Of a stretch of 64,000 nucleotides of DNA, positions 1-64,000 are shown piece after piece (positions within the stretch are counted from its first letter, which is position 1; every line of letters starts with the position of its first letter). The notes under the pieces are model-generated. The model worked only from the letters and a program-made list of their open reading frames with translations. It searched no databases and was not told the DNA's origin. Source of the DNA: Proteobacteria bacterium UBA981. Lineage in GTDB: Bacteria > Pseudomonadota > Gammaproteobacteria > Ga0077536. The position numbers were made by a program, and so were the translations under genes. The stretch is from the NCBI GenBank assembly GCA_002292285.1, contig DBBP01000026.1, positions 30,209 through 94,208 on the forward strand. Reading direction: 5' to 3'.

Positions 1-351
1 GCCGCTGTCATGAGTTGCTTCGACATAGCGTTGATTCCGACGGCAGACGGCGAGTATCGCTCTATTGGGCGCTCACCGTTGAAGCTGCGCGAGTATGCTG
101 CGGCTGGCCGGGTCGTGTTGGCGGCAAGAATTCCGGCGATTGAGGACCTCGAATCTGAAGCGTGGATGCATCTGTTCGATGCCGAGAATCCGAGTAATTT
201 TGTCTCTGCGATAGACGCGCTCGCAGCGCGGCGCGACACATTCTCGGACTTGGGCCAATGTGCACGAAGGTTCGCCGAAGACAATTATGCGTGGCCAATT
301 ATCATCCGAAAGATTGTCCATCAAATAGAGTCGGCAACAGGCGCTACCTAG
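1..351 (+). CDS. Glycosyltransferase family 1 (GT4-like), C-terminal fragment; the 5' end lies outside the window
   Basis: Open frame from nt 1 with no upstream stop. The C-terminal GT-B motif ...LKLREYAAAGRVVLAA... (E-x7-E-like) is typical of group-1 glycosyltransferases. Confidence 0.6.
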   Translation, partial: AAVMSCFDIALIPTADGEYRSIGRSPLKLREYAAAGRVVLAARIPAIEDLESEAWMHLFDAENPSNFVSAIDALAARRDTFSDLGQCARRFAEDNYAWPIIIRKIVHQIESATGAT

Positions 352-405
352 CGCGACCAATTTATCGTCGCCTCAAGCCGGCGATACGCGGAGAACGAAA
401 GAACG

Positions 406-1032
406 ATGACGGATTCGAATTTTGTAGCCGGTAACAGCACGCACATTGATCCCGGCTGTATTGTCGGCTTGAGTTACAAAGACAACGCACCCACGACTCG
501 TTTGGGCGACAATTGCTTCATTCGCGCGGGCTCAATCATTTACGCCGGCGTGGTCATCGGTGACCATGTGCAAACGGGTCACCATGTGATGATTCGCGAG
601 AATACGAAAATCGGTAACCACGTCGTGATCGGCACTAATTCGGTGTGCGACGGCAATACAACCATCGATGCGTTCGTGAAGATAGAGTCCAATTGCTACA
701 TCTCAACGCATTGCAGCATCGGAACGCGGGTATTTCTTGGCCCCGGTGTTGTCCTGACAAACGATCGCTACCCCCTAAAACTCCGCGACACCTACAAGCC
801 GGAAGGCGTCATTCTGGAAGACGGTGTGACCTTGGGTGCGGGTGTGGTCGTATGTCCGGGCGTGACCATCGGTGCCGATAGTTTTGTCGCGGCCGGCGCT
901 GTAGTGACGCGGGATATTCCGCCACGCAGCTTCGTGAAGGGCGTGCCAGGGCAGATTTCGGCATTGCCACCTGAACTCGCAGAACGCAACATGGCGTTGT
1001 CGTGGCGCGGGTTTCTCGACCCAGATTCCTAA
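406..1032 (+). CDS. wbpD: Hexapeptide-repeat (left-handed beta-helix) sugar N-acetyltransferase, WbpD/PglD-like
   Basis: 208 aa with repeated [LIV]-G-x-x-x-x hexapeptides (IGDHVQTGHHVMI, IGNHVVIGTNSV, LGAGVVVCPGVTIGADSFV). GGAGAA RBS sits 8 nt upstream. Context is the adjacent oxidoreductase/aminotransferase and 2-epimerase. Confidence 0.75.
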   Translation: MTDSNFVAGNSTHIDPGCIVGLSYKDNAPTTRLGDNCFIRAGSIIYAGVVIGDHVQTGHHVMIRENTKIGNHVVIGTNSVCDGNTTIDAFVKIESNCYISTHCSIGTRVFLGPGVVLTNDRYPLKLRDTYKPEGVILEDGVTLGAGVVVCPGVTIGADSFVAAGAVVTRDIPPRSFVKGVPGQISALPPELAERNMALSWRGFLDPDS

Positions 1033-3188
1033 GCGGCGAAGGCTCGGCAAGAAATTTTTTTACCAGTGCAGCGTTGGATTACAGAGTATTGAAAATCGGA
1101 CTCATCGGGTGCGGAAAACAAGCACCAAAACATATTTCCGGATTGGCCAAACAAGCTGATGTTGAACTCGTCGTTTGCGACATCAACGCCGAGCGAGCGC
1201 GTGCCGTCGGCGAGAAATTCTCACTCGCATGGACCGACGACGTAGCAGGATTGCTTGCCGATGGCGACATTACTGCCGTTGACATTGCAACCCCGACTAT
1301 GTCGCATGCGCCACTGGTTCTCCAGGCGATTGAGAATGGCAAACACTTCTTCTGCGAAAAGCCACTTTGCCAGAATCTCGATGAAGCGCGGCTGATTGCG
1401 GACACCTGCGCGAAGAAAGGCCTGATCGGCATGGTCGGATATGTTTATCGTTATGCGCCAGTATTCGAAACGGGTCACGCGTTGCTACATCCAGATACGA
1501 CACGAGATCATGTGCTGGGTGAGCCGGTCTCAGCGTGGTTCCGTATCGGCGGCCGCGGTGACCACGAATTGTGGAAGCACAAGAAAGAGTCGTCCGGTGG
1601 CGCAACTTCGGAAATGCTGGTCCATATGCTTGATTTGGCCATCTGGTACTTCGGGGCAGCAAAGTCGGCTCAATTGCTCGCCCACGAACTACGGCGTCCA
1701 ATCAGACACATCGCCGGCGCTGACGTTACCGTTGACGCCGAGGATTTCGTACTGGCGCGATTCGAGATGGAGAACGGCGGATCGGTGTTTATCCAGTCTG
1801 ACTTGCTGACGCCGGCGTTTTCTCAGCACGTAGAGATGCAGTTTGAACGCGGCACATTTTTGGGATCAATCCAGGCGGACTCGCCATCGTTTGTATTCGC
1901 GACCGCGAAATGTGACGACTACGAAGCCGGCAAAACACCGCTCGAGTTTGGACCGGTCAACCTGTTTGAACGCCAAATGGGCGCTTTTTGCGAGCACGTG
2001 CGCAGCGGCACGCCGCTGTCGCGGAATTCGGTCGAAGATTCTTTAAAAGTAATGGAAGCACTCGAAATGCTTCGACAACAATGGGGTGATGCGGTGATTG
2101 GGATATCAGATACGAGTCTGACCGAGAACGAAATCGAGGCAGCTATCAAGGTCCTGCGCTCGGGCATGCTGCGCCAGGGCAAGGAGAGCGATGCGTTCGA
2201 AGAGGAGTTCGCAGAGAAAGTCGGCGCCGCTCACGCGGTTACGTGTGCCAATGGCTCAGCGGCATTGCATCTGGCCTACCTTGCCGCACTTGAGCCGGGT
2301 GACGAGGTCCTGGTTCCTGCGTTTACCTTCATCGCTACCGGCAGCATGGCCTCGATCATGGGGGCGAAACCGATTTTTTGTGATGTTGACCCGAACACAT
2401 TTTTACTCGACCTCGATGACGCAAGATCGAAGATTACTGCAAAGACGAAAGGCATCGCGCCAGTCCACCTGTTTGGCAACCCGTGCGATATAGACGCCGT
2501 GCAACAATTTGCTGCGGATCACGGCCTGAAGATCTTCTGGGATGCTGCACAGAGTCATGGGGCGACTCATCAGCAACGTGACGTCGGTAGCTTCGACGAT
2601 TTCGTCTGTTATTCGTTTTACCCTTCCAAGAATATGTTTGTCGGCGAAGGCGGCATGGTGTGTACGAATAATGCCGAGTACGAGAACAAGCTGCGTTACT
2701 TACGCAGTCACGGCCAGACTGGCAAGTACCACCACACAAGCCTTGGGTTAAATTACCGACTGACTGATATGGAAGCGGCCATCGGTCGGGAGCAGCTAAA
2801 ACGACTGGACAGCATGCTGGCGAGTCGGCGGCGTAACGCGCAACGGATGTGCGCGGGGCTCGATGGCATCGATGGCATCACGGCACAAACAGTCACTGCC
2901 GGCGGTGACCATGCCTGGCATCAGTTCTGTGTGTTGGTGGATAAGCGCGAATTTGGCTGCGACCGCGACGCCTTGTCCGCGCATCTTAAAACTGAAGGGG
3001 TAATGAGTGGGATTCACTATCCTCGTGGCTTGCATCAGCAGCCCATTTTTGAAGAGCTTTACGGCAAAAGCCAGCTTCCGGTAACGGAAGATTTGTCCGA
3101 GCGGATTCTCGCCCTGCCTATTCACCATAGCCTGGTTGATGCAGATATTGACGGGGTCCTTGCGGCGATTGCCAAGATCGCGTCCTAG
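1002..3188 (+). CDS. Fused bifunctional enzyme: N-terminal Gfo/Idh/MocA NAD-dependent sugar-nucleotide 3-dehydrogenase (WbpB/WlbA-like) plus C-terminal DegT/DnrJ/EryC1 PLP aminotransferase (WbpE/WlbC-like)
   Basis: Single uninterrupted 728-aa ORF. Residues about 30-350 carry a Rossmann motif (KIGLIGCGKQA) and Gfo/Idh/MocA features. Residues about 360-728 carry DegT motifs (GKESDAFEEEFAEKVGAAHAVTCANGSAALHLA, PLP-lysine region SFYPSKNMFVGEGG). The ATG at 1002 overlaps the upstream gene by 31 nt; an in-frame TTG at 1089 (L-KIGLIGCG) is an alternative start. Confidence 0.8.
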   Translation: MARVSRPRFLSGEGSARNFFTSAALDYRVLKIGLIGCGKQAPKHISGLAKQADVELVVCDINAERARAVGEKFSLAWTDDVAGLLADGDITAVDIATPTMSHAPLVLQAIENGKHFFCEKPLCQNLDEARLIADTCAKKGLIGMVGYVYRYAPVFETGHALLHPDTTRDHVLGEPVSAWFRIGGRGDHELWKHKKESSGGATSEMLVHMLDLAIWYFGAAKSAQLLAHELRRPIRHIAGADVTVDAEDFVLARFEMENGGSVFIQSDLLTPAFSQHVEMQFERGTFLGSIQADSPSFVFATAKCDDYEAGKTPLEFGPVNLFERQMGAFCEHVRSGTPLSRNSVEDSLKVMEALEMLRQQWGDAVIGISDTSLTENEIEAAIKVLRSGMLRQGKESDAFEEEFAEKVGAAHAVTCANGSAALHLAYLAALEPGDEVLVPAFTFIATGSMASIMGAKPIFCDVDPNTFLLDLDDARSKITAKTKGIAPVHLFGNPCDIDAVQQFAADHGLKIFWDAAQSHGATHQQRDVGSFDDFVCYSFYPSKNMFVGEGGMVCTNNAEYENKLRYLRSHGQTGKYHHTSLGLNYRLTDMEAAIGREQLKRLDSMLASRRRNAQRMCAGLDGIDGITAQTVTAGGDHAWHQFCVLVDKREFGCDRDALSAHLKTEGVMSGIHYPRGLHQQPIFEELYGKSQLPVTEDLSERILALPIHHSLVDADIDGVLAAIAKIAS

Positions 3189-3195
3189 GCGAACA

Positions 3196-3233
3196 CTTCG
3201 GGCGGTGATGCCGGCTTGTTGCAGCGCCCGAAG
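3196..3233. terminator. Inverted repeat (9-bp arms CTTCGGGCG / CGCCCGAAG, 20-nt loop) between convergent genes; possible weak terminator
   Basis: Perfect 9-bp inverted repeat seen directly. The loop is long and the downstream T-tract is weak. Confidence 0.25.
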
Positions 3234-4565
3234 TTATCCGCGTTTTCGGTTGTCGCAGATGCGAGCAAGCGCTGCGCAATAGTCGAGGCTTTCGGTCTCC
3301 CAACACAGGGCATCGGCGGCGCGGTCAAGACGCTCTCTCAGCGCAGGCTGGCCGGTCCGTTCGAGCAAAGACCGAATCGCGCTGGCAATCTCGTTCGGTT
3401 TCTGGGGATCGAAGACTTCGCCGATGCCGAACCCCGCGACGATGGCCTGCATATCCGGCGAGGCAGACACGGCTACGGGTAAGCGGGCCATAATCATTTC
3501 GAAAAAACGATTGGGTAGCGAGTAGAAATTATTCATGCTCGTATTGAGGAAAGGGATAACGCCGACATCGGCGCCGGCGATATAACGGATCAGCTCGTCA
3601 GGCGGGACCGGCGACAGAAAATGGAGCCGCTCCGATAGACCGAGTCCGCGGCCTAAATCCAGCATTGCCTGTTGATACCCTGGAACGTTGCTGGACCCGA
3701 GAATCACGGCGTGGATTTCCTGACCAAGCATCGATAACGCCTGAATAAATTCCTCGACGCCTCGTCCGGGCAGGAATGAACTCATATACAGTACAACGCG
3801 ATCTGTATCCGCCAGTTTGGCGCTCCCGCGTAAACTCGACTCTGAAAATCTTTGTTCGTGCCAGCGGCAATTGCGCACGACAACTGGCGTGGCTATCGCA
3901 TATCGCTTAACCATCCATTGCTGCATCGACGGACCAATCGAGAAACTCAAATCAGCGCGGCGGATAATGCGTGCCTCGGCTGCGGACTCGAAACGTCGCA
4001 GCGTTCGCTGCAGGGGGGTGTTGTGGAAAGTAGACCGGTCATCAACAAACTCAACGGCGTCATACACAAGCAGCGCATTGGATATTCTGGAGAGACTTCT
4101 GGCGCCCCGCAGAGCGGGGGCATCGTGGGCCTGAATCACCTCGAATCGGTGTTGCGCGAGTGCTCGCGTGCTCGCGCGAGCGAAGAGCATGCTGTTAATT
4201 GTGTGACCAAAAGGCAAAACGATAAATCGGGCGGCGCGCACGATGGCGCTGGATATCGATGCCAGCAGACGAGGGCTATTGTCCTTCGAAGGCGCGGCGA
4301 CGAATGCAGCTGATTCGGACTCAGTGGGCGACGGCCGTTTTCGGCGTAGCAGTCGCTCGAGGCGCCGCAGTGGGCGAGGCAGCGTGACCTGCACATACTC
4401 GATGTCCTCAAGACCACGTGAATCCGGACGTTCCAGGGCCGCGATTGTTACCCGCCATCCTGACGCTTGCAGGCTCAAGGCTTGCCGAGACACGCGGGTG
4501 TTCCAGCGAAGATTTTTGGCCGCCAGCAGACAGATTCGTTGGTGGGTTTTAGGAGTCGATTTCAT
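3234..4565 (-). CDS. Glycosyltransferase family 1 (GT4-type, GT-B fold)
   Basis: 443 aa. C-terminal domain has the typical GT1 pattern (...VILGSSNVPGYQQAML..., ...ADVGVIPFLNTSMNNFYSLPNRFFEMIMARLPVAVS...). Confidence 0.8.
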   Translation of the reverse strand: MKSTPKTHQRICLLAAKNLRWNTRVSRQALSLQASGWRVTIAALERPDSRGLEDIEYVQVTLPRPLRRLERLLRRKRPSPTESESAAFVAAPSKDNSPRLLASISSAIVRAARFIVLPFGHTINSMLFARASTRALAQHRFEVIQAHDAPALRGARSLSRISNALLVYDAVEFVDDRSTFHNTPLQRTLRRFESAAEARIIRRADLSFSIGPSMQQWMVKRYAIATPVVVRNCRWHEQRFSESSLRGSAKLADTDRVVLYMSSFLPGRGVEEFIQALSMLGQEIHAVILGSSNVPGYQQAMLDLGRGLGLSERLHFLSPVPPDELIRYIAGADVGVIPFLNTSMNNFYSLPNRFFEMIMARLPVAVSASPDMQAIVAGFGIGEVFDPQKPNEIASAIRSLLERTGQPALRERLDRAADALCWETESLDYCAALARICDNRKRG

Positions 4566-4780
4566 TCACTGGGAATTGGTGCCGCTGCACTGGCCAGCGT
4601 CCGCTACGCGGCAATGGTGGGATAACATGGCGGCCATTCTAACGCTAGAATATGGCCTCCGCAGGTACCTGATTACGGCTGTGCCCGCGGGCACTGTATC
4701 GAAACGCAACGGCTATTCGTACCCGATGCCATTTTGCATCGTCGAGGCAAATCAACATGCCCAGCGACCTTTAGATTTCG

Positions 4781-6160
4781 ATGACAGCTGACCAACCCAG
4801 CCCCTTGCGCGTATTGATGGCGCCGCAAAATTTCGCCGATCAGCCGATGGCGCTGGTCCGCGCATTACGCAAGAAGGGATTCGATGCCCATCAGATCCAT
4901 TACACGGCACATGGGGTTCATCCACTCGGTTACGCGCTCGATCGTGCCATCGAGATTGAGGATCTGGATATCAGGAAACAACTTGAGGTGCTGGAGCAGT
5001 GCCTGGAGGAAGGTTTCGATATTTACCATTTCTGGCAGCGTTCGTTACTCCATGACCGACCGCTACGTGGGTTGACCGGGCTGGACCTGCCGTTGATTAA
5101 GGCGCGCGACGCGAGCATATTTCACCGCTTCACAGGCGCAGACTTGCGCATGTCGGAGAAGGACCGCAGCTTTAACAAATTCAGCCCTTACCATTACGGA
5201 TACACGAATCCGTTCGACGAGAAAAGACAAGCAGCCTATCTCGACTTCCTTAAGGACTACGTTGAGACGTTTTTCGTACAGGACCCCGAGATGGCTCAAT
5301 TCTTCCCGGACGCCAGAATTCTTCCACGTGGCCTTGAACTGGACAATTGGCAGCCGATCGGAATCCAAGCATCCGAGCGCCCTTTAATCGTACACGCGCC
5401 CAGCAATCCGTTGGTCAAGGGGTCCCGATTTATCATGGAGGCTGTCGAGCAGCTTCAGCGCGAAAATCTCAGTTTTGAATTCAAACAACTTGACCGTGTG
5501 CCTCACGAGCAAGCGCGTGAGTGGTACGAGAAAGCAGACATCATCGTCGACCAGATTCTCATCGGGGCTACTGGCGTTTTAACACTCGAAGCCTGGGCTC
5601 TCGCCAAGCCCTGTGTGACTTTTTTACGTGAAGACTTGTTCCAGTCGTTTTATCAGACGTCTGATCTGCCGGTTGCGAATGCGACACCAGACACAATCAC
5701 GACAGTATTGCGAAACTTGATAAAGGATTTCGAATGGCGTGAGGACCTCGCGCGACGAGGCCGTGAAACGGTGGAGAAGTTCCACAACATTAACGATATT
5801 GCCGACCAGTATGCTTCGATATGTGAGCAGGCGCGTATCGGTCGCACCCTATCGAAGCAGGACACCGCCGATGTGCGATTTTTACGGCAGGGAATTGCGT
5901 CTGGCATTGACGACAAACCCGCGCGTTTGAGTTTCGAATTGGGGATGGCGCGCCAGCATCCGAAATTGGCCGCTCTGGGTGGCAGATACTTCAGTCTGCA
6001 ACAACAGTTCTTCGCGGTGTTGTTGCGAATGCAGGTTCGATTGATTCGCACGGTCATTGTCGCCGCTATCTGGCTGGCAGGGCGCGTTAGAGCCGTATTG
6101 GGAAAGGATCGTACGCAGGCCGAGGCGGCGGGCACAGGCAGGAAAAACGACAATCAGTAG
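4781..6160 (+). CDS. GT-B-like putative glycosyltransferase of unassigned family (paralog A of 12482..13741)
   Basis: 459 aa. Shares blocks with the ORF at 12482..13741: VLMAPQNF/VLMAPKNY, YDIYHFW, LIKAR, RFTG.D.R, FVQDPE..QF.P.A...PR.L.L.W, VVHA.SN...KG.RFI..AV..LQ.E.L.F. The C-terminal half resembles a GT1 C-domain (ADIIVDQILIGATGVLTLEAWALAKPCV). Confidence 0.6.
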   Translation: MTADQPSPLRVLMAPQNFADQPMALVRALRKKGFDAHQIHYTAHGVHPLGYALDRAIEIEDLDIRKQLEVLEQCLEEGFDIYHFWQRSLLHDRPLRGLTGLDLPLIKARDASIFHRFTGADLRMSEKDRSFNKFSPYHYGYTNPFDEKRQAAYLDFLKDYVETFFVQDPEMAQFFPDARILPRGLELDNWQPIGIQASERPLIVHAPSNPLVKGSRFIMEAVEQLQRENLSFEFKQLDRVPHEQAREWYEKADIIVDQILIGATGVLTLEAWALAKPCVTFLREDLFQSFYQTSDLPVANATPDTITTVLRNLIKDFEWREDLARRGRETVEKFHNINDIADQYASICEQARIGRTLSKQDTADVRFLRQGIASGIDDKPARLSFELGMARQHPKLAALGGRYFSLQQQFFAVLLRMQVRLIRTVIVAAIWLAGRVRAVLGKDRTQAEAAGTGRKNDNQ

Positions 6161-6264
6161 GCTTGGTTCCTGGTCACCTATCATGATGTTTCGGGCACAG
6201 TCGCGCACAGTGACGTTGTTATGACCGTGGTCGTGAGCAAAATACTAACTAGCGCAGCGCATCT

Positions 6265-7428
6265 ATGAGCACCACAAATCCGAACGAAACACCGCACGAC
6301 AAAGATGGGCTGTATCGGCCAGATCTCAACCCGTGTATCGCAGTGATCGTTGGGACGCGCCCCGGCATCGTGATGCTCGGTCCGGTAATCAAGGAGTTGG
6401 AGCGACGCGCTATCGACCATTTCGTGATTCACACCGGGCAGCACTATTCCCCGAACATGGATGCACAGTTTTTCGCCGATATCGCGTTAAGCGCACCGCA
6501 GTATCGGATTGATGGCACCGCCGCGCACACCACGCACGGTGCGCAGACTGCGCATATGCTGAGTGGAATTGAGGACATTTTGCTGCAAGCCCGGCCGCGC
6601 ATGGTATTGGTCGGCGGAGATGCGAACAGCAATCTGGCCGGCGCCCTGGCCGCGCGTAAACTGGGCATGACTCTGGGGCACGTTGAAGCCGGCGAACGGA
6701 GCTTCGACTGGTCTATGCCCGAAGAGCACAACCGCCGAATGATTGACCACATTTCGGACTACCTTTTCGTGACCGGCGAGAATGCCGTCGGCAACCTTGA
6801 GCGTGAGGGCGTTCAGGGCGCTATTGTCCGGAGCGGTAATCCGATCGTCGACGCCTCTCGCGAGTTTTCCCGACTGGCGCTGGCCAGACCGAACATTGAA
6901 GAACATTTAGGGGTCGCGGACCGTCGCTACGCGATACTGACGATGCATCGTCAGGAGAACGTGGATAACCCGGAGCGGTTACAGGGCGCTCTGCAGGGCG
7001 TATCGGACGCTGCGGTAGCGCTCGGGATACCGACGCTTTTTTTCGTGCATCCGCGAACGCAAAAGCGCCTCGAGGAGTTTAGTTTGCTCGACTGGCTGCA
7101 CGATTGTCCGGGCATTGAATTGAGAGAACCGGCCGGCTATCTGGATTTTCTTGCCTATGTGGCGCGATCTGCTCTCATATTCACGGATTCCGGCGGCGTC
7201 CAGCAAGAAGCGTGCATCCATGGAATTAATTGCGTTACTTTGCGCGATAACACGGAGTGGGTGGAAACAATTGATATCGGGGCTAACCGCCTGGCCGGAT
7301 GTGAACCGATGGCGATCGTCGATGCGGCAAAGGATGCCAGTGCCACGACCTGCAAATGGGAGGTTCCGTTCGGAGACGGGCACGCGGCAGCACGCATTGT
7401 CGATTGCGCCGTCGAAGTTCTTAAGTAG
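6265..7428 (+). CDS. wbpI: UDP-N-acetylglucosamine (or UDP-diNAc-uronate) 2-epimerase, WecB/WbpI family
   Basis: 387 aa. N-terminal VIVGTRPGIVMLGPVI (GTRPE-like motif), HVEAGERSFD (HVEAG.RS motif), and GG...NSNLAGALAA as in non-hydrolysing 2-epimerases. Confidence 0.85.
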   Translation: MSTTNPNETPHDKDGLYRPDLNPCIAVIVGTRPGIVMLGPVIKELERRAIDHFVIHTGQHYSPNMDAQFFADIALSAPQYRIDGTAAHTTHGAQTAHMLSGIEDILLQARPRMVLVGGDANSNLAGALAARKLGMTLGHVEAGERSFDWSMPEEHNRRMIDHISDYLFVTGENAVGNLEREGVQGAIVRSGNPIVDASREFSRLALARPNIEEHLGVADRRYAILTMHRQENVDNPERLQGALQGVSDAAVALGIPTLFFVHPRTQKRLEEFSLLDWLHDCPGIELREPAGYLDFLAYVARSALIFTDSGGVQQEACIHGINCVTLRDNTEWVETIDIGANRLAGCEPMAIVDAAKDASATTCKWEVPFGDGHAAARIVDCAVEVLK

Positions 7429-7462
7429 CCGGGCAGGCGGAGTTTCCCCGTATGGCAGCGCC

Positions 7463-9352
7463 TCATTTTCCCTTCGCGCTCTTCTCCGGAGCCTCATAGC
7501 GCCGTCTGCCATCGCGCCAGTCACCGTGACATATGGCACGAATAAAATCGCCCGCAGCCGAGTTCACTGTTTTCATATCTACAGCGCATACGATCTGCTT
7601 GCCGTCACTAACAAAAAGGTCGCGAGCCGGAGACTTAGCCAGCGTTTTATCGAGGGAATCCGAAACAATACATATAGCGCTCGTCGGGAACAGCTGGCGT
7701 ATCGCTGCGATACCGGTCGCCGACAGCTCGTAGACATACGCGCCTTCGAGTAGCAGCAGGGCAGGGGGGCGTCGGGCGTGCTCAAGACACGCGCAGAGAT
7801 AGTTGGGCAGCTCTGCGCGCATGGCGGAATCGGTTGCGCTGTTTTCCGCCGATGTATTTTGCGAACCAGTACCTTCCATTACAGTTGTTAACCAGGAACG
7901 CTCCCGCTCGGAAAGCGCATCAACATCCACTCCGGTAGCGCGTACAAAGATCACATCTGAATTCGTATTGGTCAGCGCTGTCATCTGCCGCTCGGACGCC
8001 TCACCAGGGTCAGTCGGCCCGAGCATCGCATAAACGCCTCCTGCCAAAAAATCGCCCTGGGTCGCCTGCAATCCGCCCGTTTCAATACCCCAATTGAGAA
8101 CGGCCTGATTTCCCGATGATGGACTCGGGGGTGTCTCCACGGAGGTTTGTGAGGCTCCACGGCTGGCGGAAATATCTGGTGGTGTCTGAGAACCATCGAT
8201 TTCCCGCATGAGTTCGTGCAGCCGAATCAGGTGGGGGAGAAACCGATTCACTGAGGTCACAGTGACCATCAGGCCCTCAAGGCCGTTCATGACAAAGCGC
8301 AATCCGAAAAACAACACCAGCAGAGAGCTGTAACTAACCATGCCCTGGTGCTGTTCTGAAAACATCAGCCAGACAAGAAAGCCAATACCGACCCCGACCA
8401 TAGACGACATGACTATCCGGGATGATTCAAGAACCAGCAGGCGGTTCTCTACCAGTCGATGGAATCCGCTAATGATTTCCGCTTCATTTTCCTCATCATC
8501 CTTATTTCCCCGTGCGTTGTTGCCCGCATCAATACCCGCATCGGGGTCTTCGAACATCTCATCATCGCCGAGAAAGGCGACTTCAGGCGCACTGTTGCCG
8601 GCCAGGAAATTGTTGACCTTTTCTCGAATCGCAGCGCTTCGTTTTGGAGCCTGCACTTCGAGCATGCGGGTAGTCCGTGTCGCACGCAGATTAAGTGGAT
8701 AGGTCATGAAAGCAGCGAATAGCGCGAATAACCCGATTAACGGCAACAGGAGGGGCGCATATAAAGCGATGATTGACAGACCGATCGCGATACTTCCTAA
8801 ATGGCTGATGTTGTACAGGCCCAGCCTGACAATCACGCCGGCGAATCTGGCGTCGGTATTGAGCACTCGCAGAACAGAGTATTTGCTTGCGATTCGCACG
8901 CGCGTGCGAATGGTGTGTAACAAGGCAGTGTCCACTTCAGTCTTGCGTCCGAAGTAGGCGCCGATCTCCGCGAAAAAGTAGCGATACACCCGGCTGTCCA
9001 GCCGAATCGCAATCGAGCGACTTGCATAGTTCAGGGCACCGCCAAGGAAAAACAGAACCACGAATACGGCAATGACCAGGTTTGGGTTGGGTGCAGCCAG
9101 CTCGATTCCAAGCCGGTCGATTCCCGGAAAGCTCGTGAGACGTCCGCTAGTTTGCAGCTGGCCGACCGCACCAACGATTATCCCGAAAGAGAAGCCCTGG
9201 CAGGCAATACTCGACGCTGTCGATATCGACGACAGGAATATGCGCCACGCGAATTGTTTCAGTGCTATTGAGAACAGCCAGCCAAGTAAAGACACATAGA
9301 CTTTGCCGCGAAAGCGCGCATTGTCGATGATGGTGCGAAGGCGTCTAAACAT
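7463..9352 (-). CDS. ABC exporter-like protein (type-I exporter TMD plus degenerate, probably non-catalytic NBD)
   Basis: 629 aa with about 6 TM helices followed by an NBD-like region. Walker A reads GPTDPGEAS (no Lys). The signature LSGGQ is not recognisable. Walker B reads LLLLEGAY (no Asp-Glu). The H-loop reads IVSDSL (no His). An acidic low-complexity insert (DDEMFEDPDAGIDAGNNARGNKDDEENEAE) lies in a cytoplasmic loop. Confidence 0.7.
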   Translation of the reverse strand: MFRRLRTIIDNARFRGKVYVSLLGWLFSIALKQFAWRIFLSSISTASSIACQGFSFGIIVGAVGQLQTSGRLTSFPGIDRLGIELAAPNPNLVIAVFVVLFFLGGALNYASRSIAIRLDSRVYRYFFAEIGAYFGRKTEVDTALLHTIRTRVRIASKYSVLRVLNTDARFAGVIVRLGLYNISHLGSIAIGLSIIALYAPLLLPLIGLFALFAAFMTYPLNLRATRTTRMLEVQAPKRSAAIREKVNNFLAGNSAPEVAFLGDDEMFEDPDAGIDAGNNARGNKDDEENEAEIISGFHRLVENRLLVLESSRIVMSSMVGVGIGFLVWLMFSEQHQGMVSYSSLLVLFFGLRFVMNGLEGLMVTVTSVNRFLPHLIRLHELMREIDGSQTPPDISASRGASQTSVETPPSPSSGNQAVLNWGIETGGLQATQGDFLAGGVYAMLGPTDPGEASERQMTALTNTNSDVIFVRATGVDVDALSERERSWLTTVMEGTGSQNTSAENSATDSAMRAELPNYLCACLEHARRPPALLLLEGAYVYELSATGIAAIRQLFPTSAICIVSDSLDKTLAKSPARDLFVSDGKQIVCAVDMKTVNSAAGDFIRAICHGDWRDGRRRYEAPEKSAKGK

Positions 9353-9730
9353 GTTGCTCAGTTTATCGGCAATGCGGGTTGACCAAAAACGTAATTAAGA
9401 CAGATTGCCTGCCCGGATCTGGCCGAAACCGGCGCCGCCTCAGCCAGGCCAATTCGAATCATTCTCACGGCACAGCAGGCTTCAGAAATGCCATCGACGC
9501 TACGTTCGAATTTTCGCATGGGCCGGCGCGCCACGCTAGCGCGACAAGACTCGCGACCTGAATCAGCCTTCAAAGTTCGTTAGACTTAGCCGCCGTCCGT
9601 GGCGGGACCGTTCTGTACAGGCCGGACGTGTTCACGATTCGAATTTAAGTGGTCCAGGCACGGTAGCGAAATTAGATCGGCAAGTATCCATTCGAAGACG
9701 ACATGGCAACGATGAAACTAGGAGAATTCG

Positions 9731-11203
9731 ATGACTGATGGCGGCCAGCGCGGGCAAGATTCTGAAATTGCCTTACCCGGATTCGGACTGAATATCGCTG
9801 GCCAGTATCCGAGGTTCTATCGCAGGATGGTTGCTGTGCTGGAATGGCAGAATAAACATGTCCCGCTACTGTTTCGACTAGAAATGGTGCTGTTTCGTAC
9901 CATAATTGTCATTGTCGATGCGGTCCTTTGGATTCTGCTTGGTAACTTAGCCCTGACGGGAGTGGCGCCTGGCAAACTGTCACGTGGTTACTCTTCATAC
10001 AGAGGGTCGTCGCGAAGTTACAATTCCCGCGAATTAGTTAATGAGATCGCCCAGCTAAATAGAAAGCTAGAGCGCTATACCCCAAATATCGCGGTGATCT
10101 CATATCTTACTTTCGCCCAGCGCTGTGTCGAAACCAGTACGGCGCTAGCTGCCGACGCGTACGTCGCGCACGGGGTTCAGTCTTTGCCAACGGCGTCTAT
10201 TCTCGCCAACGAGCAGGGCGGGAAATACTATTGCGACTGCATTGAAACCCCTTCGTTCTTTGACCGAGCCTTGCCGGTCAACTGGGATGTGACCAATACC
10301 CATTTTCTGGACAGGGCGTTCGAAAGTTATCTACGTCACGCCGACGGTATCCTCACTGTTGGTTGGACCCTGGCTGATCAGCTAAGGAAGCTACACAACA
10401 ATGTAGCGGTGATTCCGAACTATCGATATGCCGAAACTCTCGCGCCAAATGATTGGTTGCGAGAAAAATGCGGGGTTTCCGAAGACACCGATCTGGTGCT
10501 GTCGTTGAACACGGTAACCGCTGGATTGGATGTTGTGCTGGCGGCACTCGCACTACTTCCTCCTAGCGTACACCTTGTGACTGTAGGTAGGTTCGCCCCA
10601 GTCGGTTACCGAGAAACCTGCGAAAAATATGCGGCAGAACAAGGCGTCCTCGAGCGGTTTCATTGTCTCGATCCCCTTCCGTACAAAGATCTCACGGCGA
10701 CGATTTCGATGGCATCGGCCGGATTGATTGTGCTCGACCCCAGCATTAAGAATGTTCAGGTCTCACTTCCGAATCGAATCTTCGACTATATGTTCGCAGG
10801 GGTACCGATTTGTTCGCCGCTCATTCCAGATATCGCCCGAATTATCGCTGACGAGAATATTGGTGGCATCGTCACTGATCTAAGCCCGGCCGGATGGGCC
10901 GAAACTATCAGTAGCGTGTTGCAAGAAAAGGATAAGCTCCGCGACAACGCGGTCACGGCATCGAAAAAGTACATATGGGAATCAGTCGAGGACGACCTGT
11001 TTGAGTCCCTGGGTAGACCCGCCAGCGTGTGCTACGTCGGCGCAAGCAATTTACGCGAGAACAATCGAACGATGCGCATGGCACGCTCGCTGGTCGCTCG
11101 TGGCGTTGAGGTAACTGTTTGTTACAGATGCAGGCCTGGAGAGACACCTAACGACGCGGCGGTATTGGATGACGGAATCAAGTTCGTATCACTTGCTAAT
11201 TAA
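9731..11203 (+). CDS. Glycosyltransferase family 1 (GT4-type) with N-terminal TM segment
   Basis: 490 aa. AGGAGA RBS 7 nt upstream. The C-terminal domain is GT1-like (LVTVGRFAPVGYRE..., FDYMFAGVPICSPLIPDIARII). Confidence 0.75.
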   Translation: MTDGGQRGQDSEIALPGFGLNIAGQYPRFYRRMVAVLEWQNKHVPLLFRLEMVLFRTIIVIVDAVLWILLGNLALTGVAPGKLSRGYSSYRGSSRSYNSRELVNEIAQLNRKLERYTPNIAVISYLTFAQRCVETSTALAADAYVAHGVQSLPTASILANEQGGKYYCDCIETPSFFDRALPVNWDVTNTHFLDRAFESYLRHADGILTVGWTLADQLRKLHNNVAVIPNYRYAETLAPNDWLREKCGVSEDTDLVLSLNTVTAGLDVVLAALALLPPSVHLVTVGRFAPVGYRETCEKYAAEQGVLERFHCLDPLPYKDLTATISMASAGLIVLDPSIKNVQVSLPNRIFDYMFAGVPICSPLIPDIARIIADENIGGIVTDLSPAGWAETISSVLQEKDKLRDNAVTASKKYIWESVEDDLFESLGRPASVCYVGASNLRENNRTMRMARSLVARGVEVTVCYRCRPGETPNDAAVLDDGIKFVSLAN

Positions 11204-11492
11204 CGATGGACGCGCCCTACCTTCCCGATTGCTGTTGAAAAAAGTGACAAATGACAGGCTGATAATCTGCGGCGCAACTATTCGGACAATTTAACTCACG
11301 ATAGGTAGCGGCAGAGTGGCGCTGCGACATCGGAGGGCGTTTTGACGCTGCCAATTTTCGCCGAACTACGACCGAGCAGGCTCAGAATTTCGGCCACTGT
11401 TGTCCGTAGATTACAGCGCATCGAGGCCACTACCGCCCGTCGCATTGCAACAATAGCGAACGGTATAGTCCACAGCTGCGGATTGCCCTGGG

Positions 11493-12333
11493 TCATGATG
11501 CCAGCGGTAGAAATCGGTTTCTGGAAGCTCCCGCGGTCCCAACCAGCATTGTGCAGGGCGGCCGACTTCGAAATGCCCTCGGTGTGACTTCGACGGTTGG
11601 GTCTATCAACCGCAAAGTAAACGCGAGTCTGTTTGGCACTTCGGTAGAGCGAAGGCCCGGCAGCGCATGACTTGAGCCGTGGATTAGTAGCGGATGGAAA
11701 ATGAAAAACTCCCCGGGGCTGCATAACCAAACGAGAAACAGTGTCCGTGGTTGCGCCTGCAAACCTCGTGTTTCCTCGTCCAGCGAGGAGCTTTTTCGTC
11801 AGGCCAAAACGACTTCGCAATTCCGAGTAATCGAGCAGGTGAGATCCGGGAATGACCACAGCACAATTCTCGGCCGGTGCTGCGGACACAGCAACCTGAA
11901 CTGAAATCTGGTGCTCGTCGGGATTCGCGTGGGTGAGGACCTTCCGATAAGTGTCTCTGTGCAACGGTAAATTCGGAACGCCCGAGAATATTGCCGTTCG
12001 CCAAATCGAGATGTTCGGACCAAGGAGGGATTGGCACGTCGTAATGAGCGCGGACGAACGACATATTGCTGCCGCAACAGGCGAATCCAAATGCGGGTTT
12101 AGCGACCCGGGAATTTCTCCGCGGCGAAAGGATTCTTCAAATCTGGCAGTCACAGATTGGTCAATCCCAGGCAGGGGGCCGGCATACCCGAATTCAGCAA
12201 ATGAAGTAACAACGTCGTCTTCCACGATAGGGACCTCTGAGCAACGAAATGGAACCGACCGATCGGCGTGATAACGTTTGAAACGGATTTCCCTGCCGAC
12301 CGTTCGAGCAGTGGACCTGAGACCGGGAATCAC
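11493..12333 (-). pseudogene. Phytanoyl-CoA dioxygenase (PhyH)-family Fe(II)/2-oxoglutarate oxygenase, disrupted by frameshift(s)
   Basis: The frame starting at 12333 encodes a PhyH-like N-half with the HxD motif (PLHRDTY) and AVVIPGSHLL. The C-terminal motif GEFFIFHPLLIHGSSHALPGLRSTEVPNR (Gxxx[FI]FHxxxxHxSxxNxS...R) lies in a different frame (ORF 11493..11762). A third frame also carries pieces around 11684..12064. Confidence 0.5.
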
Positions 12334-12481
12334 GTCAAGTTGGGGTCGCTTGCCAGCGATTCGCCGTGCCAGGCTGATTGCCTACACAGCCCGTTCTCCC
12401 TGCCGAAAGCCGCAACAGACCGTGGACGATTGCAGCGAATTTCGCGTTGATAATCCATTCCCCGTCGGAACCATCTATTTG

Positions 12482-13741
12482 TTATGGAATGAGTGCTCGT
12501 TTGAACAGGTGTTCGCCTAGTCGGGCTTTTCTGAATTCGTATCTATTTTGAGTTTCAATTCGCGGTTCTCTTTGGCGACTGTTTTGAGTTCGCGGCGTAG
12601 GTAGTTGACCGTTTGTAACGTACTTCTGTGTTGCTGGATTTGTTCGGCGAGGTAGTCGAAATCGCCGAAACCAGGGGCCGTCGGTCCGCTGCGGTCCGCT
12701 GCGGTCCGCGACCTCGTGATAGACCTTGAGCAATTGTTCGGCAACGTTTTTCACGTCGAAGTGCGTTTCGATGAAATGTCGCCCTTGTATCGACAGTTCC
12801 TTTCGGTGCTCCAAGTCTGTAATAAGTAAGCGGAGCTTGTCCTTGATATTGTCCGGATTGACATTTTCTACGGGTACGTTTCCGTAGGCGGGCTTGTACA
12901 AATCGTCACGAATGTAATTCATTGTCGCTTTGCCGAGCGCCATGCATTCCATCGCAAATACGGTCAGACAGCCCTGGTGGAGGTTGTCAATGCAAATGTC
13001 GGCGCCTTTATAGATTTTAATCGCGTCCGAATGCATAAGATTGCTCACCTTTGTGTACCTGAACTTCAGTCCCTCATCTTGCAGTTCGGCGACGGCCTGT
13101 TCGATGAACCGCGTTCCCTTCAACATGTCGTTCGTAGAGGCGTGTACCACCACCGGATGTTTATCATTTTGAAGTCCAACATTCGGCCAATCTTCGAGTT
13201 TCAGGCATCGGGGTACGACGGTGGCTTCAGGAATGAACTGTTGAAGTTCAGGATCTTGAACGACGAATTGGTCAACGTGAGCACGCAAATATTCCACGTA
13301 CCGTCGGAGATCCGTTTCATCGTATGGTGACTCGTACCCATAGTTGTAGAAGCTGTAGGGATTCACCTCTTTATCCAGCGATGGGTAGCGGATGTCGTTG
13401 CCGGTGAACCGATAGATGACCTTCTTCCCGCGTGCTTTAATTAGCGCGATGTCCATGCCCATGAACATCTCATAGGGTCGACCGACGAAGAACATCGAGC
13501 GGTTCCAGAAATGGTAAATGTCATAGTTTTCAGCCAGCGAATCCTGCAGGGCTTTGAGTTGCCCTTCGATGACGTGAGCGGGATCCAGATTTACGGTCTT
13601 GTGTGACCGATAGCCCATCGAAGCGCTCGCATCGGTACTAACGTATTCAAGTTGGTCGACATCTTGTCCCATGGCGCGTAGCCGTTCGCCAAGCAAGTAG
13701 ACTTGGCCGGAATAGTTCTTGGGTGCCATGAGTACTTTCAT
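12482..13741 (-). CDS. GT-B-like putative glycosyltransferase of unassigned family (paralog B of 4781..6160); 3' end disturbed by a 10-bp tandem repeat
   Basis: 419 aa sharing the motif blocks listed for 4781..6160. The last about 70 residues look like out-of-frame translation (Arg/Pro-rich). An overlapping frame (12517..12744) encodes a protein-like coiled-coil tail. GC is lower than in neighbouring genes. Confidence 0.6.
   Translation of the reverse strand: MKVLMAPKNYSGQVYLLGERLRAMGQDVDQLEYVSTDASASMGYRSHKTVNLDPAHVIEGQLKALQDSLAENYDIYHFWNRSMFFVGRPYEMFMGMDIALIKARGKKVIYRFTGNDIRYPSLDKEVNPYSFYNYGYESPYDETDLRRYVEYLRAHVDQFVVQDPELQQFIPEATVVPRCLKLEDWPNVGLQNDKHPVVVHASTNDMLKGTRFIEQAVAELQDEGLKFRYTKVSNLMHSDAIKIYKGADICIDNLHQGCLTVFAMECMALGKATMNYIRDDLYKPAYGNVPVENVNPDNIKDKLRLLITDLEHRKELSIQGRHFIETHFDVKNVAEQLLKVYHEVADRSGPQRTDGPWFRRFRLPRRTNPATQKYVTNGQLPTPRTQNSRQREPRIETQNRYEFRKARLGEHLFKRALIP
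12683..12712. repeat. Direct tandem repeat, 10-bp unit GGTCCGCTGC x2 plus degenerate third copy GGTCCGCGAC
   Basis: Seen directly at 12683-12712. Each 10-bp unit shifts the reading frame by +1. Confidence 0.85.
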
Positions 13742-14040
13742 AGGGATTGCTCGAGAAAATATTGAAATTCGGAAACCGGCGACGGCTATTCGACATCGCC
13801 ATCGAAAAGCATACGTGTTGTTGTCATTTCTTTCGAGGTACCACGGCGGAGCAATTCAAATTTGGCGCTTTTAGTGAGTACGGTTCCACGCTAACCGACG
13901 CAGTTCTCGATCGCTGGGTGATGACGATCTATCTGTCGGGAATCGAATTCATGCCGAGGTAACCGGTTATTTTAAGCGCGGTCTATTCGGATACCGCTGA
14001 TATTTCGCACAGGGAGATATTCACGGCTTTCGTCAGCCTA

Positions 14041-16212
14041 TTATTTCAGATGATCCTCCGTGCCACTCTGCCATCCGAGAGCGGTCGCTATTTGATCCGT
14101 CACAAGCTGCGCAGTGTAAGGGGCGAGATGATCATCGTCGGTGTAGAAAAGCCGGCTTTTATCGTGGGTGTAGCACCGCTGAGTCGTCTCTAAACACAAA
14201 AGTTGGTCCGGAAAAACTCTGTGCAGGCGAGGATGTTCGCCGACGCCATCCAGAATCTGTGAACTTAGTTTCGAGCGCTGCTTGAAGACGGGATAACTCG
14301 TCGTGATCTCCAGCTCTTTGAACGCGCGTAATTGTTGATACTTTGCGTGCTGGTCCAGCTCGCCTTTAACCAGGTTCGGGACGTGCCAACCCACTTCTGG
14401 GATGGGATAGACGATGACGACGGTATGTCCGAGGTCTAGCCACTCTCGGATCATGCCGTGAATTTTCGCGACTACGGTGTCGCCCGGGGTTGCGAATTCG
14501 TCGAGCCGTAAAGACGGTTTAACGTCTTGAGCGGGTTCCAATCCACCCTCACGATTATCGAAGCGAGATCCATTCAAAATTAGCGGGAAGCGGCCTGAAA
14601 GCACGATGGTCGAGGGTTCCTGAGCCGCTAGAAAATCTTTCAAGTCCTGCGTTCGAGCGCGGCATTTAGTATTGTCCTTGCCACCATCCGATCGAATTGT
14701 GCCATAGACAGGCAGGCAAGCGTTGCTGGTTAATTGAGCGTAGTTCGCCCGATTCGCTCGAGCGGCATCCAGCAAGCTCACTGCAAGCGTGCGTGCGTGA
14801 CTATCGCCAACAAGAATCAGAGTCGTCGAGGCGGCCGAGGTCTCGAATCTACAATGCGAATCGATGGCTTGCTTTCGACAAGCCGTTCCATCCTGAACGA
14901 CGTAGCGAGGGCGTGCGCGTTCATACAAGTCAACTAAGACCCCCAGTCGGCTCGGGATCCCATCGTAGTAGTAGATGCCCCCATATGCTGCCAAAAGAGT
15001 TAGAAATGCGGCTAGCGAATAACTGTAGAAATTTCGTCGACAAATTCTGTGGGATTGCCGTGCGGGTCTTTCAATCAGAAAGAAGGATAGCCCTGACAAT
15101 ACGAACGCTATTCCGATACATGCAAGCATCTCGCCCTGGGTCGGCGCCTGGCTTTTCATCCGCGCGAAAGCGAAGAGCGGAAAATGCCACAAATACAGAG
15201 CATATGAGATGAGACCGATCGCGACGAATAGCCGCGTAGACAGAACGTTAGTTATCAGTTCGCCGGGTTTCATAAACCAAATCAACAGCGCGGTGCCGAT
15301 GATCGGAAAGCAAGTTATATAGGAAGGGTGATTTATCGTGTCGTCAAAGAAAATGACTGTGCCCAGGACGAGCGATAGCCCAAGCGCAGGCATGGTCGCA
15401 TCGAGAATTGAATGGCTCAGGCGACCGCGGCCATACGTCAGCTTTGCAAGAAGCGACCCGGTTAACAGTTCCCATGCCCGGGTCGGAAAAAGGAAAAAAG
15501 CAAAGGCCGGCGATTCGTCGCTAGTGTGGTGCGCGAATTGTAACGATATGAGAAGACCGACGATCATTACAGCGCTGATATGAGATTTTAGGAATCGCCA
15601 AAAAAGCACGAGGGCGAGTGGGAATAGCAAGTAAAACTGCTCCTCCACAGACAAGCTCCAGGTATGCAGGAGTGGCTTTAGTGCGCTCGGTGCGGCTGTG
15701 TAACTATCTTCCTGCCAGAACCATACGTTCGAACCGAAAAACAAAGCAGACAAACCCGAACCTGCGAATTCTTTCATCGCTTTTGGCAACATATGCATCC
15801 AGGCGAATGGTAGACAGGCAAGCATTACCGTAAAAAGAGCCGGAAGTATCCTGCGCGCCCGTCTTTCGTAGAAATGCGCGAAGGTGAAAGCTTGTTCGTC
15901 TAGTTCGTGAAGAACAACGGACGTTATGAGATATCCGGAAATAACGAAAAATATGTCCACTCCAATGAATCCGCCCGCGAACATGTCCAATGCCAGAATT
16001 GACGGCCGGGCGTGGTACAACACGACGAGCAACACTGCGATGGCTCGCAGACCATCAATTTCAGGTCGATATTTAACGGGCATCGGGTATTTCGTCGCGG
16101 CCGGATTCAGTAAATCTGGAATCATGTGCAGTGTCCATCTGCGTGAAACACTCGTCAATCTTGTACCTTTGCCGAAACGCTCCGTACATTGCTGAGAATC
16201 GGCTTTGGGCAC
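14041..16212 (-). CDS. Acyltransferase family 3 (OafA/WecH-like) membrane O-acyltransferase with C-terminal SGNH domain
   Basis: 723 aa. N-terminal motif RPEIDGLRAIAVLLVVLYH...FFVISGYLI and about 10 TM helices. C-terminal SGNH-like block (LILVGDSHARTLA). The true start is probably the internal Met at about 16125 (MIPDLL...). Confidence 0.8.
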   Translation of the reverse strand: MPKADSQQCTERFGKGTRLTSVSRRWTLHMIPDLLNPAATKYPMPVKYRPEIDGLRAIAVLLVVLYHARPSILALDMFAGGFIGVDIFFVISGYLITSVVLHELDEQAFTFAHFYERRARRILPALFTVMLACLPFAWMHMLPKAMKEFAGSGLSALFFGSNVWFWQEDSYTAAPSALKPLLHTWSLSVEEQFYLLFPLALVLFWRFLKSHISAVMIVGLLISLQFAHHTSDESPAFAFFLFPTRAWELLTGSLLAKLTYGRGRLSHSILDATMPALGLSLVLGTVIFFDDTINHPSYITCFPIIGTALLIWFMKPGELITNVLSTRLFVAIGLISYALYLWHFPLFAFARMKSQAPTQGEMLACIGIAFVLSGLSFFLIERPARQSHRICRRNFYSYSLAAFLTLLAAYGGIYYYDGIPSRLGVLVDLYERARPRYVVQDGTACRKQAIDSHCRFETSAASTTLILVGDSHARTLAVSLLDAARANRANYAQLTSNACLPVYGTIRSDGGKDNTKCRARTQDLKDFLAAQEPSTIVLSGRFPLILNGSRFDNREGGLEPAQDVKPSLRLDEFATPGDTVVAKIHGMIREWLDLGHTVVIVYPIPEVGWHVPNLVKGELDQHAKYQQLRAFKELEITTSYPVFKQRSKLSSQILDGVGEHPRLHRVFPDQLLCLETTQRCYTHDKSRLFYTDDDHLAPYTAQLVTDQIATALGWQSGTEDHLK

Positions 16213-16531
16213 TGAAGTCTTTAGACGTCGTTAGCAAAATGCACGGGCCCCGCTCATGGGCTACGATTCGACAGGGCCCCGAACGCTGCCCGCATTTCCA
16301 GTCGTTGTATAGGGAATTATTTGCACAGCAGGCGGCAGCAAGGTGGATCATTGACTTAGAATATAGCTTTTTGGGGCAACGTGTTGTCCGGCGCGGGTGG
16401 TGCTTGCACCCCGAAAATTACGATATCGTCGACCCTATCGACCGCACTCATTTCTCAGGCGGTCGCCTGCGCAGAAGTGTGTACTCTTCAAGTAGACCAG
16501 AAGTTTCCGTTATAACGAGTTCGCTACAGAT

Positions 16532-17596
16532 ATGGACCTAACGCGAAACGAACAGATAATTGTTTCTGATCCCGCGACTAACGATGGATTCACGGGTTGG
16601 AATGAATTTGTGCTCGCACAACCCGTGGTAAACCCCTTTCATCTCGCACAATGGCACGAAATCCTGAATCACGTGTTTCAGGTGCAGCCCCTTTACAGGA
16701 TGGGATGCGACGCCACCGGCCGGATTTTGGGAATCGTCCCGGCCTATTTCGCCTCAGGACTTTTCGCGACGCCGCAGGTCGCGACGTTGGATGGCGGCAT
16801 CCTTAGTGCAGATCAGCGCGTCGCCGATTCGCTCCACGCAGAGCTTTCCCTTTCGGCCGGTAATCTAGGCGCACGCCACGTCATGCTAAAAGGCGGAGCA
16901 GCAGCAACAGGCGAAGCTGTCGGCGGTAGCGTATTCAGCAAACGGATCTATCCGGTCGTCGATCTGTCCGCCGGTGTCGATTTCGTTACCCAACGACTGA
17001 ATAAGAAGATGAGGTATCAAATAAAGAAAAGTCAGGCGCTCGGGCTCGAAGCCGTGCAGGCAGACCAGGTACCCCATAGTTTCTACGCTATCTTCGCCCG
17101 TACCCAGAGAGATCTCGGTACGCCGGTGGTTTCTCGAAAATTTTTCGATTCGATGAATGCCGTACTGTCTCCACTGTTGAACTTTACCGGTCTCATGCAT
17201 CACGGGCGCCTCGTCGCGGGTCTTGTTGGAGTGAGCCTCGGTGATACTTACTACAGTCTGTACGCCGCGACAGACCGAGAATACCAGCACAACTATGCGA
17301 ACTATCTCCTCTACCTCAGGGTTATGGAATGGGCCTGCGAAAGGCAGCTCGGTAAGTTTAATATGGGCAGAAGTTCCCCCGGGACCGGCGCCTACCGTTA
17401 TAAGACCAAATGGCGTCCTGTTGATATCGAAGCGCTGTACCGCTGCGATTTTGTGACTCGACGAAACAGGCCAAAGGATTCCGCGATTCTGGAACCGGCG
17501 TCAAACTCAATCGCAGTAAAAGTCTGGAAGCGAATGCCACTGACCGTTACGAACGTTCTGGGGCCGTCGCTGAGAAGCAGGCTTCCGTTTGGCTAA
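16532..17596 (+). CDS. FemAB-family / GNAT-fold (BioF2-like) acyl- or aminoacyl-transferase-like protein
   Basis: 354 aa. The C-terminal half resembles FemAB/Acetyltransf_6 family members (…YYSLYAATDREYQHNYANYLLYLRVMEWACERQLGKFNMGRSSPGTGAYRYKTKW…). Confidence 0.6.
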   Translation: MDLTRNEQIIVSDPATNDGFTGWNEFVLAQPVVNPFHLAQWHEILNHVFQVQPLYRMGCDATGRILGIVPAYFASGLFATPQVATLDGGILSADQRVADSLHAELSLSAGNLGARHVMLKGGAAATGEAVGGSVFSKRIYPVVDLSAGVDFVTQRLNKKMRYQIKKSQALGLEAVQADQVPHSFYAIFARTQRDLGTPVVSRKFFDSMNAVLSPLLNFTGLMHHGRLVAGLVGVSLGDTYYSLYAATDREYQHNYANYLLYLRVMEWACERQLGKFNMGRSSPGTGAYRYKTKWRPVDIEALYRCDFVTRRNRPKDSAILEPASNSIAVKVWKRMPLTVTNVLGPSLRSRLPFG

Positions 17597-17851
17597 GCGA
17601 CTAGAGTGTTGCTAGCAAGGTGAACGCTTGAGCTTAGAAGCGGTGCTCGGTACTTCGAGCGCTTGTACAGATTCGGCTCCAAGGCGGTCATATATTGGAT
17701 AATCAGCGCGGCCAGCTACAGTGAGAAAGGAAAGCTATCATTCAATCTTCAGGTCTTTAGCTTGAGCGTACTTCGGCTGTTACCGCCGACGGCCACGCCA
17801 ATCCCGGTTCGGGCGATAGCTGCTGCGATTGCTGCAGACCAGCGCAGTTTG

Positions 17852-18970
17852 ATGAAATTCAAGCGCGCGTTGACGAACAATTACAGGGTTGTTGATTGTC
17901 ACCTGGCCGCCAGCGCAAGGTTTGCTCTGTACATCCTTGTGCGTACGCTTCACGAGACGAGGACCGATAGTGAGCGCGAGCAAATCATTATTCCCGCCTA
18001 TACCTGTCCATCTGTGGTGGCCGCAATTGTCGCGGCCCGAATGCGACCAATATTTTGTGAGATCAATCCAAGTACGCTAGCTTTTGATGAGCGGTCGCTC
18101 AGTAGTCATTTGGGCAGGAAAACGCTTGCTGTTATATGCGTACACCAGTTCGGGATTCCACACAGGCTGGACACGATAGCGGAACAAATCCGAAACGCTG
18201 GTGCCTACCTGGTCGAAGATGCGGCGCAAGCTATGGGCAGTACTGTGCACGGCCAGGCTGCGGGTACTGTCGGAGATTTCGGGTTGTTCAGTTTCGGTCC
18301 CGGTAAGCCGCTGGCACTGGCAGGTGGAGGTGCTATTACAGTTAACTCAAACGTAGCACGGGACCAGATATCACAGGTTTGGGCGGGCATAACCGAGGGC
18401 ACGCGCATGCGGTCGCTGTTCTCGGCATTCCGCTACGCGGCCCTCGGATTAATTACTCAGCCACTAAGCTGGCGACTGGTACACGTCAACGGTCCGACCC
18501 AGGCGGCGGCATCTGCCGCTGACGACTTGGGTGAGCGCCTCGGTATGGTCCCTTCCCAAGCTGCGGCGGGGTCGTTGTTGCTCGCTGATTTGGATGGCTA
18601 TAACTCGGACAGGCGGCAGACTGCTTTGCGGCTCAAGGGAATCTTATCGGAGCATAAGTGGGTAACAATTCCAGAAACTCCGCAGTCTTCTCCTGACGAT
18701 GCCAAGCCCATGATTCCGATATACCTGCGTTTGCCGGTTATCGTCGCTGATGAGCAAAGAAAGCGGCAGTTGGTCGCAAAGCTATGGCGCGCGGGAATTC
18801 ATCCCGGGACCATGTACGGCAGGTCGCTTGACGATGTTTATCCGCGATATTCGACACACGAGAATCCTGCGGCGTGCCATGTCGCGAGTAATTTGATTAC
18901 GCTACCGACACACCATCATGTTGGGCATGAGGACGTTGAAAAGATTGAGCAGGTGTTTCGATCTGTATGA
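17852..18970 (+). CDS. DegT/DnrJ/EryC1/StrS-family PLP-dependent sugar aminotransferase
   Basis: Motifs IIIPAYTCPSVVAAI, VHQFGIPHRLDTIAEQ...YLVEDAAQAMGS, DFGLFSFGPGKPLALAGGGAI (PLP Lys). The maximal ORF starts at 17663, but the first 63 codons look non-coding. The Met at 17852 gives a typical about 372-aa DegT. Confidence 0.8.
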   Translation: MKFKRALTNNYRVVDCHLAASARFALYILVRTLHETRTDSEREQIIIPAYTCPSVVAAIVAARMRPIFCEINPSTLAFDERSLSSHLGRKTLAVICVHQFGIPHRLDTIAEQIRNAGAYLVEDAAQAMGSTVHGQAAGTVGDFGLFSFGPGKPLALAGGGAITVNSNVARDQISQVWAGITEGTRMRSLFSAFRYAALGLITQPLSWRLVHVNGPTQAAASAADDLGERLGMVPSQAAAGSLLLADLDGYNSDRRQTALRLKGILSEHKWVTIPETPQSSPDDAKPMIPIYLRLPVIVADEQRKRQLVAKLWRAGIHPGTMYGRSLDDVYPRYSTHENPAACHVASNLITLPTHHHVGHEDVEKIEQVFRSV

Positions 18971-19045
18971 CGGTGCGGATCCGCGGCCCCGGATCCTGAT
19001 TGCCTATTTGCACCGCTTTTCGCGAATGAGAGTTTAACTTGTCAG

Positions 19046-20137
19046 TTATTCGCGGACGGGTTTCGAGCTGAACTGACGGATTAACAGAAGGGCCACAACG
19101 GCACAGGCGAACTTAAATAACGTGCCAATCAAAAAGATCAGGTGCGTATGCACCGCCAGAACGCCGGCGTCCGCTTCGCTGTATCCCAGCAAGATAAGGG
19201 CGTATAGCCAACCGACTTCGTGTGTGCCGATATTCGCGACAGCACGTATGGGTAGCACGCTGATTGGCAACTGTAACGCGAACACAACAGCACACAGCGC
19301 GAAACTCACGGTTTGATCGAGCGCCTTTATGACGAAAAAAAAGCCAGCCACAAGGACAGCAATACTGAGTAGCGACAAAAACGTGGCGTTGTAGTAAGTG
19401 CGTGGCTTAACAATGCTGACTGCGGTACGTAAAAATTGGTTGGCAAAAGCACGCAAAGCGTCGAAGTATCGGGAGACGCCCGGCAACGACGCACGGGAGG
19501 AATCTTCTGCAGAGGCTGTCTCCTGATGGCCATTGATTCGTTGCCTTACCAACCCGTTCAGGGCCGAACTGTAATGTAACCCCAGCGGCACGAAGAGTAC
19601 GACGAGACAAACTACGATCCCGGCGATTGATAGTGAGTGCGGGAGGACCGCAACAAAGAACGAGCCGGCAACAAGAAAGCAAATGGTATAGATGCTCAGT
19701 TCTATGAAGCGATAAACGAAAAGTGCAGACGTCGCGGCCCCCATTTCGATACCGTTCCATCTCTTTAACAGCCATATCAATACGGGTTCGCCAACCCAAC
19801 CGGGCAACAGATCCCTGACCGTGGCCTGCGTGAACAGCGTGCCGAGTACTCGATGTGGCGCATCTAAAGACAACATCAAGTGCAGGCGAATGGCGCGGAT
19901 GGCGGTAAAAACGATAATCGTAAGCAGATAGCCTGTTAAATAAGTCCAGTCGAGCGTGAATTCTGCAAGTTGTTCCAGGGACAAATCGGTTTCCCGAATG
20001 AACAACGCCAAAAGACCGAAACCAAATAACGACCCGGCCAGCAAATGCCGCAGCGTTTTTGAACGTACTCCTGGCTCGTTAGCGTTTGCCAGCTTGGCTT
20101 GGGAGCCTTCGTATTTTTTGGAGATTGGCAATTTCAC
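19046..20137 (-). CDS. Flippase-like membrane protein (lysylphosphatidylglycerol-synthase TM-region / UPF0104 family)
   Basis: Multi-TM protein (GSLFGFGLLALF..., IAGIVVCLVVLFVPLGL..., FALCAVVFALQLPISVLPIRAVANIGTHEVGWLYALILLGY). The maximal ORF reaches 20293 but would overlap the upstream gene by 111 nt. An in-frame GTG at 20137 is a plausible start, but the start is uncertain. Confidence 0.6.
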   Translation of the reverse strand: MKLPISKKYEGSQAKLANANEPGVRSKTLRHLLAGSLFGFGLLALFIRETDLSLEQLAEFTLDWTYLTGYLLTIIVFTAIRAIRLHLMLSLDAPHRVLGTLFTQATVRDLLPGWVGEPVLIWLLKRWNGIEMGAATSALFVYRFIELSIYTICFLVAGSFFVAVLPHSLSIAGIVVCLVVLFVPLGLHYSSALNGLVRQRINGHQETASAEDSSRASLPGVSRYFDALRAFANQFLRTAVSIVKPRTYYNATFLSLLSIAVLVAGFFFVIKALDQTVSFALCAVVFALQLPISVLPIRAVANIGTHEVGWLYALILLGYSEADAGVLAVHTHLIFLIGTLFKFACAVVALLLIRQFSSKPVRE

Positions 20138-20181
20138 GTTTTTACTGTCGCCCCGGGCAGGACCCAGGCTACGTTTACGGC

Positions 20182-21525
20182 CTAGGTAACCAAGCCTTGA
20201 GAAAGTCGCTCGGCAGCGTCGCGGCCCTGGCGGATCGCGGTGTGTGTGCCTCGATAATCCGGATAAACTTGCGCCTGCGTTGCGATTAGGCAATTCGCCA
20301 TCGGCAATTCGGGTGGCGGAACGCTCTCACCATATTTTTTCAATATCGCGGGCTGCGCGTCGGCCGCTCGCCACGTGTGCGCATCGATGACCCAGTCGGC
20401 GTCAAAATCGGCGAACATTTTTTCCAGGTGAGCGAGTCCATACGCGATGTAGGCGTCGTCGTCCATGTCGTAGGCTTCCATTCCGGGCGCTGTACTTTGT
20501 GACAGATAAATGATGTGTTCGCCGTTGTATTCTGATGGTGGTCGGAATTGCGTGTGCTCAATGACACCGACAAAAGGAAAGGCCAGATCCCGGTTTGACA
20601 GCCAGTAACAATTAGACAGCGAACGCTTTGACCGAATAATGATTCCGCGCGAATCAAGATAGGCAATCGCGTTGAACGCATCCAGGTTCTGCTGCGGGAG
20701 CGTGTGGGCTAACAGACGTGCTGCCTCAGGTAGCGGAGTCGTAATAATCATGCCATCAAAGGCATGGGCGCTACCGTCGACTTGCAATGTTATCGAAGTA
20801 TTGGCTGACGGGTCTGCTCTGACCAGCTCTGCGCGGGTCTGTTTTCTAATAACGCCGTTTTGAGCAAGAATGTGCGCCTCAATATCATCGAACAATGCAG
20901 AAAACCCACCCTCGTAGTAGGACGATGTCGAGCCCTTCTCACTACGTCCCTTGCGGGCCTTATTACTTTGCAATTTCTGCCACACCCACACCACAGAAAT
21001 CTCGTCTGCGTAGTTTCCGAACCTTGAAACCAATAACTGCTTCCAAAATTTTTCGTAAACATTGTGGTTTCCGTATTTCGTGAACCAGTCCTTGACCGAA
21101 TAGTCGTCTATCGTACGCCAATCGGTTACCGCGCCGAGCTTCCAGATGCCGAAAGCCATGCGCGCCGATTCGGTGAGCGATAAATCTGTATAGCGGAAAT
21201 GATCTAAAGGGTTACGTGTTCGCCAAACGGAATCACGAAAGTAGAATCCATGCTCCATGGAAATGCTGAACTCTTTGGCTTTCAGTCCGAGTACGTCAAG
21301 CAGCCATTCGAAGTTCTCGTCGCCGGCATACCATTGATGGTAGAACTTTTCGAGCCTGTAAGCGCCAGTATCGAAACTTGATGCAAGGCCACCGAGCTCT
21401 GGCTGACTCTCAAAAATCGTGACGCCAATTCCTTTCTCCAATAGCGAAAGGGCTGCGGCGGCACCGCAGAATCCGCCGCCGATGATAGCCACCTGCGGAG
21501 TGGAGTTACTTCGAGGTGCTGTCAT
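20182..21525 (-). CDS. FAD/NAD(P)-binding oxidoreductase (amine-oxidase / protoporphyrinogen-oxidase / UDP-galactopyranose-mutase-like fold)
   Basis: N-terminal dinucleotide-binding motif VAIIGGGFCGAAAALSL...VTIFES...LGG. 447 aa. Confidence 0.7.
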   Translation of the reverse strand: MTAPRSNSTPQVAIIGGGFCGAAAALSLLEKGIGVTIFESQPELGGLASSFDTGAYRLEKFYHQWYAGDENFEWLLDVLGLKAKEFSISMEHGFYFRDSVWRTRNPLDHFRYTDLSLTESARMAFGIWKLGAVTDWRTIDDYSVKDWFTKYGNHNVYEKFWKQLLVSRFGNYADEISVVWVWQKLQSNKARKGRSEKGSTSSYYEGGFSALFDDIEAHILAQNGVIRKQTRAELVRADPSANTSITLQVDGSAHAFDGMIITTPLPEAARLLAHTLPQQNLDAFNAIAYLDSRGIIIRSKRSLSNCYWLSNRDLAFPFVGVIEHTQFRPPSEYNGEHIIYLSQSTAPGMEAYDMDDDAYIAYGLAHLEKMFADFDADWVIDAHTWRAADAQPAILKKYGESVPPPELPMANCLIATQAQVYPDYRGTHTAIRQGRDAAERLSQGLVT

Positions 21526-21648
21526 GCTGTTTTAACTTAAGCGTTTCGGAAAGCATTGTGTCGCCCGGGAACGTTTGCCGCGCGGAAGCGAACATCGGTG
21601 GTCCGTCCGATGTGCGTTTAGCTCGGCGCTCAGAGGTCGGTAAGCCAC

Positions 21649-22449
21649 TCAGTATTCGAAACCGTAATGCCTGGCTTCGGCGGCGCAAATTTTCATGATG
21701 CTGTTTGAATCAAGAACTGGGCCAGCCGCTCTATGTTGGTCAAGCGTAGGGTTCTCGCGTCGTACGTTAATTGAAGTTTCTGAGATACGCTCGGGGTCGA
21801 GTCCGAGATGTTCGACCATATGCCTGGCCAGTTCGACTTTGACGCCTCGCTCGAAAAACAAATCTTCATAGCGGATTGTAAGGCTGGGTTCGGACGAAGA
21901 TGCTATAAACTCGCGAATTCGTGCATTGCGGTATACCCAACGCCACGCAAATCGCTCTGCTTCAGACCACCGACGCCAATCTGGATTCCCGAATTTTGGA
22001 CGGTCACGTGCAAATGGAAGGATTGGGACAAGTGACCGACGCCAGCTATAGCTGCCAAAGCCTATTGACGAGCGTACCCACGCCACCGGGTGCCGAATGA
22101 GATGAATAAGTGCAGTCGGTTTCACGACCGACAGGCGGCTGCCCATGTCAACAATAAAAGGATTGATTTCAACCAACAGGTCTTGATTGCTGCTATTCTG
22201 CAACCAGCTTTCGCGGGAGCTTTTAAACCAGTTTGTCGCAAGTTGAAGCCCCGGACGAGACACGCTGGGCGGGCATTGAGTGGCTATGTTGTTGAGTATC
22301 CTCAAAATACGTGAGGGCTCGCGCTCTTGGGCTACAACTATTTCAGGATAGAGCTGTTCCAGCAGTTTGGTTATGAACGTCGAGCCGGTTCGCCCGGCGG
22401 TCAGGACGTGTGCGTATCGTGAACCGGAATATCTGGCAATTTCTGACAT
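21649..22449 (-). CDS. PAPS-dependent sulfotransferase-like protein
   Basis: 266 aa. 5'-PSB-like P-loop LTAGRTGSTFITKLL near the N-terminus and a 3'-PB-like LIRHPVAWVRSS segment. Confidence 0.65.
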   Translation of the reverse strand: MSEIARYSGSRYAHVLTAGRTGSTFITKLLEQLYPEIVVAQEREPSRILRILNNIATQCPPSVSRPGLQLATNWFKSSRESWLQNSSNQDLLVEINPFIVDMGSRLSVVKPTALIHLIRHPVAWVRSSIGFGSYSWRRSLVPILPFARDRPKFGNPDWRRWSEAERFAWRWVYRNARIREFIASSSEPSLTIRYEDLFFERGVKVELARHMVEHLGLDPERISETSINVRRENPTLDQHRAAGPVLDSNSIMKICAAEARHYGFEY

Positions 22450-22727
22450 CTTTGCTGAGTTGCACTACTTCGATATGGCGTTTCGGGGGGCGCGGGAGAC
22501 ATATGTCTCTTGCAGTTTGTCAGCAGCATTTTACATGGCTTCCAATATTAAAGTGTGCGAGGAGCGACCCGATTTCTGCGATTCGAAACGCGGAGAGCGG
22601 GAACTGGAGCAGATTAGAATCGGGATGCAGATGCCTGGGACGTTGCTCGATGAGACTGATGCGGCGCGGTTTAGCGGCCAGCAGTTATCTCCAAAACGAT
22701 AATCAGCTTGGATAATTACGGCGGTCA

Positions 22728-23549
22728 ATGGCTCAATACTCTCTCAACCAATACGTAGATTTGTTACGCGCGCCTGAAGGCGACAACGGTCCATTGATTC
22801 TAGACCGCGACACCCTGCGGACCGAAGATGGAACAACAAGTTTCCCGGTCGTCGACGGCATCCCACAAATGCTGGGCGCGGAATTTGATCGCGAGGTGGC
22901 GGCGCTCTATGAGGGAAATGCCGCAAAGGGCGGATTCGAGCACTCGACCGTTGGGTATAAGTTCCCGAGTCATTACACACGAATGATCAAGGCGTTCTCC
23001 GTCTTATGCGCACGCTTCGACGAGAACTCAATCGTCGCAGATATTGGTTGTGGACATGGTCAGATGACCAGCGCTATGGCTAAGAAGTTACCGGTGTTCG
23101 GCGTGGATCTATCGAACAATATGTTGCATGAGGCCAAGGTAAACGGTTTGATCCCGTTGCGCGGAGATGCCTCCGCGCTGCCGTTTCGCGACGGCGTGCT
23201 TGACGGTGTCGTTTCGGCTGAAGTTGTGCAGCATTTGCCGGACCTGTACGAGATTTTTGCAGAGATGGCTCGCGTGACCCGTCCTGGCGCAACCATACTG
23301 TTGTCGACATTGAATCGGAAATCGATCGTCAGACGCACAAATCGGAAGCTTCGCGGGTTGGACCTGATCGGACCGGCTCGCCTTCGCGCTATCGAAGACT
23401 TTACCGCTGTGCTGGAGGGCTTCCCGCTTCGTATCGAAGCCGTCTGCTGGGTCATGTCGCCGCTTCCTTTCAACCCGGTTGTGGAAAATGTCAACTTTCC
23501 GCTGAGTGCGCTCGCGCAGAACTATGTATTGTCGATCCGGCGCGCTTAA
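22728..23549 (+). CDS. Class I SAM-dependent methyltransferase with N-terminal Trm112-like (FPVVDGIPQML) segment
   Basis: Motif I VADIGCGHGQMT, post-I acidic residue (VFGVDLS), motif LPFRDGVLDGVVSAEVVQHLPD. The N-terminal about 50 aa resemble the Trm112/YcaR-type motif. Confidence 0.8.
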   Translation: MAQYSLNQYVDLLRAPEGDNGPLILDRDTLRTEDGTTSFPVVDGIPQMLGAEFDREVAALYEGNAAKGGFEHSTVGYKFPSHYTRMIKAFSVLCARFDENSIVADIGCGHGQMTSAMAKKLPVFGVDLSNNMLHEAKVNGLIPLRGDASALPFRDGVLDGVVSAEVVQHLPDLYEIFAEMARVTRPGATILLSTLNRKSIVRRTNRKLRGLDLIGPARLRAIEDFTAVLEGFPLRIEAVCWVMSPLPFNPVVENVNFPLSALAQNYVLSIRRA

Positions 23550-23628
23550 TCGGAACTTTCTGCAGCTGAGTCACTCCGTCCACACGCCGTCAGTTGACTA
23601 ATGGGACGGGGAATCTTGCATTGCAACT

Positions 23629-25515
23629 ATGAATAGCGACGCCGAATTCAGCGTTCCGTATCCGCCCACCAGTCGCTCATACTGGATTGGCGGTGTGTTT
23701 ATATTCTTGGTTTCGGTCGTGGTGTACGCGCCCGGAAATTTTTTCGTTTCCTGGGACCTTTCAACATACCTGGCGTGCGCCCGCAATCTCCTCGACGGCG
23801 CCGGTTTCGTCGATCCTGTTGGACAAGCGGTCGAGAGTCGACTGGGGTTCATAGTGATCCTCGCCGGCGCACTGATCGCTGGCGGGGAATCCCTCGCTAC
23901 GATCGCAGCTGTCGAGACTCTCGGCAGTGCGCTTTTTGTCACGGCCATGTTTCTGCTCGCCTATCGTCTGTTTGGGCCGTTAATCGCTTTTGTGGCCAGC
24001 GGCCTGTTTTTACTATCCCCGGATTGGAATTTTTGGTTACCCCGGCATCTGGACCCGTTCTGGCCCGGGTTCGTACTTTGCAGTCTCGTGGCTTTGCTGA
24101 ACACCAAAGGACGCTTCGAGTGGATGGTTGGAATAGTCGCGGCCTGCTGGCTCGTGTTGGCTTATTCAATCAAGGAAACCGCGATACTTTTTCTACTCGG
24201 GTATGGCGTGCTGCTGTATCTCGGTGCGCTCCCTGGGACAAAAATTCGAACTTGGTGGTTTGTCGGTTCGGTTGTGTTTGCTGCGAGTGTCTTCATTGGC
24301 CTGCGCATATTCGCCGAGGCGGCACCTGTTAACCCGTACGCGGGCGGCCGTCTGAATGTGATTGCAGAACTCTTCAACGACCGGAGCCTCGTTGGCGGCA
24401 TTCTGGCCAGTGCGCAGTGGGCAGCAGTGGGCATCGTGCGCGCGATGTTCGGTTTTTTTGGTGACAGCCGTCTGTTGACAGTGATGCCTTTGTTGCCTGT
24501 GTTCGCCGTCGGATTTGTCATGCACTGCGTGCTGGCACTCAGGGGCCGACCCAGCGACCAGATCATCGTAGTGATGTTCATCGCCTATTTGCCGTTCATG
24601 GCGTTGATCGGCCAGATGAATTTTCGACCGTCCCAGAATCTCTTCTCTGTCGCGCTGATGTATATCTCTATTGCTGCGCTGATCGTTCGTGCAGGGGGCT
24701 TGCTGACTTCCCGACGCTGGTGCCAAGTCTTGAGTGTGGCCATCCTCGCGCTGTTATGCGCGGCATGGCAGGTGGACAACGGCGTTCTAACGATTTCCAA
24801 AAGCTCAGCGCGTAATTATTTTTGGCGAGCATGTTGTGCCCGGCCGGGCACACAGGCATTTGCGCCGCGACTTCGCGGTACGGCGGTCGCAGCTTGGGTG
24901 AACGACAATATTCCACCTGGTGAAACCATCGTAATCGGTGACGCGCCGACGCAGCATGGCATTAATTTCCTGAACGGTCAGCGCAATAAAATCGCTTTCC
25001 CGCCGATTTTCAATCTGACTTTTTCCGGGGCCTGGGCGGATTCTCCACTTGCGCCGCCGGGCTCTGCAAACTACGTCGTCGCGGCAGTCTGGCCCGGGAA
25101 AATATTTCCGCGGCCAGTATTTTTGCTTGAACCGGATTGGTTCATCGAACGCATGGCAGAGTTACAGGCCACCACGATCATATTGTCCAGCGTTGGCATC
25201 GACCCGGCGATCGCACATTGGTTACGTGAAGGTGCTGGGCTCACGCCATTGGCGACAATTGCCAGGCGCAAACGCCATTACGACGTGTACGACATCTCGC
25301 CCTTGCTATCGCGCGAATTTTCGAGATCTCGACAATTGATAGTCAATGACGATTTTTTGCAATACCTGCGGAGAGTCAAAGAAGAGCACCCGGAACATTG
25401 GCAGTGGTATTTGGACGAGCTGTTTGACGACAGATTGAATCTTGACGCCAAAGTTGCGGAGCAGGTGGCGGCGGGTGAATTACCGCCCGAGTTCGCCGTA
25501 CTACCTCGCGAGTAG
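23629..25515 (+). CDS. GT-C fold membrane glycosyltransferase (ArnT/PMT-like, GT39/GT83-type; polyprenyl-phosphate-sugar dependent)
   Basis: 628 aa. Ten or more N-terminal TM helices with an ArnT/PMT_2-like pattern (SWDLSTYLACARNLLDGAGF; ...LLSPDWNFWLPRH...), and a C-terminal soluble domain of about 230 aa. Confidence 0.6.
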   Translation: MNSDAEFSVPYPPTSRSYWIGGVFIFLVSVVVYAPGNFFVSWDLSTYLACARNLLDGAGFVDPVGQAVESRLGFIVILAGALIAGGESLATIAAVETLGSALFVTAMFLLAYRLFGPLIAFVASGLFLLSPDWNFWLPRHLDPFWPGFVLCSLVALLNTKGRFEWMVGIVAACWLVLAYSIKETAILFLLGYGVLLYLGALPGTKIRTWWFVGSVVFAASVFIGLRIFAEAAPVNPYAGGRLNVIAELFNDRSLVGGILASAQWAAVGIVRAMFGFFGDSRLLTVMPLLPVFAVGFVMHCVLALRGRPSDQIIVVMFIAYLPFMALIGQMNFRPSQNLFSVALMYISIAALIVRAGGLLTSRRWCQVLSVAILALLCAAWQVDNGVLTISKSSARNYFWRACCARPGTQAFAPRLRGTAVAAWVNDNIPPGETIVIGDAPTQHGINFLNGQRNKIAFPPIFNLTFSGAWADSPLAPPGSANYVVAAVWPGKIFPRPVFLLEPDWFIERMAELQATTIILSSVGIDPAIAHWLREGAGLTPLATIARRKRHYDVYDISPLLSREFSRSRQLIVNDDFLQYLRRVKEEHPEHWQWYLDELFDDRLNLDAKVAEQVAAGELPPEFAVLPRE

Positions 25516-25620
25516 GGGCCACCATCGTTTGTGTCATCTGCGCTTTTGAACGTCCGTATTTACCGGCGGCGTTCGATGTTCGAACTCGCTTTGGATCGCT
25601 AATCGCGATGCTTATGCCGC

Positions 25621-27666
25621 ATGCAACTGAATCGGCTGGCGATTGAACAAAAAAAGCGACGTGAGGACCGGAGCGAACTAGGGCCAAGCGGGCTCTTGAG
25701 CCTCACAATCAAGCAGAGATGCTGGAAATATCGTATCGGGCTGCGAGTTTGTTCCGTAATAGAATTAATCCGTGATCAACGATTATTTCATTTGTCCAGG
25801 CGGAACTACCGAGTGCAAATAAACAGGGACATTCACGGCGTCGTATGTTGGTCGCTCGTAGTGCTGACGTTACTACTGGTACCGATATTCGCGCTGACTA
25901 CGGGGCCGGATTCCGTATTTTACCTGGAGAAGGGGCTCGACCTATATTTGGGGCGAGGATACGACCATCCGACACGGGGCCCGATTTTCGCGAGCATACT
26001 CGCGACCGCTTTCTCGGTACTGGGGCCCTCCGCGATTGTCGCCACAATCGTTGTTCGCACGTTTTTTCTTCTCAATGTATTAATGGTGTGGCTTTTAGCC
26101 AGACAGTTGTTCGGGGCTGCGGCCGCGAACTGCAGCGTGCTGTTGCTATTGAGTGCCGCGTTCGTGCATGAGTCGACCGGGACGATCGGGCTTGATGCGG
26201 TCTATCCCTTGTTCGTTCTAATCGGGATTTACTTTTCCGTCGTGAGCTTCGAACACGAACGTATCTGGCCAGCTATCGCTGCCGGAGCGAGCTTCGGAAT
26301 CGCGGTCCTTACAAAGGAACTCGCCTTACTCCACGTTGTCTTCCCGTTTGCTTATCTAGTGTTCGACGCGACCCTCAGAAACTCACGGAGGGCCTGGGGC
26401 AATGCTGCGGTCCAATATCTGGTCTGTGCTTTGGCGGTCACACCTTGGCTAATATTTCTCGCGCTGGGCGACGACGGCGTGGCCACCATGGTGGGGAAGG
26501 GCGGCCCCAAGAATCTGCATAAGCTTGCCAGCCTTGACGGGAATTCGTTGATCGATTCAATCAATTTTTATCTCAGCGGCATGCCGCAGTTTTTCCAGCG
26601 CTACGTAGCGCGCGAGTCCGCCATTTGGCCACTGTGGGCGGTTGCATGGGTCTATATGGGCTTCCTCGCTGTGCGCGAGCGCTCGGCGCGCGCTTTGGTC
26701 GTGGCGATTGCTTTGTTCATACCGGTTATGGTCGCCGAAGGGCACGTCTCCATCCGCATAGGACAGAACCACATAGCGTACTGTGTGTCGGTTATCGCAA
26801 GTGGGGCGTTATTGGGCAGAATAATTGACTACGGGTCGGCTCGTGTCTGGCCCAGGTTCGCGCAGGTGTGCCTGTATGTCATGGTCGTGGCGATCTCTAT
26901 CTATCAATTGACTACTGGTCGCGACAACGCACTGAATCGCATTAAGGGCAATTCGACTAGCGCGTTTTTGCTGACTCAAGGGACACTACCGGCCTGGCAA
27001 GTAAAAGGTACCCTCAACGATGATTCGCGGCGCGCCGCAGAATGGGTTTCCGCCAATCTGCCTGAAGGCGAACCGATAGTTGCCGATTATTTGTTGTTCC
27101 GTTCGATGTACGTGCAGTCAGGAGGTCGTTACCCGATCTACAAGTTCCCGTATGACAACCTCGACGTACAGTTGTCGTCGCAGCCGTCAGCGGCGTTTAA
27201 GGATGGCGACAACGAAGGACCGTTATTGTTTCTTTGGAGCCATGTCCGCAGGGATCGATTTTGCAATTGGCAAAGTTCACCATGCATCCTTTTTCACACG
27301 TTTTACGAAGGAACGTTTGCGAAATTTATGGCTGAGCGCGGCGCCCGCTACGTGGTTCTGGGTGCACGCACCTGGTTTCTCAGAGAGTACTTCGACGCTC
27401 ACCCCGCAGCGACACTGAAGCAAGTCATATCGGAGCGGATTCGCATTTACTCCGTTGATGTCGATCAGTCGGTTGGGGAATTCCCGCTGCGCGTAGGCGA
27501 GGAGGTACCGCGGTTGCTTAACAAGGTGGTCTCAGAAGTTCCTGCCGCCGTGCCTTGGTTCGACGAGACAGTACTGCATCAGACACTTCATCTTGAATTG
27601 ATCATTGCTGATCTTGTCAACGGTCCATCGCGCATCGCGCTTTTTCCTAAAGTACCGCCGCTCTAG
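25621..27666 (+). CDS. GT-C fold membrane glycosyltransferase (ArnT/PMT-like), second tandem copy
   Basis: 681 aa with the same architecture as the preceding gene (LGRGYDHPTRGPIFASILA..., multiple TM helices, large C-terminal soluble domain). The first 64 codons look non-coding; an in-frame GTG at 25813 preceded by AGGCGGA is a likely start. Confidence 0.6.
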   Translation: MQLNRLAIEQKKRREDRSELGPSGLLSLTIKQRCWKYRIGLRVCSVIELIRDQRLFHLSRRNYRVQINRDIHGVVCWSLVVLTLLLVPIFALTTGPDSVFYLEKGLDLYLGRGYDHPTRGPIFASILATAFSVLGPSAIVATIVVRTFFLLNVLMVWLLARQLFGAAAANCSVLLLLSAAFVHESTGTIGLDAVYPLFVLIGIYFSVVSFEHERIWPAIAAGASFGIAVLTKELALLHVVFPFAYLVFDATLRNSRRAWGNAAVQYLVCALAVTPWLIFLALGDDGVATMVGKGGPKNLHKLASLDGNSLIDSINFYLSGMPQFFQRYVARESAIWPLWAVAWVYMGFLAVRERSARALVVAIALFIPVMVAEGHVSIRIGQNHIAYCVSVIASGALLGRIIDYGSARVWPRFAQVCLYVMVVAISIYQLTTGRDNALNRIKGNSTSAFLLTQGTLPAWQVKGTLNDDSRRAAEWVSANLPEGEPIVADYLLFRSMYVQSGGRYPIYKFPYDNLDVQLSSQPSAAFKDGDNEGPLLFLWSHVRRDRFCNWQSSPCILFHTFYEGTFAKFMAERGARYVVLGARTWFLREYFDAHPAATLKQVISERIRIYSVDVDQSVGEFPLRVGEEVPRLLNKVVSEVPAAVPWFDETVLHQTLHLELIIADLVNGPSRIALFPKVPPL

Positions 27667-27673
27667 GTCATGG

Positions 27674-28675
27674 TCAGGGTCCGCGTACCCCCTCAGGCGC
27701 CTGCAGATTAAGCTTCAACTCGCTCGCATAATCCGACATAGGTTGGAATTCGAAGTCGTGCAGCAGGCGACAAAGTTTTGTATGCGCCGATTTTAACCCC
27801 GAGTAGTGGGACAGACGTTCTCGCGCAGTAGTGCATGACGGGCGCGGGTGATCAGGATCAAATTCCCAAGGATGAAAATAGAACACGACCGGCTCTCCGG
27901 CCCTGTTTTTAGAAGCTGTAATGCGTTTAACGAGAGAATAGGCGAGATTACGAAACCACACGCCGCCCGAAAACGGCAAGCGCTTCGCCCCTAGCGCAAC
28001 CGTTGTTATTGGTATTTCCACGAGAGAACCGCTGCCCGCGCCAACCACCGACGGGTAGGGGTTTGCTCCGGGCATGCCGTACAACGGGGTACGCACTGGA
28101 AAGACACTCGAATCATAGGATAGGCCACGATCTTGCAGCGCTTGCCAGAACCATGTTGTGTCGTCGCTAACCGAGGTATAGGCCGCCCGATAACCTTGAA
28201 TCGGCGTATCGACCACCGCCCGAACCGCTTCGTAATTTCGCTCTAAATCTTCGCGAAACTCGATTTCCGACATTTTGTCGACCCGCTGATGTCGGTTCCC
28301 ATGAAGGCCGATCTCATGACCGTGGCGGGCAATCTCTCGAAGTACATCCGGGGTTAATCTGGCGATCTCCCCAACGACAAAAAAGGTCGCTTTGATGCCG
28401 TACTGTTGAAATGTTTCGAGCAGGGTGCTGGTTTGGCGTTCTATGCGACTTTCGAATGTCGGCCAACGAGCGTATTGCACCGAGGTGCTCGTCAGCCCCT
28501 GGTACCACTCCTCGAAATCAACGCTGATGCAGTTGCTGATCATGCATCGAAGTATCTCATTTTTAGCACAAAGGCGTTCGGTGAGAATTCGCCCGTTCTT
28601 GTTTGGATGACGGAAATTCACAACAATCTGTCCGGCAGCCGGGGTCACGCTTGGCGTGCCATCGGGCCGCGACAA
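27674..28675 (-). CDS. Polysaccharide deacetylase (NodB-homology/CE4 family)
   Basis: Motifs ISVDFEEWYQ, ...EIARHGHEIGLHGNRHQRVDKMS..., LVEIPITT. 333 aa. An internal Met at about 28546 is an alternative start. Confidence 0.75.
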   Translation of the reverse strand: MSRPDGTPSVTPAAGQIVVNFRHPNKNGRILTERLCAKNEILRCMISNCISVDFEEWYQGLTSTSVQYARWPTFESRIERQTSTLLETFQQYGIKATFFVVGEIARLTPDVLREIARHGHEIGLHGNRHQRVDKMSEIEFREDLERNYEAVRAVVDTPIQGYRAAYTSVSDDTTWFWQALQDRGLSYDSSVFPVRTPLYGMPGANPYPSVVGAGSGSLVEIPITTVALGAKRLPFSGGVWFRNLAYSLVKRITASKNRAGEPVVFYFHPWEFDPDHPRPSCTTARERLSHYSGLKSAHTKLCRLLHDFEFQPMSDYASELKLNLQAPEGVRGP

Positions 28676-29025
28676 CGACGCTGGTTTAGCTCGAATTCTG
28701 TAGCTTTGGGGGGCAACGACGTTACACCGCTCAAGCGCCCCGCGTTGGAGTTGGTGTACGCAAGTCGGTATGATCGAGCGGGCCGTACGAGACGATTAAT
28801 TCGGGCCTTGCGGAGAAGTTCGGCCATCCGGATGACGCATTGCGGACCGCACGACCTCATGCCGACGGCGGGCCGCCAATTGCCCGCGCATTCGTGGGCC
28901 GGCGTTCTCCACAAGCGGTGTTCCATGATGACTTGCAAGCTAGACATTCAGAGGTAGAAACGGAGTTCCCTCGATGCGACTGAGTTCCCGTTTCCGTTTC
29001 GACAGGAGCCGCCAACCACGGTCCG

Positions 29026-30126
29026 GTGGCGAACCACTCACCATGGCGTCAGCGTGGCTGCACAACTCATATGTTTTTTGATTTCTCAAATTTGCGCGCT
29101 TTCGGCTTTGGTGTCGGGGTGTTGCTATTTATCGGCATATTCATCGAGCTGAGGCGGCATCGAACCCGGCGGGTAAGTCCAGCCCCGGTTATTGTTTTCT
29201 CGCTCGTTCTAATGGCCGTTGCCCTTAATCCAGGGTTTGTCGATGCCCCCGCCAGATTTTTGGGATTTGAGGGAATTCCGCGCGGACGGCTACTCGCTTT
29301 GTTGCTGGTATCGGCGTTGCTCGTGTGGCCGGTGGCGATGCGTAACCGGAGTAAGATCAGCCAACTCCACACAGACCTGCTGGCGACTATCCGGCAGTTC
29401 GCCCTCCTCAATTTTCGCTCTACCTATGGTCAGTCGATCGATGCCGGCGCGATTTGGGTCGTCATACCTGTATTTAACGAAGTACAAAATATTCCTTCTG
29501 TGGTGCGGGAATTACCGGCGGTCGTAGGCGATGCGCCGGTGATTGTGCTCATCGTCGATGACGGCAGCTCAGATCAGTCGAGCGCCGTCGCTACGCAGGA
29601 GGGTGCCCGGGTCGCGCGATTACCACTGAATTGCGGCGGCGGTGTTGCGCTGCATGTTGGCTTTGAACTGGCCGTAAGTTTCGACGCCAGGCTTGTCGTT
29701 ACCATGGACGGAGACGGCCAGCATGATCCGCATCAGGTTAAGGACCTCGTCGAACCGATATTATCCGGCGAGGCAGACTTCGTTATCGGCTCGCGCATAC
29801 TCGGAGTGAACAATTCGCCCAATCGAACGAGAGCGGTGGGCATCCGCGTGTTTAGCCGGCTGATAAACCTCTTGACCGGCACGAGAATTACCGATTGTTC
29901 AAGCGGATTTCGCGCGATTTCTCTTGATGTTTTGACGGCAGTCAAGCTGATCGAGCCGCAGTACCACACGCCAGAACTCATAATCGCCACGGTTAAGCGC
30001 AACATGAATCTGGTCAAAGTGCCGATTCAAATTCGCCCGCGATTGTCCGGCGAAAGCAAGAAAGGCGCGAATCTCAAATATGGTTTCATGTTCGCACGCT
30101 CAATCGTCCGTGCCTGGCTTCGCTGA
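29026..30126 (+). CDS. GT2-family polyprenyl-phosphate sugar synthase (DPM1/GtrB/ArnC-like) with about 130-aa N-terminal two-TM extension
   Basis: Catalytic domain from about residue 145: IPVFNEVQNI...VIVLIVDDGSSDQS...TMDGDGQHDP (DxD/DAD-type motifs). Two hydrophobic helices precede it. Confidence 0.8.
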   Translation: MANHSPWRQRGCTTHMFFDFSNLRAFGFGVGVLLFIGIFIELRRHRTRRVSPAPVIVFSLVLMAVALNPGFVDAPARFLGFEGIPRGRLLALLLVSALLVWPVAMRNRSKISQLHTDLLATIRQFALLNFRSTYGQSIDAGAIWVVIPVFNEVQNIPSVVRELPAVVGDAPVIVLIVDDGSSDQSSAVATQEGARVARLPLNCGGGVALHVGFELAVSFDARLVVTMDGDGQHDPHQVKDLVEPILSGEADFVIGSRILGVNNSPNRTRAVGIRVFSRLINLLTGTRITDCSSGFRAISLDVLTAVKLIEPQYHTPELIIATVKRNMNLVKVPIQIRPRLSGESKKGANLKYGFMFARSIVRAWLR

Positions 30127-30590
30127 CCGGTGAGCTGCCGGCTTGTTCATTGGGATGCGTGGCAGCGTCGGAGCATCAGCGCGCGGATCGTACCCGATGG
30201 AGCCTTCTCAGCGACCGCGTACCGATCACCCCCTTGAACATTGAAATCGGCAGTCACTGACGAGAAAACTGAGCGGGTATTGGTGTCTTTGGCCGCCCCC
30301 CACATGGTATTATCCCAGTCGCGCGACGAATCCTTACCCTCTGGACGCGGCCGTATTAGCGCATCAGCCAAATTCTTTGTCGGGCGGTGCCCGGTTAGGG
30401 CGTTCACCGTCGTGATACGTGCGTTATTCGTAGTACCGGGGCGCCCGATTCTTGCGCGTTACAACCACCGCTAAGCGTCTTAATGCCGCGCAGCAAGCGT
30501 GCGGCGTTCAACCTGATCGAAATCGACTGCCGCAGATGCAACATCGAAAGCTCAATTCAACCGCCAGCAGCCGGGGTCACATACCAAACC

Positions 30591-31676
30591 ATGAGTGGAG
30601 AACCAATGCTCAGTAATTATTTTGCTGGTGCAAGAATCGCCGTGACTGGCGCTGCGGGGACCGTCGGGTCTGAACTGGTCCGCCAGTTGCTTGACCTACC
30701 CGTTGCTGAAGTGCGTGCTTTGGATAATAACGAAAATGGATTGTTCTTTTTAGAGCAAAACTATCGTAGCGAACCCAGATTGCATGCTTTCCTGTGCGAT
30801 GTCCGAGAGCGCGACAAGCTCGATCGGATGCTGCCGGGTATGGACTATCTTTTTCATGTCGCCGCACTCAAACACGTGCCTTTGTGCGAGCGCAGTCCAA
30901 CCGAAGCCGTGCGTACAAATATCCTGGGTGTCGAGAACGTCATCCGCGCGTCAATTAACGCCGGGGTTCGCAAGGTGTTGTTTACAAGCTCGGACAAAGC
31001 GGTCAATCCGACCAATGTGATGGGCACATCGAAATTAATGGGGGAACGGCTCATTACAGCGGCCAACGCCTTGACCCAGACTGAGCACGGACCAATTTTC
31101 TCAGCGACTCGTTTTGGCAATGTTGCCGGTTCAGCCGGTTCAGTGGTCCCGTTGTTCTGCCATCAAATTGCCACCAACAAGAACGTCACGCTGACGCATC
31201 GCGAGATGACGCGCTTTCTGATGACGCTCCACGAGGCAGTGCGCCTGGTGTTGCTGTCGATGACGCTCGCCAAAGGCGGTGAGGTATTTGTGACCAAAAT
31301 GCCTGTCGCCCGCATCGAAGATATCGCGCAGGTGTTAGTCGATACCGTGGGCCCTGCCTGCGGGCGCGAACCGGATTCGATCACGATCGAGGAGGTTGGG
31401 CCGCGTCCCGGTGAAAAGATGTACGAAGAGCTGGTGAGTGACGAGGAAGTCCGGCGTACTTTCGAAATTGGCGATCTCTTTACGGTCTTGCCGGCATTCC
31501 ACAACATCTATAACAACATCAGTTTCGAATATCCCGGGTATGAGAAAAAGCCGATCGACCGGGTTTATAACTCCGAGGCTGAAACAGCCATGAGCGTTGA
31601 CGATTTGCGTGAATTTATGACCCTGCCTGGCGTGTTACCCGACGATGTCCGGGCGAAGCTGCGCCTGATTGATTAG
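30591..31676 (+). CDS. Short-chain CapD/PseB/FnlA-like UDP-HexNAc 4,6-dehydratase (Polysacc_synt_2 family)
   Basis: ARIAVTGAAGTVGSEL (Rossmann), ...YLFHVAALKHVPLCERSP... (YxxxK-region equivalent), SSDKAVNPTNVMGTSKLMGERL. The maximal ORF is from 30483; the Met at 30591 gives about 361 aa. Confidence 0.75.
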   Translation: MSGEPMLSNYFAGARIAVTGAAGTVGSELVRQLLDLPVAEVRALDNNENGLFFLEQNYRSEPRLHAFLCDVRERDKLDRMLPGMDYLFHVAALKHVPLCERSPTEAVRTNILGVENVIRASINAGVRKVLFTSSDKAVNPTNVMGTSKLMGERLITAANALTQTEHGPIFSATRFGNVAGSAGSVVPLFCHQIATNKNVTLTHREMTRFLMTLHEAVRLVLLSMTLAKGGEVFVTKMPVARIEDIAQVLVDTVGPACGREPDSITIEEVGPRPGEKMYEELVSDEEVRRTFEIGDLFTVLPAFHNIYNNISFEYPGYEKKPIDRVYNSEAETAMSVDDLREFMTLPGVLPDDVRAKLRLID

Positions 31677-31688
31677 GAACCACAAGGG

Positions 31689-32837
31689 ATGAAAATACTG
31701 ATACTGGGCGGTGACGGCTATCTCGGTTGGCCGACCGCAATGCACTTGAGCGCCCACGGGCACGACGTCGCTGTTGTCGACAATTATCTGCGGCGCCGAA
31801 TGAGTCTTGAGCAGGACGTTGGGCCGCTTTTCCCGGTTCCCAATCTGCATGAGCGTGCCAAGCTGTGGCGAGAAAAAAGTGGCAACGATGTTCGCGTGTT
31901 TGTGGGTGACATGAACGACTGGGATTTCGTTGCGTCGACGTTCACCGAATTCACGCCGGAAGTGATCGTGCATTACGCAGAGCAACCCTCGGCACCGTAT
32001 TCGATGCTCAATCGCGAGACAGCTACCTTAACCCTGCATAACAATCTCGGCGTGACCGCAAATACAATCTTTGCCGTTCGGGAGTTTGCGCCAGACGCCC
32101 ACATCGTCAAGCTCGGCACGATGGGTGAATACGGCACGCCGAACATCGATATCGAGGAGGGCTGGATCGATCTTGAGCACAAAGGCCGTAAAGACCGTTT
32201 CCTGTTCCCGCGCCAGGCCGGCAGCCTGTACCACACCACCAAAATCCAGGATACCGACTTGCTGTGGTTCTATGTGCGCGTCTGGGGACTGCGCGTGACT
32301 GACCTCATGCAAGGACCAGTTTACGGGCTTAGAACTTACGAAAACGACGGCGAGGAAGCGTTGCTGCCGTTTTTTAACTACGACGAAATTTTCGGCACCG
32401 TTGTTAATCGCTTCATTGTACAAGCGGTCGCCGGTTATCCGCTGACGGTTTACGGCAAGGGCGGACAGACGCGCGGTTATCTGAACATCAAGGACACGCT
32501 CAATTGTATTCGCCTGTCGATTGAGAACCCGGCCGATCGCGGTGAGCTGCGCGTGTTTAACCAATTCACCGAAACGTTTTCAGTGAATGAGTTAGCCGAG
32601 CGTGTGCAACAGTGTGGCTCGCGCAACGGCATCGAGGTCAAAATAGAAGCGCTCGAGAATCCGCGTAAGGAGCTTGAAGAGCACTATTACAACCCGGCCC
32701 ACACAGGCCTGCTTGAGCTGGGTCTTGAACCCCATTTCCTCACTGATGACGTGCTGGACGATATGCTGCAAACGGTGCTTCGATATAAAGGCGCCATTCG
32801 GAACGATGTTATTTTTCGTGGCGTCAAGTGGAACTGA
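31689..32837 (+). CDS. sqdB: UDP-sulfoquinovose synthase (SQD1/SqdB/Agl3 family)
   Basis: 382 aa, collinear with the recalled SQD1 sequence throughout: MKILILGGDGYLGW, EQPSAPYSM, HNN..GT.N..FA, KLGTMGEYGTPNIDIEEG, LYHTTK, TVYGKGGQTRGYL, RVFNQFTETFSVNELA, EEHYYN.AHT.L.ELGLEPH. Confidence 0.9.
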   Translation: MKILILGGDGYLGWPTAMHLSAHGHDVAVVDNYLRRRMSLEQDVGPLFPVPNLHERAKLWREKSGNDVRVFVGDMNDWDFVASTFTEFTPEVIVHYAEQPSAPYSMLNRETATLTLHNNLGVTANTIFAVREFAPDAHIVKLGTMGEYGTPNIDIEEGWIDLEHKGRKDRFLFPRQAGSLYHTTKIQDTDLLWFYVRVWGLRVTDLMQGPVYGLRTYENDGEEALLPFFNYDEIFGTVVNRFIVQAVAGYPLTVYGKGGQTRGYLNIKDTLNCIRLSIENPADRGELRVFNQFTETFSVNELAERVQQCGSRNGIEVKIEALENPRKELEEHYYNPAHTGLLELGLEPHFLTDDVLDDMLQTVLRYKGAIRNDVIFRGVKWN

Positions 32838-32920
32838 GCGCAGGCGCGATTCGACACCGGCGTGCTCGTCTTGCTCAGGCCGAGGAATGAAATCCAGCGG
32901 ACACGGGTAATGGACGCGGC

Positions 32921-34057
32921 ATGATCCGCGTCGCGCACATTATTACCGGGCTGGATGGCGGCGGCGCGGAGTTTATGCTGGCGCGTTTAGTGTCGGCGAT
33001 GCCGGCTACTGAATTCGAACACCATGTCATTTCATTGACTGGCGACGGCATCGTCGGGGCACTGCTGCGACAACATGGCGTTCCGGTACACCTGCTCGAA
33101 ATCCGAAAGAATATTGCTGCGCTTGGTTCGAACGCTCGTCTGCGCACCTGTCTACGCGATATCTCACCGTCGATTGTACAAACCTGGTTGTGCCACGCGG
33201 ATCTAATGGGCGGACTGGCGGCGCGCTTCAGCGCGCGCCTACCGGTAGTCTGGGGTGTCCATCAGTCTGATAACGGTGCGCAGTCATCCTGGTCGACCCG
33301 ACTCGTACTCGCAGCCTGTGCGCGTTTGTCATCACATATTCCTCAGCGCGTTATCTTCTGTTCGGAGAGTGCCCGGCAGTCGCGGGTTGTGGCTGGCTTT
33401 CCACCAGAGCGCTGCGAAGTCATCGCGAACGGCGTCGAAGCGACGGAATTTACCCGCAACGAACAAGAGGGTAGGGCCATTCGGGACCAATTAGGTATTC
33501 CCCGCGACGCGCTGGTAATCGCCTATCCGGCCAGATGGCATGTCGATAAAGACCCGCGAAATTTCTTTTCAGCAGCGGCGCTGATTCTCGCCGAACGGCC
33601 CGATGTTCAATTTTTGCTCTTTGGCACTGGGCTTGATGCCAGCAACATCGCTTTGATGGATGCGTTGCGCGAGGTTGAGAATCAAGAAGCCTTTCATTTG
33701 CTGGGCTTCAGAACGGATGTCGTGGCGCTCATGTCGGCATCCGACATGGGCTTGTTGTCATCACGAACCGAGGCGCTGCCGAACGTCATCATGGAAGGTA
33801 TGTCGTGCGGCCTGCCGTTCGTCGCCACCGACGTGGGGGATGTTGCGACACTGATCGGCGACGCCGGAACGGTCGTGCCAGCTCGCGATCCGCAGTCGCT
33901 CGCCACAGCTGTGCTCGCAATAGCGACAAGTGACGCACGCCAACTCGGACAACTTTCCGCTCAGGCGCGCAGGCGCATCGGGGAACATTATTCGCTGGCC
34001 CGAAGTGCCGACCGTTATGCCCACGTGTACCGTGAAGTACTCGGCGAAGTCGCGTGA
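32921..34057 (+). CDS. Glycosyltransferase family 1 (GT4-type)
   Basis: 378 aa. N-domain HIITGLDGGGAE; C-domain ...LLGFRTDVVALMSASDMGLLSSRTEALPNVIMEGMSCGLPFVATDVGD.... Confidence 0.8.
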   Translation: MIRVAHIITGLDGGGAEFMLARLVSAMPATEFEHHVISLTGDGIVGALLRQHGVPVHLLEIRKNIAALGSNARLRTCLRDISPSIVQTWLCHADLMGGLAARFSARLPVVWGVHQSDNGAQSSWSTRLVLAACARLSSHIPQRVIFCSESARQSRVVAGFPPERCEVIANGVEATEFTRNEQEGRAIRDQLGIPRDALVIAYPARWHVDKDPRNFFSAAALILAERPDVQFLLFGTGLDASNIALMDALREVENQEAFHLLGFRTDVVALMSASDMGLLSSRTEALPNVIMEGMSCGLPFVATDVGDVATLIGDAGTVVPARDPQSLATAVLAIATSDARQLGQLSAQARRRIGEHYSLARSADRYAHVYREVLGEVA

Positions 34058-34117
34058 GCATGATGATTTTGGTGCTGTTCGCAGCGCTCGAACGCCGCAA
34101 CCCACGGGCCTGATCTG

Positions 34118-36094
34118 ATGTGTGGCATTACCGGTATATTCGACGTTCGCGGTTTAGACGCGACAACCGCCCTGGATCTCGTCCAGCGCATGGGCAAGCG
34201 CATTCGACATCGCGGGCCCGATGACAGTGGCGAATGGTGTGATGCGACGGCAGGCATCGTGCTTGGTCAACGGCGGCTGTCCATTAACGATTTGTCTCCG
34301 GCCGGTCATCAGCCAATGATTTCCGCTAACGGTCGTTTTGTGATCGTACTGAACGGTGAAATCTATAACTTCATGGACCTGCGCGACGCGCTGGAGTTGG
34401 CCGGTTATCCTTTCCGAGGACACTCTGACACCGAGGTCGCTCTGGCTGCTATTCAGCACTACGGATTCGAAGCAGCACTAAAAATGTTCGTCGGCATGTT
34501 TGCTATCGGCTTGTGGGATCGCGAATCGCGCGCGCTTTATCTGGCTCGCGATCGCGTTGGCGAAAAACCCCTTTATTATTCTCGCGTCGGAAACGCATTC
34601 GCGTTTGCCTCCGATCTGGACGCCCTACGAGAACTACCTGGCTGGTCGCCTGAGATTGATCGGAACGCGCTCGGTTTGTTGATGCAACACTTCTACGTGC
34701 CGGCCCCACGCACTATTTATCGCGATGTCCACAAACTTATGCCGGGTAACTTGCTGACGCTAAGAGCAGACAACTACTCGCTAGAACCCGAACTGCGCAG
34801 TTATTGGTCGGCGGCCGATATTAGCGCCGGGCGAGTGCAATCTTCCGGTGCCCCCGACACGAACGCTGCAGTCGACGAGCTCGATACACTGCTACGCAAG
34901 ACGATTCGGGACAAGATGATTTCGGACGTTCCACTTGGCGCTTTCCTGTCTGGCGGGATCGACTCCTCTACAGTCGTCGCGCTGATGCAGGCTGAAAGCA
35001 TGAACAAGGTAAAGACGTTCAGTATCGGCTTCGGTGAAGCGGAATTTAATGAGGCGCACGAGGCTAAGCGGGTTGCCGAGCACTTGGGTACTGAGCACAC
35101 AGAGTTATACGTCTCTGCCGCACAAGCACAGTCTGTAATCCCCAAGCTGCCCGCCATGTATAGCGAACCCTTTGCGGACTCATCGCAAATCCCGACTTAT
35201 CTCGTTTCAGAGCTGGCCCGTCAGCAAGTGACAGTCGCACTTTCTGGCGACGGCGGTGATGAGCTGTTCGGCGGTTATTCTCGATATCTGCACGCGGAGT
35301 CTTCGTGGCAACGGATAAATCGGCTCCCCCGCGCGCTGCGTATCGCGCTGGGTGGTACCTTAGCTATGATTCCCCCGGCGCGAATTGATGCCATCATGCG
35401 ACCGCTAAAACCTATGCTGCCAGAACGCTGGCGCTACCAGCAGTTCGGCAACAAAATCCACAAGCTCGCAATACTCAGCGAATGTGATAATCCGATGTCA
35501 GTCTATCGGGCACTCATTAGCGCGTGGATGCGGCCATCGCAGGTTGTGATTGGCGGCGGCGACATCGATCTGATCGACACCATGCCCGCATCAATCAACG
35601 AGGTCTCGAGTTTTTCGGAACGCATGATGCTGATGGATTTGCTGACCTATCTGCCGGACGACATTCTCACTAAGGTTGATCGAGCCAGCATGTCCGAAAG
35701 TCTCGAGGTGAGGGTTCCGTTTCTTGACCATCGAGTCATCGAGCATGCGCTACGCTTACCGATTAGTTTGAAGGTCCGAGATGGCGAGGGAAAGTGGTTG
35801 TTGAAGCAGGTGCTCTATCGGTATGCGCCGAAAAGTTTGCTCGACCGACCCAAAATGGGCTTTGGTGTGCCGGTGGGGCAATGGTTGCGCGGGCCATTGC
35901 GGAGCTGGGCGGAGGACCTTCTGGACGGAACCCGATTGCAGCAGGATGGTTTTTTCCACGCGACAGTCGTGCGTGAAAAATGGTCAGAGCACCAGCGGGG
36001 CAAAGCGGACTGGTCCGCGCTGTTGTGGCCAATACTTATGTATCAAGCGTGGTTCGACCATTATGAGCGACATCCCGGGAGCCGTAGTGACTAG
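34118..36094 (+). CDS. asnB: Asparagine synthase (glutamine-hydrolysing)-family amidotransferase (AsnB/WbpS-like)
   Basis: N-terminal MCGITGIF (Ntn Cys2), RGPDDSG, ...NGEIYNF...; synthetase domain SGGIDSS (PP-loop). Confidence 0.85.
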   Translation: MCGITGIFDVRGLDATTALDLVQRMGKRIRHRGPDDSGEWCDATAGIVLGQRRLSINDLSPAGHQPMISANGRFVIVLNGEIYNFMDLRDALELAGYPFRGHSDTEVALAAIQHYGFEAALKMFVGMFAIGLWDRESRALYLARDRVGEKPLYYSRVGNAFAFASDLDALRELPGWSPEIDRNALGLLMQHFYVPAPRTIYRDVHKLMPGNLLTLRADNYSLEPELRSYWSAADISAGRVQSSGAPDTNAAVDELDTLLRKTIRDKMISDVPLGAFLSGGIDSSTVVALMQAESMNKVKTFSIGFGEAEFNEAHEAKRVAEHLGTEHTELYVSAAQAQSVIPKLPAMYSEPFADSSQIPTYLVSELARQQVTVALSGDGGDELFGGYSRYLHAESSWQRINRLPRALRIALGGTLAMIPPARIDAIMRPLKPMLPERWRYQQFGNKIHKLAILSECDNPMSVYRALISAWMRPSQVVIGGGDIDLIDTMPASINEVSSFSERMMLMDLLTYLPDDILTKVDRASMSESLEVRVPFLDHRVIEHALRLPISLKVRDGEGKWLLKQVLYRYAPKSLLDRPKMGFGVPVGQWLRGPLRSWAEDLLDGTRLQQDGFFHATVVREKWSEHQRGKADWSALLWPILMYQAWFDHYERHPGSRSD

Positions 36095-36176
36095 TCTCCA
36101 GGGTGTTGGGCGATGCCGGTGTGCTACGCCAGAGCCTGGCCAAATGCTCGGGCCAACTGCGCGCTTTTGCGCTTGA

Positions 36177-37367
36177 ATGGCCACTGAGGCGAAAGCGTCG
36201 CGGCATGCCATGCCAACCGTGCTGATGGTCGTCACCGAGGATTGGTACTTCATCTCTCATCGCCTGGATCTCGCTTGTCATATTCGCGACGCCGGGTTCA
36301 GGGTTGTTGTCGCAACCCGTGTCGGTGCCCACGAACCAACCATCATTGCAGCGGGTTTGGAGTTTGTTCGGATCCCATTCGAGCGTTCGTTGCGCCATCC
36401 CGTCCGTGATCTGCAAGCGCTGGTGGCTCTGAACAGAGCGATTGCACAATTGGAGCCCGACATCGTCCATTTGGTTTCGTTGAAACCAATATTGTTGGGT
36501 GCGATCGCATTGGCACGAAGACGTCACCGGGCGCCCGCAGTGTGGGCGTTTACTGGCATGGGTTATTTGTTTTCTTCAAACGGTTTCGTTGCGCGGGTGA
36601 TGCGGCCACTCGTTTCGGGCGCACTGAAGCACCTCAATCAAGGGTCTCGCTGCGCGATGATGGTACAGAACGATGCCGATGCCGCCTTACTTCATGAACT
36701 TGGTATCGCGTTACCTGCTCACACGACGATTGTTCCGGGCAGCGGGCTTGCCATGGATAAATTCTCACCAGCCTCGGGCGCGCCGGAAGGGCCGTCGATC
36801 GTACTCATGCCTGCCCGCTTACTGCGCGATAAAGGCATCTACGAATTCGCCGCCGCGGCGCGCCTTGTCCATCAACAGCATCCGCACGTTCGCTTTGTTC
36901 TGGCTGGGCGTTTCGACCGCGATAACCATGGCGCAGTGGCTAACCAGGATCTGCAAACCTGGATTGACGAAGATTTACTCGAATGGTGGGGGCATCGCGA
37001 GGACATGCTGGAAGTCTATCGCCTGGCCTCGATTGTTTGTTTGCCGTCGTATCGCGAAGGCTTGCCCAGAGTCTTGCTAGAGGCCGGAGCGTGCGCGAAG
37101 CCGCTGGTTGCGACTGATGTACCCGGTTGTCGCGATGTTTGCGTCGATGGTAAAACGGGATTGAGGGTCCCTGTCTGTGACAGTGCTGCGCTTGCAACAG
37201 CCATCAGTACGCTGCTCAGCGATCCCGCATACGCACATGCGCTTGGGCTTGCCGCCCGAGAGTTGGTTCGGGAGCGATTTACGATTGAATCAATCGGTGA
37301 ACAAACGATTGCGATGTATCGCGACTTGCTGGTGCGTGCTGCCCAGTCGGACGGGCTATCACGATGA
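36177..37367 (+). CDS. Glycosyltransferase family 1 (GT4-type)
   Basis: C-domain ...ASIVCLPSYREGLPRVLLEAGACAKPLVATDVPGCRDV... (E-x7-E). The likely start is Met 12 (36210). Confidence 0.8.
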   Translation: MATEAKASRHAMPTVLMVVTEDWYFISHRLDLACHIRDAGFRVVVATRVGAHEPTIIAAGLEFVRIPFERSLRHPVRDLQALVALNRAIAQLEPDIVHLVSLKPILLGAIALARRRHRAPAVWAFTGMGYLFSSNGFVARVMRPLVSGALKHLNQGSRCAMMVQNDADAALLHELGIALPAHTTIVPGSGLAMDKFSPASGAPEGPSIVLMPARLLRDKGIYEFAAAARLVHQQHPHVRFVLAGRFDRDNHGAVANQDLQTWIDEDLLEWWGHREDMLEVYRLASIVCLPSYREGLPRVLLEAGACAKPLVATDVPGCRDVCVDGKTGLRVPVCDSAALATAISTLLSDPAYAHALGLAARELVRERFTIESIGEQTIAMYRDLLVRAAQSDGLSR

Positions 37368-38335
37368 CGTCTGCAAGAATAGTTGTGACCGGGGCCGACG
37401 GCTTTGTTGGGCAGAGGCTGTGTGCACGACTCGAGCGCGAGGGCTGGGATGTGCACAAGGTTGTCCGCCGAAGCTCGACCAACGCGCCATCATCCACCAG
37501 CAGCATAATTAGTGATTTGACGGAGTTTTCGGACTGGCCGACGCTGCTTGATGGTGCCCGCGCGGTCGTGCACCTCGCGGCCATGACTCACTCAGGTGGT
37601 TTGCGCGGCGGTGCTGCGCTCGAACGGTACCGCTCGTTGAATGTTGACGTCAGTGGAAACCTGGCGAGAGCGGCACAAGCGTGCGGCGTCTCGAAATTCG
37701 TGTATATGAGCTCCATTAAAGTGAACGGTGAATCTTCCCGCACCGCGGACGGCCGTATGCATGCGTTTAGTCCGAGCGACGTCCCGGCACCGATCGACAA
37801 CTACGGTCGCACTAAATGGGAAGCGGAGAAAAAGCTTGATTCGATACTTGCGGGTTCGTCGACACAATTAACAATTCTGCGACCGCCGCTGATTTTCGGT
37901 CCCGGGCAGAAAGCCAACATACAGCGCCTCATGCGCGCGGTCGCCCGCGAGGCGACGCTGCCGTTCGGCGGGCTTGAGAATCGCCGCAGCTATATCTACG
38001 TCGATAATCTTGCCGCTGCGGTCGCGTTGGCACTGCGGGGACACGACCTTACAGCGCGGACCTACACGCTGGCTGACGTGACCCTGTCTACCCCTGAGCT
38101 GATCCTCGCCATGGCGAAAGCCCTGGGCGTGCCCGTCTCGATGGCCGGTTTGCCGCGTTTCGTTTACCGCGGGCTTGAGCTATTACCGGGGATTGGCCCG
38201 AAAATATCCCGTTTGACGGGTGATTTGGCGGTTGATTCGAGCGCTGCAATTGAGCTGCTGGGTTGGCGGTCTGAAGTAGAGTTCGAGGCTGCGCTAGCCG
38301 TGACCGCCGCGTGGCTCCGCCAGGAACCAGCATGA
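37364..38335 (+). CDS. NAD-dependent sugar-nucleotide epimerase/reductase (short SDR; WbpK/WbpV-like UDP-HexNAc 4-epimerase/4-reductase)
   Basis: RIVVTGADGFVGQRL Rossmann motif, 323 aa. The ATGA overlap with the next gene suggests translational coupling. Confidence 0.75.
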   Translation: MTSARIVVTGADGFVGQRLCARLEREGWDVHKVVRRSSTNAPSSTSSIISDLTEFSDWPTLLDGARAVVHLAAMTHSGGLRGGAALERYRSLNVDVSGNLARAAQACGVSKFVYMSSIKVNGESSRTADGRMHAFSPSDVPAPIDNYGRTKWEAEKKLDSILAGSSTQLTILRPPLIFGPGQKANIQRLMRAVAREATLPFGGLENRRSYIYVDNLAAAVALALRGHDLTARTYTLADVTLSTPELILAMAKALGVPVSMAGLPRFVYRGLELLPGIGPKISRLTGDLAVDSSAAIELLGWRSEVEFEAALAVTAAWLRQEPA

Positions 38336-39351
38336 GTCTGGCGCATATTCTTGGTGTTTTTCTGGTTAGTGCCACGTCGTCGTGGCTGGGCTGCCGCTAT
38401 TTATTGCCACGCTTGTCGGCGGCCGGTATGTGGGACGCGCCGAACCACCGCAGTTTGCACGCCCGCCGCGTGCCGCGCGGGGCGGGACTAGCAATCGCGG
38501 CGGTGGGTCTGGTGATGCTTGCCTGGCTAGTCGCAATCGAGTTGCTGCCCGCACGGAGCGGGGGTATTTTGTTCCTCGCCGGAACCGGCTTCGCCTTTTT
38601 AGGGTGGGATGACGACCGCCACGACCGCTCGGCTGTGCTGCGCCTAATCTGCCAGTTTTCGCTGGCGATTTTTTGTGTCTACGGGATTGGGCTCACTGGA
38701 GACTTCGATGGCGCGTATTGGTGGGGTACCGGTTTCGTTGTGTTCGGATTCGTGTGGCACGTTAACGTGTTTAATTTTATGGATGGCGCTGACGGATTTG
38801 CTGCCGTGCAGGCGATTCTGGTCTGCATTGCGATATGCGCGCTCAATGCGCTGAACAGTCACAGTGGTATCGCGCTGTGGGCGGCCGCGGTCGCTGCAGC
38901 AACCATCGGATTCCTGTACTGGAACTGGGCGCCTGCGAAAATGTTCCTCGGCGACTGTGGCAGTTACTTTCTGGGCTACGTCATTGCAGCGCTTATTTTT
39001 ATCTCTTATTTGAGTGGCGCTTCTTTCGCAGCGTTGGTGATTCTGATCGCGCCGTTCGTTACTGACGCGACATTGACCCTGATCTGGCGAGCACTTCGTG
39101 GTCAACCGTGGTGGCGAGCGCATCGCAGCCACGCTTACCAAAGGCTGGTGTTGTGTGGACGGGCGCCGGCGCAGGTCGCGTTCGGGCTCGCGGCGCTTAA
39201 TGTGGCATTGTGCTGGCCACTGTCGTGGTTGGCGAGTCGTTCGACACACGACAATGTCGTTGCCCTGTTTGCCTACATCCTAACTGGTATTATGTGGGCC
39301 TCCATCGTGCGGGCTAACGGCGATACAGAATCAACTTCGCCAGGTGCTTAA
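38332..39351 (+). CDS. Undecaprenyl-phosphate HexNAc-1-phosphate transferase (MraY/WecA/WbpL family; initiating transferase)
   Basis: NVFNFMDGADG (NxxNxxDGxDG) motif, about 10 TM helices. Start at 38332 (MSLAHILG) overlaps the upstream stop (ATGA). Confidence 0.8.
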   Translation: MSLAHILGVFLVSATSSWLGCRYLLPRLSAAGMWDAPNHRSLHARRVPRGAGLAIAAVGLVMLAWLVAIELLPARSGGILFLAGTGFAFLGWDDDRHDRSAVLRLICQFSLAIFCVYGIGLTGDFDGAYWWGTGFVVFGFVWHVNVFNFMDGADGFAAVQAILVCIAICALNALNSHSGIALWAAAVAAATIGFLYWNWAPAKMFLGDCGSYFLGYVIAALIFISYLSGASFAALVILIAPFVTDATLTLIWRALRGQPWWRAHRSHAYQRLVLCGRAPAQVAFGLAALNVALCWPLSWLASRSTHDNVVALFAYILTGIMWASIVRANGDTESTSPGA

Positions 39352-39394
39352 AGCGCTGGGCTACCTGCGCGCCAGCAACGGAACTTAGATCCCG

Positions 39395-41278
39395 ATGTCG
39401 ATCAGTCCGCGGATTAAGATAATTGCCCACGATCTGTTACAGATCGCGCTGGCCTGGATGCTCGCGTGGCTGGCGCGTTTTAACTTCGATTTGCCGCCGC
39501 AGCCGTTTCTGGATTCGAGTCTTAATGCTCTACCGGTCGTGATTGTGACCCAAGCGGCAATCGCCTGGTATTTTGGCCTGTACCGCGGCCTGTGGCGCTT
39601 CGCGAGCCTCCCGGATCTTTCTAATATTCTGCGCGCCGCGGGGCTGGGCGCCTTGCTCGCGGCCATCGTCCTGTTTCTCGTCAATCGTCTGGACGCGACG
39701 CCACGCTCAGTACTTATTTTGTATCCGGTGTTTTTGGTATTTCTGTTGGGCGGCCCGCGATTGCTCTACCGAATTTGGAAAGACCATGCTTTGCATCTCC
39801 AAACGAATGCAGATGCTCAGCGTGTCATCGTGGTTGGCGGCGGCAACGGCGGTGAGATGCTCATTCGTGACATGTTGCGCGAAGGCAATTACATCCCGGT
39901 TGGGCTCGTCGATGACAACGCGCAGCTGCAACGCTCCAATATTCACGGTGTACCGGTGCTCGGCCAGATTGCGGAGTTGTCCCGTATCGTGCAGCGCCGT
40001 GAAGTCGATCTCCTCGTTATCGCGATTCCGTCGGCAAACAGTGAACAAATGCGGCGCATCGTCGAGTCATGCGAAGCAACCGGGAGGCCATTTCGAACAC
40101 TGCCTCAACTTGACGATTTGTTATCCGGTCGCAGTGGGATAAGTACGCTGCGAGAGGTGTCGCTCGAAGATTTGCTCGGTCGCGACAAAGTTGAGCTGGA
40201 GTGGCAGGCTATTCAATCGTCAATCTCCGGTGAAACAGTACTGGTAAGTGGAGGTGGCGGATCGATAGGTTCTGAGTTGTGCCGCCAGATTGCGACATTG
40301 GGCGTCGCACGTTTGGTTGTTCTCGACAACAGCGAACACAATCTGTACGTGATTGAAAAGGAACTACGGCGTTCCTCACCTGGGTTGAGAGTCGAGTGTT
40401 TGCTCGCTGATGTGCGCGACGGCGTTGCTATCGAGCGCGCATTCTCGACTTTCACGCCGTCCCTGGTGTTTCATGCGGCAGCCTACAAACACGTCCCGAT
40501 ATTACAGACCCAGATTCGCGAAGCAGTCGCGGTAAATGTTCTCGGTACGCTTGAAATGATGAACTGTGCTGACCGCTATGGCTGCTCGAGCTTTGTTCTG
40601 ATTTCTACAGACAAGGCTGTGCGTCCCAGCAGTGTTATGGGTGCCACCAAACGACTTGCCGAGCTGGTTTGCGAGGCGCGTTACCCGCACTCGGATACTA
40701 AGTTTATTACCGTGAGATTCGGCAATGTGCTGGGTTCGGCGGGCAGTGTTGTGCCGCTGTTTCGTGAGCAGATTGCAGCGGGTGGGCCGCTAACGGTTAC
40801 TCACGCTGACGCGACCCGCTACTTCATGACCATCCCCGAGGCGTGTCAGCTGATTATGCAAGCCGGTGCTGTGGGCAGCGGTGGCGAAATATTCGTGCTT
40901 GATATGGGCGAGCCGGTCAATATTACGTACCTCGCAGAGCAGTTAATCAGACTGTCCGGGCACACGCCCGGACTCGACATCGAGATCGTCTACACCGGGC
41001 TGAGGCCAGGCGAGAAACTCAGTGAGGAACTGTTTCGCGACGACGAACATCTGGATCCCACGTCGCACGACAAATTGCTGCTCGCTCAACACGTTCATAA
41101 TGACCGCAACCATATTGAGCAGCTGCTCAGCGATCTGCGTAGCTCGGTCGACGCCTTCGACGAGGAATCGATTACGGCGCTTCTCAGCCAGGCGGTTCCG
41201 GAGTTTGATGTCGTCACAGACAAAAACACCGCCGTCGGCGCGGACAATATCGTTTCATTTTCTCGGAGTGTTCAATGA
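39395..41278 (+). CDS. wbpM: Membrane-anchored UDP-GlcNAc 4,6-dehydratase (WbpM/PglF/CapD large type)
   Basis: 627 aa. N-terminal 4 TM helices, then two Rossmann-like segments ([31 protein letters not shown]) and [24 protein letters not shown] (catalytic region). Confidence 0.85.
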
Positions 41279-42159
41279 GTACGAGGGTGCGCAAAGCTGT
41301 TTTCCCGGTCGCGGGCTTAGGCACTCGCTTCCTGCCGGCAACTAAGGCCAACCCCAAGGAAATGCTGCCAATTGTTGACAAGCCGCTGATTCAATACGCG
41401 GCTGAGGAAGCCGTGGCTGCCGGTATCGAGGAACTCATATTTGTTACCGGGCGCGCCAAGCGTTCGATTCCAGATCATTTCGACAAGGCCTACGAACTTG
41501 AGGTCGAGCTGGAGAAGAGCAATAAGCGTGACATGCTTAATCTGGTGCGGAATATATTGCCCTCTCACGTCGCGTGTATCTACATTCGCCAGGCCGAGCC
41601 GCTCGGCTTGGGGCACGCGGTGTTGTGCGCCCGGCCTGCGGTTGACGATGAGCCTTTCGCGGTGTTACTCGCCGACGATCTAATCGATGGTGGCGAGAAT
41701 GGTTGCCTGACCCAAATGGTTCATCAATTCGAACATTACAACTCGGGCGTAATCGCGGTGCAGCCAGTGCCGGCGGAGGACACTGACAAATACGGGATTG
41801 TGGAAGCGAAAGCGATTGATGACCGGGTCAGCAAAATTGTCAGCATCGTCGAGAAACCGAAACCGGATGTGGCGCCCAGCCAGCTTGGCGTTGTCGGACG
41901 CTATGTGCTGCCGGGCGAGATCATGCGGATTCTGGAGACCACCGAGCGCGGGGCCGGCGATGAGATTCAACTCACGGATGCGATCGCGACACTCATAGAG
42001 CGTCAACAGGTTCTCGCCTACGAATTTGAGGGTGTCCGTTACGATTGTGGCTCGAAGCTCGGCTATTTACAGGCCACAGTCGACTACGCGCTAAAACATC
42101 GTGAGGTAGCAGGTGATTTCGCTGGGTGGTTAGCGACGCGCGTGGAGCAGTTACCTTAG
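41275..42159 (+). CDS. galU: UTP--glucose-1-phosphate uridylyltransferase
   Basis: [39 protein letters not shown], classic GalU N-terminus. 294 aa. The start overlaps the upstream stop (ATGA). Confidence 0.9.
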
Positions 42160-42206
42160 AGGCTGCGCACGGCTCTCGTTTAGATACAAAAGAGGGCATG
42201 CAGCGC

Positions 42207-44066
42207 CTAATCGCCAATGACACCGCCGTCGTCGCGTGTCACCACCAGCAGGCTCGGACGCGGCGGTAACTCGGCGTCAAAGTCCGGCCAGCGCGTGGCG
42301 GGATTGTCGTAACTGGAACCGACCAATCCGTCGACGCCGGGATGCTGGATGGCGAGAAACAGGTTACGTCCGTCCGCGGTGAATTCTGGCCCGCACACCT
42401 CCGCCCCGACGGGCGCCCGAAAAAAGCGGCGAAAGTCGTATTCGCCAGCTGCGTTGGCTGCACATCCCCACAAACCGTCTGCGAAACCGGTAGCGCGCCA
42501 GTTCCTGCCCTGGTCACTGGCTATCCACAATCTTCCCGCCGGGTCGAATGCACAATTGTCCGGTGCTGCGAACCAGCCACCGTCCCCTGTTGTACCAGGA
42601 TAGCGAGCGTTTTGAGACGGCTCGGCAGGATTGCCCGCCAGTGCGAATATTTCCCAGTCGAAACTATCTGCAGCGTGTTCGACAACATCGCCCGGCGCGC
42701 CCGGCGGACGTAAACGCAAGATGTGACCAAACGTATTGCGGCTGCGTGGATTGGCCGCATCGAGCGCGTCGGCGTGACGGGACTGGTTATTTGTCAGCAG
42801 AGCGTAAACCAAACCATCGCGCGGATTCGTTTCAACGTCCTCGGGGCGGTCGAGTTTCGTCGCGCCAAGCAGGTCGGCCGCGCGTCGCGTTTCAATTAAA
42901 ACATCTGCCTGATCGCGGAAACCGTTGGCGTTCGTCAGCGGACCTTCACCATGGCGCAACGGCAGCCATTGCAAGGTATTGTCGTTATGCAGGCGGGCGA
43001 CAAACAGCGTGCCGTCATCGAGTAAGTGCGTGTTCGAAGCACGGTCGTTGGGTGCGTAAACCCCGCTGCTGACAAATCGATACAGATATTCGAAAGCCTG
43101 ATCGTCGGCGGTGTAAACCACTACACGTCCGTCCGGATTAAGCACAACTGTGGCCGCCTCATGCTTGAAGCGCCCCAGCGCTGTTCGTTTGACAGGATTG
43201 CTGCCCGGCGTGTGAGGGTCGAGTTCGACGACCCACCCAAAACGATTGGCCTCGCGCGGCTCGTGGCCGAGGTCAAAGCGTGGGAAGTGTCGCGACCACC
43301 ATCGATATGCACTTCTCGACCCGACGCCATAGCGTTGGTGATTGCGCTGTTCTGCGGGGTCCGTGGCCGCTCCGTGGAACACGAAGTTAAAGTTCTCTTC
43401 GGCCATGAGAACCGTCCCCCAAGGCGTTTTTCCACCGCTGCACGGGTTCAGGACGCCGCGACATGTTCGACCCTGTGGGTCCGCCCGGGTTTGCAAGCGT
43501 GGCGAGCCGGCTGCAGGGCCGGACAATTTGACGAGTGTGTCAGCAGTAATGCGTCGGTTGTAGCCGCCATCAACGACTGACCACTTGCCATCGTGCCGGG
43601 CGATTTCCACTACCGAGTGGCCGACGGCGGCCATTTCTATCGCAGTGCGCTCACGCGTCATCGCGCCATGGATGGTGATTCGGTTGAGCCCGGGCCACAT
43701 GAAGGTGGGGTTGGTATATTCGTGATTGACGCACAGCAGGCCGTGGTCAGAGCCCATGCTACCGAGCGGCAACGGCATAAATGCCACGAAATCGTTGTTG
43801 TAGCCGAAACGCCTGTTTTGCTCCTCAGCATCCATGCTACGGGGGTGCCAGTCGCTCTCCTCACCACTGAGCAAGTCGCCCCAACGCAGCAGTACCTGCG
43901 CGCTATAGCCGGGCGGTAGGTGATGATGGCGATCGGTGCCGTGTGCGAGTCCTTCGAAGCCGAGAGGCGACAAATTCGTGGCAGGTGAGCGCTGCGGCCA
44001 CAGAGTTAACGAGGCCGCGCAGGCCGAGCTACTAAGGTATTGGATGAATTTTCTGCGGCTTGGCAC
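42207..44066 (-). CDS. phoX: Tat-secreted PhoX-family alkaline phosphatase (DUF839 beta-propeller)
   Basis: Twin-arginine signal SRRKFIQYLSSSACAASL. 619 aa with Gly/Asp-rich propeller-like blocks. Confidence 0.7.
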   Translation of the reverse strand: MPSRRKFIQYLSSSACAASLTLWPQRSPATNLSPLGFEGLAHGTDRHHHLPPGYSAQVLLRWGDLLSGEESDWHPRSMDAEEQNRRFGYNNDFVAFMPLPLGSMGSDHGLLCVNHEYTNPTFMWPGLNRITIHGAMTRERTAIEMAAVGHSVVEIARHDGKWSVVDGGYNRRITADTLVKLSGPAAGSPRLQTRADPQGRTCRGVLNPCSGGKTPWGTVLMAEENFNFVFHGAATDPAEQRNHQRYGVGSRSAYRWWSRHFPRFDLGHEPREANRFGWVVELDPHTPGSNPVKRTALGRFKHEAATVVLNPDGRVVVYTADDQAFEYLYRFVSSGVYAPNDRASNTHLLDDGTLFVARLHNDNTLQWLPLRHGEGPLTNANGFRDQADVLIETRRAADLLGATKLDRPEDVETNPRDGLVYALLTNNQSRHADALDAANPRSRNTFGHILRLRPPGAPGDVVEHAADSFDWEIFALAGNPAEPSQNARYPGTTGDGGWFAAPDNCAFDPAGRLWIASDQGRNWRATGFADGLWGCAANAAGEYDFRRFFRAPVGAEVCGPEFTADGRNLFLAIQHPGVDGLVGSSYDNPATRWPDFDAELPPRPSLLVVTRDDGGVIGD

Positions 44067-44189
44067 GGCAATCTCATTCCGGGTGAGACGAGCGCCAGCA
44101 GATTCTACGCCAGTTCATCAGCCTGCGGGTGATTGCAGGCGAGCGGGGCGCGAACGCTATTGAATAGTGACGTCCGGGGACAACGGAAA

Positions 44190-44429
44190 CTAATCCAGTC
44201 CGTCCTGTTCCGCTCGTTTGCGCGCCAGCTCTGTTTGCAAGAACGTTAGTGCTCGCATGGAGTGTTGGTCCTCCGGTTCACCGGCGGCCGCGATGAGTTT
44301 CTCGAGGTCCTCGATCTCTTCATCGATGTCGTCATCCGTATTCTCGTCAAGATCCGGGAAAAACAATTCGAGTTGTTTGAGTCCTTCCACAAGATCGTTT
44401 TGGCCGCGTAAAGCCATGTCTGGTCCCAT
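44190..44429 (-). CDS. Small acidic hypothetical protein
   Basis: 79-aa ORF with a protein-like acidic helical sequence (DENTDDDIDEEIEDLEKLIAAAGEPEDQ). No family recognised. Confidence 0.4.
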   Translation of the reverse strand: MGPDMALRGQNDLVEGLKQLELFFPDLDENTDDDIDEEIEDLEKLIAAAGEPEDQHSMRALTFLQTELARKRAEQDGLD

Positions 44430-44575
44430 TATTGTGCCCTCCGATCATGAGGCAAATAAGCGTATTACACGCTGTACCTTAACCGCGATCTTATTATGAT
44501 CGCTTAATTTACTGATCTTGATGTAAATAATATAGGACGATTACGATCAACTTCAACTCTTTTCCGTAACTTCTT

Positions 44576-45991
44576 ATGAATGACATTCCGAATTCGCCTG
44601 CCGCGCCTGCGCCCAACGACCGCCCGGACGTGATTGATCGGGTCCAGGTCGCCCCTGAAACGACCCTTGCGGTGTTATCTCAGAACGAAGTGACAGCGCT
44701 GTGCCAGAATCATTCCCCAGCGCTGCGAGAGCTGCTGCGGCGCTGCGTTCTGGCGGTCCTGAGCAGTGGCATCGCCAATGACGATGCTGAGGGGCTGTTC
44801 GCTCGTTTCCCAGACTTCGAAGTCGATTTGGTGCAACAGGATCGGGGCGTTCTGCTTGATCTGAAGTCCGCCCCCGCGCTGTCTTTCGTGGGCGACCACA
44901 TGATTCGCGGCGTCCGTGAGCATTTGTTCGCGGTGCTGCGTGACCTCATTTACATCACCCCGGCGCTGGACGCAGAACAACACCTGAGCTTCGCAGGCAG
45001 CGATGGGGTGACTGATGTCGTTTTTCGCATCCTGCGCAACGCGGGCATTCTGGACGCAACACTCAGCCATGGTCTGACAGTGTGTTGGGGTGGGCATGCA
45101 ATTTCGCGCGACGAGTACGACTATACCAAGCAAGTCGGCTACGAACTCGGTTTGCGCGGGCTCGACGTCTGTACTGGATGCGGTCCCGGAGCGATGAAAG
45201 GGCCGATGAAAGGCGCGACCATCGCCCACGCCAAGCAGCGCGTCGATAGCGGGCGTTATATCGGTATCACCGAGCCGGGCATCATCGCAGCGGAGGCACC
45301 CAATCCGATCGTCAACGCGTTGATTATCATGCCCGATATTGAAAAGCGCCTGGAAGCATTCGTACGCCTGGCGCACGGCATCATTATTTTTCCGGGCGGT
45401 GTGGGGACGGCGGAGGAGCTGCTCTATTTGCTCGGCGTTCTGGCTCATCCGGACAACGCGGAACAGGGGCTGACGGTGGTATTGACCGGGCCGCCTGGCA
45501 GTGCTGATTATTTCGCCGCGCTGGATGAATTTGTACGCATGACGCTGGGACCGGCAAGCGCGGATCGTTATCGTATTGTGATTGACGATCCAGCACGGGT
45601 CGCCGAGTTACTCTCAACCGGTAGCGCGTCGAGTATCAAACGGCGCCAGGCGGCTGGCGAGGCGGTTTATTTCAATTGGCAGCTGGTCATCGAACAGGGT
45701 TATCAGAATCCGTTTGTGGCGACCCATGCAGCGATGGCAGAGCTGCAAATCTCAGACGAGTTGCCGAGCCACGAACTTGCGGCGAATTTACGCCGCGCGT
45801 TTTCAGGCATTGTTGCGGGCAACGTCAAGGAAAGCGGCGTACGTGCCGTCGCATCGCACGGTCCATTTCAAATACATGGTCAGGGGCGATTGATCCGCGC
45901 CCTGGATAACCTGCTCCGTCAATTCGTCGCGCAGGGGCGCATGCGCCTCGGCGATCGGGACTACCAGCCGTGTTACGAAATCGTGCAGTAA
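44576..45991 (+). CDS. ppnN: Nucleotide 5'-monophosphate nucleosidase PpnN (YgdH; LOG-family)
   Basis: 471 aa. Matches the recalled PpnN along its length: VCWGGH, CTGCGPGAM, IIMPDIEKRLEAFVR.AHGIIIFPGGVGTAEELLYLLG (PGGxGTxxE LOG motif), LRRAFSGIVAGNVKE, PCYEI. Confidence 0.85.
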   Translation: MNDIPNSPAAPAPNDRPDVIDRVQVAPETTLAVLSQNEVTALCQNHSPALRELLRRCVLAVLSSGIANDDAEGLFARFPDFEVDLVQQDRGVLLDLKSAPALSFVGDHMIRGVREHLFAVLRDLIYITPALDAEQHLSFAGSDGVTDVVFRILRNAGILDATLSHGLTVCWGGHAISRDEYDYTKQVGYELGLRGLDVCTGCGPGAMKGPMKGATIAHAKQRVDSGRYIGITEPGIIAAEAPNPIVNALIIMPDIEKRLEAFVRLAHGIIIFPGGVGTAEELLYLLGVLAHPDNAEQGLTVVLTGPPGSADYFAALDEFVRMTLGPASADRYRIVIDDPARVAELLSTGSASSIKRRQAAGEAVYFNWQLVIEQGYQNPFVATHAAMAELQISDELPSHELAANLRRAFSGIVAGNVKESGVRAVASHGPFQIHGQGRLIRALDNLLRQFVAQGRMRLGDRDYQPCYEIVQ

Positions 45992-45998
45992 GCGCGCA

Positions 45999-47195
45999 TC
46001 AGTAGCCAGTAAGCTCAACATAGCCGAGCCCGTCCAGTGGACGGCCGTGGCGCTCGGCGACTGCAGTCACTGCACCCTCCCAATACCGAAATCGTCCGGT
46101 CCATTCCTGGTCCGCGAGACGTGGACGCATCGCGACGCTCAATCCTAGCCTGGGTACTTCTAAGCGCCAACCGTGCGGATAGCGGATGTTGGTTGCGGCA
46201 CTTGTCCAATAGTCTGTAATGACGATGCTGACGTCGCTGGCTTCCAGGCGCGTCGCGTTACCCGAACTGTCGACGTAGGTGCCGGCGCTGTGCGCGTCAT
46301 CACCGCCGTCGAATTTGCGCAGGCGATAAAACATCAGACTCGACTGGTCTTCGAACTGTACGGCAAACCAATCCCAGCCTTGCTGTTCGCGATCGAGTGC
46401 GCTGGTACTCCATTCGCGATCAAGCCATGCCTGACCTGTGACGTGATGATCCTCGGCGCCAAGTCGTAATCGGCCGCCGGCGGTTAGTCGTGGTACCGAG
46501 TAGTAATAAGAAGCGTTGCCGAGGGCGGCGCTTTTGCGCGACAGCCCGGCGTCACCCTGTTTGATAACGGCGTGCCTGGAGGTCAGGTTCAGATCCAGTT
46601 CGATACTCTGCTGCGCTGCACGCAGGCGCCAGCTCGGCGGCGATGTCTGCGCGTCAAACTCAATACGCCAATCATCGAGCCACACGGCGACGGGCTGCTG
46701 CGACACACCGGCGATAGATGGATGGGCGCGGCTCATGCGCTCGAAGTGATGAAACGAATCATTCTCGATATCGCTGATGGCGAAATGTCCGAGCAGGATG
46801 CGCGGTGTGCGCCAGGCCGATCGCGACTCGAGCGAATCGCGGTCCAGCTCAAAGCGAAACAAGGTTAGCTGAAAGCCGAAAGGCCGCGCATTGCTATCGG
46901 ATAGATGGCCGGTGAAATACCACCACTCAGTACGAAAATCCTTATGCGTGGCGTGATCACGTGGGAACTCAAATGCGGCTGGTTCTTGTGCACGGCTGAA
47001 CTGCGACGTTGCCGGGCTTGCAAGTATGGCCATGGCGCCAGCGCGTTCGGACTTGCTGTTGGCGTGCTCTGAGTGCGGGCGGAAAAGCGCACCGACGACC
47101 AACAGCACGGCGAACAGAAAAAGATTCCTCATCCACACATAGGTACGCCCGCTACGCGCGATCAGCATCGCTTGGTGCCTCCAGTCACCACGCAC
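45999..47195 (-). CDS. AttH/CrtC-like lipocalin-domain protein (hydroxyneurosporene-synthase-like), probable lipoprotein/exported
   Basis: N-terminal hydrophobic signal. FPRDHATHKDFRTEWWYFTGHL is the characteristic AttH/CrtC N-terminal motif. Co-oriented with the FtsX-ABC genes. Confidence 0.65.
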   Translation of the reverse strand: MRGDWRHQAMLIARSGRTYVWMRNLFLFAVLLVVGALFRPHSEHANSKSERAGAMAILASPATSQFSRAQEPAAFEFPRDHATHKDFRTEWWYFTGHLSDSNARPFGFQLTLFRFELDRDSLESRSAWRTPRILLGHFAISDIENDSFHHFERMSRAHPSIAGVSQQPVAVWLDDWRIEFDAQTSPPSWRLRAAQQSIELDLNLTSRHAVIKQGDAGLSRKSAALGNASYYYSVPRLTAGGRLRLGAEDHHVTGQAWLDREWSTSALDREQQGWDWFAVQFEDQSSLMFYRLRKFDGGDDAHSAGTYVDSSGNATRLEASDVSIVITDYWTSAATNIRYPHGWRLEVPRLGLSVAMRPRLADQEWTGRFRYWEGAVTAVAERHGRPLDGLGYVELTGY

Positions 47196-47240
47196 ACCGT
47201 GTTACGCCACAAGTTATGCGCGAGCGTGCCGCGCGCAGGT

Positions 47241-49757
47241 TTATTCATAGCGCAAAGCTCGTGCTGGGTCGGCTCGCACCGCTTGCTCCGCGGGCAACAC
47301 CGTCGCCGCCGCGGCGCCGAGTAGCGCCAGCAAACAAGGCAAAACCAATGCGCTGTTGTTCCAACTAAAATCCATACTCCAACCGAATGACCGCACGTTA
47401 ATAATCTCAATCAACAACACGGCGATGAGCGCGCCGACCGGTAGTGCGATGAGCAGCGCGAGTGCGGTGACGATAAGCGTTTGCGCGTACAGATAACGGC
47501 GCACCAGGGCGCGCCGCCAGCCAACGGCGCGCAACACCGCGTATTCGTGCGCCCGTTCGAGATTTAGCGCTAGCAGGGCATTAAAAACACCCAAGGCGGC
47601 AATCAGCGCCGCAAGCAGGGTTAGTACGTCGGTCACGACGAACGTACGGTCAAAGATCGCCAGTGAGCGCGCGCGCAACTGCGCATTTGGCCACACAGTG
47701 AGATGTTCTTCGGCTTGGAGTTGGCGCCGCAGATCATTCTCGAGCGCATCGAGTGCGACATGATTTGCGGCGTAGATGCCGATGCTATGGGCAAGGTTCT
47801 TGCCCCAATAACGGTGGTAGTTTTCCCAGCTGATAGCGACTACGCCGCGTTCGCTACCATAGTCGGTGTACACGCCCATGACGGTCATTGGCACGATGCC
47901 GTTTGGCGTTGGCAACCGATAGCGATCGCCCACTTCAAGTCGCTGATGCCAGGCGAATGGCTCAGAGACAATGACGTGACCAGGTTGCTTCCAGTTTTCC
48001 CAGATCGCGTCGATGTCGCCATCTATGAAACGGAAGCCGGCGCGCGCAGCTGGCGGCAAGTCGTAGGCTGTAACGCGAGTTTCGACGCCATCGTTATCTA
48101 TGTAGACACGGGCGACCCGGCTCACAGATGCGACCCGTGGGTTTGCCAACACTTGCGTGATGAGCGTGTTGTCGATGGCCGCTTGATCGCGTCGTTCGAA
48201 GTTCTGCGAGACATATAAATCAGCGCGCATAAGTTGCTGCAACCAATCGTCCACTGCCGTGCGAAAACTCCCGACCATGAGTCCGACACCGACGCTGGTT
48301 GCAGTAGCGGCCATTAAGGCGGCGATGGCCAGACCGATCCGGGCCATAGAACGCGTTGCATTTTTCGCAGCGAGGCGTTCCGGCAGAGGAAGCCTAGCGG
48401 CCAGATTGCGCTCGATTGCGTTCAGCATGAGCTGCACAAGGCGCGGAGTTAGCAGCGTCGCTGCCACCACAAGGCAGCCAAGTGCTGCAAATCCGGCGTA
48501 CAGCGAGTGGGTCGTCATCGCGAGCAACACCATCCCCAACAGGGCGCTCAGCACGCCGATCGCAGCGGCATAAGACAACACGGATTGCGACTCGGATTCC
48601 TGTACGGAGAGGCGGACGATTTGCGCTGGTTCGAGCCGGGTCGCTTGCCACGCAGGTAGTATGGCTGCGCACACGGCACTGACTATTGCCAGCAACATGC
48701 CTAGCAACAGTAACCCGGGTGACGCCACGACGGCACTATGAGCCGCTCCGATGTAGTGATCACTGACGGTTTGCGCGACCGGTTCACTGAGGAGTTGCGC
48801 CAAGCCATAGCCAATGGCGTTCCCGACGCAGCCACCGATCGCGCCGAGCAGTAGTGCTTCGGTGAGAATTTGTCCGCCAATCGCGTTGCGGCTAACCCCC
48901 AAAGCGCGTAAGCGTGCATAAAGGGTCTGACGCTGTACGACCAGAAACGTCATTGTGTTGTAGATCATAAACGCGCCAACGAGCAGGGCGAGCATTCCCA
49001 ACGCATCCAGATTGGTGTAGAAAGCGTGAGTTAATTGCTCAGCGCTGGCGAGGTTCTGGCGCCGGTCGGTGAGGCGCAACGTCGGCCCGAGTGCACGCAG
49101 TAATCCGGGTTCTGATATTTCATCGTTCGCCTCACCGGGCCGCTGAAGTTCAATCCGGCTGAGCCTGAAAGGGCGGCCAGCGAGTTCCTGCGCTGTCGCG
49201 ATATCGACGACCAGAGCGTCGACGATCACACGGGTATCAAAGACCTCGATGATCTCCAATTCGCTGGCACCGCGTGGGCCCTGAACGCGCACGGATTGTC
49301 CCGACCGTAGTCCGAGTCTGGTCGCGGTGTGAGAACTGATCAGCGCACTGCCTGGTTGGCGCATGAGACGGGTGAGATCGAGGCCTGCGCCATTGCCAGT
49401 ACCCAGCGCCGGGCCCGTCAGTGGGTCGATGCCAATCACCGGCAGGGAATGCCGCTCACCGTCGCGGTCGAACTCAACCTGAGTATCGACCACGGGCGTG
49501 GGGTGCCAATGCGGAACGGCTATGCGTATCGTCGCGAGTCGTGCTTCGTCGAAGTCGCCATCGATGGCGCTAATCTGATGCGTGGCTCGGCCGAAGATGC
49601 TCTCCAACGATTGGGCAAAGGCAGTTCGTGCACTGAGCTGAGTGATTTGGATGCTGATCACAATGGCGACGCCGAGGGCGATACCGGTGACCGCGAGCAG
49701 GCACTGGCTGCGGTGGTGCAATAGATGGCGAGCGCTGGCGCGGAATAATAAGCTCAA
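47241..49757 (-). CDS. FtsX-like ABC transporter permease, double-FtsX (YbbP/MacB-like)
   Basis: 838 aa. Two repeats, each with a large periplasmic domain followed by a 3-TM FtsX bundle. The stop overlaps the start of the upstream ATPase gene by 4 nt. Confidence 0.85.
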   Translation of the reverse strand: MSLLFRASARHLLHHRSQCLLAVTGIALGVAIVISIQITQLSARTAFAQSLESIFGRATHQISAIDGDFDEARLATIRIAVPHWHPTPVVDTQVEFDRDGERHSLPVIGIDPLTGPALGTGNGAGLDLTRLMRQPGSALISSHTATRLGLRSGQSVRVQGPRGASELEIIEVFDTRVIVDALVVDIATAQELAGRPFRLSRIELQRPGEANDEISEPGLLRALGPTLRLTDRRQNLASAEQLTHAFYTNLDALGMLALLVGAFMIYNTMTFLVVQRQTLYARLRALGVSRNAIGGQILTEALLLGAIGGCVGNAIGYGLAQLLSEPVAQTVSDHYIGAAHSAVVASPGLLLLGMLLAIVSAVCAAILPAWQATRLEPAQIVRLSVQESESQSVLSYAAAIGVLSALLGMVLLAMTTHSLYAGFAALGCLVVAATLLTPRLVQLMLNAIERNLAARLPLPERLAAKNATRSMARIGLAIAALMAATATSVGVGLMVGSFRTAVDDWLQQLMRADLYVSQNFERRDQAAIDNTLITQVLANPRVASVSRVARVYIDNDGVETRVTAYDLPPAARAGFRFIDGDIDAIWENWKQPGHVIVSEPFAWHQRLEVGDRYRLPTPNGIVPMTVMGVYTDYGSERGVVAISWENYHRYWGKNLAHSIGIYAANHVALDALENDLRRQLQAEEHLTVWPNAQLRARSLAIFDRTFVVTDVLTLLAALIAALGVFNALLALNLERAHEYAVLRAVGWRRALVRRYLYAQTLIVTALALLIALPVGALIAVLLIEIINVRSFGWSMDFSWNNSALVLPCLLALLGAAAATVLPAEQAVRADPARALRYE

Positions 49758-50434
49758 GCGCTGGTGTCCCGCAGCGCGCCGCTTTCAAGTTCCAGCACAC
49801 GGTCGGCGCGGCCGATCATGTCCGGGCTATGCGTTGCCATTAATAACGCTGCGCCGGCCTCTCGGACGCAACTTTCGAATTCGTTAACGACCTGTGCGCC
49901 GGTCCGTTGATCGAGATTGCCAGTTGGTTCGTCGGCGATAATGAGCTGTGGATTGTGGATCAACGCGCGCGCGACGGCGGTACGTTGCTGTTCTCCACCG
50001 GAAAGTTGATCGGGATAGCGGCCGGCGAGTTGACCCAGACCAAGACGCCCGAGAATTTTCTCCACTCGTTTGTCATCTAACTCGCCGTTCAGCTCGAGTG
50101 ACATCGCGACGTTCTCCCACACACTCAGCGTGGGCAGCAAATTGTAGGCCTGAAACACGAAGCCGAGGTTGCGGCGTCGAAAAGTGGTGCGCTGCTCATC
50201 ATCCCAGCCAGAACAATCGCTACCTGCGAAGCAAATGCGTCCCGAATCGGGCGCGTCCATTTGTCCTATCAGGTTGAGCAGCGTGCTCTTGCCGGAGCCG
50301 CTGCGACCGATGACGACGACTATTTCGCCGCTGGCGATGTTGAGATCAAGCCGATCGACGACGGCCGGCGCCTCCCGGCTGGCGGAATAGCGCTTGGTGA
50401 GAGCGGTTGCGATTAACAAAGGCGGGGCATTCAT
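49754..50434 (-). CDS. ABC transporter ATP-binding protein (YbbA/LolD-like)
   Basis: Walker [11 protein letters not shown]-loop, signature LSGGEQQR, Walker [13 protein letters not shown]. 226 aa. Confidence 0.9.
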
Positions 50435-50575
50435 GGTGCAAGACTAAATGGCGATCACGACTCCGGCAACGACCGCAGAATTTACAATGTGCTACAAGTC
50501 GCGTGACGTAGTTCAACTTTATCCGTCCCCCAATCCACTATCTTGAATCCACTTCCAATGTTCCCCCTCTTTTAG

Positions 50576-50599
50576 CCCCGCCTCGTGCGGGGTTTTTTT
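50576..50599 (+). terminator. Rho-independent terminator (CCCCGC-ctcgt-GCGGGG followed by T7)
   Basis: 6-bp all-GC stem, 5-nt loop, TTTTTTT tail, seen directly. No plus-strand CDS lies upstream of it. Confidence 0.55.
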
Positions 50600-50755
50600 A
50601 TGGCTGCCCGTACAAGACCTCTGGTGCGACCAGTCTAGCCTGCCAACTCGGTTGCATTTCTGTTACGTAAGTTTGACCTCTGCGCACCGATACTCTAGAA
50701 GGGAGTCGAGAGTGCCGGGAATGGCCCTGCATCAGCGTGAGTAGAATTCGAAACA

Positions 50756-51523
50756 ATGAATCTAAGCGTCATTATTCCGGCCTATAACGAACGCGAAACG
50801 ATTGCCGCGTGCCTGGTCAAGGTCGTTGCGGCTATTCCCGAAGTCGAGAAAGAGATCCTTGTCGTAGACGATGGGTCCACCGATGGCACCCGCGAATGGC
50901 TGGCCGAACACCTGACAGATTTAGCCGCCAGCGACAGTGCTCTCGAAGTAGACGACAGTGGTGGTCTGAAATGCGTCGCTGGCGTCGCGAACTTTCGTTT
51001 TCGGGTGATTTATCACGACGTGAATAAGGGCAAGGGCGGCGCGTTACAAACCGGCATGCAGGCAGCGACCGGGGACGTAGTCGTGATACAGGATGCTGAC
51101 CTCGAATACGATCCGGCAGATTGGGAAGGCATGTTCGACCTCATTGCCAACCGCCAGGTTGCCGATGTCGTCTACGGATCTCGTTTTTACGGTCGCCCGC
51201 ACCGAGCGCTGTATTTTCACCATTACATGGCCAATCGCCTGATTTCGCTCATTTTTAATACCCTCTACAACCAGACCCTTACGGATATTGAAGTCTGTTA
51301 CAAAATGTTCACGCGCGAGGTGCTGCAAAGTTTACGCATCACCGCCAACGATTTTGGCTTCGAAGTACAGTTCAGTGCCCAGGTCGCTCTCGCGCGAAAA
51401 TGGCGAATATATGAAATGGGCATCTCTTATTTCGGACGGACTTACGAAGAAGGCAAGAAGATCAATTGGAAGGATGGCGTGAAGGCGCTCGGCTATTTAT
51501 TCCAATTCCGTTTTTTTCCGTAA
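50756..51523 (+). CDS. GT2-family polyprenyl-phosphate glycosyltransferase (GtrB/ArnC/DPM1-like)
   Basis: SVIIPAYNERETI, VVDDGSTDGT, VVIQDADLEYDP motifs. 255 aa. Confidence 0.8.
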   Translation: MNLSVIIPAYNERETIAACLVKVVAAIPEVEKEILVVDDGSTDGTREWLAEHLTDLAASDSALEVDDSGGLKCVAGVANFRFRVIYHDVNKGKGGALQTGMQAATGDVVVIQDADLEYDPADWEGMFDLIANRQVADVVYGSRFYGRPHRALYFHHYMANRLISLIFNTLYNQTLTDIEVCYKMFTREVLQSLRITANDFGFEVQFSAQVALARKWRIYEMGISYFGRTYEEGKKINWKDGVKALGYLFQFRFFP

Positions 51524-51535
51524 GCATCTGAATCG

Positions 51536-52531
51536 ATGACCCGTAGCCGAATCATCCGCCAATGCGCCATCGGCACCGGTGGGCTAGCTGTCGGCGGATT
51601 ATTCTTGTGGCTAGCGCTGCGCGAAGTTGACGTCGCCGAATTGGGCACGATGATCAGGGGCATCGACGTTTCTGTCTTGCTTGGTGCGGCACTGATTTAC
51701 TGGGTAGCACTCGGATTGCGCACTTTGCGCTGGCACCTGCTGCTGCGCGAGCTGGCTTCGGTTAGTTTGCCTGGGGTCGCCGAAACGCTGCTCGTCGGAT
51801 ATGCAGTAAACAACGTGCTTCCCGCCCGCCTCGGTGAAGTCGCTCGGGCAGCATATGCCAAACGCCGTTTGCGCATTGGTCGCGCCAGAGTGTTTGGTTC
51901 TATCGTGATCGAGCGAGTGCTCGACCTTGTGGCGATCATGGCGTGTTTGCTGATTGGCCTAATCTCGATGCGTCTGACTGACGAGGTTACCCGCGTGCCG
52001 ACTTTCGAGTTGATCGCTATCAACGCGGGCGCTGTGATCGGTGTGATTATCCTCGCCCTGAGCATGCTGCGCTCGGGCACGTTCGGTCGATTTCGGCTAC
52101 CGCGAACGGTTGAAATCGTATTGGCAGACTTTTGTGCCGGCATCGCAACTTTAAACAAGAATTCGCTGCTGCTGTGCACACTGTTGAGTGCCGGCGTATG
52201 GCTATTCGAAGTGGTGGCGTTGAGCCAGGTTTTTACCGCCCTTGGGGTCCACTTGTCGGTTACGCAGGCACTGTTGCTGATGGGCGCGGCGTCCCTCAGC
52301 ACACTGGTCCCCACTGCGCCGGGCTATCTCGGGACTTATCAGCTGGTGTGCGTGCTGGCGATGAACGTGTTTGGTTTCAGTGCGGCGGCCGGAATTGCGG
52401 CGGCGACGGCGACCCAAATTGCGTTATTCGGCTCGGTTACTATCGCCGGCCTGGCGATCGTCATCGTGCGCGCCGTGCGTCGCTACGCGCTCGATGGAAG
52501 AGCTGGGCTGATGGGCCTGGTCTCGCCGTAG
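51536..52531 (+). CDS. Flippase-like membrane protein (lysylphosphatidylglycerol-synthase TM-region / UPF0104 family)
   Basis: 331 aa, about 8 TM helices. Immediately downstream of the GT2 (12-nt gap). Distant paralog of 19046..20137. Confidence 0.65.
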   Translation: MTRSRIIRQCAIGTGGLAVGGLFLWLALREVDVAELGTMIRGIDVSVLLGAALIYWVALGLRTLRWHLLLRELASVSLPGVAETLLVGYAVNNVLPARLGEVARAAYAKRRLRIGRARVFGSIVIERVLDLVAIMACLLIGLISMRLTDEVTRVPTFELIAINAGAVIGVIILALSMLRSGTFGRFRLPRTVEIVLADFCAGIATLNKNSLLLCTLLSAGVWLFEVVALSQVFTALGVHLSVTQALLLMGAASLSTLVPTAPGYLGTYQLVCVLAMNVFGFSAAAGIAAATATQIALFGSVTIAGLAIVIVRAVRRYALDGRAGLMGLVSP

Positions 52532-52583
52532 TTGCTGGGGCAACTCCATTATTCTGTTGTCTGCTTTTGCCTCGTGTGAAGGT

Positions 52584-53306
52584 TTAATCCTTTAGCGAGA
52601 ACGGCGTGAAATCCGTGTCCTTATCGTAGAAATCTTCCGCTTCTGCGCGTTTTAAGGCGCCAATGACGACATAGGTTGCCGGTGTCATGATGACCTCGAT
52701 CATGACTTTAAAAACGAAGTTGAACATCAACACGGTGAGCAGACTGCCGGAGCTCCAAATCCCGTAAAAGGCGATCGGATAGAACACCAGGCTGTCTACG
52801 CCCTGGCCGAGAATCGTTGAGCCAATTGTGCGCGCCCAAAGATGTCGACCGGCGGTCCACACCTTCATTCGCGCCATGACATACGCGTTGATGAAATCGC
52901 CAATCCAGAATGCCAATATCGAGGCCACGACAATTCGCCACGTTGAGCCGAACACCGTTTCCAGAGCGGGTTGAAGTACGTTGTTGAACGGTTCGGCCGG
53001 ACTGGGCGGCAGGTTAATGATGACCTGTGACATAACAGTCGCAAAAATCATCGCGCCGAAACCGGCCCAGATCACCTTGCGTGCTCGCGCATACCCGTAA
53101 ACCTCGGTGAGTATGTCGCCGAAGATGTAGCTGATTGGGAAAAAAATGTTGCCCGCACCGAAGACCAGACTTGCCCCGATCAAGGGCAGCACGAACGGAA
53201 AATCGATTTGGCAGACTTTGCCGGGACCAATCAGATTGGAACACAGCAATACGGTGACGAAACCTGCGGTGAGCAGGGAGTAGTAGCGATATTGTGGACC
53301 GGCCAA
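52584..53306 (-). CDS. yhhQ: Queuosine-precursor transporter YhhQ (VUT/DUF165 family)
   Basis: 240 aa with 6 TM helices. Blocks (GDILTEVYG, GQGVDSLVFYPIAFYG) align with the recalled YhhQ sequence. Confidence 0.7.
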   Translation of the reverse strand: MAGPQYRYYSLLTAGFVTVLLCSNLIGPGKVCQIDFPFVLPLIGASLVFGAGNIFFPISYIFGDILTEVYGYARARKVIWAGFGAMIFATVMSQVIINLPPSPAEPFNNVLQPALETVFGSTWRIVVASILAFWIGDFINAYVMARMKVWTAGRHLWARTIGSTILGQGVDSLVFYPIAFYGIWSSGSLLTVLMFNFVFKVMIEVIMTPATYVVIGALKRAEAEDFYDKDTDFTPFSLKD

Positions 53307-53393
53307 AGGTGTCCCCTAACGATTATTCGTCAGTACGATAACCAGGCACGCCATGGCTAGATACGCCGAGAGACGATGGGCGTCGTCGCCCAA

Positions 53394-53963
53394 CTATCCG
53401 CCGCCCAGCACCAGGCTTTTCAGGCTCTGGCGAATTGATGGGAACGAATGAGTAGCCTGTGACAGCTCGTCGGCGAAGTGCACGACGACATAGGCGTCAC
53501 CCAGGATCCCGCAACTCAAAATTCCAGTGAGCGCTTTACCGTTCTTATCTCCGGTCCAGCGGAACTGGACGAATTCCTGCACACCGACTCTCACTGGGCG
53601 TTTCTGAGCAACGACGAAGAAGCGCTCGTGGGTTGTCTTGAGTTCCGCCAGAAACAGGTTGATGCATTGCACGTTGCTGAGCTCACCGAAACGCTGACGG
53701 ATGTCTGCGCCAGGCATCATCGTGATCATCAACAGTTGTGCCGCGGCCGTAGTGGATGGCAGGTAGGTATAGGTCGCCCCCATCAAGGTTTTCGATTCCA
53801 GCGGCGGACCCAGAAAATCGGGTTTGGCGAACGTGTAGGGTGGGGCGGCACACGCCAAAACGGGCAACATCTGCGCGGTGAGCAAAAGGAGTAATCTGCA
53901 GCGCTCAGCGAATGTCCGGGAGCCCACTCGCCTAAATCCCCAGCTCGGCACGCCATGGCTCAA
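53394..53963 (-). CDS. Hypothetical exported protein
   Basis: N-terminal signal-peptide-like region (RLLLLLTAQMLPVLACAAPPY). The start may be the internal Met at 53870. No family recognised. Confidence 0.4.
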   Translation of the reverse strand: MSHGVPSWGFRRVGSRTFAERCRLLLLLTAQMLPVLACAAPPYTFAKPDFLGPPLESKTLMGATYTYLPSTTAAAQLLMITMMPGADIRQRFGELSNVQCINLFLAELKTTHERFFVVAQKRPVRVGVQEFVQFRWTGDKNGKALTGILSCGILGDAYVVVHFADELSQATHSFPSIRQSLKSLVLGGG

Positions 53964-54891
53964 GCACGCTCTCAGTGAGTCCCGTATGGCTCAACTGGCG
54001 CAGCGCGATCCGCTCCGCGAGCCGGCCGCTACGCGTACCCGCGCGTGCATAGCTGGCGGGCGCTCGCTGTGCGCGTACTGCGGCGCGCAGGCGATTCTTC
54101 TGGTCGACATAATCGCGTTCCCCAAAGCACGAAAGAAGCTCTTCGAAACGTTCGAATGCATGCCCGGAAAATGCGCGCCGCCGGCCGTGCGTGTCGTACA
54201 GAGGATGTTCCGGGTGTACGGTCAGCAACGGGCTCGAACCTGCCGGAATCGGGATATTCGCGGAGTGAGTGCGGCGCCTCTTGAGCAGGTCGGGCAACAG
54301 ATGGGTGTGCGGACCCGTCGGTGTTTGATGGCGGTCGATAGCCTGAAATACCTCGATGCGCGCCACCTTTGATATCGCAACACGCTGCGGACTGGCATCA
54401 ACTATGGCATCGAGCGCCGGGTGGCCGTCGACGACGATGGATTGGCCCGCATAGTGACGCAGCGCGGCGATCAATCCACGATCTTCACTTCGTATGCAGA
54501 AATCGATGTGCGGAAGATTGGCGCCAAGGTCGAATAAAATGGCGTGGCGATCCTGTGGGCGTAGCGCGTCGTGGTCCGCGTACAATTCGGTCAAACTGGA
54601 GCGCCCGGACATCTGCGCGCGCTCACCGCTCCCGATCAGGCTCAGCCCGTGCTGCCAGCTATCAGGATTCTCACTGCGCGTTTCGTAGGCGAGTGCATTT
54701 TGCTGATTGGCAGGACGCTCGACGCGCATGCCGCCGCGGGCGCTGATCACTTCCAAAGCGCCGGCCGCGCTTGAGTTGACGATGGATTCATCGTCCTGAA
54801 ATTCGGCGAGGGCACCAAACCCGCCAATGCTGAAGCCGCATTGGGGATCGCTAGCGCAGGTTTGCAAAAATGTGAATAAATCCAATTGCAT
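53932..54891 (-). CDS. Hypothetical protein
   Basis: 319-aa ORF co-oriented with its neighbours. No family recognised. Confidence 0.4.
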   Translation of the reverse strand: MQLDLFTFLQTCASDPQCGFSIGGFGALAEFQDDESIVNSSAAGALEVISARGGMRVERPANQQNALAYETRSENPDSWQHGLSLIGSGERAQMSGRSSLTELYADHDALRPQDRHAILFDLGANLPHIDFCIRSEDRGLIAALRHYAGQSIVVDGHPALDAIVDASPQRVAISKVARIEVFQAIDRHQTPTGPHTHLLPDLLKRRRTHSANIPIPAGSSPLLTVHPEHPLYDTHGRRRAFSGHAFERFEELLSCFGERDYVDQKNRLRAAVRAQRAPASYARAGTRSGRLAERIALRQLSHTGLTESVLEPWRAELGI

Positions 54892-55039
54892 TCGGCCCTT
54901 GCGGTCGTATTGGGAACGTGCCTCAGAATAACATCAGTGAACGCCGTGCGGTGTCAATCGAGGCGCTGCAGTTAACGCACAAGTAAGCTTGCCGTGGGCA
55001 AACGGTCAGCGCTGGACCGCGTGGTTCGAGCTGAGCGGC

Positions 55040-55798
55040 TCAAGCATCCAGTAGTAAGGCGCGAAGCGCTTGGATTTCCGAAGCGCCGAAGTCCAGATAA
55101 TCCCGCAAATAATTTTCGAAGGTCCCGCATTGCGCATCGATCGCGTCCAGCGCCGCAGCGAGGTATTCGGGACGAGCGGCCATGATAATCGCCACAGCGT
55201 CCTCGTGTGCCTGGGATTCGAATACGTCCACGGCCTGATGTTCGCAATTACTCATTTCATAATCGTCCATGATGGTCTCGCGATTGACGCCGGCGGCGGC
55301 AAGTATGCAAGCGATAATCAGTCCGGTGCGATCTTTACCACTCGTGCAATGGATGAAATGTGGTGCGCGATCATCGCTGATGATGTGGTGCATGACGTCG
55401 CGAAACTGGGATGTGTGCTCAAACGGAATACGGCTATAGTTTTTACACATCAGCTCGAATGCGAGCTCGGCTCCGGCACCGCGATTGTTAATGGCATCCA
55501 TTAACTCGATTGAGCCTTTGGGTAGCAGGCCACGATGAAAAAAATCTGGCGGACTTGTTGTCGGGACCCGATCCGGCGCACGTGCTCGCTCGTCGTCAAA
55601 GCGCAGGTCGATAATGGTCTTCAGATTAAGTGCCGCCAGACGTTCGAGATCACGGCTGGTTAAACGCGACAATCCATCGCCTCGGTAGACGACGCCAAAC
55701 CGTGTTATGCGTCCGTGGCTTGTCGCAAGCCCGCCCAAATCACGCACATTTTTGGCGCCGTCGAAACGGATCACGCGTGGTTGTTGCTCATCATTCAT
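55040..55798 (-). CDS. Protein tyrosine/serine phosphatase (Y_phosphatase3-type, CX5R active site)
   Basis: HFIHCTSGKDRTGLIIA (HCxxGxxRT) P-loop. 252 aa. Confidence 0.7.
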   Translation of the reverse strand: MNDEQQPRVIRFDGAKNVRDLGGLATSHGRITRFGVVYRGDGLSRLTSRDLERLAALNLKTIIDLRFDDERARAPDRVPTTSPPDFFHRGLLPKGSIELMDAINNRGAGAELAFELMCKNYSRIPFEHTSQFRDVMHHIISDDRAPHFIHCTSGKDRTGLIIACILAAAGVNRETIMDDYEMSNCEHQAVDVFESQAHEDAVAIIMAARPEYLAAALDAIDAQCGTFENYLRDYLDFGASEIQALRALLLDA

Positions 55799-55917
55799 GC
55801 AGCATTTGACCTGATTTTTCGGATGGAAGGTGTGGATTCGTTATTCTAATGCGGTGCGGTCCAATGGTCTCGCCGCAAACCGCTGTTCGTCCAGGCCGTG
55901 TCGATGGTGCTCGGTTG

Positions 55918-56268
55918 TCAGCGTTCGGTACGAGCACACATGCGTAAACTGCCAAAGCCCGACTTGACCATGCAATTCTCTCCGCACACATAGCCGCCGA
56001 TCTCCCCAATCTTGAGTTCCGCCATTTTGGCTTTCGAGGCCGCGCGGCACTCTTCCAGGGTGTCGAAAGTGCCCAGGTCGATGGCTTTGGAGGAGTCGAA
56101 CTTGTTGACGTAAACCACAGCATCCCAGCGATGGAATATGTCGCAGGCCGTGAGCAGACCCATAACGACGAGCAGATTTGGCCAACGGCGAAACACACCG
56201 GCTTGTCCAGGCTGCGGACGTGCCTTCACCAACGCTCGTGGTCCTGCCATGTCGCTGTTTCCATCCAT
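55918..56268 (-). CDS. Small hypothetical exported protein
   Basis: 116-aa ORF with an internal hydrophobic signal (LLVVMGLLTAC) and a protein-like C-terminal half. Competing overlapping ORFs exist. Confidence 0.3.
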   Translation of the reverse strand: MDGNSDMAGPRALVKARPQPGQAGVFRRWPNLLVVMGLLTACDIFHRWDAVVYVNKFDSSKAIDLGTFDTLEECRAASKAKMAELKIGEIGGYVCGENCMVKSGFGSLRMCARTER

Positions 56269-56449
56269 TCGCTTCGACTACCGGGTGCCATTCGAATTGT
56301 GAACTGGGTAGCTTATAGTCACGCCAAAGTACGTGTGCGGCAACTATTTCAGACGCCATTAAATGCCAGACAGAATCGAGTTGCTCGGTGATGTCCTGAG
56401 CGCGGCGGCTAAGTAGATGGGGTCTCACTCATAATTTCCGCGGACGAAA

Positions 56450-57889
56450 CTATTGCCGCGATGTCTCACGATGCCCGGTATCGTCGCCATCGGTGTCTAT
56501 TAAACGGCTCTGCCGTGCTCCCATCGCGTCATAAGTCGCGTACTTGTATAGGTCACCAAGTGTCGGGTAGTTAAAGCAGGCTCGAATGAATAGTTGCGCG
56601 TGGCCTTCTACCATGAGGGCCATGAGACCGATGTGCACCAGTTCCGTGGCTTGCTCGCCAATAACGTGAACGCCGAGCAGCTGCATATCTTCGAAGGCGA
56701 AAATCAGTTTCAGGAATCCGTCGCTCTCGCCCATAATCATGCCGCGTGGCTGATCGGCGTAGCGTGCGCGGCCGACAACATAATCGACACCACGTTGGGT
56801 CAGCTCTTCTTCGGTTGCACCTGCCATTGATACTTCCGGGATGGAATACACGCCATACGGTAATACCGGAACGACACCGCGCTTATAGCCGAGCTGAAAG
56901 GCGTGCACCATGGCCCAGCGCGCTTGTTCCATCGATGTCGAGGCCAGTGCAGGAAAGCCAACGACATCCCCGACCGCATAGATATGCGGCACGTTGGTCT
57001 GGAAGTTTTCGTTGGCAACGATCAATCCGCGAGCCGCGGTCTGTACACCGGCCGCATCCAGGGCAAGGTGCTCTATGTTCGACGTGCGGCCCGCGCACAC
57101 GAGAACCGCATCGCATTCGACCGTCTCTCCCGACGCGAGTTGCAGGCGCACCGCGTCGTCGTCGGCGGTGCAAGTTTCTATGGCGTCGTGGCGAATTTCG
57201 ATGCCACTATCGCGCATTCGGTTCATCAATGAGATTGACACCTCACGGTCCAGGAAACCGAGCAGCACGTCCTTCGGGTCGATCAACGTGATTTCGATGC
57301 CGAGAGTCGCGAACGTGCAAGCGTATTCAGTGCCGATTACCCCACCGCCAACCACGATCATGCGTTTCGGCATCTCGTTCAGAGACAAGATGGAATCCGA
57401 ATCGTAAACGCGATTGTCGCCAAACGGGTACTCGCTCGGGTGGCGCGGCGACGATCCTGTTGCAAGCAGGACGACATCGCCCTCGAGCACGGTCTGATCT
57501 GCGCCATCGACCCTGATAGTGTGACTGTCTACGAATGACGCGACGCCATGATAGGTATCAATCTGATGATGATGCAGATTGTTGTCGATGCGCTGGCGTT
57601 CCGAATCCTTGACCTTGCGTTCCTGATGCAAGAACTGTTCAACGTTGGTTTCGCTACCGGATGTCAGGTCGACTCCAAACAGTCGTCGCGCTTTGAACGC
57701 ACTCAGGATCAACGACGTCTCGCGCAAAGTTTTTGATGGAATCGTGCCAGTGTTGGCTGCCGCACCACCGAAATGCGCACTCATTTCGACAATCGCCACT
57801 GACTTGCCGAAGTAGGCGACCTGAGCGGCACCTTTTTCGCCGGCCGGGCCGCCACCGATGACTACGAGGTCATAGTGCTTACGTTCCAT
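56450..57889 (-). CDS. sthA: Soluble pyridine nucleotide transhydrogenase (Si-specific NAD(P)+ transhydrogenase) / class-I pyridine nucleotide-disulfide oxidoreductase
   Basis: HYDLVVIGGGPAGE, GTIPSKTL, and a long collinear match to the recalled SthA (RVYDSDSILSL, DCLLYANGRTGN/AVLVCAGRTSN, YAVGDVVGFPALAS). Lacks the CxxxxC redox disulfide, like SthA. Confidence 0.8.
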   Translation of the reverse strand: MERKHYDLVVIGGGPAGEKGAAQVAYFGKSVAIVEMSAHFGGAAANTGTIPSKTLRETSLILSAFKARRLFGVDLTSGSETNVEQFLHQERKVKDSERQRIDNNLHHHQIDTYHGVASFVDSHTIRVDGADQTVLEGDVVLLATGSSPRHPSEYPFGDNRVYDSDSILSLNEMPKRMIVVGGGVIGTEYACTFATLGIEITLIDPKDVLLGFLDREVSISLMNRMRDSGIEIRHDAIETCTADDDAVRLQLASGETVECDAVLVCAGRTSNIEHLALDAAGVQTAARGLIVANENFQTNVPHIYAVGDVVGFPALASTSMEQARWAMVHAFQLGYKRGVVPVLPYGVYSIPEVSMAGATEEELTQRGVDYVVGRARYADQPRGMIMGESDGFLKLIFAFEDMQLLGVHVIGEQATELVHIGLMALMVEGHAQLFIRACFNYPTLGDLYKYATYDAMGARQSRLIDTDGDDTGHRETSRQ

Positions 57890-58291
57890 TAACTAACTAC
57901 CTCGTCTGCAGACTGAATGGCATCAAAACGACTCATGCCACGAGCGCCGAATGTCGGCGCGATTCGCGAACTGACATTGCGGGGCAGCATCGACATGCCC
58001 GGGGGCGAACGTTTTGAAACCTTCCGATTGAGGGCCGCACCAGACCCTGGCAAATCCGTTTAGCACGGTGGATAGAGAAAAATATTCTAGCGGACTGACC
58101 GGTCTTCACTCCCAATGGCACCACACGCTAACTTGGCTGTGCCATTCTGGCGAGCGCACGTGGCGGACGCATCGGTTAGCGCCGAGCGCGCCTGTCCAGC
58201 CACGTCGACGCGCCAAGCGCCGCCGTGGCAGTGTCCGCCTGCCTTTCAAACTGGCCGCGCGATTTCGACGGTCAGTATGCCGGTCTCAAGC

Positions 58292-59941
58292 TTAGGAGAA
58301 GTCGATTCCCTGATAGTCTTTATCTGCGGCGTGTTCCAGATGTTTTGCGTATTCGACGCCACCTGTGGCAAAGATGTTGTAACGGGTTTTGCCGTATTCA
58401 TGGCCTTCGAGATTAGAGTTGTACCCCGTGATCCAGCTTTGGGCTTTATTCATGAGTAAGCCCTCGTAGCTCAGCTTCACCGCGTCGAACCATTGTTGCT
58501 GCGACGCCGATGTGGCGTCGAAGCGGGTGTGGCCTTTGTTCCACAGGTGCTCCAGCAAGGGCATAACCCAATCGACCGCGATTTCCGAACCGCGCGGAAA
58601 ATTCGCCGCTGCCACTTGTGGTCCGCCGAGCATGACCATATTAGGCATACCGTGAACGAGCATGCCGAGATAGGTTATCGGGCCCTCGGCCCAGGTATCG
58701 CGCAGTTTTTGCCCTGCTACGCCACGAATGTCGATTCGATCGTGGGCGCCGGTAAACGCGTCGAACCCGGTTGCGTAAACAATCACGTCGAACTCAAACT
58801 CGCGGTCCGATGTGCGCAAGCCATTTTCTGTTATGCGCTCGATGGGCGTTGCCTTCGAGTCGACGAGTTCGACATTGTCGCGGTTATAGGCCTCGAAATA
58901 ACCGGTTTCCAACGGTAGACGCTGAATGCCGAAACCGTGGTCTTTGGGGATCAATTTCTCGGCGACGACCGGGTCGTTGACGCGTTGGCGGATACGATCA
59001 GCAATGTATTCAGATACTTCCGCGTTTGCATTCTCGTCAATGAAAATTTCCGGGAAGTTGGCCAACCAGATGCTGAAGCCGGATTCGTCGTAGAGTCGGT
59101 CCCAAAATTCACGGCGTTTTTCCGGTGCCACATCGTAGAAACTTCTCTCATCCGGTATATGTTCGAACGCAGCGGGTGAGCGTGAACAAGCTTCGAAGAT
59201 CTCGTCGTAGCGGGCGCGAATTGAGGCCATTTCCTCCTCTGAGATAGGGCCATTATTCAGGGGTGCGGCCCAGTTCGCGCGCCGCTGAAAAACCGTCAAT
59301 TGACTGGCTTGCCCTGCGACAACCGGGATGATCTGAATTGCCGTCGCTCCGGTTCCAATAATGGCGACGCGTTTGCCGCTCAGATCGGTTAGGTCGTGAG
59401 GCCATTGCTGCGGGTGAAATGAGATCCCTTTGAAATCATCGCGACCCTCGATTTTCGGCAGGGTCGGCGCCGAAAGCGGACCGAGTGCAGTAATCACGAT
59501 TCGCGAAGTCAGCGTCCGCCCGTCGCTGAGTGACAGGCTCCAAGTGTCCGTGTCTTCATCGAAAATCATCGTCTCGACGCGGCAACCGAATTGCATATGT
59601 TCCTTCAGATTTAGTTTGTCGGCGACGAAATTCAGGTAGCGCAAAGTCTCCGGTTGCGGAGAGAAGCGTTCTTTCCAATGCCATTCGTCAAGCAGTTCCT
59701 GCGAGAACGAATAACCATAGGTGTAGCTCTCTGAATCGAAACGAGCGCCAGGATAGCGATTGTTGTACCAGGTGCCGCCGACACCCTCGTTGGCCTCCAG
59801 AACCGTCGCTTTCACGCCCAGGTCGAGCAATCGCTTGATCTGGTAGATACCGGAAACGCCCGCGCCGACGATAATCACTTCATAGTCGTACTGGGCTGCT
59901 TGAGCGTTGGTGCCGCTGGATTGAGTCGCTGTAGTTGCCAT
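58292..59941 (-). CDS. Baeyer-Villiger (type I flavin-containing) monooxygenase
   Basis: Two Rossmann motifs (VIIVGAGVSGI; AIIGTGATAIQ) and the BVMO fingerprint FKGISFHPQQWP (FxGxxxHxxxW[PD]). Confidence 0.85.
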   Translation of the reverse strand: MATTATQSSGTNAQAAQYDYEVIIVGAGVSGIYQIKRLLDLGVKATVLEANEGVGGTWYNNRYPGARFDSESYTYGYSFSQELLDEWHWKERFSPQPETLRYLNFVADKLNLKEHMQFGCRVETMIFDEDTDTWSLSLSDGRTLTSRIVITALGPLSAPTLPKIEGRDDFKGISFHPQQWPHDLTDLSGKRVAIIGTGATAIQIIPVVAGQASQLTVFQRRANWAAPLNNGPISEEEMASIRARYDEIFEACSRSPAAFEHIPDERSFYDVAPEKRREFWDRLYDESGFSIWLANFPEIFIDENANAEVSEYIADRIRQRVNDPVVAEKLIPKDHGFGIQRLPLETGYFEAYNRDNVELVDSKATPIERITENGLRTSDREFEFDVIVYATGFDAFTGAHDRIDIRGVAGQKLRDTWAEGPITYLGMLVHGMPNMVMLGGPQVAAANFPRGSEIAVDWVMPLLEHLWNKGHTRFDATSASQQQWFDAVKLSYEGLLMNKAQSWITGYNSNLEGHEYGKTRYNIFATGGVEYAKHLEHAADKDYQGIDFS

Positions 59942-60510
59942 GGTGATTCCCTTTACTGCTGCTCTTGCTGTCTTCCGAAATTCGTTTCGGCGGACTGTTA
60001 AATTGAAGAATAGCTCAGCGTGGCCAGATATCGCCAGCGTCGCGTGGGTTGGCCCGCTTTCCGCGGTAGGCCGCGGGAGCTAGCTAGGAGCAGGGTGCCT
60101 GGAACCGGGCAGATTGCCGGGATGCGGGCAAGGGCAGGGCCGACGGGCGAAAATTCGGCATGCCAGATTGCTGGTTCGATGTAACCAGGTGGGCGGATGA
60201 GAGCCGATTTTAGCCCTTTAGCCGCGGTTTCGTGCGCTCGGTACACAGCGGCAGTGGCCGGGCATGCTGCCGTTCACCTGTACGAATCGCTACAACGAGG
60301 TAAGACGCGGGCATCGAGCGCGCGGGAGTCGCTGTAAGGCCAAGAACACTTCGGACCTAGTCTTTGATGTCCAGACGGATGTCTGCCGCAGCACTTCAAC
60401 GATCATAAGCAAGCAAGGCACCGTTGTCCGAGGCTATAGCGCTGGAGGGCTGCCCCCGGGGGAGCAGGCAGTTTATTCTTGTGACTCTATGAACTCCCGG
60501 AATAAGTGAC

Positions 60511-61665
60511 ATGGTCAGTTTCTACGCTCGTATCAAAGTAGCTCTGCTGGCGAGCGCCTCGATGCTCGTACCGATCGCTACCGCGGCGGCCGACGCGGGT
60601 GATGGCGAGTGGGTAGAACTCCCGCTCAGCGTGTCGCAGAAATCTTTTGCGCGTGTCATGGCAGTACCTGAAATCACGATGACTACCGGGCTCACCGCAC
60701 AGGTGCTCGTGCCAACTGGTACGGCATTGTTTGACCCCTTTGATTTTCACGTCGTCGACGATAAACGTATGTGGGTCGCCGACGACGGTAAGAACGGCGC
60801 GATTTTCGAGGTCACACTCGACGGTAAGGTCACCATGCTCGCAGACATTCAGCAGCACGCACCTTATGCGATTGACGTCGCCCCGCCCAGTTTCGGTAAG
60901 CACGCGGGCCAGGTCTATGCGATCGCGTTCGCCAGGCCCGAGAAGGCAGGCGGCTGGGAGTTGCCAAACGCCATCACCCGCATCGACCCCGCAACCGGTG
61001 AGGACGAGGTGGTGTGCTTTCTGCCGGAGAATGCCGAGCGGGTACCGGGTTCCGGCGGCTTCTTCGCGCGCTTCGGCCCTGAGGGTTCGCCGTTCGCTGG
61101 TCGCCTGTGGTTGACCGCAGCGAGTAATCACACCATCTATACCATCACGCCGGACGATCAGTGCCAGCCATTCAAGACGCTCGATCTGGATCGCGAAGGT
61201 TCGCCGCGCGGGCTCGCGTTTTCTGCAGACGGTAATCTCATGTTGCTCGGCGTCGCTGCGCCGGCTCCAGCGAATCGCAACAAAACGACCCCCGGGGGCG
61301 GCAGTATTCTGCGCTTGCAGGCAGACGGTGATTTCCGAAGTCCGCCGCTGGTAACCGGCTTGCACGAGCCGGGTGCAATGGCGTATGCCCCGTCGGATTT
61401 CGGACAGTTCAGCGGCGAACTCTTTATTAGTGACGCCGGCGAATGGGACAACGATGTCGAAGCCACTGAACCGATTTCGCGTGACGGTCGAATTTATCGG
61501 ATCGCCGCGGGCGCTAGGCTTGAGATAGTCGCCGAAGGACTGGCAAATCCCGTTGGCGTCGGATTCATCGGCGGCAAAATGGTGTTAACCGATATCAACG
61601 GCGACTTCCATGTTGGCAAACAGAAATTCCCCGATGGCTTTATCTATGTCGTCAGTCCCGAATAG
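60511..61665 (+). CDS. Exported hypothetical protein (beta-propeller-like; SMP-30/NHL-like flavour)
   Basis: Signal peptide MVSFYARIKVALLASASMLVPIATAAA. 384 aa with repeated hydrophobic/Gly/Asp blades. The opposite-strand ORF 60487..61365 is considered spurious. Confidence 0.55.
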   Translation: MVSFYARIKVALLASASMLVPIATAAADAGDGEWVELPLSVSQKSFARVMAVPEITMTTGLTAQVLVPTGTALFDPFDFHVVDDKRMWVADDGKNGAIFEVTLDGKVTMLADIQQHAPYAIDVAPPSFGKHAGQVYAIAFARPEKAGGWELPNAITRIDPATGEDEVVCFLPENAERVPGSGGFFARFGPEGSPFAGRLWLTAASNHTIYTITPDDQCQPFKTLDLDREGSPRGLAFSADGNLMLLGVAAPAPANRNKTTPGGGSILRLQADGDFRSPPLVTGLHEPGAMAYAPSDFGQFSGELFISDAGEWDNDVEATEPISRDGRIYRIAAGARLEIVAEGLANPVGVGFIGGKMVLTDINGDFHVGKQKFPDGFIYVVSPE

Positions 61666-62019
61666 GCGCAGGTTTGAGAACGGATCAATGTTCGAACCGT
61701 GAGTAACGACAAAGTAACGAGTGTTTTAGTAGGCGCGGGATTGTGAACGGGTAGCGAATTTTGTGCTTTGCTTCGTCTACTGAAGTGAGGAGCCTTTTCG
61801 AGTCTGTACCAGCACATCGCGAAGCTACGGAGGCCAGTTTCGGCACCAGGCCTTCAAAAAGGACGGTGGCGAACATTTGCTAAATGTTGCGCTCGAGAGC
61901 CAATGCCAAAGACCCGTATGCACGAAGTCGACGGCGACCTTGGAGTGGTCGCCGTCAGCGTCGGGAGATCATGGTCAGCCGCCGACGAGCTGCTCGGCAA
62001 GCCCTCGGCGGCAGTAGGG

Positions 62020-62874
62020 TCAGCGCAGCTGCGGGAAATAGCTCAGCCGAAACGGTTCGCCGGGGTGCATCCCGACGACTTCTGCCGGTGTGGTCGGCAG
62101 GCCTTCGCTGATCATGCTGGCGTCCTTCTCTGGAACCGGTCGTACCGCGTATTGCGCGTCGTCGCCGTAGAACATCAAACTCAAGCTGCGTCGCCGCTGA
62201 CCAGCTGCGGTGGCGGCGCCACCGTGGAGGATACCCGTGTGAAACATGATCACGTCGCCGGGGCCGGTGTCGAACGAGACGATGTCCCAGTCCTCGCGGT
62301 GCCCCTCAATGTTCGGTAGAGGTTGCATGGATTCGGCCGTGTAGAGCGCCTCAGTCTGGTCATCCGGATCCCATTTCGACGGCACGTAGAGCACGTTGTC
62401 GGCATGCGAACCACGGATGAACTCAAGATTTCCATTCGGCGGGACTGGATCAAGCGGGATCCACAGCCGCGTGAGGTGCGGCCCTTCGACCGGCAGGTAA
62501 GACGCGTCCTGGTGCCAGGGCGAACGGCGAGCCAAGCCCTCTTTTAGCCACACCTGCTCGTAGTAGAACCATACGTCGGTACTGCCCATGCAGGCCTGCG
62601 CGAGATCGGCCACGCAAGTCTCAGCGAACACGCGCTCGAGTTGCTCGACAGCTTTCTCGCTGCGGTTAGTCAAATCGGTGGCAAAACGCCCATCGCCGAC
62701 GACCTGGAGCTCCATTTGCTTGTAGGTCGGATTGTCCATCAGGACCTGATAAGCCTCCTCGAAGATCGCCATTTCGCGCGACGAGAATGCGCCGTGATGA
62801 CAGACCACGCCGTCTTCGCGGTAGCGGGAGACGAGGTCATCGGTGACGGTAGCGGTGCGGGCGGACTGGGGCAT
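62020..62874 (-). CDS. Phytanoyl-CoA dioxygenase (PhyH)-family Fe(II)/2-oxoglutarate oxygenase
   Basis: WHQDASY (HxD), LEFIRGSH, GDVIMFHTGILHGG...R motifs, all intact and in one frame. 284 aa. Confidence 0.75.
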   Translation of the reverse strand: MPQSARTATVTDDLVSRYREDGVVCHHGAFSSREMAIFEEAYQVLMDNPTYKQMELQVVGDGRFATDLTNRSEKAVEQLERVFAETCVADLAQACMGSTDVWFYYEQVWLKEGLARRSPWHQDASYLPVEGPHLTRLWIPLDPVPPNGNLEFIRGSHADNVLYVPSKWDPDDQTEALYTAESMQPLPNIEGHREDWDIVSFDTGPGDVIMFHTGILHGGAATAAGQRRRSLSLMFYGDDAQYAVRPVPEKDASMISEGLPTTPAEVVGMHPGEPFRLSYFPQLR

Positions 62875-63183
62875 GGTGTGACTCCTTGAAATGGCCAGCC
62901 GGCCACCAGCGATTTACGATTCGCGTGGTGGTCCGGTTACGAATGCACACTGGGACGGCGGCTACATTTCGTGGGTAGCGCCGGCCGCGGCGAGTCTCCC
63001 GATAATGACTCAGCGCGATGCCCGGGTCCAGCCTGGCGGATGGTGTTGTGGTGCAAGCGGGTGTTGCGCGCTCAGGTGGTGTAAACGCTGCCGGTGGGTT
63101 GGTGTGGCGTTCTCACGAGAGCACTACACGAGCATTAGGTTCGCGCGAGCGATGTTGGATGCGCATCGCGCTCCCGAAGCGGG

Positions 63184-63864
63184 TTGTTTTCATCAATGCC
63201 AGTGTTGGTGCCTTTGCTCGCCAGTACGCTCGCCAGTACGCTCGCCAAAAAGCGAGATCACAATTTTGAGGTACTTCGGTTCACTTGCTTAGCGTACTTA
63301 GGGTCAGCCGTTTTCGCCTCGACACAAGGCGGTTATCAATGGGGACCTCGATACCTCCAAGCCGTCGTTCCTATTGCTCTTCTGCTTTCCTGGCTTAGCG
63401 TGAAAGATTTGAGGGCGTTCTCAAAACGGTGAGGGATTAGGTACAACCACGCAAAATGGGGGCTCGTTGCGCTGGTCGCCTTGACGGCACTCATGACGGT
63501 GAAGGGCGTTATTTTCATACTCAATGATGTGCAAGAAAGGCGTACCAATGAGGTCGCGCTAAGAAGTGTCGATACTGACTACGTCTTCCATAGAGAATAT
63601 GCGGTGCACCACCCAACGCTAATCAGAACCGCCTACAAAGTTGGCCGGGCAGAAGGTATCCCGACGGTCCTTGACCTCATTGCCAAAGAACGCTTCTCGT
63701 GTGCCATTTATACTCTTGATGCTCAAAAAGTGGAGAAGCAATTACGGGATGCCCAAATCCCGTATGTCCGCAGGGATTCCGGGCGGACAATAATTTACGC
63801 CTCCCCGAATTCCGATCAAAGGCACGAAATTTCGATTTTTTCTGTCTATTCGTTGGCCAGCTGA
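63184..63864 (+). pseudogene. Membrane-protein gene remnant interrupted by an in-frame TGA (63433-63435), in a lower-GC patch
   Basis: ORFs 63184..63432 and 63481..63864 are in the same frame, separated only by a TGA. Both halves are hydrophobic and helix-rich. The N-terminal part contains a 12-bp tandem repeat. GC is visibly lower than in the flanks. Confidence 0.3.
63217..63247. repeat. 12-bp direct tandem repeat CTCGCCAGTACG x2 plus partial third copy
   Basis: Seen directly. In frame (encodes LAST-LAST-LA) within ORF 63184..63432. Confidence 0.8.
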
Positions 63865-64000
63865 CATCTACCGTGCCGGCCGTCAAGAAGGCAACTGCTC
63901 GCGGGTTGGTTCCCCGCTAACCCGACGGGGCTTCGCACCTCCAAGCGGAGAAAGCCTCACAGGGCCTCTTTCCGCACATCCGAAATTGGCGCGGCCTCTC

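What the first reader, a model, noticed from the sequence alone, without database searches (positions are those of the whole stretch)
1002..3188. Single-ORF fusion of a WbpB-type 3-dehydrogenase and a WbpE-type aminotransferase
One uninterrupted 728-aa frame joins a Gfo/Idh/MocA oxidoreductase (KIGLIGCGKQA Rossmann) to a complete DegT aminotransferase (PLP-lysine block SFYPSKN). In the UDP-ManNAc(3NAc)A pathway these are separate proteins (WbpB/WlbA and WbpE/WlbC). They are known to work as a coupled pair: the oxidoreductase regenerates NAD+ using 2-oxoglutarate released by the transaminase. A covalent fusion would be a natural Rosetta-stone confirmation of that coupling. Together with the WbpD-like acetyltransferase (406..1032) and WbpI-like 2-epimerase (6265..7428), this is the module for UDP-2,3-diacetamido-2,3-dideoxy-mannuronic acid.
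Basis: partly seen in the sequence, partly recalled or inferred. Interest (0 to 1): 0.6.

Follow-up and report, generated by a model that had tools for sequence, protein, structure and literature searches.

The report
Stop-codon SNP fuses two sugar-pathway genes
The 728-codon "fusion" is real in this sequence, but it comes from a single-base loss of the stop codon (TGA to TGG) between two neighbouring, in-frame amino-sugar genes, and other strains of the same marine bacterium and its sister species keep them as separate genes.

Summary
The ORF 1002..3188 is uninterrupted. It holds a complete Gfo/Idh/MocA oxidoreductase and a complete DegT aminotransferase with its PLP lysine. The likely start is TTG 1089, giving 699 aa.

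The join is one codon, TGG at 2082-2084. Near-identical contigs (98.8-99.9%) from other marine samples read TGA there. In those, a 331-aa oxidoreductase ends, 9 nt follow, and a 364-aa aminotransferase starts at GTG 2094. One such contig differs from the window only at base 2084. Sister species and more distant relatives also keep two genes, so TGA is ancestral and TGG is a recent stop-loss allele. TGG occurs in at least 18 contigs from independent samples, so it is not a sequencing error.

As a Rosetta stone it is weak. Conserved oxidoreductase-aminotransferase fusions exist in other lineages in both orders, only distantly related to this one.

The oxidoreductase half is not WbpB-like by sequence or fold, so the 2-oxoglutarate-recycling argument is unsupported. 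Gene context (3-amino-sugar acetyltransferase, 2-epimerase, TviB-like 6-dehydrogenase upstream) still makes a UDP-ManNAc3NAcA-type pathway plausible.

Whether the fused protein is active is untested. Interest is modest.

The parts
406..1032 (+). Hexapeptide-repeat (LbH) N-acetyltransferase. It is the probable third enzyme of the module and would acetylate the 3-amino sugar.
   Evidence: Pfam Hexapep 6.4e-29. Best PDB hits are QdtC 3fs8 (6.5e-31) and 3mqg, 'Lipopolysaccharides biosynthesis acetyltransferase' (WlbB from memory; 1.8e-17). The same gene sits directly upstream of the oxidoreductase in all relatives.
1002..1088 (+). 5' extension of the mechanical ORF, probably not translated. It overlaps the 3' end of the acetyltransferase gene.
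   Evidence: Sister-species genes start at a GTG aligned with window TTG 1089. Database gene calls of 331 and 699 aa start here.
1089..2081 (+). Gfo/Idh/MocA NAD-dependent sugar dehydrogenase half (331 codons). It is a separate gene in the ancestral allele. Inferred function: nucleotide-sugar 3-dehydrogenase.
   Evidence: Pfam PF01408 and PF22725. The EKP motif lies at 1356-1364. The AF2 model has pLDDT 93.8 and its last helix runs to residue 329 of 331. The 120 best homologues are all standalone proteins of 309-357 aa.
2082..2084 (+). TGG (Trp) codon, the polymorphic site. Other strains and sister species have the stop codon TGA here (base 2084 G versus A).
   Evidence: Alignments A1 and A2. 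SNP table. Gene calls of 336 aa plus 364 aa with a 9-nt gap on a 125.7-kb JGI contig.
2085..2093 (+). Former 9-nt intergenic spacer GGTGATGCG, now read as Gly-Asp-Ala. With the TGA allele it forms a Shine-Dalgarno-like GAGGTGAT located 3 nt before the GTG start.
   Evidence: TGAGGT is conserved in the sister species.
2094..3188 (+). DegT/DnrJ/EryC1 PLP-dependent sugar aminotransferase half (364 codons plus TAG). GTG 2094 is its own start codon in the split allele. The PLP lysine codon is 2628-2630.
   Evidence: Pfam PF01041 at 396 bits, full length. PDB hits: 7b0d 5e-71, QdtB 1.1e-64, WbpE 4.8e-63, with the Lys aligned. Standalone proteins P0102 and P0108 start at this GTG.
6265..7428 (+). Non-hydrolysing UDP-sugar 2-epimerase (WecB/WbpI family), the probable last step of the module.
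   Evidence: TIGR00236 scores 317 bits, above its cutoff. PDB: 4neq 5.9e-94, then the Thermus UDP-GlcNAc3NAcA 2-epimerase 8sxv 8.2e-71. In sister species it follows the aminotransferase gene directly.

Best explanation
The window carries a recent stop-codon-loss allele.

Ancestrally, three genes sat in a row: a hexapeptide N-acetyltransferase, a 331-aa Gfo/Idh/MocA sugar dehydrogenase and a 364-aa DegT aminotransferase. The last two were separated only by TGA plus 9 nt and happened to be in the same frame. An A-to-G transition at base 2084 changed TGA to TGG. Ribosomes starting at TTG 1089 now read through the old spacer (Trp-Gly-Asp-Ala) into the aminotransferase and make one 699-aa two-domain polypeptide. 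This part is shown by the data.

The following steps are inferred. Both domains are intact, so the fused protein most likely still does what the two proteins did. The N half oxidises C-3 of a UDP-N-acetyl-hexosamine, probably UDP-GlcNAcA supplied by the upstream TviB-like 6-dehydrogenase, using NAD+. The C half transaminates the 3-keto sugar from glutamate through PLP on the lysine at codon 2628-2630. The upstream acetyltransferase then N-acetylates the 3-amine, and the WecB-type epimerase makes the manno form for the glycosyltransferases of this large polysaccharide cluster.

The fusion is a segregating, probably near-neutral variant in an uncultured marine gammaproteobacterium. It is not a conserved bifunctional enzyme.
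For: - The ORF is continuous and both domains are complete.
- The 90%-identity cluster of this protein contains fused forms of 699 and 728 aa and split forms of 331, 336 or 360 aa plus 364 aa.
- Junction DNA: the window and L001-L003 read CAACAATGGGGTGATGCGGTG. L004-L007 read CAACAATGAGGTGATGCGGTG.
- L007 differs from the window only at 2084 over 1416 bp. The most divergent conspecific contig, L005 (25 SNPs in 2103 bp), has TGA.
- A 125.7-kb JGI contig calls two genes with a 9-nt gap.
- Sister species at 68-70% identity keep TGA, 9 nt and GTG in frame, in an acetyltransferase, oxidoreductase, aminotransferase, epimerase operon.
- Relatives at 62-64% identity have separate, overlapping genes in different frames.
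- The 120 best homologues of the N half are all standalone.
- The fused allele is seen in at least 18 contigs from ENA, Logan and NCBI assemblies of different samples.
- TGA is a normal stop codon in this genome, ending 15 of 42 ORFs.
- Viability of such fusions in principle: conserved GFO-DegT fusions occur in other lineages in both orders.
Against: - There is no evidence that the fused protein is active.
- The effective linker is only about 4 residues between the last helix of the dehydrogenase and the first strand of the aminotransferase. This could hinder the oligomers these families normally form.
- The substrate assignment rests on gene context only. The N half has no specific similarity to WbpB or WlbA. 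The epimerase is closer to an archaeal UDP-GlcNAc 2-epimerase than to the Thermus UDP-GlcNAc3NAcA epimerase.
- Allele counts come from consensus contigs, not reads, so the true frequencies and the direction of selection are unknown.
- TGG-to-TGA reversion is also a single transition, so some TGA strains could be revertants.
Confidence: 0.8

Rival explanations
1. It is an evolved, selected bifunctional enzyme, a true Rosetta-stone fusion. Covalent linkage would channel the labile 3-keto intermediate and couple cofactor and 2-oxoglutarate recycling.
For: The fused allele is the commoner one among assembled contigs, at least 18 against about 6. It occurs in several sampling series. Independent GFO-DegT fusions exist elsewhere, so linkage can be tolerated or useful.
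Against: Conspecific strains, sister species and more distant relatives all keep two genes. Fused contigs are almost identical to each other, with 0-2 SNPs per 6-13 kb, so the allele is very young. The linker is simply the untouched old spacer, with no sign of later adaptation. The N half is not of the 2-oxoglutarate-dependent WbpB class by sequence or fold (PMC10622841).
Confidence: 0.12
2. The stop loss is a loss-of-function or hypomorphic allele. The tight fusion would disturb folding or oligomerisation and weaken independent translation of the aminotransferase. The surface polysaccharide would then lose or reduce the di-N-acetylated sugar, which could be favoured episodically, for example for phage escape.
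For: The linker is very short. The SD-like GAGGTGAT weakens to GGGGTGAT. Both alleles occur in the same sampling series, KRUG19 and SOLA22, as expected for fluctuating selection on surface glycans.
Against: Knock-outs usually arise by nonsense or frameshift mutations, and none is seen in any contig. Both domains are intact. Some natural fusions have comparably short junctions by my estimate (P0179, P0197). There are no secondary disabling mutations in 18 contigs.
Confidence: 0.18
3. It is a sequencing or assembly artefact: a miscalled base at a true stop codon.
For: A single base decides the call. The data are metagenomic consensus sequences.
Against: The same TGG is found in at least 18 contigs from different samples and different assemblers (ENA submissions, Logan, NCBI, JGI). 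TGA contigs carry other linked SNPs, so these are different strains rather than random errors.
Confidence: 0.02
4. It reflects programmed recoding. The in-frame TGA of the ancestral allele would be a regulated read-through or selenocysteine site, and TGG would merely hard-wire an existing fused isoform.
For: The TGA, 9 nt, GTG arrangement is in frame in this species and its sister species. UGA is the leakiest stop codon in bacteria (general knowledge).
Against: There is no stable structure downstream of the TGA (z = -0.42) and no Rfam hit. More distant relatives have the two genes in different frames. One in three adjacent gene pairs is in frame by chance.
Confidence: 0.03

Closest known systems
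WbpB/WbpE of Pseudomonas aeruginosa and WlbA/WlbC of Bordetella: the UDP-GlcNAcA 3-dehydrogenase plus 3-aminotransferase pair of the five-enzyme UDP-ManNAc3NAcA pathway (PMC10622841)
   Same: The two enzyme families are the same: a Gfo/Idh/MocA dehydrogenase followed by a DegT aminotransferase. The companions are also the same: an LbH N-acetyltransferase, a WecB-type 2-epimerase and a UDP-GlcNAc 6-dehydrogenase-like gene upstream. The aminotransferase half matches WbpE at E 4.8e-63 with the PLP lysine aligned.
   Different: Here the pair is read as one polypeptide in this allele. The N half is only remotely related to 3q2k (WlbA from memory; 58 bits, residues 2-205), and WbpB and Thermus WlbA are not among the best 60 PDB hits. 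JGI's own names are 'myo-inositol 2-dehydrogenase' and 'perosamine synthetase', not wbpB and wbpE. The substrate is untested.
Uncharacterised natural Gfo/Idh/MocA-DegT fusion proteins in other lineages (P0220/P0380 at 751 aa, P0252 and P0179 in the same order; P0194, P0152 and P0154 in reverse order)
   Same: The two Pfam domains lie in one protein inside polysaccharide clusters. P0194 is followed directly by a hexapeptide acetyltransferase.
   Different: Some recur unchanged: all five members of the P0220 cluster are 751 aa and P0380 is on 6 contigs, and P0194 is in 2 JGI samples. Several others are single-contig singletons. Some have longer linkers of about 20-45 aa, an estimate. They share only 25-39% identity with the window's halves, so they are independent fusions of other subfamilies. 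The window's fusion is a one-base, strain-level variant.
Other dehydrogenase-aminotransferase pairs that install an amine on a sugar carbon: GenD2/GenS2 and KanD2/KanS2 (aminoglycoside 3''), NtdC/NtdA (kanosamine), GnnA/GnnB (UDP-GlcNAc3N for lipid A). The partners and pathways are from general knowledge.
   Same: The two-step logic is the same: NAD-dependent oxidation by a GFO-family enzyme, then PLP transamination by a DegT-family enzyme. GenD2 and KanD2 are among the best fold matches of the N half. NtdA is a PDB hit of the C half.
   Different: Those enzymes are separate proteins acting on other substrates. No specific sequence relationship is shown here.
Gene fusion by loss of the stop codon between adjacent in-frame genes, a well-known general route to fused genes (general knowledge)
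   Same: The mechanism is exactly this. One substitution removes the stop and the short spacer becomes the linker.
   Different: Here both states are seen side by side in wild populations, with the ancestral state fixed by outgroups.

Membership tests
Gfo/Idh/MocA oxidoreductase family (N half) | N-terminal Rossmann NAD(P)-binding domain with a GxGxxG/A motif, plus a C-terminal alpha/beta domain | tested here: met
   PF01408 scores 85.8 bits (cutoff 24) and PF22725 scores 43.8 bits (cutoff 27). The motif GLIGCGKQA is present. The AF2 model has pLDDT 93.8, with TM 0.8-0.87 to many GFO structures.
Gfo/Idh/MocA oxidoreductase family (N half) | Conserved EKP motif and the GG...H..D catalytic block | tested here: met
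   FCEKPL lies at 1350-1367 and GGATSEMLVHMLD follows. E90, K91, P92, H179 and D182 are invariant in 37 homologues.
WbpB / Thermus WlbA class (2-oxoglutarate-dependent ping-pong UDP-GlcNAcA 3-dehydrogenase) | Specific sequence or fold similarity to WbpB or Thermus WlbA above that to other GFO enzymes | tested here: not met
   Neither is among the 60 best of 87 PDB sequence hits (so E above about 4e-7), nor among the 50 best Foldseek hits. The best matches are DgpA, levoglucosan dehydrogenase, scyllo-inositol dehydrogenase and GenD2.
WbpB / Thermus WlbA class (2-oxoglutarate-dependent ping-pong UDP-GlcNAcA 3-dehydrogenase) | Tightly bound NAD(H) re-oxidised by 2-oxoglutarate | not testable with these tools
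   Needs enzyme kinetics. The two mechanistic classes are described in PMC10622841.
B. pertussis / C. violaceum WlbA class (sequential mechanism) | Specific sequence similarity to these enzymes | tested here: inconclusive
   3q2k scores E 7.6e-15 (58 bits, residues 2-205 only) and 3q2i scores 2.8e-12. They rank 5th and 15th, behind non-WlbA enzymes. That these two entries are WlbA is from my memory; the file calls them 'oxidoreductase' and 'dehydrogenase'.
DegT/DnrJ/EryC1 sugar aminotransferases (C half) | Full-length match to the family profile | tested here: met
   PF01041 scores 396 bits, covering profile positions 3-359 of 360.
DegT/DnrJ/EryC1 sugar aminotransferases (C half) | PLP-binding lysine in the S-F-(Y/F)-P-(S/T)-K block | tested here: met
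   SFYPSKN has its Lys at codon 2628-2630. It aligns with the Lys of WbpE (FFPSKPL), QdtB (FYPAKNL) and 7b0d (FYPTKNL).
WbpE-type UDP-3-keto-GlcNAcA 3-aminotransferase | Closer to WbpE than to aminotransferases of other specificity | tested here: inconclusive
   WbpE scores 4.8e-63. 7b0d (5e-71), QdtB (1.1e-64) and 8e75 (3e-63) score the same or better. No NCBIfam equivalog cutoff is reached.
Five-enzyme UDP-ManNAc3NAcA pathway (WbpA, B, E, D, I) | All five enzyme types encoded together | tested here: met
   Four enzyme types lie in the window. The fifth, a TviB-like UDP-GlcNAc 6-dehydrogenase (510 bits against a cutoff of 592), lies about 6 kb upstream on L001, which is 100% identical to the window over 13,188 bp. 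Family types match, but substrate specificities are not shown.
Conserved bifunctional (Rosetta-stone) fusion protein | The fusion is shared by orthologues in related strains and species | tested here: not met
   Conspecific contigs L004-L007 and a JGI contig, sister species L016-L019, and relatives L008 and L009 all have two genes.

The most novel reading that the evidence does not exclude
A gene fusion caught at birth. A one-base stop-loss allele now segregates in wild coastal populations of a marine gammaproteobacterium alongside the ancestral two-gene allele. It would encode a fully active bifunctional 3-dehydrogenase/3-aminotransferase and would be rising because tethering the two active sites helps pass on the unstable 3-keto sugar. 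That would give a natural, time-resolved test of how and why Rosetta-stone fusions become fixed.
Probability: 0.2. Interest if true: 0.55.

Novelty: new variant of a known kind. Interest (0 to 1): 0.3.

Why it matters
For annotation, the lesson is practical. A striking "bifunctional" ORF in a metagenome-assembled genome can rest on one base, and checking near-identical contigs settles it quickly.

For biology, the locus gives a clean natural pair of alleles, fused and split, that differ at one nucleotide in an otherwise identical background. That pair could be used to measure what covalent linkage does to a dehydrogenase/aminotransferase couple that passes on a labile keto-sugar.

It does not add independent evidence for WbpB-WbpE coupling. 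The conserved fusions found in other lineages are better candidates for that.

Tried and rejected
- Exact-sequence look-up of P0001 found no contig. The 728-aa form P0103 did.
- DNA pattern scans across the junction, with N at the polymorphic base, found nothing in genome contigs or metagenome contigs. Those collections evidently lack this species.
- A full-length alignment for an AlphaFold model of the fused protein could not be made. MAFFT laid the aminotransferase homologues over the oxidoreductase half. Only the N half was modelled, so the geometry of the junction was not tested.
- The fold search of the N half gave only generic GFO neighbours and did not resolve substrate class.
- Recoding or selenocysteine at the TGA was rejected: no structure, no Rfam hit, and TGA is a normal stop here.
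- An alternative genetic code was rejected for the same reason.
- The primary papers on WbpB/WbpE and WlbA (PMC3050068, PMC2694220, PMC4241754) are not held. The two-class statement is taken from PMC10622841.
- A literature search for described GFO-DegT fusions found nothing relevant.
- No tRNA or other marker in the window fixes the taxonomy. A PpnN search places the organism only among uncultured Gammaproteobacteria.
Full report
**Observation**

The frame 1002..3188 (+) is open for 728 codons. Pfam places a Gfo/Idh/MocA Rossmann domain at residues 30-147, its C-terminal domain at 169-286, and a full-length DegT/DnrJ/EryC1 aminotransferase domain at 373-723. The PLP lysine of the SFYPSKN block (codon 2628-2630) aligns with the corresponding lysine of WbpE, QdtB and 7b0d.

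The likely start is TTG 1089, not GTG 1002. Sister-species genes begin at a GTG aligned with 1089. Public gene calls of 331 and 699 aa use that start.

**What the junction is**

The protein's 90%-identity cluster has 11 members. Some are fused (699 or 728 aa). Others are separate proteins of 331, 336 or 360 aa ending ...EALEMLRQQ, and of 364 aa starting (V/M)IGISDTS....

- A 125.7-kb JGI contig carries the two as adjacent genes with a 9-nt gap.
- At the DNA level, the window and three fused contigs read CAACAA TGG GGTGATGCG GTG. Four split contigs read CAACAA TGA GGTGATGCG GTG.
- Over the overlaps, the only consistent difference is base 2084, G versus A. L007 differs from the window at that base alone in 1416 bp. 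L005, the most divergent conspecific contig (25 SNPs in 2103 bp), has TGA.

The "fusion" is therefore one substitution in a stop codon between two genes that are in the same frame and 9 nt apart. With TGA, the spacer forms a Shine-Dalgarno-like GAGGTGAT 3 nt before the aminotransferase's GTG start.

**Direction of change**

- The closest other species (68-70% identity in the N half; L016-L019) have the operon acetyltransferase (206 aa), oxidoreductase (331 aa), 9 nt, aminotransferase (364 aa), 2-epimerase (375 aa). Their junction reads TGA GGTAATCCC GTG.
- Two GTDB genomes at 62-64% identity (a Gammaproteobacteria MAG and a Desulfobacterales MAG) have separate genes that overlap by 1 or 4 nt in different frames.
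- The 120 best homologues of the N half are all standalone proteins of 309-357 aa.
- The closest homologues of the C half are standalone proteins of about 400 aa.

TGA is therefore ancestral and TGG is derived.

**Is it an artefact?**

No.

- The TGG form is on at least 18 contigs from ENA, Logan and NCBI assemblies of different samples, and on JGI contigs.
- The TGA contigs carry other SNPs, so they are different strains.
- Both alleles occur within the same sampling series, KRUG19 and SOLA22. SNP 5645C is shared by a fused and a split contig from SOLA.
- Fused contigs are nearly identical to one another, with 0-2 SNPs per 6-13 kb, so the allele is young.
- TGA is an ordinary stop in this genome, ending 15 of 42 ORFs.
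- There is no RNA structure or Rfam match at the site, so recoding is not indicated.

**What the two halves are**

The C half is a typical sugar aminotransferase. Its best solved relatives are 7b0d (5e-71), QdtB (1.1e-64), 8e75 (3e-63) and WbpE (4.8e-63). No NCBIfam equivalog cutoff is reached.

The N half is a confident GFO fold (AF2 pLDDT 93.8) with the EKP and GG..H..D motifs conserved.

- Its best sequence relatives in the PDB are DgpA, 4h3v and levoglucosan dehydrogenase. Only then comes 3q2k (7.6e-15), with 3q2i at 2.8e-12. From memory, those two entries are WlbA of B. pertussis and C. violaceum.
- WbpB and Thermus WlbA do not appear among the 60 best sequence hits or the 50 best fold hits. 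The fold hits include the aminoglycoside 3''-dehydrogenases GenD2 and KanD2.
- PMC10622841 states that P. aeruginosa WbpB uses 2-oxoglutarate in a ping-pong mechanism, whereas the B. pertussis and C. violaceum enzymes work sequentially.

**Pathway context**

- The upstream acetyltransferase (406..1032) is closest to QdtC and to 3mqg, which I recall as WlbB; both N-acetylate 3-amino sugars (the substrate roles are from my own knowledge).
- The epimerase (6265..7428) passes the WecB model. It matches the Thermus UDP-GlcNAc3NAcA 2-epimerase at 8e-71, though an archaeal UDP-GlcNAc 2-epimerase scores higher at 5.9e-94.
- L001 is 100% identical to the window over 13,188 bp and extends 9 kb upstream. 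There it encodes an SDR epimerase/dehydratase, a TviB-like UDP-GlcNAc 6-dehydrogenase (510 bits), a TuaD-like UDP-glucose dehydrogenase, an MBOAT and a GT4.

A UDP-ManNAc3NAcA-type pathway is therefore plausible. It is inferred from context, not shown.

**Comparable fusions elsewhere**

A HMMER scan of 1.84 billion representatives with the 699-aa protein found mostly single-domain proteins, plus a few two-domain ones. Pfam confirmed GFO-to-DegT fusions (P0179, P0220, P0252) and DegT-to-GFO fusions (P0152, P0154, P0194). Some other two-stretch hits are DegT-DegT tandems.

- P0220/P0380 is constant at 751 aa in five cluster members. P0380 is found on six contigs and lies beside Bac_transf, Wzy and flippase genes.
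- P0194 is found in two JGI samples and is followed directly by a hexapeptide acetyltransferase.
- These proteins share only 25-39% identity with the window's halves.

Independent, stable fusions of this enzyme pair therefore already exist in public data and are better Rosetta stones. I found no paper describing them.

**Function of the fused allele**

This is untested.

- For activity: both domains are intact, natural fusions exist, the allele is common, and there are no secondary lesions.
- Against: the linker is only Trp-Gly-Asp-Ala between the last helix of the dehydrogenase (residues 315-329 of 331) and the first strand of the aminotransferase. The internal SD-like sequence is also weakened.

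I rate "still bifunctional and near neutral" at about 0.55-0.6, "hypomorph or loss of function" at about 0.2, and "selected improvement" at about 0.1-0.2.

**Verdict**

This is a strain-level stop-loss variant of a known two-enzyme pair in an uncultured marine gammaproteobacterium. It is of modest interest as a naturally segregating nascent fusion.

Noticed in passing
window 5645 (and 2084); L002, L004: SNP 5645 T>C is shared by a fused-allele contig (L002) and a split-allele contig (L004), both from the SOLA22 series. The 2084 polymorphism therefore sits on more than one background. Possible causes are recombination, recurrent mutation or reversion, or mixed-strain consensus.
   Followed up: partly
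window 3234..6160 versus L016 7006..9246: In sister species the 2-epimerase gene follows the aminotransferase directly. In the window two glycosyltransferase-like genes lie between them (3234..4565 on the minus strand, 4781..6160 on the plus strand), so the operon has been rearranged.
   Followed up: partly
window 34118..36094: An asparagine-synthase-type glutamine amidotransferase (658 aa) lies among the glycosyltransferases. From general knowledge, such enzymes amidate uronic-acid carboxylates in some O-antigen clusters. This would fit a uronic-acid-containing polymer.
   Followed up: no
window 17663..18970; 14041..16212; 16532..17596: The same cluster holds a second, divergent DegT aminotransferase (435 aa), an AT3-SGNH O-acyltransferase (723 aa) and a FemAB/GNAT-like protein. 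More than one modified amino sugar is probably made here.
   Followed up: no
window 7463..9352 (-), 11296..12333 (-), 12482..13741 (-), 23629..25515 (+): Four long ORFs (345-629 aa) inside the polysaccharide cluster have no Pfam match at E 1e-4. They may be polymerase, flippase or novel transferases.
   Followed up: no
window 19046..20293 (-) and 50756..52531 (+): Two LPG_synthase_TM-domain membrane proteins are present. One is paired with a GT2 glycosyltransferase (50756..51523) well outside the main cluster.
   Followed up: no
P0114, P0123, P0132, P0162, P0018 (not in window): Several 770-880-aa database proteins are tandem DegT-DegT double aminotransferases. This is another uncharacterised fusion architecture that turned up in the same search.
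   Followed up: partly
window 60487..61665: Two long ORFs overlap on opposite strands (292 aa on the minus strand, 384 aa on the plus strand). The plus-strand one has no Pfam hit, and it is unclear which is real.
   Followed up: no

Follow-up and report, generated by a model that had tools for sequence, protein, structure and literature searches.

The window, by which we mean the whole 64,000-nucleotide stretch of DNA analysed here, carries on its minus strand an open reading frame of 629 amino acids with an ATG start (positions 7463-9352). It encodes an ABC exporter-derived protein, a transmembrane domain (TMD) with a degenerate pseudo-nucleotide-binding domain (pseudo-NBD), which we call the pseudo-ABC protein. 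Its divergent neighbour on the plus strand (9731..11203) is a membrane-anchored GT-B glycosyltransferase of 490 amino acids (Pfam GT1/GT4, with a transmembrane segment near residue 52), and convergently downstream, also on the plus strand (6265..7428), lies a non-hydrolysing UDP-GlcNAc 2-epimerase of the WecB/WbpI-like type (Pfam Epimerase_2, 5e-91; NCBIfam wecB, 1.5e-94). The window cluster further includes a WbpL/WecA-type initiating PNPT (38311-39351), an orphan polytopic protein with one distant, unannotated relative (23629-25515) and an LPG_synthase_TM 'flippase-like' protein (19046-20293). A promoter and terminator scan of positions 7300-9800 returned no match.

The reading frame aligns end to end with six full-length homologues of 629-663 amino acids at 38-47% identity. 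Four independent metagenome contigs, each from a different sample, carry it without a single DNA difference, and a fifth, partial metagenome copy differs by one mismatch. A frameshifted pseudogene, which the initial annotation had named as one of the outcomes that would overturn its reading, is therefore ruled out. A decaying relic or annotation artefact could be suspected from the loss of all catalytic motifs and from the lack of any Pfam or NCBIfam match, and yet such an explanation is almost certainly wrong: the intact frame stays colinear with its relatives across 81 representative clusters, the most distant at about 17% identity, the TMD has many invariant residues, both domains are confidently modelled, and identical copies recur on independent contigs. 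A near-identical cluster member in IMG carries the label 'ABC-type multidrug transport system fused ATPase/permease', a label that misleads and would spread wrong energetics into pathway models.

Homology to ABC exporters becomes visible only with a profile of the 81-member family and not with the single sequence. Single-sequence searches of Pfam, NCBIfam and the PDB (the last by phmmer) gave no relevant match even at E<=10, and at that threshold the protein matched neither Pfam ABC_membrane (PF00664) nor PF00005. Compared with the PDB by HMMER, the family profile matches BmrA (E=6e-16) and MsbA (7e-8) from TM3 through the NBD, and also isolated NBD chains of BtuD, LptB and EcfA (2e-4 to 2e-2). 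The C-terminal domain alone aligns with four genuine NBDs by hhalign over 171 columns (E=3e-5) and is homologous to the ABC NBD fold. When a shallow alignment of 6 sequences was compared by hhalign with MsbA alone, the match fell short of significance (probability 0.6%), and a profile query of a word-indexed protein database added just one true ABC exporter (P0090). The AlphaFold (AF2) model has a pLDDT of 87.8, and the best 50 Foldseek matches to it are all type-I ABC exporters (probability 1.0, E about 1e-11, about 650 columns). Against solved exporters the model reaches a global TM-score of only about 0.4, even with a pLDDT of 88, so the arrangement of the domains is uncertain. The Wzx/MOP models of Pfam (PF01943, PF13440, PF14667) do not match the protein, and the fold search gives ABC exporters only. 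We conclude that the protein represents a side branch of the type-I (type IV fold) ABC half-transporters and is homologous to them in both domains. The initial description of a normal type-I exporter fold was right about the fold class, as the Foldseek probability indicates, but overstated its normality, given the silence of ABC_membrane at E<=10 and the low TM-score.

Hydropathy and the model agree on six long transmembrane helices in a 2+2+2 arrangement, followed by a C-terminal alpha/beta domain. The first part of the TMD (TM1-TM4; residues 1-250; 8603..9352, minus strand), delimited by hydropathy, model and column conservation, contains model helices at residues 2-69, 90-135, 144-158/160-198 and 202-250, and its family-conserved residues are Y19, W25, Q52, Y109, D167, R169, G172, R176, Y218 and E232. 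A disordered acidic insert follows (residues 251-284; 8501..8602, minus strand; pLDDT 52-62), the acidic run extending to about residue 292, with 14 D/E against 3 K/R in residues 245-295. Homologues differ in the length and sequence of this insert (23% identity). By alignment and model it falls within the intracellular loop between TM4 and TM5, where BmrA and MsbA have coupling helix 2. The insert had been recognised before, but it belongs to the TMD and not, as the initial annotation had it, to the C-terminal domain. The second part of the TMD, TM5 and TM6 with their cytoplasmic extensions (residues 285-389; 8186..8500, minus strand), is the most conserved segment of the protein, with 65% pairwise identity.

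Two basic motifs stand out in this second part. At the cytoplasmic end of TM5 lies ENRLLVLESSR (residues 302-312; 8417..8449, minus strand), with R304 conserved in 75/80 and E309 in 61/80 members, and with S311 and R312 also in the motif. TM6 carries the family signature LFFGLRFVMNG...T-x-x-N-R-F-x-P-x-x-x-R (residues 347-377; 8222..8314, minus strand), conserved at R352 (74/81), T366 (73/81), N369 (70/81), R370 (80/81), P373 (75/81) and R377 (75/81). R352, in mid-TM6, is the sole basic residue deep in a transmembrane core. In the alignment, R223 and R304 fall opposite MsbA R188 and K243. The basic residues at cytoplasmic helix ends could, however, merely follow the positive-inside rule or form salt bridges within the intracellular domains.

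A Pro/Ser-rich linker (residues 390-418; 8099..8185, minus strand; pLDDT 49-69; 15% pairwise identity) joins the TMD to the catalytically degenerate, NBD-derived alpha/beta domain (residues 419-629; 7466..8098, minus strand; pLDDT about 90). The register of its motifs was taken from three alignments, namely hmmalign of the 81-member family HMM with BmrA and E. coli MsbA, the HMMER profile-versus-PDB alignment, and the C-domain hhalign against four NBDs, and all three agree on one registration. The Walker A remnant is GPTDPGEAS (residues 445-453; 7994..8020, minus strand); in the alignment GPTDPGEA stands opposite a stretch of 16 protein letters (not shown), and E451 takes the place of the Walker A lysine. 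The position of the LSGGQ signature is occupied by AMRAEL (residues 510-515; 7808..7825, minus strand). The Walker B remnant LLLLEGAY (residues 532-539; 7736..7759, minus strand) aligns through LLLLEG with ILMLDE, so that E536 replaces the Asp and G537 the catalytic Glu, leaving a hydrophobic strand with one acidic residue (E536). At the H-loop, IVSDSL (residues 562-567; 7652..7669, minus strand) contains no His; IVSD lies opposite VIAH, which puts S564 or D565 at the His position, with the register uncertain by one. The Q-loop/helical-subdomain region is shortened by about 40 residues relative to MsbA and BmrA, and the Q-loop is not alignable. A regex scan of the whole protein for GxxxxGK[ST], LSGGQ-like and hhhhD[DE] strings gave no match elsewhere, which rules out intact ATPase motifs at another site; the HMM alignments likewise place none. 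The four motif losses listed in the initial annotation, GPTDPGEAS for GxxGxGKS/T, a missing LSGGQ, LLLLEGAY for Walker B and an H-loop without His, thus hold at residue level, and its broader statement of an ABC exporter homologue with an NBD stripped of every catalytic motif is borne out by profile, structure and alignment together. From the sequence, neither ATP binding nor ATP hydrolysis is predicted for the 629-amino-acid protein.

What had been presented as a single odd protein turned out to be one member of a small, conserved family of 81 representative clusters, among 1.84 billion, that share the same loss. The family is known solely from metagenome-derived sequences. Its close subfamily is found in two species-representative genomes, both MAGs of uncultured Gammaproteobacteria, and a search for related loci with a 13-sequence alignment returned 2 genome loci. 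PF00005 (ABC_tran) matches none of the 81 relatives (0/81), and PF00664 matches 4/81, weakly; neither a Walker A motif nor an LSGGQ at the NBD position occurs in any of the 81 members. At the column of the Walker A lysine, K is present in 3/73 and Arg in 30/73, the Gly-rich loop is absent, and the family consensus at the P-loop position reads [TS]-P-x-x-[LI]-[ND]-R-[YF]. The Walker B Asp column is acidic in 49/69 (D in 34, E in 15), the catalytic Glu column has E in 8/69, and the H-loop column has His in 2/69. The A-loop column retains aromatic or aliphatic residues, with W in 29/75. A C-terminal domain of at least 200 amino acids is retained in 51/63 motif-bearing members. In ABC transporters the NBD is usually the conserved part; in the pseudo-ABC family conservation is inverted, with 52-65% identity in the TMD against 31% in the C-terminal domain. 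Apart from the metagenome copies, identical in DNA, and the identical proteins of loci L002 and L006, every pair shares less than 50% amino acid identity, so that dS is saturated. As read from these sequence comparisons, the loss of the ATPase motifs is ancestral and family-wide, a trait of the whole family. The question therefore becomes what an ABC exporter fold does when it lacks an ATPase.

One answer would be that the protein is the silent half of a heterodimer, powered by an ATPase-competent half-transporter whose gene lies at another place in the genome. The two genes of a heterodimeric exporter normally sit side by side, and none of the ten loci sampled for context (the window, L002, L007, L008, L009, L011, L015, L016, L017 and L018) contains an adjacent type-I exporter half-transporter paralogue. 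The only other ABC genes nearby are ccmAB and a MacB/FtsX-type pair; the latter, at 47241-50434 in the window, is unrelated to the pseudo-ABC protein and is excluded as a partner by its different fold class and its position outside the glycan cluster. The visible sequence is only part of the genome, which leaves room for a distant partner, and there are many heterodimeric type-I exporters in which one site is degenerate, TM287/288, TmrAB, BmrCD and TAP among those in which impaired NBD motifs are tolerated in a structural role (PMC7756269). Known degenerate protomers, however, keep the Walker A lysine and bind ATP, with one composite site impaired (PMC7756269). The pseudo-ABC protomer differs from them in having neither Walker A nor signature and no adjacent partner gene, and because both motifs are missing from one protomer, both composite ATP sites of any dimer would be crippled. 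Moreover, the disordered acidic loop lies where coupling helix 2, the contact to a partner NBD, would be expected. We therefore regard a heterodimer as improbable, and the earlier suggestion of a regulatory or structural partner of another ABC protein finds no support in the ten loci.

The P-loop consensus raises a second answer, in which the pseudo-NBD has been re-tooled for another anionic ligand, such as PAPS/PAP, a nucleotide sugar or a second messenger, and the protein is a ligand-gated rather than a constitutive facilitator or exporter. E451 of the window protein corresponds to Arg in 30/73 members, and in some of these the pseudo-P-loop could still accommodate an anionic ligand; the largely acidic Walker B Asp column, the aromatic or aliphatic A-loop column and the recurrent association with sulfotransferase and PAPS genes described below point the same way. 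An engineered TAP D-loop mutant is reported to act as a nucleotide-gated passive facilitator (PMC4242082). These positions are nevertheless not kept in the window protein's own subfamily, where each of the six close homologues departs from it at columns 445-453, the glycine-rich loop that would hold a phosphate is missing, and conservation of the C-terminal domain is low overall. Such re-tooling appears improbable, slightly more so than a heterodimer.

All ten sampled loci are glycan gene clusters (10/10), which lends weight to the earlier idea that the protein was domesticated for a role in glycan assembly. Sulfotransferases are encoded in 5/10 loci, and PAPS-synthesis genes in one of them. 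An Epimerase_2 gene lies directly downstream in 4 loci (the window, L002, L009 and L015), in convergent orientation. Orthologues of the GT-B glycosyltransferase (48-50% identity) are likewise encoded divergently beside the pseudo-ABC gene in L002 and L007, this partner being confined to the close subfamily and not found in L009, L011, L015 and L016. The window cluster (roughly 50 kb) together with 9 kb upstream encodes no recognisable Wzx, Wzm/Wzt or Wzz. In L007, whose pseudo-ABC protein is 34% identical to that of the window, the cluster does have a MOP/Wzx-like gene (PF13440, 5e-10), so the family is not a simple substitute for Wzx everywhere, and a universal rule that it replaces Wzx is ruled out. 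Within the window cluster, the orphan polytopic protein or the LPG_synthase_TM protein could be an alternative flippase candidate.

This context also accommodates a scaffold or regulator that transports nothing: a dimeric membrane platform whose pseudo-NBD and acidic loop recruit the glycosyltransferase, the 2-epimerase or sulfotransferases, or which senses a lipid-linked intermediate and gates its synthesis. The conserved divergent pairing with a membrane-anchored glycosyltransferase would fit such a role, all the more as the L007 glycosyltransferase (50%) is better conserved than the L007 pseudo-ABC protein (34%), and so would the recurrent downstream epimerase, the Wzx-like flippase alongside the pseudo-ABC gene in L007, and the retention of a catalytically useless NBD fold. 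ABC proteins with non-transport roles are known (reviewed in PMC7828314). But the strongest constraint falls on TM5 and TM6, including a mid-membrane Arg (74/81) for which a mere anchor has no need, whereas the C-terminal domain, which would have to mediate the interactions, shows the lowest conservation of any folded part of the protein (31%), and the glycosyltransferase is kept as a partner in the close subfamily only. We consider a pure scaffold rather unlikely.

The best explanation is a functional protein whose TMD is under strong constraint and whose NBD has turned into a nucleotide-blind structural module. As a specific role we favour, with a probability of roughly 0.45, translocation without ATP: the protein would carry lipid-linked, probably anionic, glycans, with the dead NBD as a structural element, a proposal drawn from fold, conservation and context. 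As a homodimer it would act as flippase or exporter of the glycan that the surrounding cluster makes, a glycan linked to undecaprenyl-(pyro)phosphate and probably anionic or sulfated. R352, together with R304, R312, R370 and R377, may bind the pyrophosphate or anionic head group, in the manner of the cavity arginines of PglK and the basic sites of MsbA. The pull behind net flux would come from periplasmic use of the intermediate once flipped, or from the proton-motive force, and not from ATP hydrolysis. The dead NBD may hold the dimer together, dock the divergently encoded membrane-anchored glycosyltransferase, or both, and an acidic disordered loop in place of coupling helix 2 would fit a TMD that needs no power stroke from its NBD.

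Among known systems, PglK of Campylobacter jejuni and its homologue Wzk, type-I ABC exporters that flip Und-PP-linked oligosaccharides, offer a close functional parallel: they too are half-transporters in which an NBD fold follows a six-helix TMD, and their genes too belong to a glycan-assembly cluster. In PglK, R86, R260, R302 and R309 contact the pyrophosphate of the lipid-linked oligosaccharide (PMC5395944); these transmembrane arginines are likened to R304, R352, R370 and R377 of the family by their location in the transmembrane region, not by aligned position. PglK hydrolyses ATP, has the canonical motifs and depends on hydrolysis for flipping, unlike the pseudo-ABC family without Walker A and signature, and it is not among the PDB matches listed for the family profile. 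The best profile and Foldseek matches, the homodimeric exporters MsbA and BmrA, are colinear with the protein from TM3 through the whole NBD, but identity is about 11-14%, and the pseudo-ABC protein differs in its dead ATP site and in the acidic insert at the place of coupling helix 2. MsbA has basic sites for the LPS phosphate at R78/K299 and at R188/R238/K243, of which R188 and K243 are exterior ligands (PMC10945598). Wzx does the job proposed here, translocating Und-PP-linked units independently of ATP through a cationic lumen suited to anionic O-units (PMC3412221, PMC3774195), although its 12-TM MOP fold is unrelated.

ABC exporters are the textbook case of ATP-driven alternating access, and the extent to which a TMD can function without an ATPase is still debated. 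The type-I exporter scaffold does occur in passive or regulatory roles, in the CFTR channel and the SUR regulator. In these, as in the TAP mutant, ATP is still bound at intact or half-intact sites, and none of them lacks every motif. To our knowledge, no natural ATP-independent transporter with a type-I exporter fold has been described, and a literature search of partial coverage found no precedent for an ATPase-dead type-I exporter family or for an ABC-like flippase in sulfated-glycan loci. A bolder version of the preferred translocase, which we hold to be possible but doubtful, would make this the first natural type-I ABC fold to work without any ATPase. The homodimer would flip Und-PP-linked glycans of strongly anionic character (sulfated and rich in uronic acid, for example) by facilitation or proton coupling, and would be the 'missing flippase' of marine bacterial O-antigen and capsule loci without a recognisable Wzx, with a fossil NBD retained for dimerisation and enzyme docking. 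A locus of this kind is known from Cobetia, where the lack of a recognisable Wzx has been noted as a gap (PMC11766843).

The family is undescribed and unnamed, and the loss of the ATPase motifs as a family trait is new here. A conserved family that keeps both the exporter TMD and the NBD fold without the residues for handling nucleotides is a natural evolutionary experiment, which would show what the TMD does alone and why a 'fossil' NBD is kept. We infer that the pseudo-ABC protein moves or organises lipid-linked glycans without itself burning ATP. Given the recurrent link with sulfotransferase and PAPS genes, the products may be sulfated bacterial polysaccharides, a class of biotechnological interest. 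If the protein is indeed the translocase of its cluster, the family would represent a third route for lipid-linked glycans across the inner membrane, besides Wzx and the ABC systems of the Wzm/Wzt or PglK type.

The ATG-initiated reading frame at 7463-9352 (-) of the window is genuine and encodes a protein of 629 amino acids, hereafter pseudo-ABC. As a single sequence it matches no ABC family in Pfam, NCBIfam or the PDB sequences, even at E <= 10, so its description in the initial annotation as an ABC exporter homologue had to be proven. A search of 5.8 billion proteins matched six clusters only, which are 629-663 aa long, align over the full length at 38-47% identity and contain no Pfam domains. 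With a six-sequence profile, 81 relatives were recovered from 1.84 billion representatives, mostly 560-620 aa long, a length typical of ABC half-transporters. A survey of 185,579 species-representative genomes yielded just two loci, both in metagenome-assembled genomes of uncultured Gammaproteobacteria.

Compared by sequence with the PDB, a profile of the 81-member family alignment matched BmrA (E=6e-16, spanning TM3 to the NBD terminus), MsbA (7e-8) and EfrCD (8e-7), as well as the isolated NBD chains LptB, BtuD and EcfA (2e-4 to 2e-2), which covered the entire NBD-derived C-terminal part (C-domain). From the 81-sequence alignment AlphaFold produced a confident model (pLDDT 87.8, pTM 0.71) that comprises six very long helices and an alpha/beta domain (419-628), with a disordered loop (251-284) and a low-confidence linker (390-418). 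Foldseek matched this model exclusively to type-I (type IV fold) ABC exporters in the PDB, with TmrAB as the best hit (1.2e-11) and MsbA, TM287/288, McjD, PCAT1 and ABCB10 among the others, at probability 1.0 throughout and over about 650 aligned columns; an earlier model from a shallow alignment gave the same picture. In a profile-profile comparison, the C-domain alone matched four genuine NBDs, including the window's own MacB-type ATPase (49754-50434), at E=3e-5 over 171 columns, and a word-indexed profile search with the family recovered one bona fide PF00664+PF00005 exporter. Since the tests of fold and homology agree, pseudo-ABC belongs by descent to the type-I ABC exporter superfamily.

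The strings GPTDPGEAS, LLLLEGAY and IVSDSL, which had been cited as degenerate motifs, lie at residues 445-453, 532-539 and 562-567, and their registration agrees across three independent alignments (hmmalign with BmrA and E. coli MsbA, HMMER profile-PDB and hhalign). This comparison with MsbA and other exporters, proposed in the initial annotation, bears out the loss of Walker A, the signature, the catalytic Glu and the H-loop His. Where BmrA has GKVTAIVGPSGGGKTT at the strand and Walker A, pseudo-ABC reads GGVYAMLGPTDPGEAS, with E451 in place of the Lys and two of the three glycines gone. LSGGQ of BmrA/MsbA is replaced by AMRAEL, which bears no similarity to it; in the helix and Walker B segment, YLCACLEHARRPPALLLLEGAY, the Asp has become E536 and the catalytic Glu G537, and at the H-loop TIVIAHRL corresponds to ICIVSDSL, the His being replaced by S564 or D565. 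The terminal strand is kept (ADQLLFVEKGEI in BmrA, ARDLFVSDGKQI in pseudo-ABC), and the Q-loop/helical subdomain, shortened by about 40 residues, is unalignable. Fully canonical motifs are present in the ATPase of the window's MacB/FtsX-type pair (47241-50434), which served as an internal NBD control. The two objections foreseen for the motif loss were both excluded: a whole-protein scan found no canonical ATPase motifs elsewhere in pseudo-ABC, ruling out an intact set at another site, and a frameshifted pseudogene is ruled out by an ORF that is colinear with all homologues and identical in DNA on four metagenome contigs that derive from different samples (a partial fifth copy has one mismatch). 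The ATP site is destroyed, and pseudo-ABC departs from the ABC exporters at every catalytic motif. The annotation 'ABC transporter ATPase/permease', given to a near-identical cluster member in one IMG record, should therefore be avoided.

Motif loss is a trait of the whole family, not a defect of a single gene. None of the 81 relatives matches ABC_tran (PF00005) or carries Walker A, or LSGGQ at the NBD position, and only four match ABC_membrane, weakly. In the family alignment the Walker A Lys column holds K in 3/73 sequences and most commonly R (30/73), the glycine-rich loop being absent; E occupies the catalytic Glu column in 8/69 and H the H-loop column in 2/69, while an acidic residue persists at the Walker B Asp in 49/69. 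The C-domain has nevertheless been kept, with at least 200 residues beyond the TM6 motif in 51 of the 63 motif-bearing members; that this pseudo-NBD has been re-tooled for ligand binding is a reading we regard as quite improbable.

The NBD is usually the conserved part of ABC transporters, and in this family the picture is inverted. Pairwise identity among the six close homologues is 52% (residues 1-244) and 65% (residues 291-390) in the transmembrane domain (TMD), against 31% in the C-domain, 23% in the acidic insert and 15% in the linker. Near-universal residues are confined to the TMD or its intracellular extensions: Y19, W25, Q52, Y109, D167, R169, G172, R176, Y218, E232, R304 (75/80), E309, R352 (74/81), T366, N369, R370 (80/81), P373 and R377 (75/81). 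R352 lies mid-way through the hydrophobic core of TM6; no other basic residue is buried deep in a TM core. The TMD, including its charged intramembrane positions, is the part of pseudo-ABC under selection, and a decaying relic is hardly credible. The acidic low-complexity stretch reported earlier was found at about residues 251-292; it varies in length and sequence among homologues, is predicted to be disordered and, aligned to BmrA/MsbA, occupies the TM4-TM5 intracellular loop, the usual site of coupling helix 2.

The pseudo-ABC gene sits within a surface-glycan cluster spanning about 50 kb, which extends from ccmAB at the left to about 42 kb of the window, as judged with 9 kb further upstream from a longer contig. 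The cluster encodes UDP-sugar dehydrogenases, WbpB/E/D/I-like enzymes for 2,3-diacetamido uronic acids, a WbpM-like dehydratase, a WbpL/WecA-type initiating phosphoglycosyl transferase (38311-39351), many GT4 glycosyltransferases, an asparagine-synthase-like amidotransferase, O-acyltransferases and a methyltransferase. No match to Wzx (MOP), Wzm/Wzt, Wzz or Wzy models was found anywhere in it. A 266-aa ORF at 21649-22449 (-) weakly matches Sulfotransfer_3 (E=0.003).

A 728-aa ORF of the window, at 1002-3188 (+), joins a GFO/IDH/MocA oxidoreductase (WbpB-like) to a DegT aminotransferase (WbpE-like), fusing two consecutive pathway steps whose genes are separate and adjacent at L002 and L015, two loci of relatives. 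An orphan polytopic membrane protein (23629-25515 (+), 628 aa, about 11 TM) has no Pfam/NCBIfam match and one distant homologue cluster among 5.8 billion proteins, and might act as the glycan cluster's Wzy-type polymerase or as another transporter. The genes at 19046-20293 (-), 25621-27666 (+) and 29026-30126 (+) resemble a set of three for decorating glycans in the periplasm, with a DUF2304-GT2 polyprenyl-phosphate glycosyltransferase (AglJ/PpgS/ArnC-like), a PMT_2 GT-C transferase (Agl23-like match) and a 'flippase-like' LPG_synthase_TM protein; the latter offers another candidate for the cluster's flippase. The LPG_synthase_TM ORF, 19046-20293 (-), overlaps that at 20182-21525 (-) by 112 nt as listed; its TTG start is probably too far upstream, as the Pfam match starts at residue 85. 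The GTG start giving 345 aa to a weak PhyH/chlorinating-enzyme-like (Fe/2OG dioxygenase) ORF of the glycan cluster, at 11296-12333 (-), is probably likewise misplaced upstream, metagenome gene callers giving 309 aa. A second GT2 and LPG_synthase_TM ('flippase-like') pair, 50756-52531 (+), lies outside the main cluster and adjoins the unrelated MacB/FtsX-type pair.

Nine further loci (L002, L007, L008, L009, L011, L015, L016, L017 and L018) were sampled over the divergence range of the family, and at all ten sampled loci, the window included, the family resides among glycan-assembly genes. In the window (6265-7428 (+)), L002, L009 and L015 a convergent gene downstream encodes a UDP-GlcNAc 2-epimerase, and in the window, L002 and L007 a divergent gene upstream encodes an orthologous membrane-anchored glycosyltransferase (48-50% identity). 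Sulfotransferases occur at five of the ten loci, an association to which the weak match at 21649-22449 (-) would tie the window cluster, if real. The L016 relative (P0020, GCA_035503715.1) has 962 aa, with an extension of about 340 aa; beside it, CysN/APS-kinase (CysNC-like), CysD-like and CysQ-like PAPS genes and two sulfotransferases make up a self-contained module for PAPS supply and sulfation (1089-9813 and 17033-18496). L007 carries a DUF2304-GT2 gene (13181-14233) near its family member. The window's divergent glycosyltransferase (9731-11203 (+)) combines an N-terminal TM anchor with a GT-B C-domain, and its C-terminal tip (residues 445-486), conserved in the L002 and L007 orthologues, aligns over a short length with the extreme beginning of the GT4 N-domain profile; this may point to a GT-B arrangement that is circularly permuted or unusual in some other way.

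We tentatively favour, at a probability of about 0.45, a reading in which pseudo-ABC is a homodimeric, ATP-independent translocase for the cluster's lipid-linked, probably strongly anionic glycan. The mid-membrane Arg and the conserved Arg/Asn/Thr belt at the cytoplasmic ends of TM5/TM6 suggest a head-group pathway, neither of which a mere anchor needs, and the absence of a recognised flippase from the window cluster also counts towards translocation. In PglK, of the same fold, the cavity arginines R86, R260, R302 and R309 bind the pyrophosphate of the lipid-linked oligosaccharide (PMC5395944), and MsbA uses the basic clusters R78/K299 and R188/R238/K243 for lipid A phosphates (PMC10945598). 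R223 and R304 of pseudo-ABC align to MsbA R188 and K243, a match that could just reflect the positive-inside rule, and R299, unconserved in the family, aligns to R238. Directionality could come from downstream consumption of the flipped intermediate or, as with Wzx, from a proton gradient; a TMD no longer given a power stroke is in keeping with the loss of coupling helix 2, and the retained pseudo-NBD would then hold the dimer together or dock enzymes. A non-transporting scaffold or regulator, possible though doubtful, would accord with the conserved glycosyltransferase and epimerase neighbours and with a Wzx-like gene 2.5 kb from the family member in L007, but conservation is lowest in the cytoplasmic domain and highest in the TM core.

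The initial annotation thus holds in linking a pseudo-ATPase to glycan assembly, given the motif loss and the glycan clusters at 10/10 loci; its suggestion of an ABC partner finds no evidence, as none of these loci has an adjacent type-I ABC paralogue. Pseudo-ABC differs from the degenerate protomers of heterodimeric exporters in having no adjacent partner and in losing Walker A and signature together, and was rejected as such a protomer on these grounds. Pairing with a distant active ABC protein is improbable, since no partner gene is adjacent and the pseudo-ABC chain would disable both composite sites. Identification as a Wzx was also rejected. Within the incomplete literature coverage and in Pfam/NCBIfam, we came across no account of a type-I exporter lineage whose NBDs are fully dead, nor of an ABC-like protein linked to sulfated-glycan clusters. 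The family is small and comes from uncultured organisms, and pseudo-ABC is relevant to specialists in ABC transporters and glycan export.

Follow-up and report, generated by a model that had tools for sequence, protein, structure and literature searches.

A 10-bp tandem duplication in a predicted glycosyltransferase gene and its unduplicated allele in a near-clonal population of a marine bacterium

In pneumococci, Waite et al. are said to have seen switching and reversion in culture together with the capsule phenotype. For Prochlorococcus, Avrani et al. reportedly described in 2011 genomic-island mutations in cell-surface glycan genes in connection with phage selection. The pneumococcal changes, as quoted in PMC4022640, are spontaneous tandem sequence duplications in the capsule genes cap3A, cap8E and tts (Waite 2001, PMID 11886554; Waite 2003, PMID 12624211). 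In classical contingency loci the repeat tracts are long, are conserved from strain to strain, come in many length alleles and switch at rates between 1e-5 and 1e-2 (PMC4235727).

The locus described here lies in a 64,000-nucleotide stretch of DNA, analysed as a whole and called the window below. It resembles the pneumococcal genes in that a perfect tandem duplication shifts the frame inside an ORF for surface-polysaccharide synthesis, the unduplicated allele coexists in the same population, and the gene would be repaired if exactly one copy were lost. It differs from their early knock-outs in that the duplication hits the C-terminal tail only, and its host is free-living, marine and known from metagenomes alone; the likeness is one of sequence, whereas reversion and phenotype in pneumococci were reportedly observed in culture. 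As in marine surface-glycan loss-of-function mutants, a frameshifted glycosyltransferase is found in a variable, recombining polysaccharide island of an abundant marine bacterium, with disrupted neighbours, although the link to phage selection of the Prochlorococcus type is circumstantial. With the contingency loci of Haemophilus, Neisseria and Campylobacter the window shares a non-triplet repeat in a glycan-related coding region, differing in number between close relatives (PMC4235727). Unlike the classical loci, it has just two to three copies of a 10-mer, two alleles, a copy number that follows lineage, and an ortholog without the repeat. The case is a fresh instance of an already known mutation type and reveals no new mechanism.

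Table 1. Positions of the repeat, the glycosyltransferase gene and related features in the window.
Feature	Position	Strand	Basis or remark
Paralogous glycosyltransferase gene of the same family, intact (459 aa) and with a C-terminal tail of its own	4781..6160	+	Translation; exact protein P0098 on 15 contigs
PhyH-like dioxygenase gene, downstream, co-directional, frameshifted	11296..12225	-	Weak PhyH Pfam match, N-terminal part only
Glycosyltransferase gene, three-copy allele, 419 aa	12482..13741	-	ORF list and translation
Coding sequence of the native C-terminal tail, not in frame in the window	12517..12682	-	Encodes ...TAPGFGDFDYLAEQIQQHRSTLQTVNYLRRELKTVAKENRELKLKIDTNSEKPD; native stop 12517-12519
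10-bp tandem repeat	12683-12712	.	Forward strand: GGTCCGCTGC GGTCCGCTGC GGTCCGCGAC; third unit degenerate
AT3 + SGNH acyltransferase gene, 694 aa as called, upstream, co-directional	14041..16125	-	Pfam Acyl_transf_3 and SGNH; genes called on related contigs

On the coding strand the repeat reads GGACCGCAGC GGACCGCAGC GGACCGACGG, directly preceded by GTCGC. TRF reported it as an array at 12682-12709 (period 10, 2.8 copies, 100% matches) with a score of 56, the second highest in the window. When the window was simulated 200 times with a first-order Markov model, an 18-base self-match at offset 10 never arose, and a chance origin of the tandem repeat is excluded; the window itself has only two such arrays, the other being an in-frame 12-mer at 63216. 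The unit of 10 bp is not a multiple of three, and the tract lies inside an ORF. At 28-30 bases, it is shorter than a read and than a typical assembly k-mer. It is also quasi-palindromic, with a predicted hairpin of -14.6 kcal/mol at three copies (z -2.46) and -8.9 at two. The 10-mer was also considered as a dispersed repeat or regulatory motif and rejected as such, being without enrichment in the window (6 matches with at most one mismatch, against 7.2 expected).

Residues 1-349 of the 419-aa product correspond to an intact GT4-like GT-B core, and residues 350-419 form an out-of-frame tail. The shift introduced by the duplication takes effect after residue 349, and the invariant core residues H200, K208, G209, E265 and K271 all precede this point and are untouched. 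The last 70 residues (...ADRSGPQRTDGPWFRRFRLPRRT...) are basic, proline-rich, unconserved and predicted at low confidence. The overlapping ORF 12517..12744 reads ...ADRSGPTAPGFGDFDYLAEQIQQHRSTLQTVNYLRRELK...; deletion of one 10-bp unit in silico yields a single product of 404 aa that ends at 12517. The three-copy frame lies 2 bases from that of the native tail, which is thus the +1 frame of the present gene. The frame of the gene is disrupted relative to its orthologs, the tail DNA in the window is the same as in the intact allele, and further lesions were not seen in the gene. The 419-aa frameshift form is nevertheless stored as an ordinary protein in several databases.

The 404-aa protein was predicted by AF2 with a pLDDT of 95.2 and a pTM of 0.91 as two Rossmann-like domains in a GT-B fold, followed by a single helix at residues 356-400 (pLDDT 93-97 over blocks 351-390). 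In the model of the 419-aa protein the core is unchanged (pLDDT 93-99 up to residue 350), and values then fall to 44-67. The best Foldseek matches of the 404-aa protein are MshA, PglA, BshA and PimA (E 4e-14 to 1e-11, about 1e-13). These GT4 retaining GT-B enzymes (3c4q, 8dqd, 3mbo and 2gej, respectively) have the two-Rossmann-domain fold predicted for the enzyme in the window, at a sequence identity of just 12-16%, and its family, unlike them, also has the conserved motif D-x-[DE]-Y and, at the C-terminus, a long helix. The Pfam model Glyco_trans_1_2 and the NCBIfam GT4 model EpsE scored below their curated thresholds (17.5 bits against a cut-off of 25 and 19.6 bits against 400, respectively), and several homologues carry precomputed PF00534 or PF13524 matches. 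These predictions indicate that the product is a GT4-like glycosyltransferase with a GT-B fold. No characterised member of the family was present among the matches examined; in a scan of genome contigs with the family alignment, the best among the matches listed came from an Alphaproteobacteria MAG at 48% identity.

The family-conserved C-terminal segment consists of the motif P-x-G-x-x-D-[IVL]-[DE]-Y-[FL]-x-x-Q, followed by a helix of 45 residues. Among 53 relatives, P352 is kept in 48, D357 in 47, Q364 in 43 and Y360 in 42. Compared with an ortholog of 86% identity, dN/dS is 0.135 for the core and 0.225 for the tail in the repaired frame, while the same DNA read in the window frame gives 1.32. 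This conservation and purifying selection together argue that the tail matters. The preliminary description had seen three 10-bp copies with a degenerate third, and both the sequence and TRF bear this out. It had also called the annotated end of about 70 residues nonsense-like, which agrees with its missing conservation, low pLDDT and high dN/dS, and had taken the overlapping ORF to hold the genuine tail; the homologue tails, which it proposed to compare, do follow the repaired frame, with the motif, the dN/dS and the predicted helix all pointing the same way. The fused product that it expected on removal of one unit exists in nature as an exact protein (P0079).

This 404-aa protein was found in public data on contigs of ERZ6864591 and of JGI 3300072015, the latter a more diverged two-copy strain. 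The ERZ6864591 contig (L085) and the window align without a mismatch along 21,215 bp, interrupted by a single 10-bp gap that BLAST places at 12682-12691, and a further 20.9 kb of the contig contains 4 SNPs; near-clonal relatives thus differ in repeat number, with two copies in this contig and three in the window. The three-copy product (exact protein P0078/P0001) is encoded on at least 24 contigs (20 + 4) from many marine metagenomes, a count that overstates independence, as some assemblies probably reuse the same samples. Eleven of the three-copy contigs, from 11 sample accessions, were retrieved and are 99.94-100% identical to the window; three-copy record names (NODE_, k141_, JGI, Logan) correspond to SPAdes-, MEGAHIT-, JGI- and Logan-style assemblies. 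By exact-protein look-ups, the sole source of the allele counts, the frameshifted allele has been assembled far more often than the two-copy allele; scans of a metagenome contig collection for the repeat flanks, one allowing a variable gap and one using a fixed 41-mer, gave no match, as these contigs are evidently absent from it. Two- and three-copy alleles were the only ones found; neither a one-copy nor a four-copy product occurs in the collection of about 15 billion proteins. The variant neighbour proteins P0099, P0232 and P0233 were also followed for further repeat haplotypes, and none of their contigs reaches the repeat. A Logan contig (L099) stops 100 bases before the repeat, too far for a repeat bubble to be blamed. 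The bacterium, marine and uncultured, is probably a gammaproteobacterium, and its near-clonal population contains both alleles. Searches with SthA and PpnN yielded named relatives that are only distant, in Planctomycetota MAGs at about 60% and in Gammaproteobacteria MAGs at 65-67%.

Within lineages defined by SNPs, copy number is inherited stably. The window haplotype is central, with 0 private SNPs, the two-copy type has 4, and a further three-copy type (L091) has 7; all 11 retrieved three-copy contigs, the L091 lineage included, hold three copies. A single gain of the duplication, with no reversion, fits this pattern. Where the window has the repeat, the 86% ortholog (L086) has ATTGCCGGCGCCGGCCCCGCGACC and no repeat, and the sequence of other relatives there is unrelated. 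With this ortholog as the outgroup, two of the intragenic sites that separate the window from L091 (13559 and 13463) place the window and the two-copy contig together, apart from L091, and all four gamete combinations are present. This grouping conflicts with one duplication event and hints at recurrence, reversion or recombination, although the polarisation depends on two saturated third-codon positions, for which chance agreement is roughly estimated at 0.15. The region contains recombinant tracts. Inside the gene, the window and L091 differ at four synonymous third positions, clustered within 260 bp, and at 0 nonsynonymous ones. The 4:0 pattern could mean that the frameshifted gene is still functional and under purifying selection, or could stem from a tract imported by recombination; selection cannot be measured on as few as four SNPs.

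The acyltransferase and glycosyltransferase genes share one surface-polysaccharide modification block. One base too many in a C4G4 run (C4 at 11715-11718, G4 at 11711-11714) puts the PhyH-like gene out of frame in these lineages, and the true C-terminal part of its protein is found in ORF 11493..11762. The reconstruction with one C deleted reads ...VMQPGEFFIFHPLLIHGSS..., and this repaired reading occurs in P0225 (JGI 3300072015), on a contig that also carries the two-copy glycosyltransferase. Several genes near the glycosyltransferase carry disruptive variants. A scan for promoters and terminators at 11200-14100 gave nothing above shuffle expectation.

Taken together, the best explanation, to which a probability of roughly 0.7 is assigned, is a genuine, recent and heritable slippage duplication that created a tail-loss allele, now dominant in the near-clonal population. 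Replication would have slipped at a direct repeat of 8 bp (GCGGACCG, its two copies 10 bp apart) in a G+C-rich quasi-palindrome, duplicating the 10-bp unit in the 3' part of the GT4-like gene of a surface-polysaccharide cluster. The duplication swaps the conserved C-terminal segment for 70 out-of-frame residues and leaves the catalytic GT-B core intact. Loss of the tail may abolish or alter the function of the enzyme, for example in oligomerisation, partner binding or membrane association, a loss of function deduced from tail conservation alone. The allele might have spread by an advantageous altered surface glycan, for which escape from phages or grazers is the usual driver, or in a side branch of the pathway that the PhyH-like frameshift had perhaps already made dispensable. 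Reversion is mechanistically easy, since the gene would be restored by dropping exactly one unit, but the data do not require a past reversion.

The preliminary description left the choice between a recent duplication, an assembly artefact and a slipped-strand switch. The recent duplication gains support from the two-copy contig that differs from the window by the 10-bp unit alone over 21.2 kb. In a reversible contingency switch, frequent gain and loss of a unit would keep the population alternating between enzymes with the C-terminal helix, at two copies, and without it, at three, and would diversify the surface glycan to hedge against phages or grazers. This is a possible but unlikely reading; slightly less likely still is its fuller form, a working C-terminus switch in a free-living marine bacterium, with the core expressed in both states and the two-copy contig as a revertant. 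What speaks for the switch is that repeat number differs between genomes otherwise identical over 21 kb, by a non-triplet unit in the coding region of a surface-polysaccharide gene; the hairpin is stronger at three copies, and the two linked synonymous sites, polarised by the outgroup, conflict with a single event. Pentanucleotide repeats are rated mutable to hypermutable even at 2-3 copies (PMC4235727, Table 1), and precisely reverting tandem duplications are a described capsule switch of pneumococci, as cited in PMC4022640. Against this, two states alone are seen even in the search of about 15 billion proteins, and copy number tracks the SNP lineage in 11/11 retrieved three-copy contigs. The repeat is not conserved in the 86% ortholog or other relatives, so that nothing suggests selection for mutability, and the hint of homoplasy, from two saturated sites, is weak and equally well explained by recombination.

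It is improbable, more so than the switch, that replacement of the tail was effectively neutral or beneficial and left the 419-aa enzyme active, its tail being dispensable or functionally replaced. Such an enzyme would fit the unchanged pLDDT of the core in the frameshifted model, the position of the invariant residues, the synonymous differences from L091 and the persistence of the three-copy allele, which dominates the assemblies. Those few SNPs cannot gauge selection, however, and their tight cluster resembles a recombination import; the tail motif is kept in 42-48 of the 53 relatives under purifying selection, and the adjoining PhyH-like gene is broken too, which fits decay of the block. 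For an artefact, with the third copy absent from the DNA of the organism, there speaks nothing more than the general proneness of tandem repeats to mis-assembly; the window evidently comes from a metagenome-derived assembly. It is refuted by the three-copy allele, identical on at least 24 contigs that stem from many samples and were built by several assemblers: the sequence itself is the same in the 11 retrieved contigs, and 13 more encode the same product. Pipelines of the same types assemble the two-copy allele from other samples, a read or a typical assembly k-mer is longer than the tract, and a 10-base insertion is atypical as a sequencing error, which leaves this explanation with a negligible probability. 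Translational recoding appears just as improbable. On the sequence, a +1 slip on CCC-U (coding GGC CCC TGG, window 12671-12679) might re-enter the native tail frame, with no stop codon between, and the product would read ...ADRSGPQRTDGP-GFGDFDYLAEQ..., a normal tail with a linker three residues longer. CCC-N is a shift-prone codon context, but the site has no stimulatory element (neither a Shine-Dalgarno-like sequence upstream nor an A-site codon that is slow or a stop), the expected efficiency without a stimulator is well below 1%, and the site is not conserved for recoding, the frameshift itself being very recent. Frameshifting by -1 was rejected, the native frame being +1 relative to the three-copy frame.

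The preferred reading, a heritable slippage duplication, makes the 404-aa form the native protein, and annotation and family alignments should use it in place of the 419-aa frameshift form. The locus would be a clean natural case of a tandem duplication made by slippage, with both alleles caught in a wild marine population that is almost clonal. The repeat is a convenient marker with which metagenome time series can be followed for the replacement of strains or for possible switching. If the switch were true after all, the near-clonal population would carry two glycan states, flipping under pressure from phages or grazers. The pair of alleles also offers a testable case for the role of the conserved C-terminal helix in an uncharacterised glycosyltransferase family.

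The plus strand at 12683-12712 reads GGTCCGCTGC GGTCCGCTGC GGTCCGCGAC, where Tandem Repeats Finder reports an array at 12682-12709 (period 10, 2.8 copies, 100% matches, score 56). This 10-bp tandem repeat is far beyond chance: in 200 first-order Markov simulations of the window, no stretch of 18 bases matched itself 4-15 bases further on, and the 10-mer is not a dispersed motif there. Only one other array of such quality is present in the window, a perfect in-frame repeat of period 12 (GCTCGCCAGTAC x 2.7) that encodes LAST-LAST-LA in frame +0. The 10-bp repeat lies within a glycosyltransferase gene, the frame of which runs ...KVYHEVADRSGP and then becomes basic and proline-rich (QRTDGPWFRRFRLPRRT...); the overlapping ORF encodes ...ADRSGPTAPGFGDFDYLAEQIQQHRSTLQTVNYLRRELKTVAKENRELKLKIDTNSEKPD. 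Deletion of one unit in silico yielded a single 404-aa product with its stop at 12517, confirming both the repeat with its frameshift and the fusion of frames anticipated in the preliminary description.

Features in the window
Feature	Position	Strand	Remark
Oxidoreductase-aminotransferase ORF	1002-3188	+	728 aa
Glycosyltransferase paralogue	4781-6160	+	459 aa, intact
Glycosyltransferase	9731-11203	+	490 aa, beside PhyH-like gene
PhyH-like dioxygenase gene	11296-12225	-	next downstream of 419-aa glycosyltransferase, same strand
Glycosyltransferase with repeat	13741..12482	-	419 aa as read
Overlapping ORF	12517..12744		
12-bp tandem repeat	63216-63247		

The genuine tail had been placed in this second frame, and the ortholog comparison then proposed agrees: with the repaired protein as a query 77 relatives were found, and the tails of the closest intact ones (63%, 62% and 53% identity) align with the repaired frame, as exemplified by P0003 (PGTSDFAYIIETLQQARLTLQSNNYLKRQVKKLK). 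Directly past the frameshift point, family members share P352 (48/53), D357 (47/53), Q364 (43/53) and Y360 (42/53, with H in 7 and F in 3 others). Between the intact allele and its ortholog at locus L086, 86% identical at the DNA level, dN/dS was 0.135 for the core; for the tail DNA it was 0.225 when read in the repaired frame and 1.32 in the frame of the window. AlphaFold2 predicts for the intact protein (pLDDT 95.2, pTM 0.91) a GT-B core that extends to residue ~346, followed by one helix (356-400); blocks 351-390 have pLDDT of 93-97. In the 419-aa protein the core is unchanged and the last 70 residues have pLDDT of 44-67.

A Foldseek search related the core to the GT4 retaining glycosyltransferases MshA, PglA, BshA and PimA (E ~1e-13, 12-16% identity), and the Pfam and NCBIfam matches of the enzyme fall under the curated cut-offs. 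The invariant residues H200, K208, G209, E265 and K271 are all upstream of the frameshift and the tail is conserved; therefore, the mutation costs the enzyme a conserved tail and leaves its catalytic core untouched. The paralogue of this family, 6.5 kb away, has its own longer C-terminal tail, including a hydrophobic stretch.

Exact-sequence look-up retrieved the 419-aa protein (P0078; P0001 with a later start) and, residue for residue, the repaired 404-aa protein (P0079), while predicted products of one and four copies were absent from the protein collection. Two contigs encode P0079, one of 97.6 kb from ERZ6864591 (also in NCBI) and one of 51.9 kb from JGI 3300072015. Aligned to the window, the ERZ6864591 contig has 0 substitutions in 21,215 bp and a single gap, the 10-bp repeat unit; a second stretch of 20.9 kb contains 4 SNPs, so that this contig represents a separate, though extremely close, strain. 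The three-copy allele was found on 20 + 4 contigs, although these 24 overstate the independent observations, as some assemblies probably reuse samples. DNA was retrieved for 11 of them, from 11 sample accessions, and 11/11 have three copies at 99.94-100% identity to the window, under record names pointing to different assemblers (NODE_, k141_, JGI, Logan). Since the tract is also shorter than a read, the assembly artefact considered previously is ruled out.

The host, an uncultured marine bacterium, is probably a gammaproteobacterium: by PpnN its nearest named relatives are Gammaproteobacteria MAGs (65-67%), and by SthA they are various MAGs at about 60%. Across the metagenomes sampled, its population is strikingly clonal. 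Comparison of window regions 2482-23741 and 31275-52159 with contigs L001-L004, L085 and L087-L095, from many marine metagenome accessions, gave 99.94-100% identity over up to 21 kb, the few differences being mostly indels or stop changes in polysaccharide genes.

The unduplicated allele, GTC GCGGACCG CA GCGGACCG ACGG, contains two direct repeats of 8 bp at a spacing of 10 bp, and its GCGG and CCGC blocks alternate with A between, thus forming a quasi-palindrome. The predicted single-stranded DNA fold is -14.6 kcal/mol (z -2.46) for the three-copy tract and -8.9 (z -1.3) for the two-copy one. Misalignment of the nascent strand between direct repeats is a textbook route to tandem duplication, and hairpin potential promotes it. 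Slippage between the 8-bp repeats, favoured by the hairpin potential, probably duplicated the 10-bp unit; the duplication shifts the frame, the conserved C-terminal helix is lost and the allele is inherited. At the repeat position L086 has unrelated sequence, so the repeat is not an evolved, conserved tract. With both alleles found, separated by that single gap, and an ortholog without the repeat, the recent duplication suggested earlier is borne out: this is a real, recent slippage duplication and a heritable frameshift allele, dominant in a near-clonal wild population.

Three close haplotypes were compared. The window type carries three copies and 0 private SNPs. The ERZ6864591 type carries two copies, and private to it are SNPs at 37166, 39090, 41645 and 44484. 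The L091 type carries three copies and seven SNPs of its own; four of these are synonymous and lie within the glycosyltransferase gene, and another gives T173I in the adjacent 490-aa glycosyltransferase, a variant shared by a 143-kb contig. A single duplication in an ancestor of the window type, with the L091 type diverging later, accounts for all of this. A slipped-strand switch had been offered as another alternative, and repeat number does differ between near-identical strains; with L086 as outgroup, positions 13559 and 13463 join the window with the two-copy contig against L091, so that, combined with the indel, all four gametes occur, which would require a second gain, reversion or recombination. 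However, both are third-codon positions at an outgroup dS near 0.5, chance agreement being estimated at roughly 0.15, the four SNPs within the gene lie close together (260 bp), as in an imported tract, and clear recombinant tracts are seen in nearby contigs. Only two and three copies were found, and copy number tracks lineage, contrary to the expectation for a hypermutable tract. A reversible switch is therefore rated as possible but unsupported, and a single duplication is preferred.

The gene sits in a large surface-polysaccharide cluster with WecB, a DegT/PseC-like aminotransferase, several GT4 enzymes, an AT3-SGNH acyltransferase, asparagine synthase, a WbpM-like dehydratase, GalU and a FemAB protein of the PEP-CTERM-associated type. 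The PhyH-like gene has an extra base (+1 frameshift) in a C4G4 run at 11711-11718, common to the window and all close contigs, including L091 and the two-copy L085; the unshifted reading ...VMQPGEFFIFHPLLIHGSS... is found in P0225 of JGI 3300072015. The three strains suggest a stepwise series of gene breakage, in which both genes would be intact at the outset (JGI 3300072015), the dioxygenase then broken (ERZ6864591) and finally the glycosyltransferase as well (window), and which is compatible both with decay and with adaptive remodelling of a single side branch of the glycan pathway. The L086 locus has no PhyH-like gene, with 367 bp between two glycosyltransferase genes versus 1314 bp in the window (L086 2176-2560 against window 11204-12516), and its identity rises abruptly from 86% in the glycosyltransferase to 95% in the adjoining gene, indicating that the island is mosaic and recombines.

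The polysaccharide island is clearly variable. The last ~40 residues of the 490-aa glycosyltransferase resemble the N-terminal end of a different GT4 enzyme (aa 446-476 match positions 7-37 of Pfam Glyco_transf_4), as if they were a truncated following gene. In contig L093 this gene is in two pieces (302 + 159 aa), 6 bp are deleted at 10870-10875 and a rearrangement lies close to 10160-10185, and contig L100 has 24 SNPs, mostly within a stretch (10834-11181) that looks like a recombinant tract. In the 728-aa ORF, a TGG codon at 2082-2084 links a GFO_IDH_MocA oxidoreductase with a DegT/PseC-like aminotransferase; contig L098 has TGA there (G2084A), which separates the genes, and in JGI 3300072015 they are likewise two (336 + 364 aa), so a gene fusion by a stop-to-Trp change seems to be present in the window.

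In pneumococcal capsule genes, phase variation results from spontaneous tandem duplication (Waite 2001 and 2003, as cited in PMC4022640). These duplications are the closest mechanistic analogue, with the same lesion type and coexistence of both alleles, any reversion or phenotype of the glycosyltransferase tract being hypothetical. Like simple-sequence contingency loci (PMC4235727), it is a non-triplet repeat in a coding region that varies between close relatives; unlike them, it lacks many alleles, lineage-independent copy number and a conserved tract. The glycosyltransferase tract is a further instance of an already known type of mutation.
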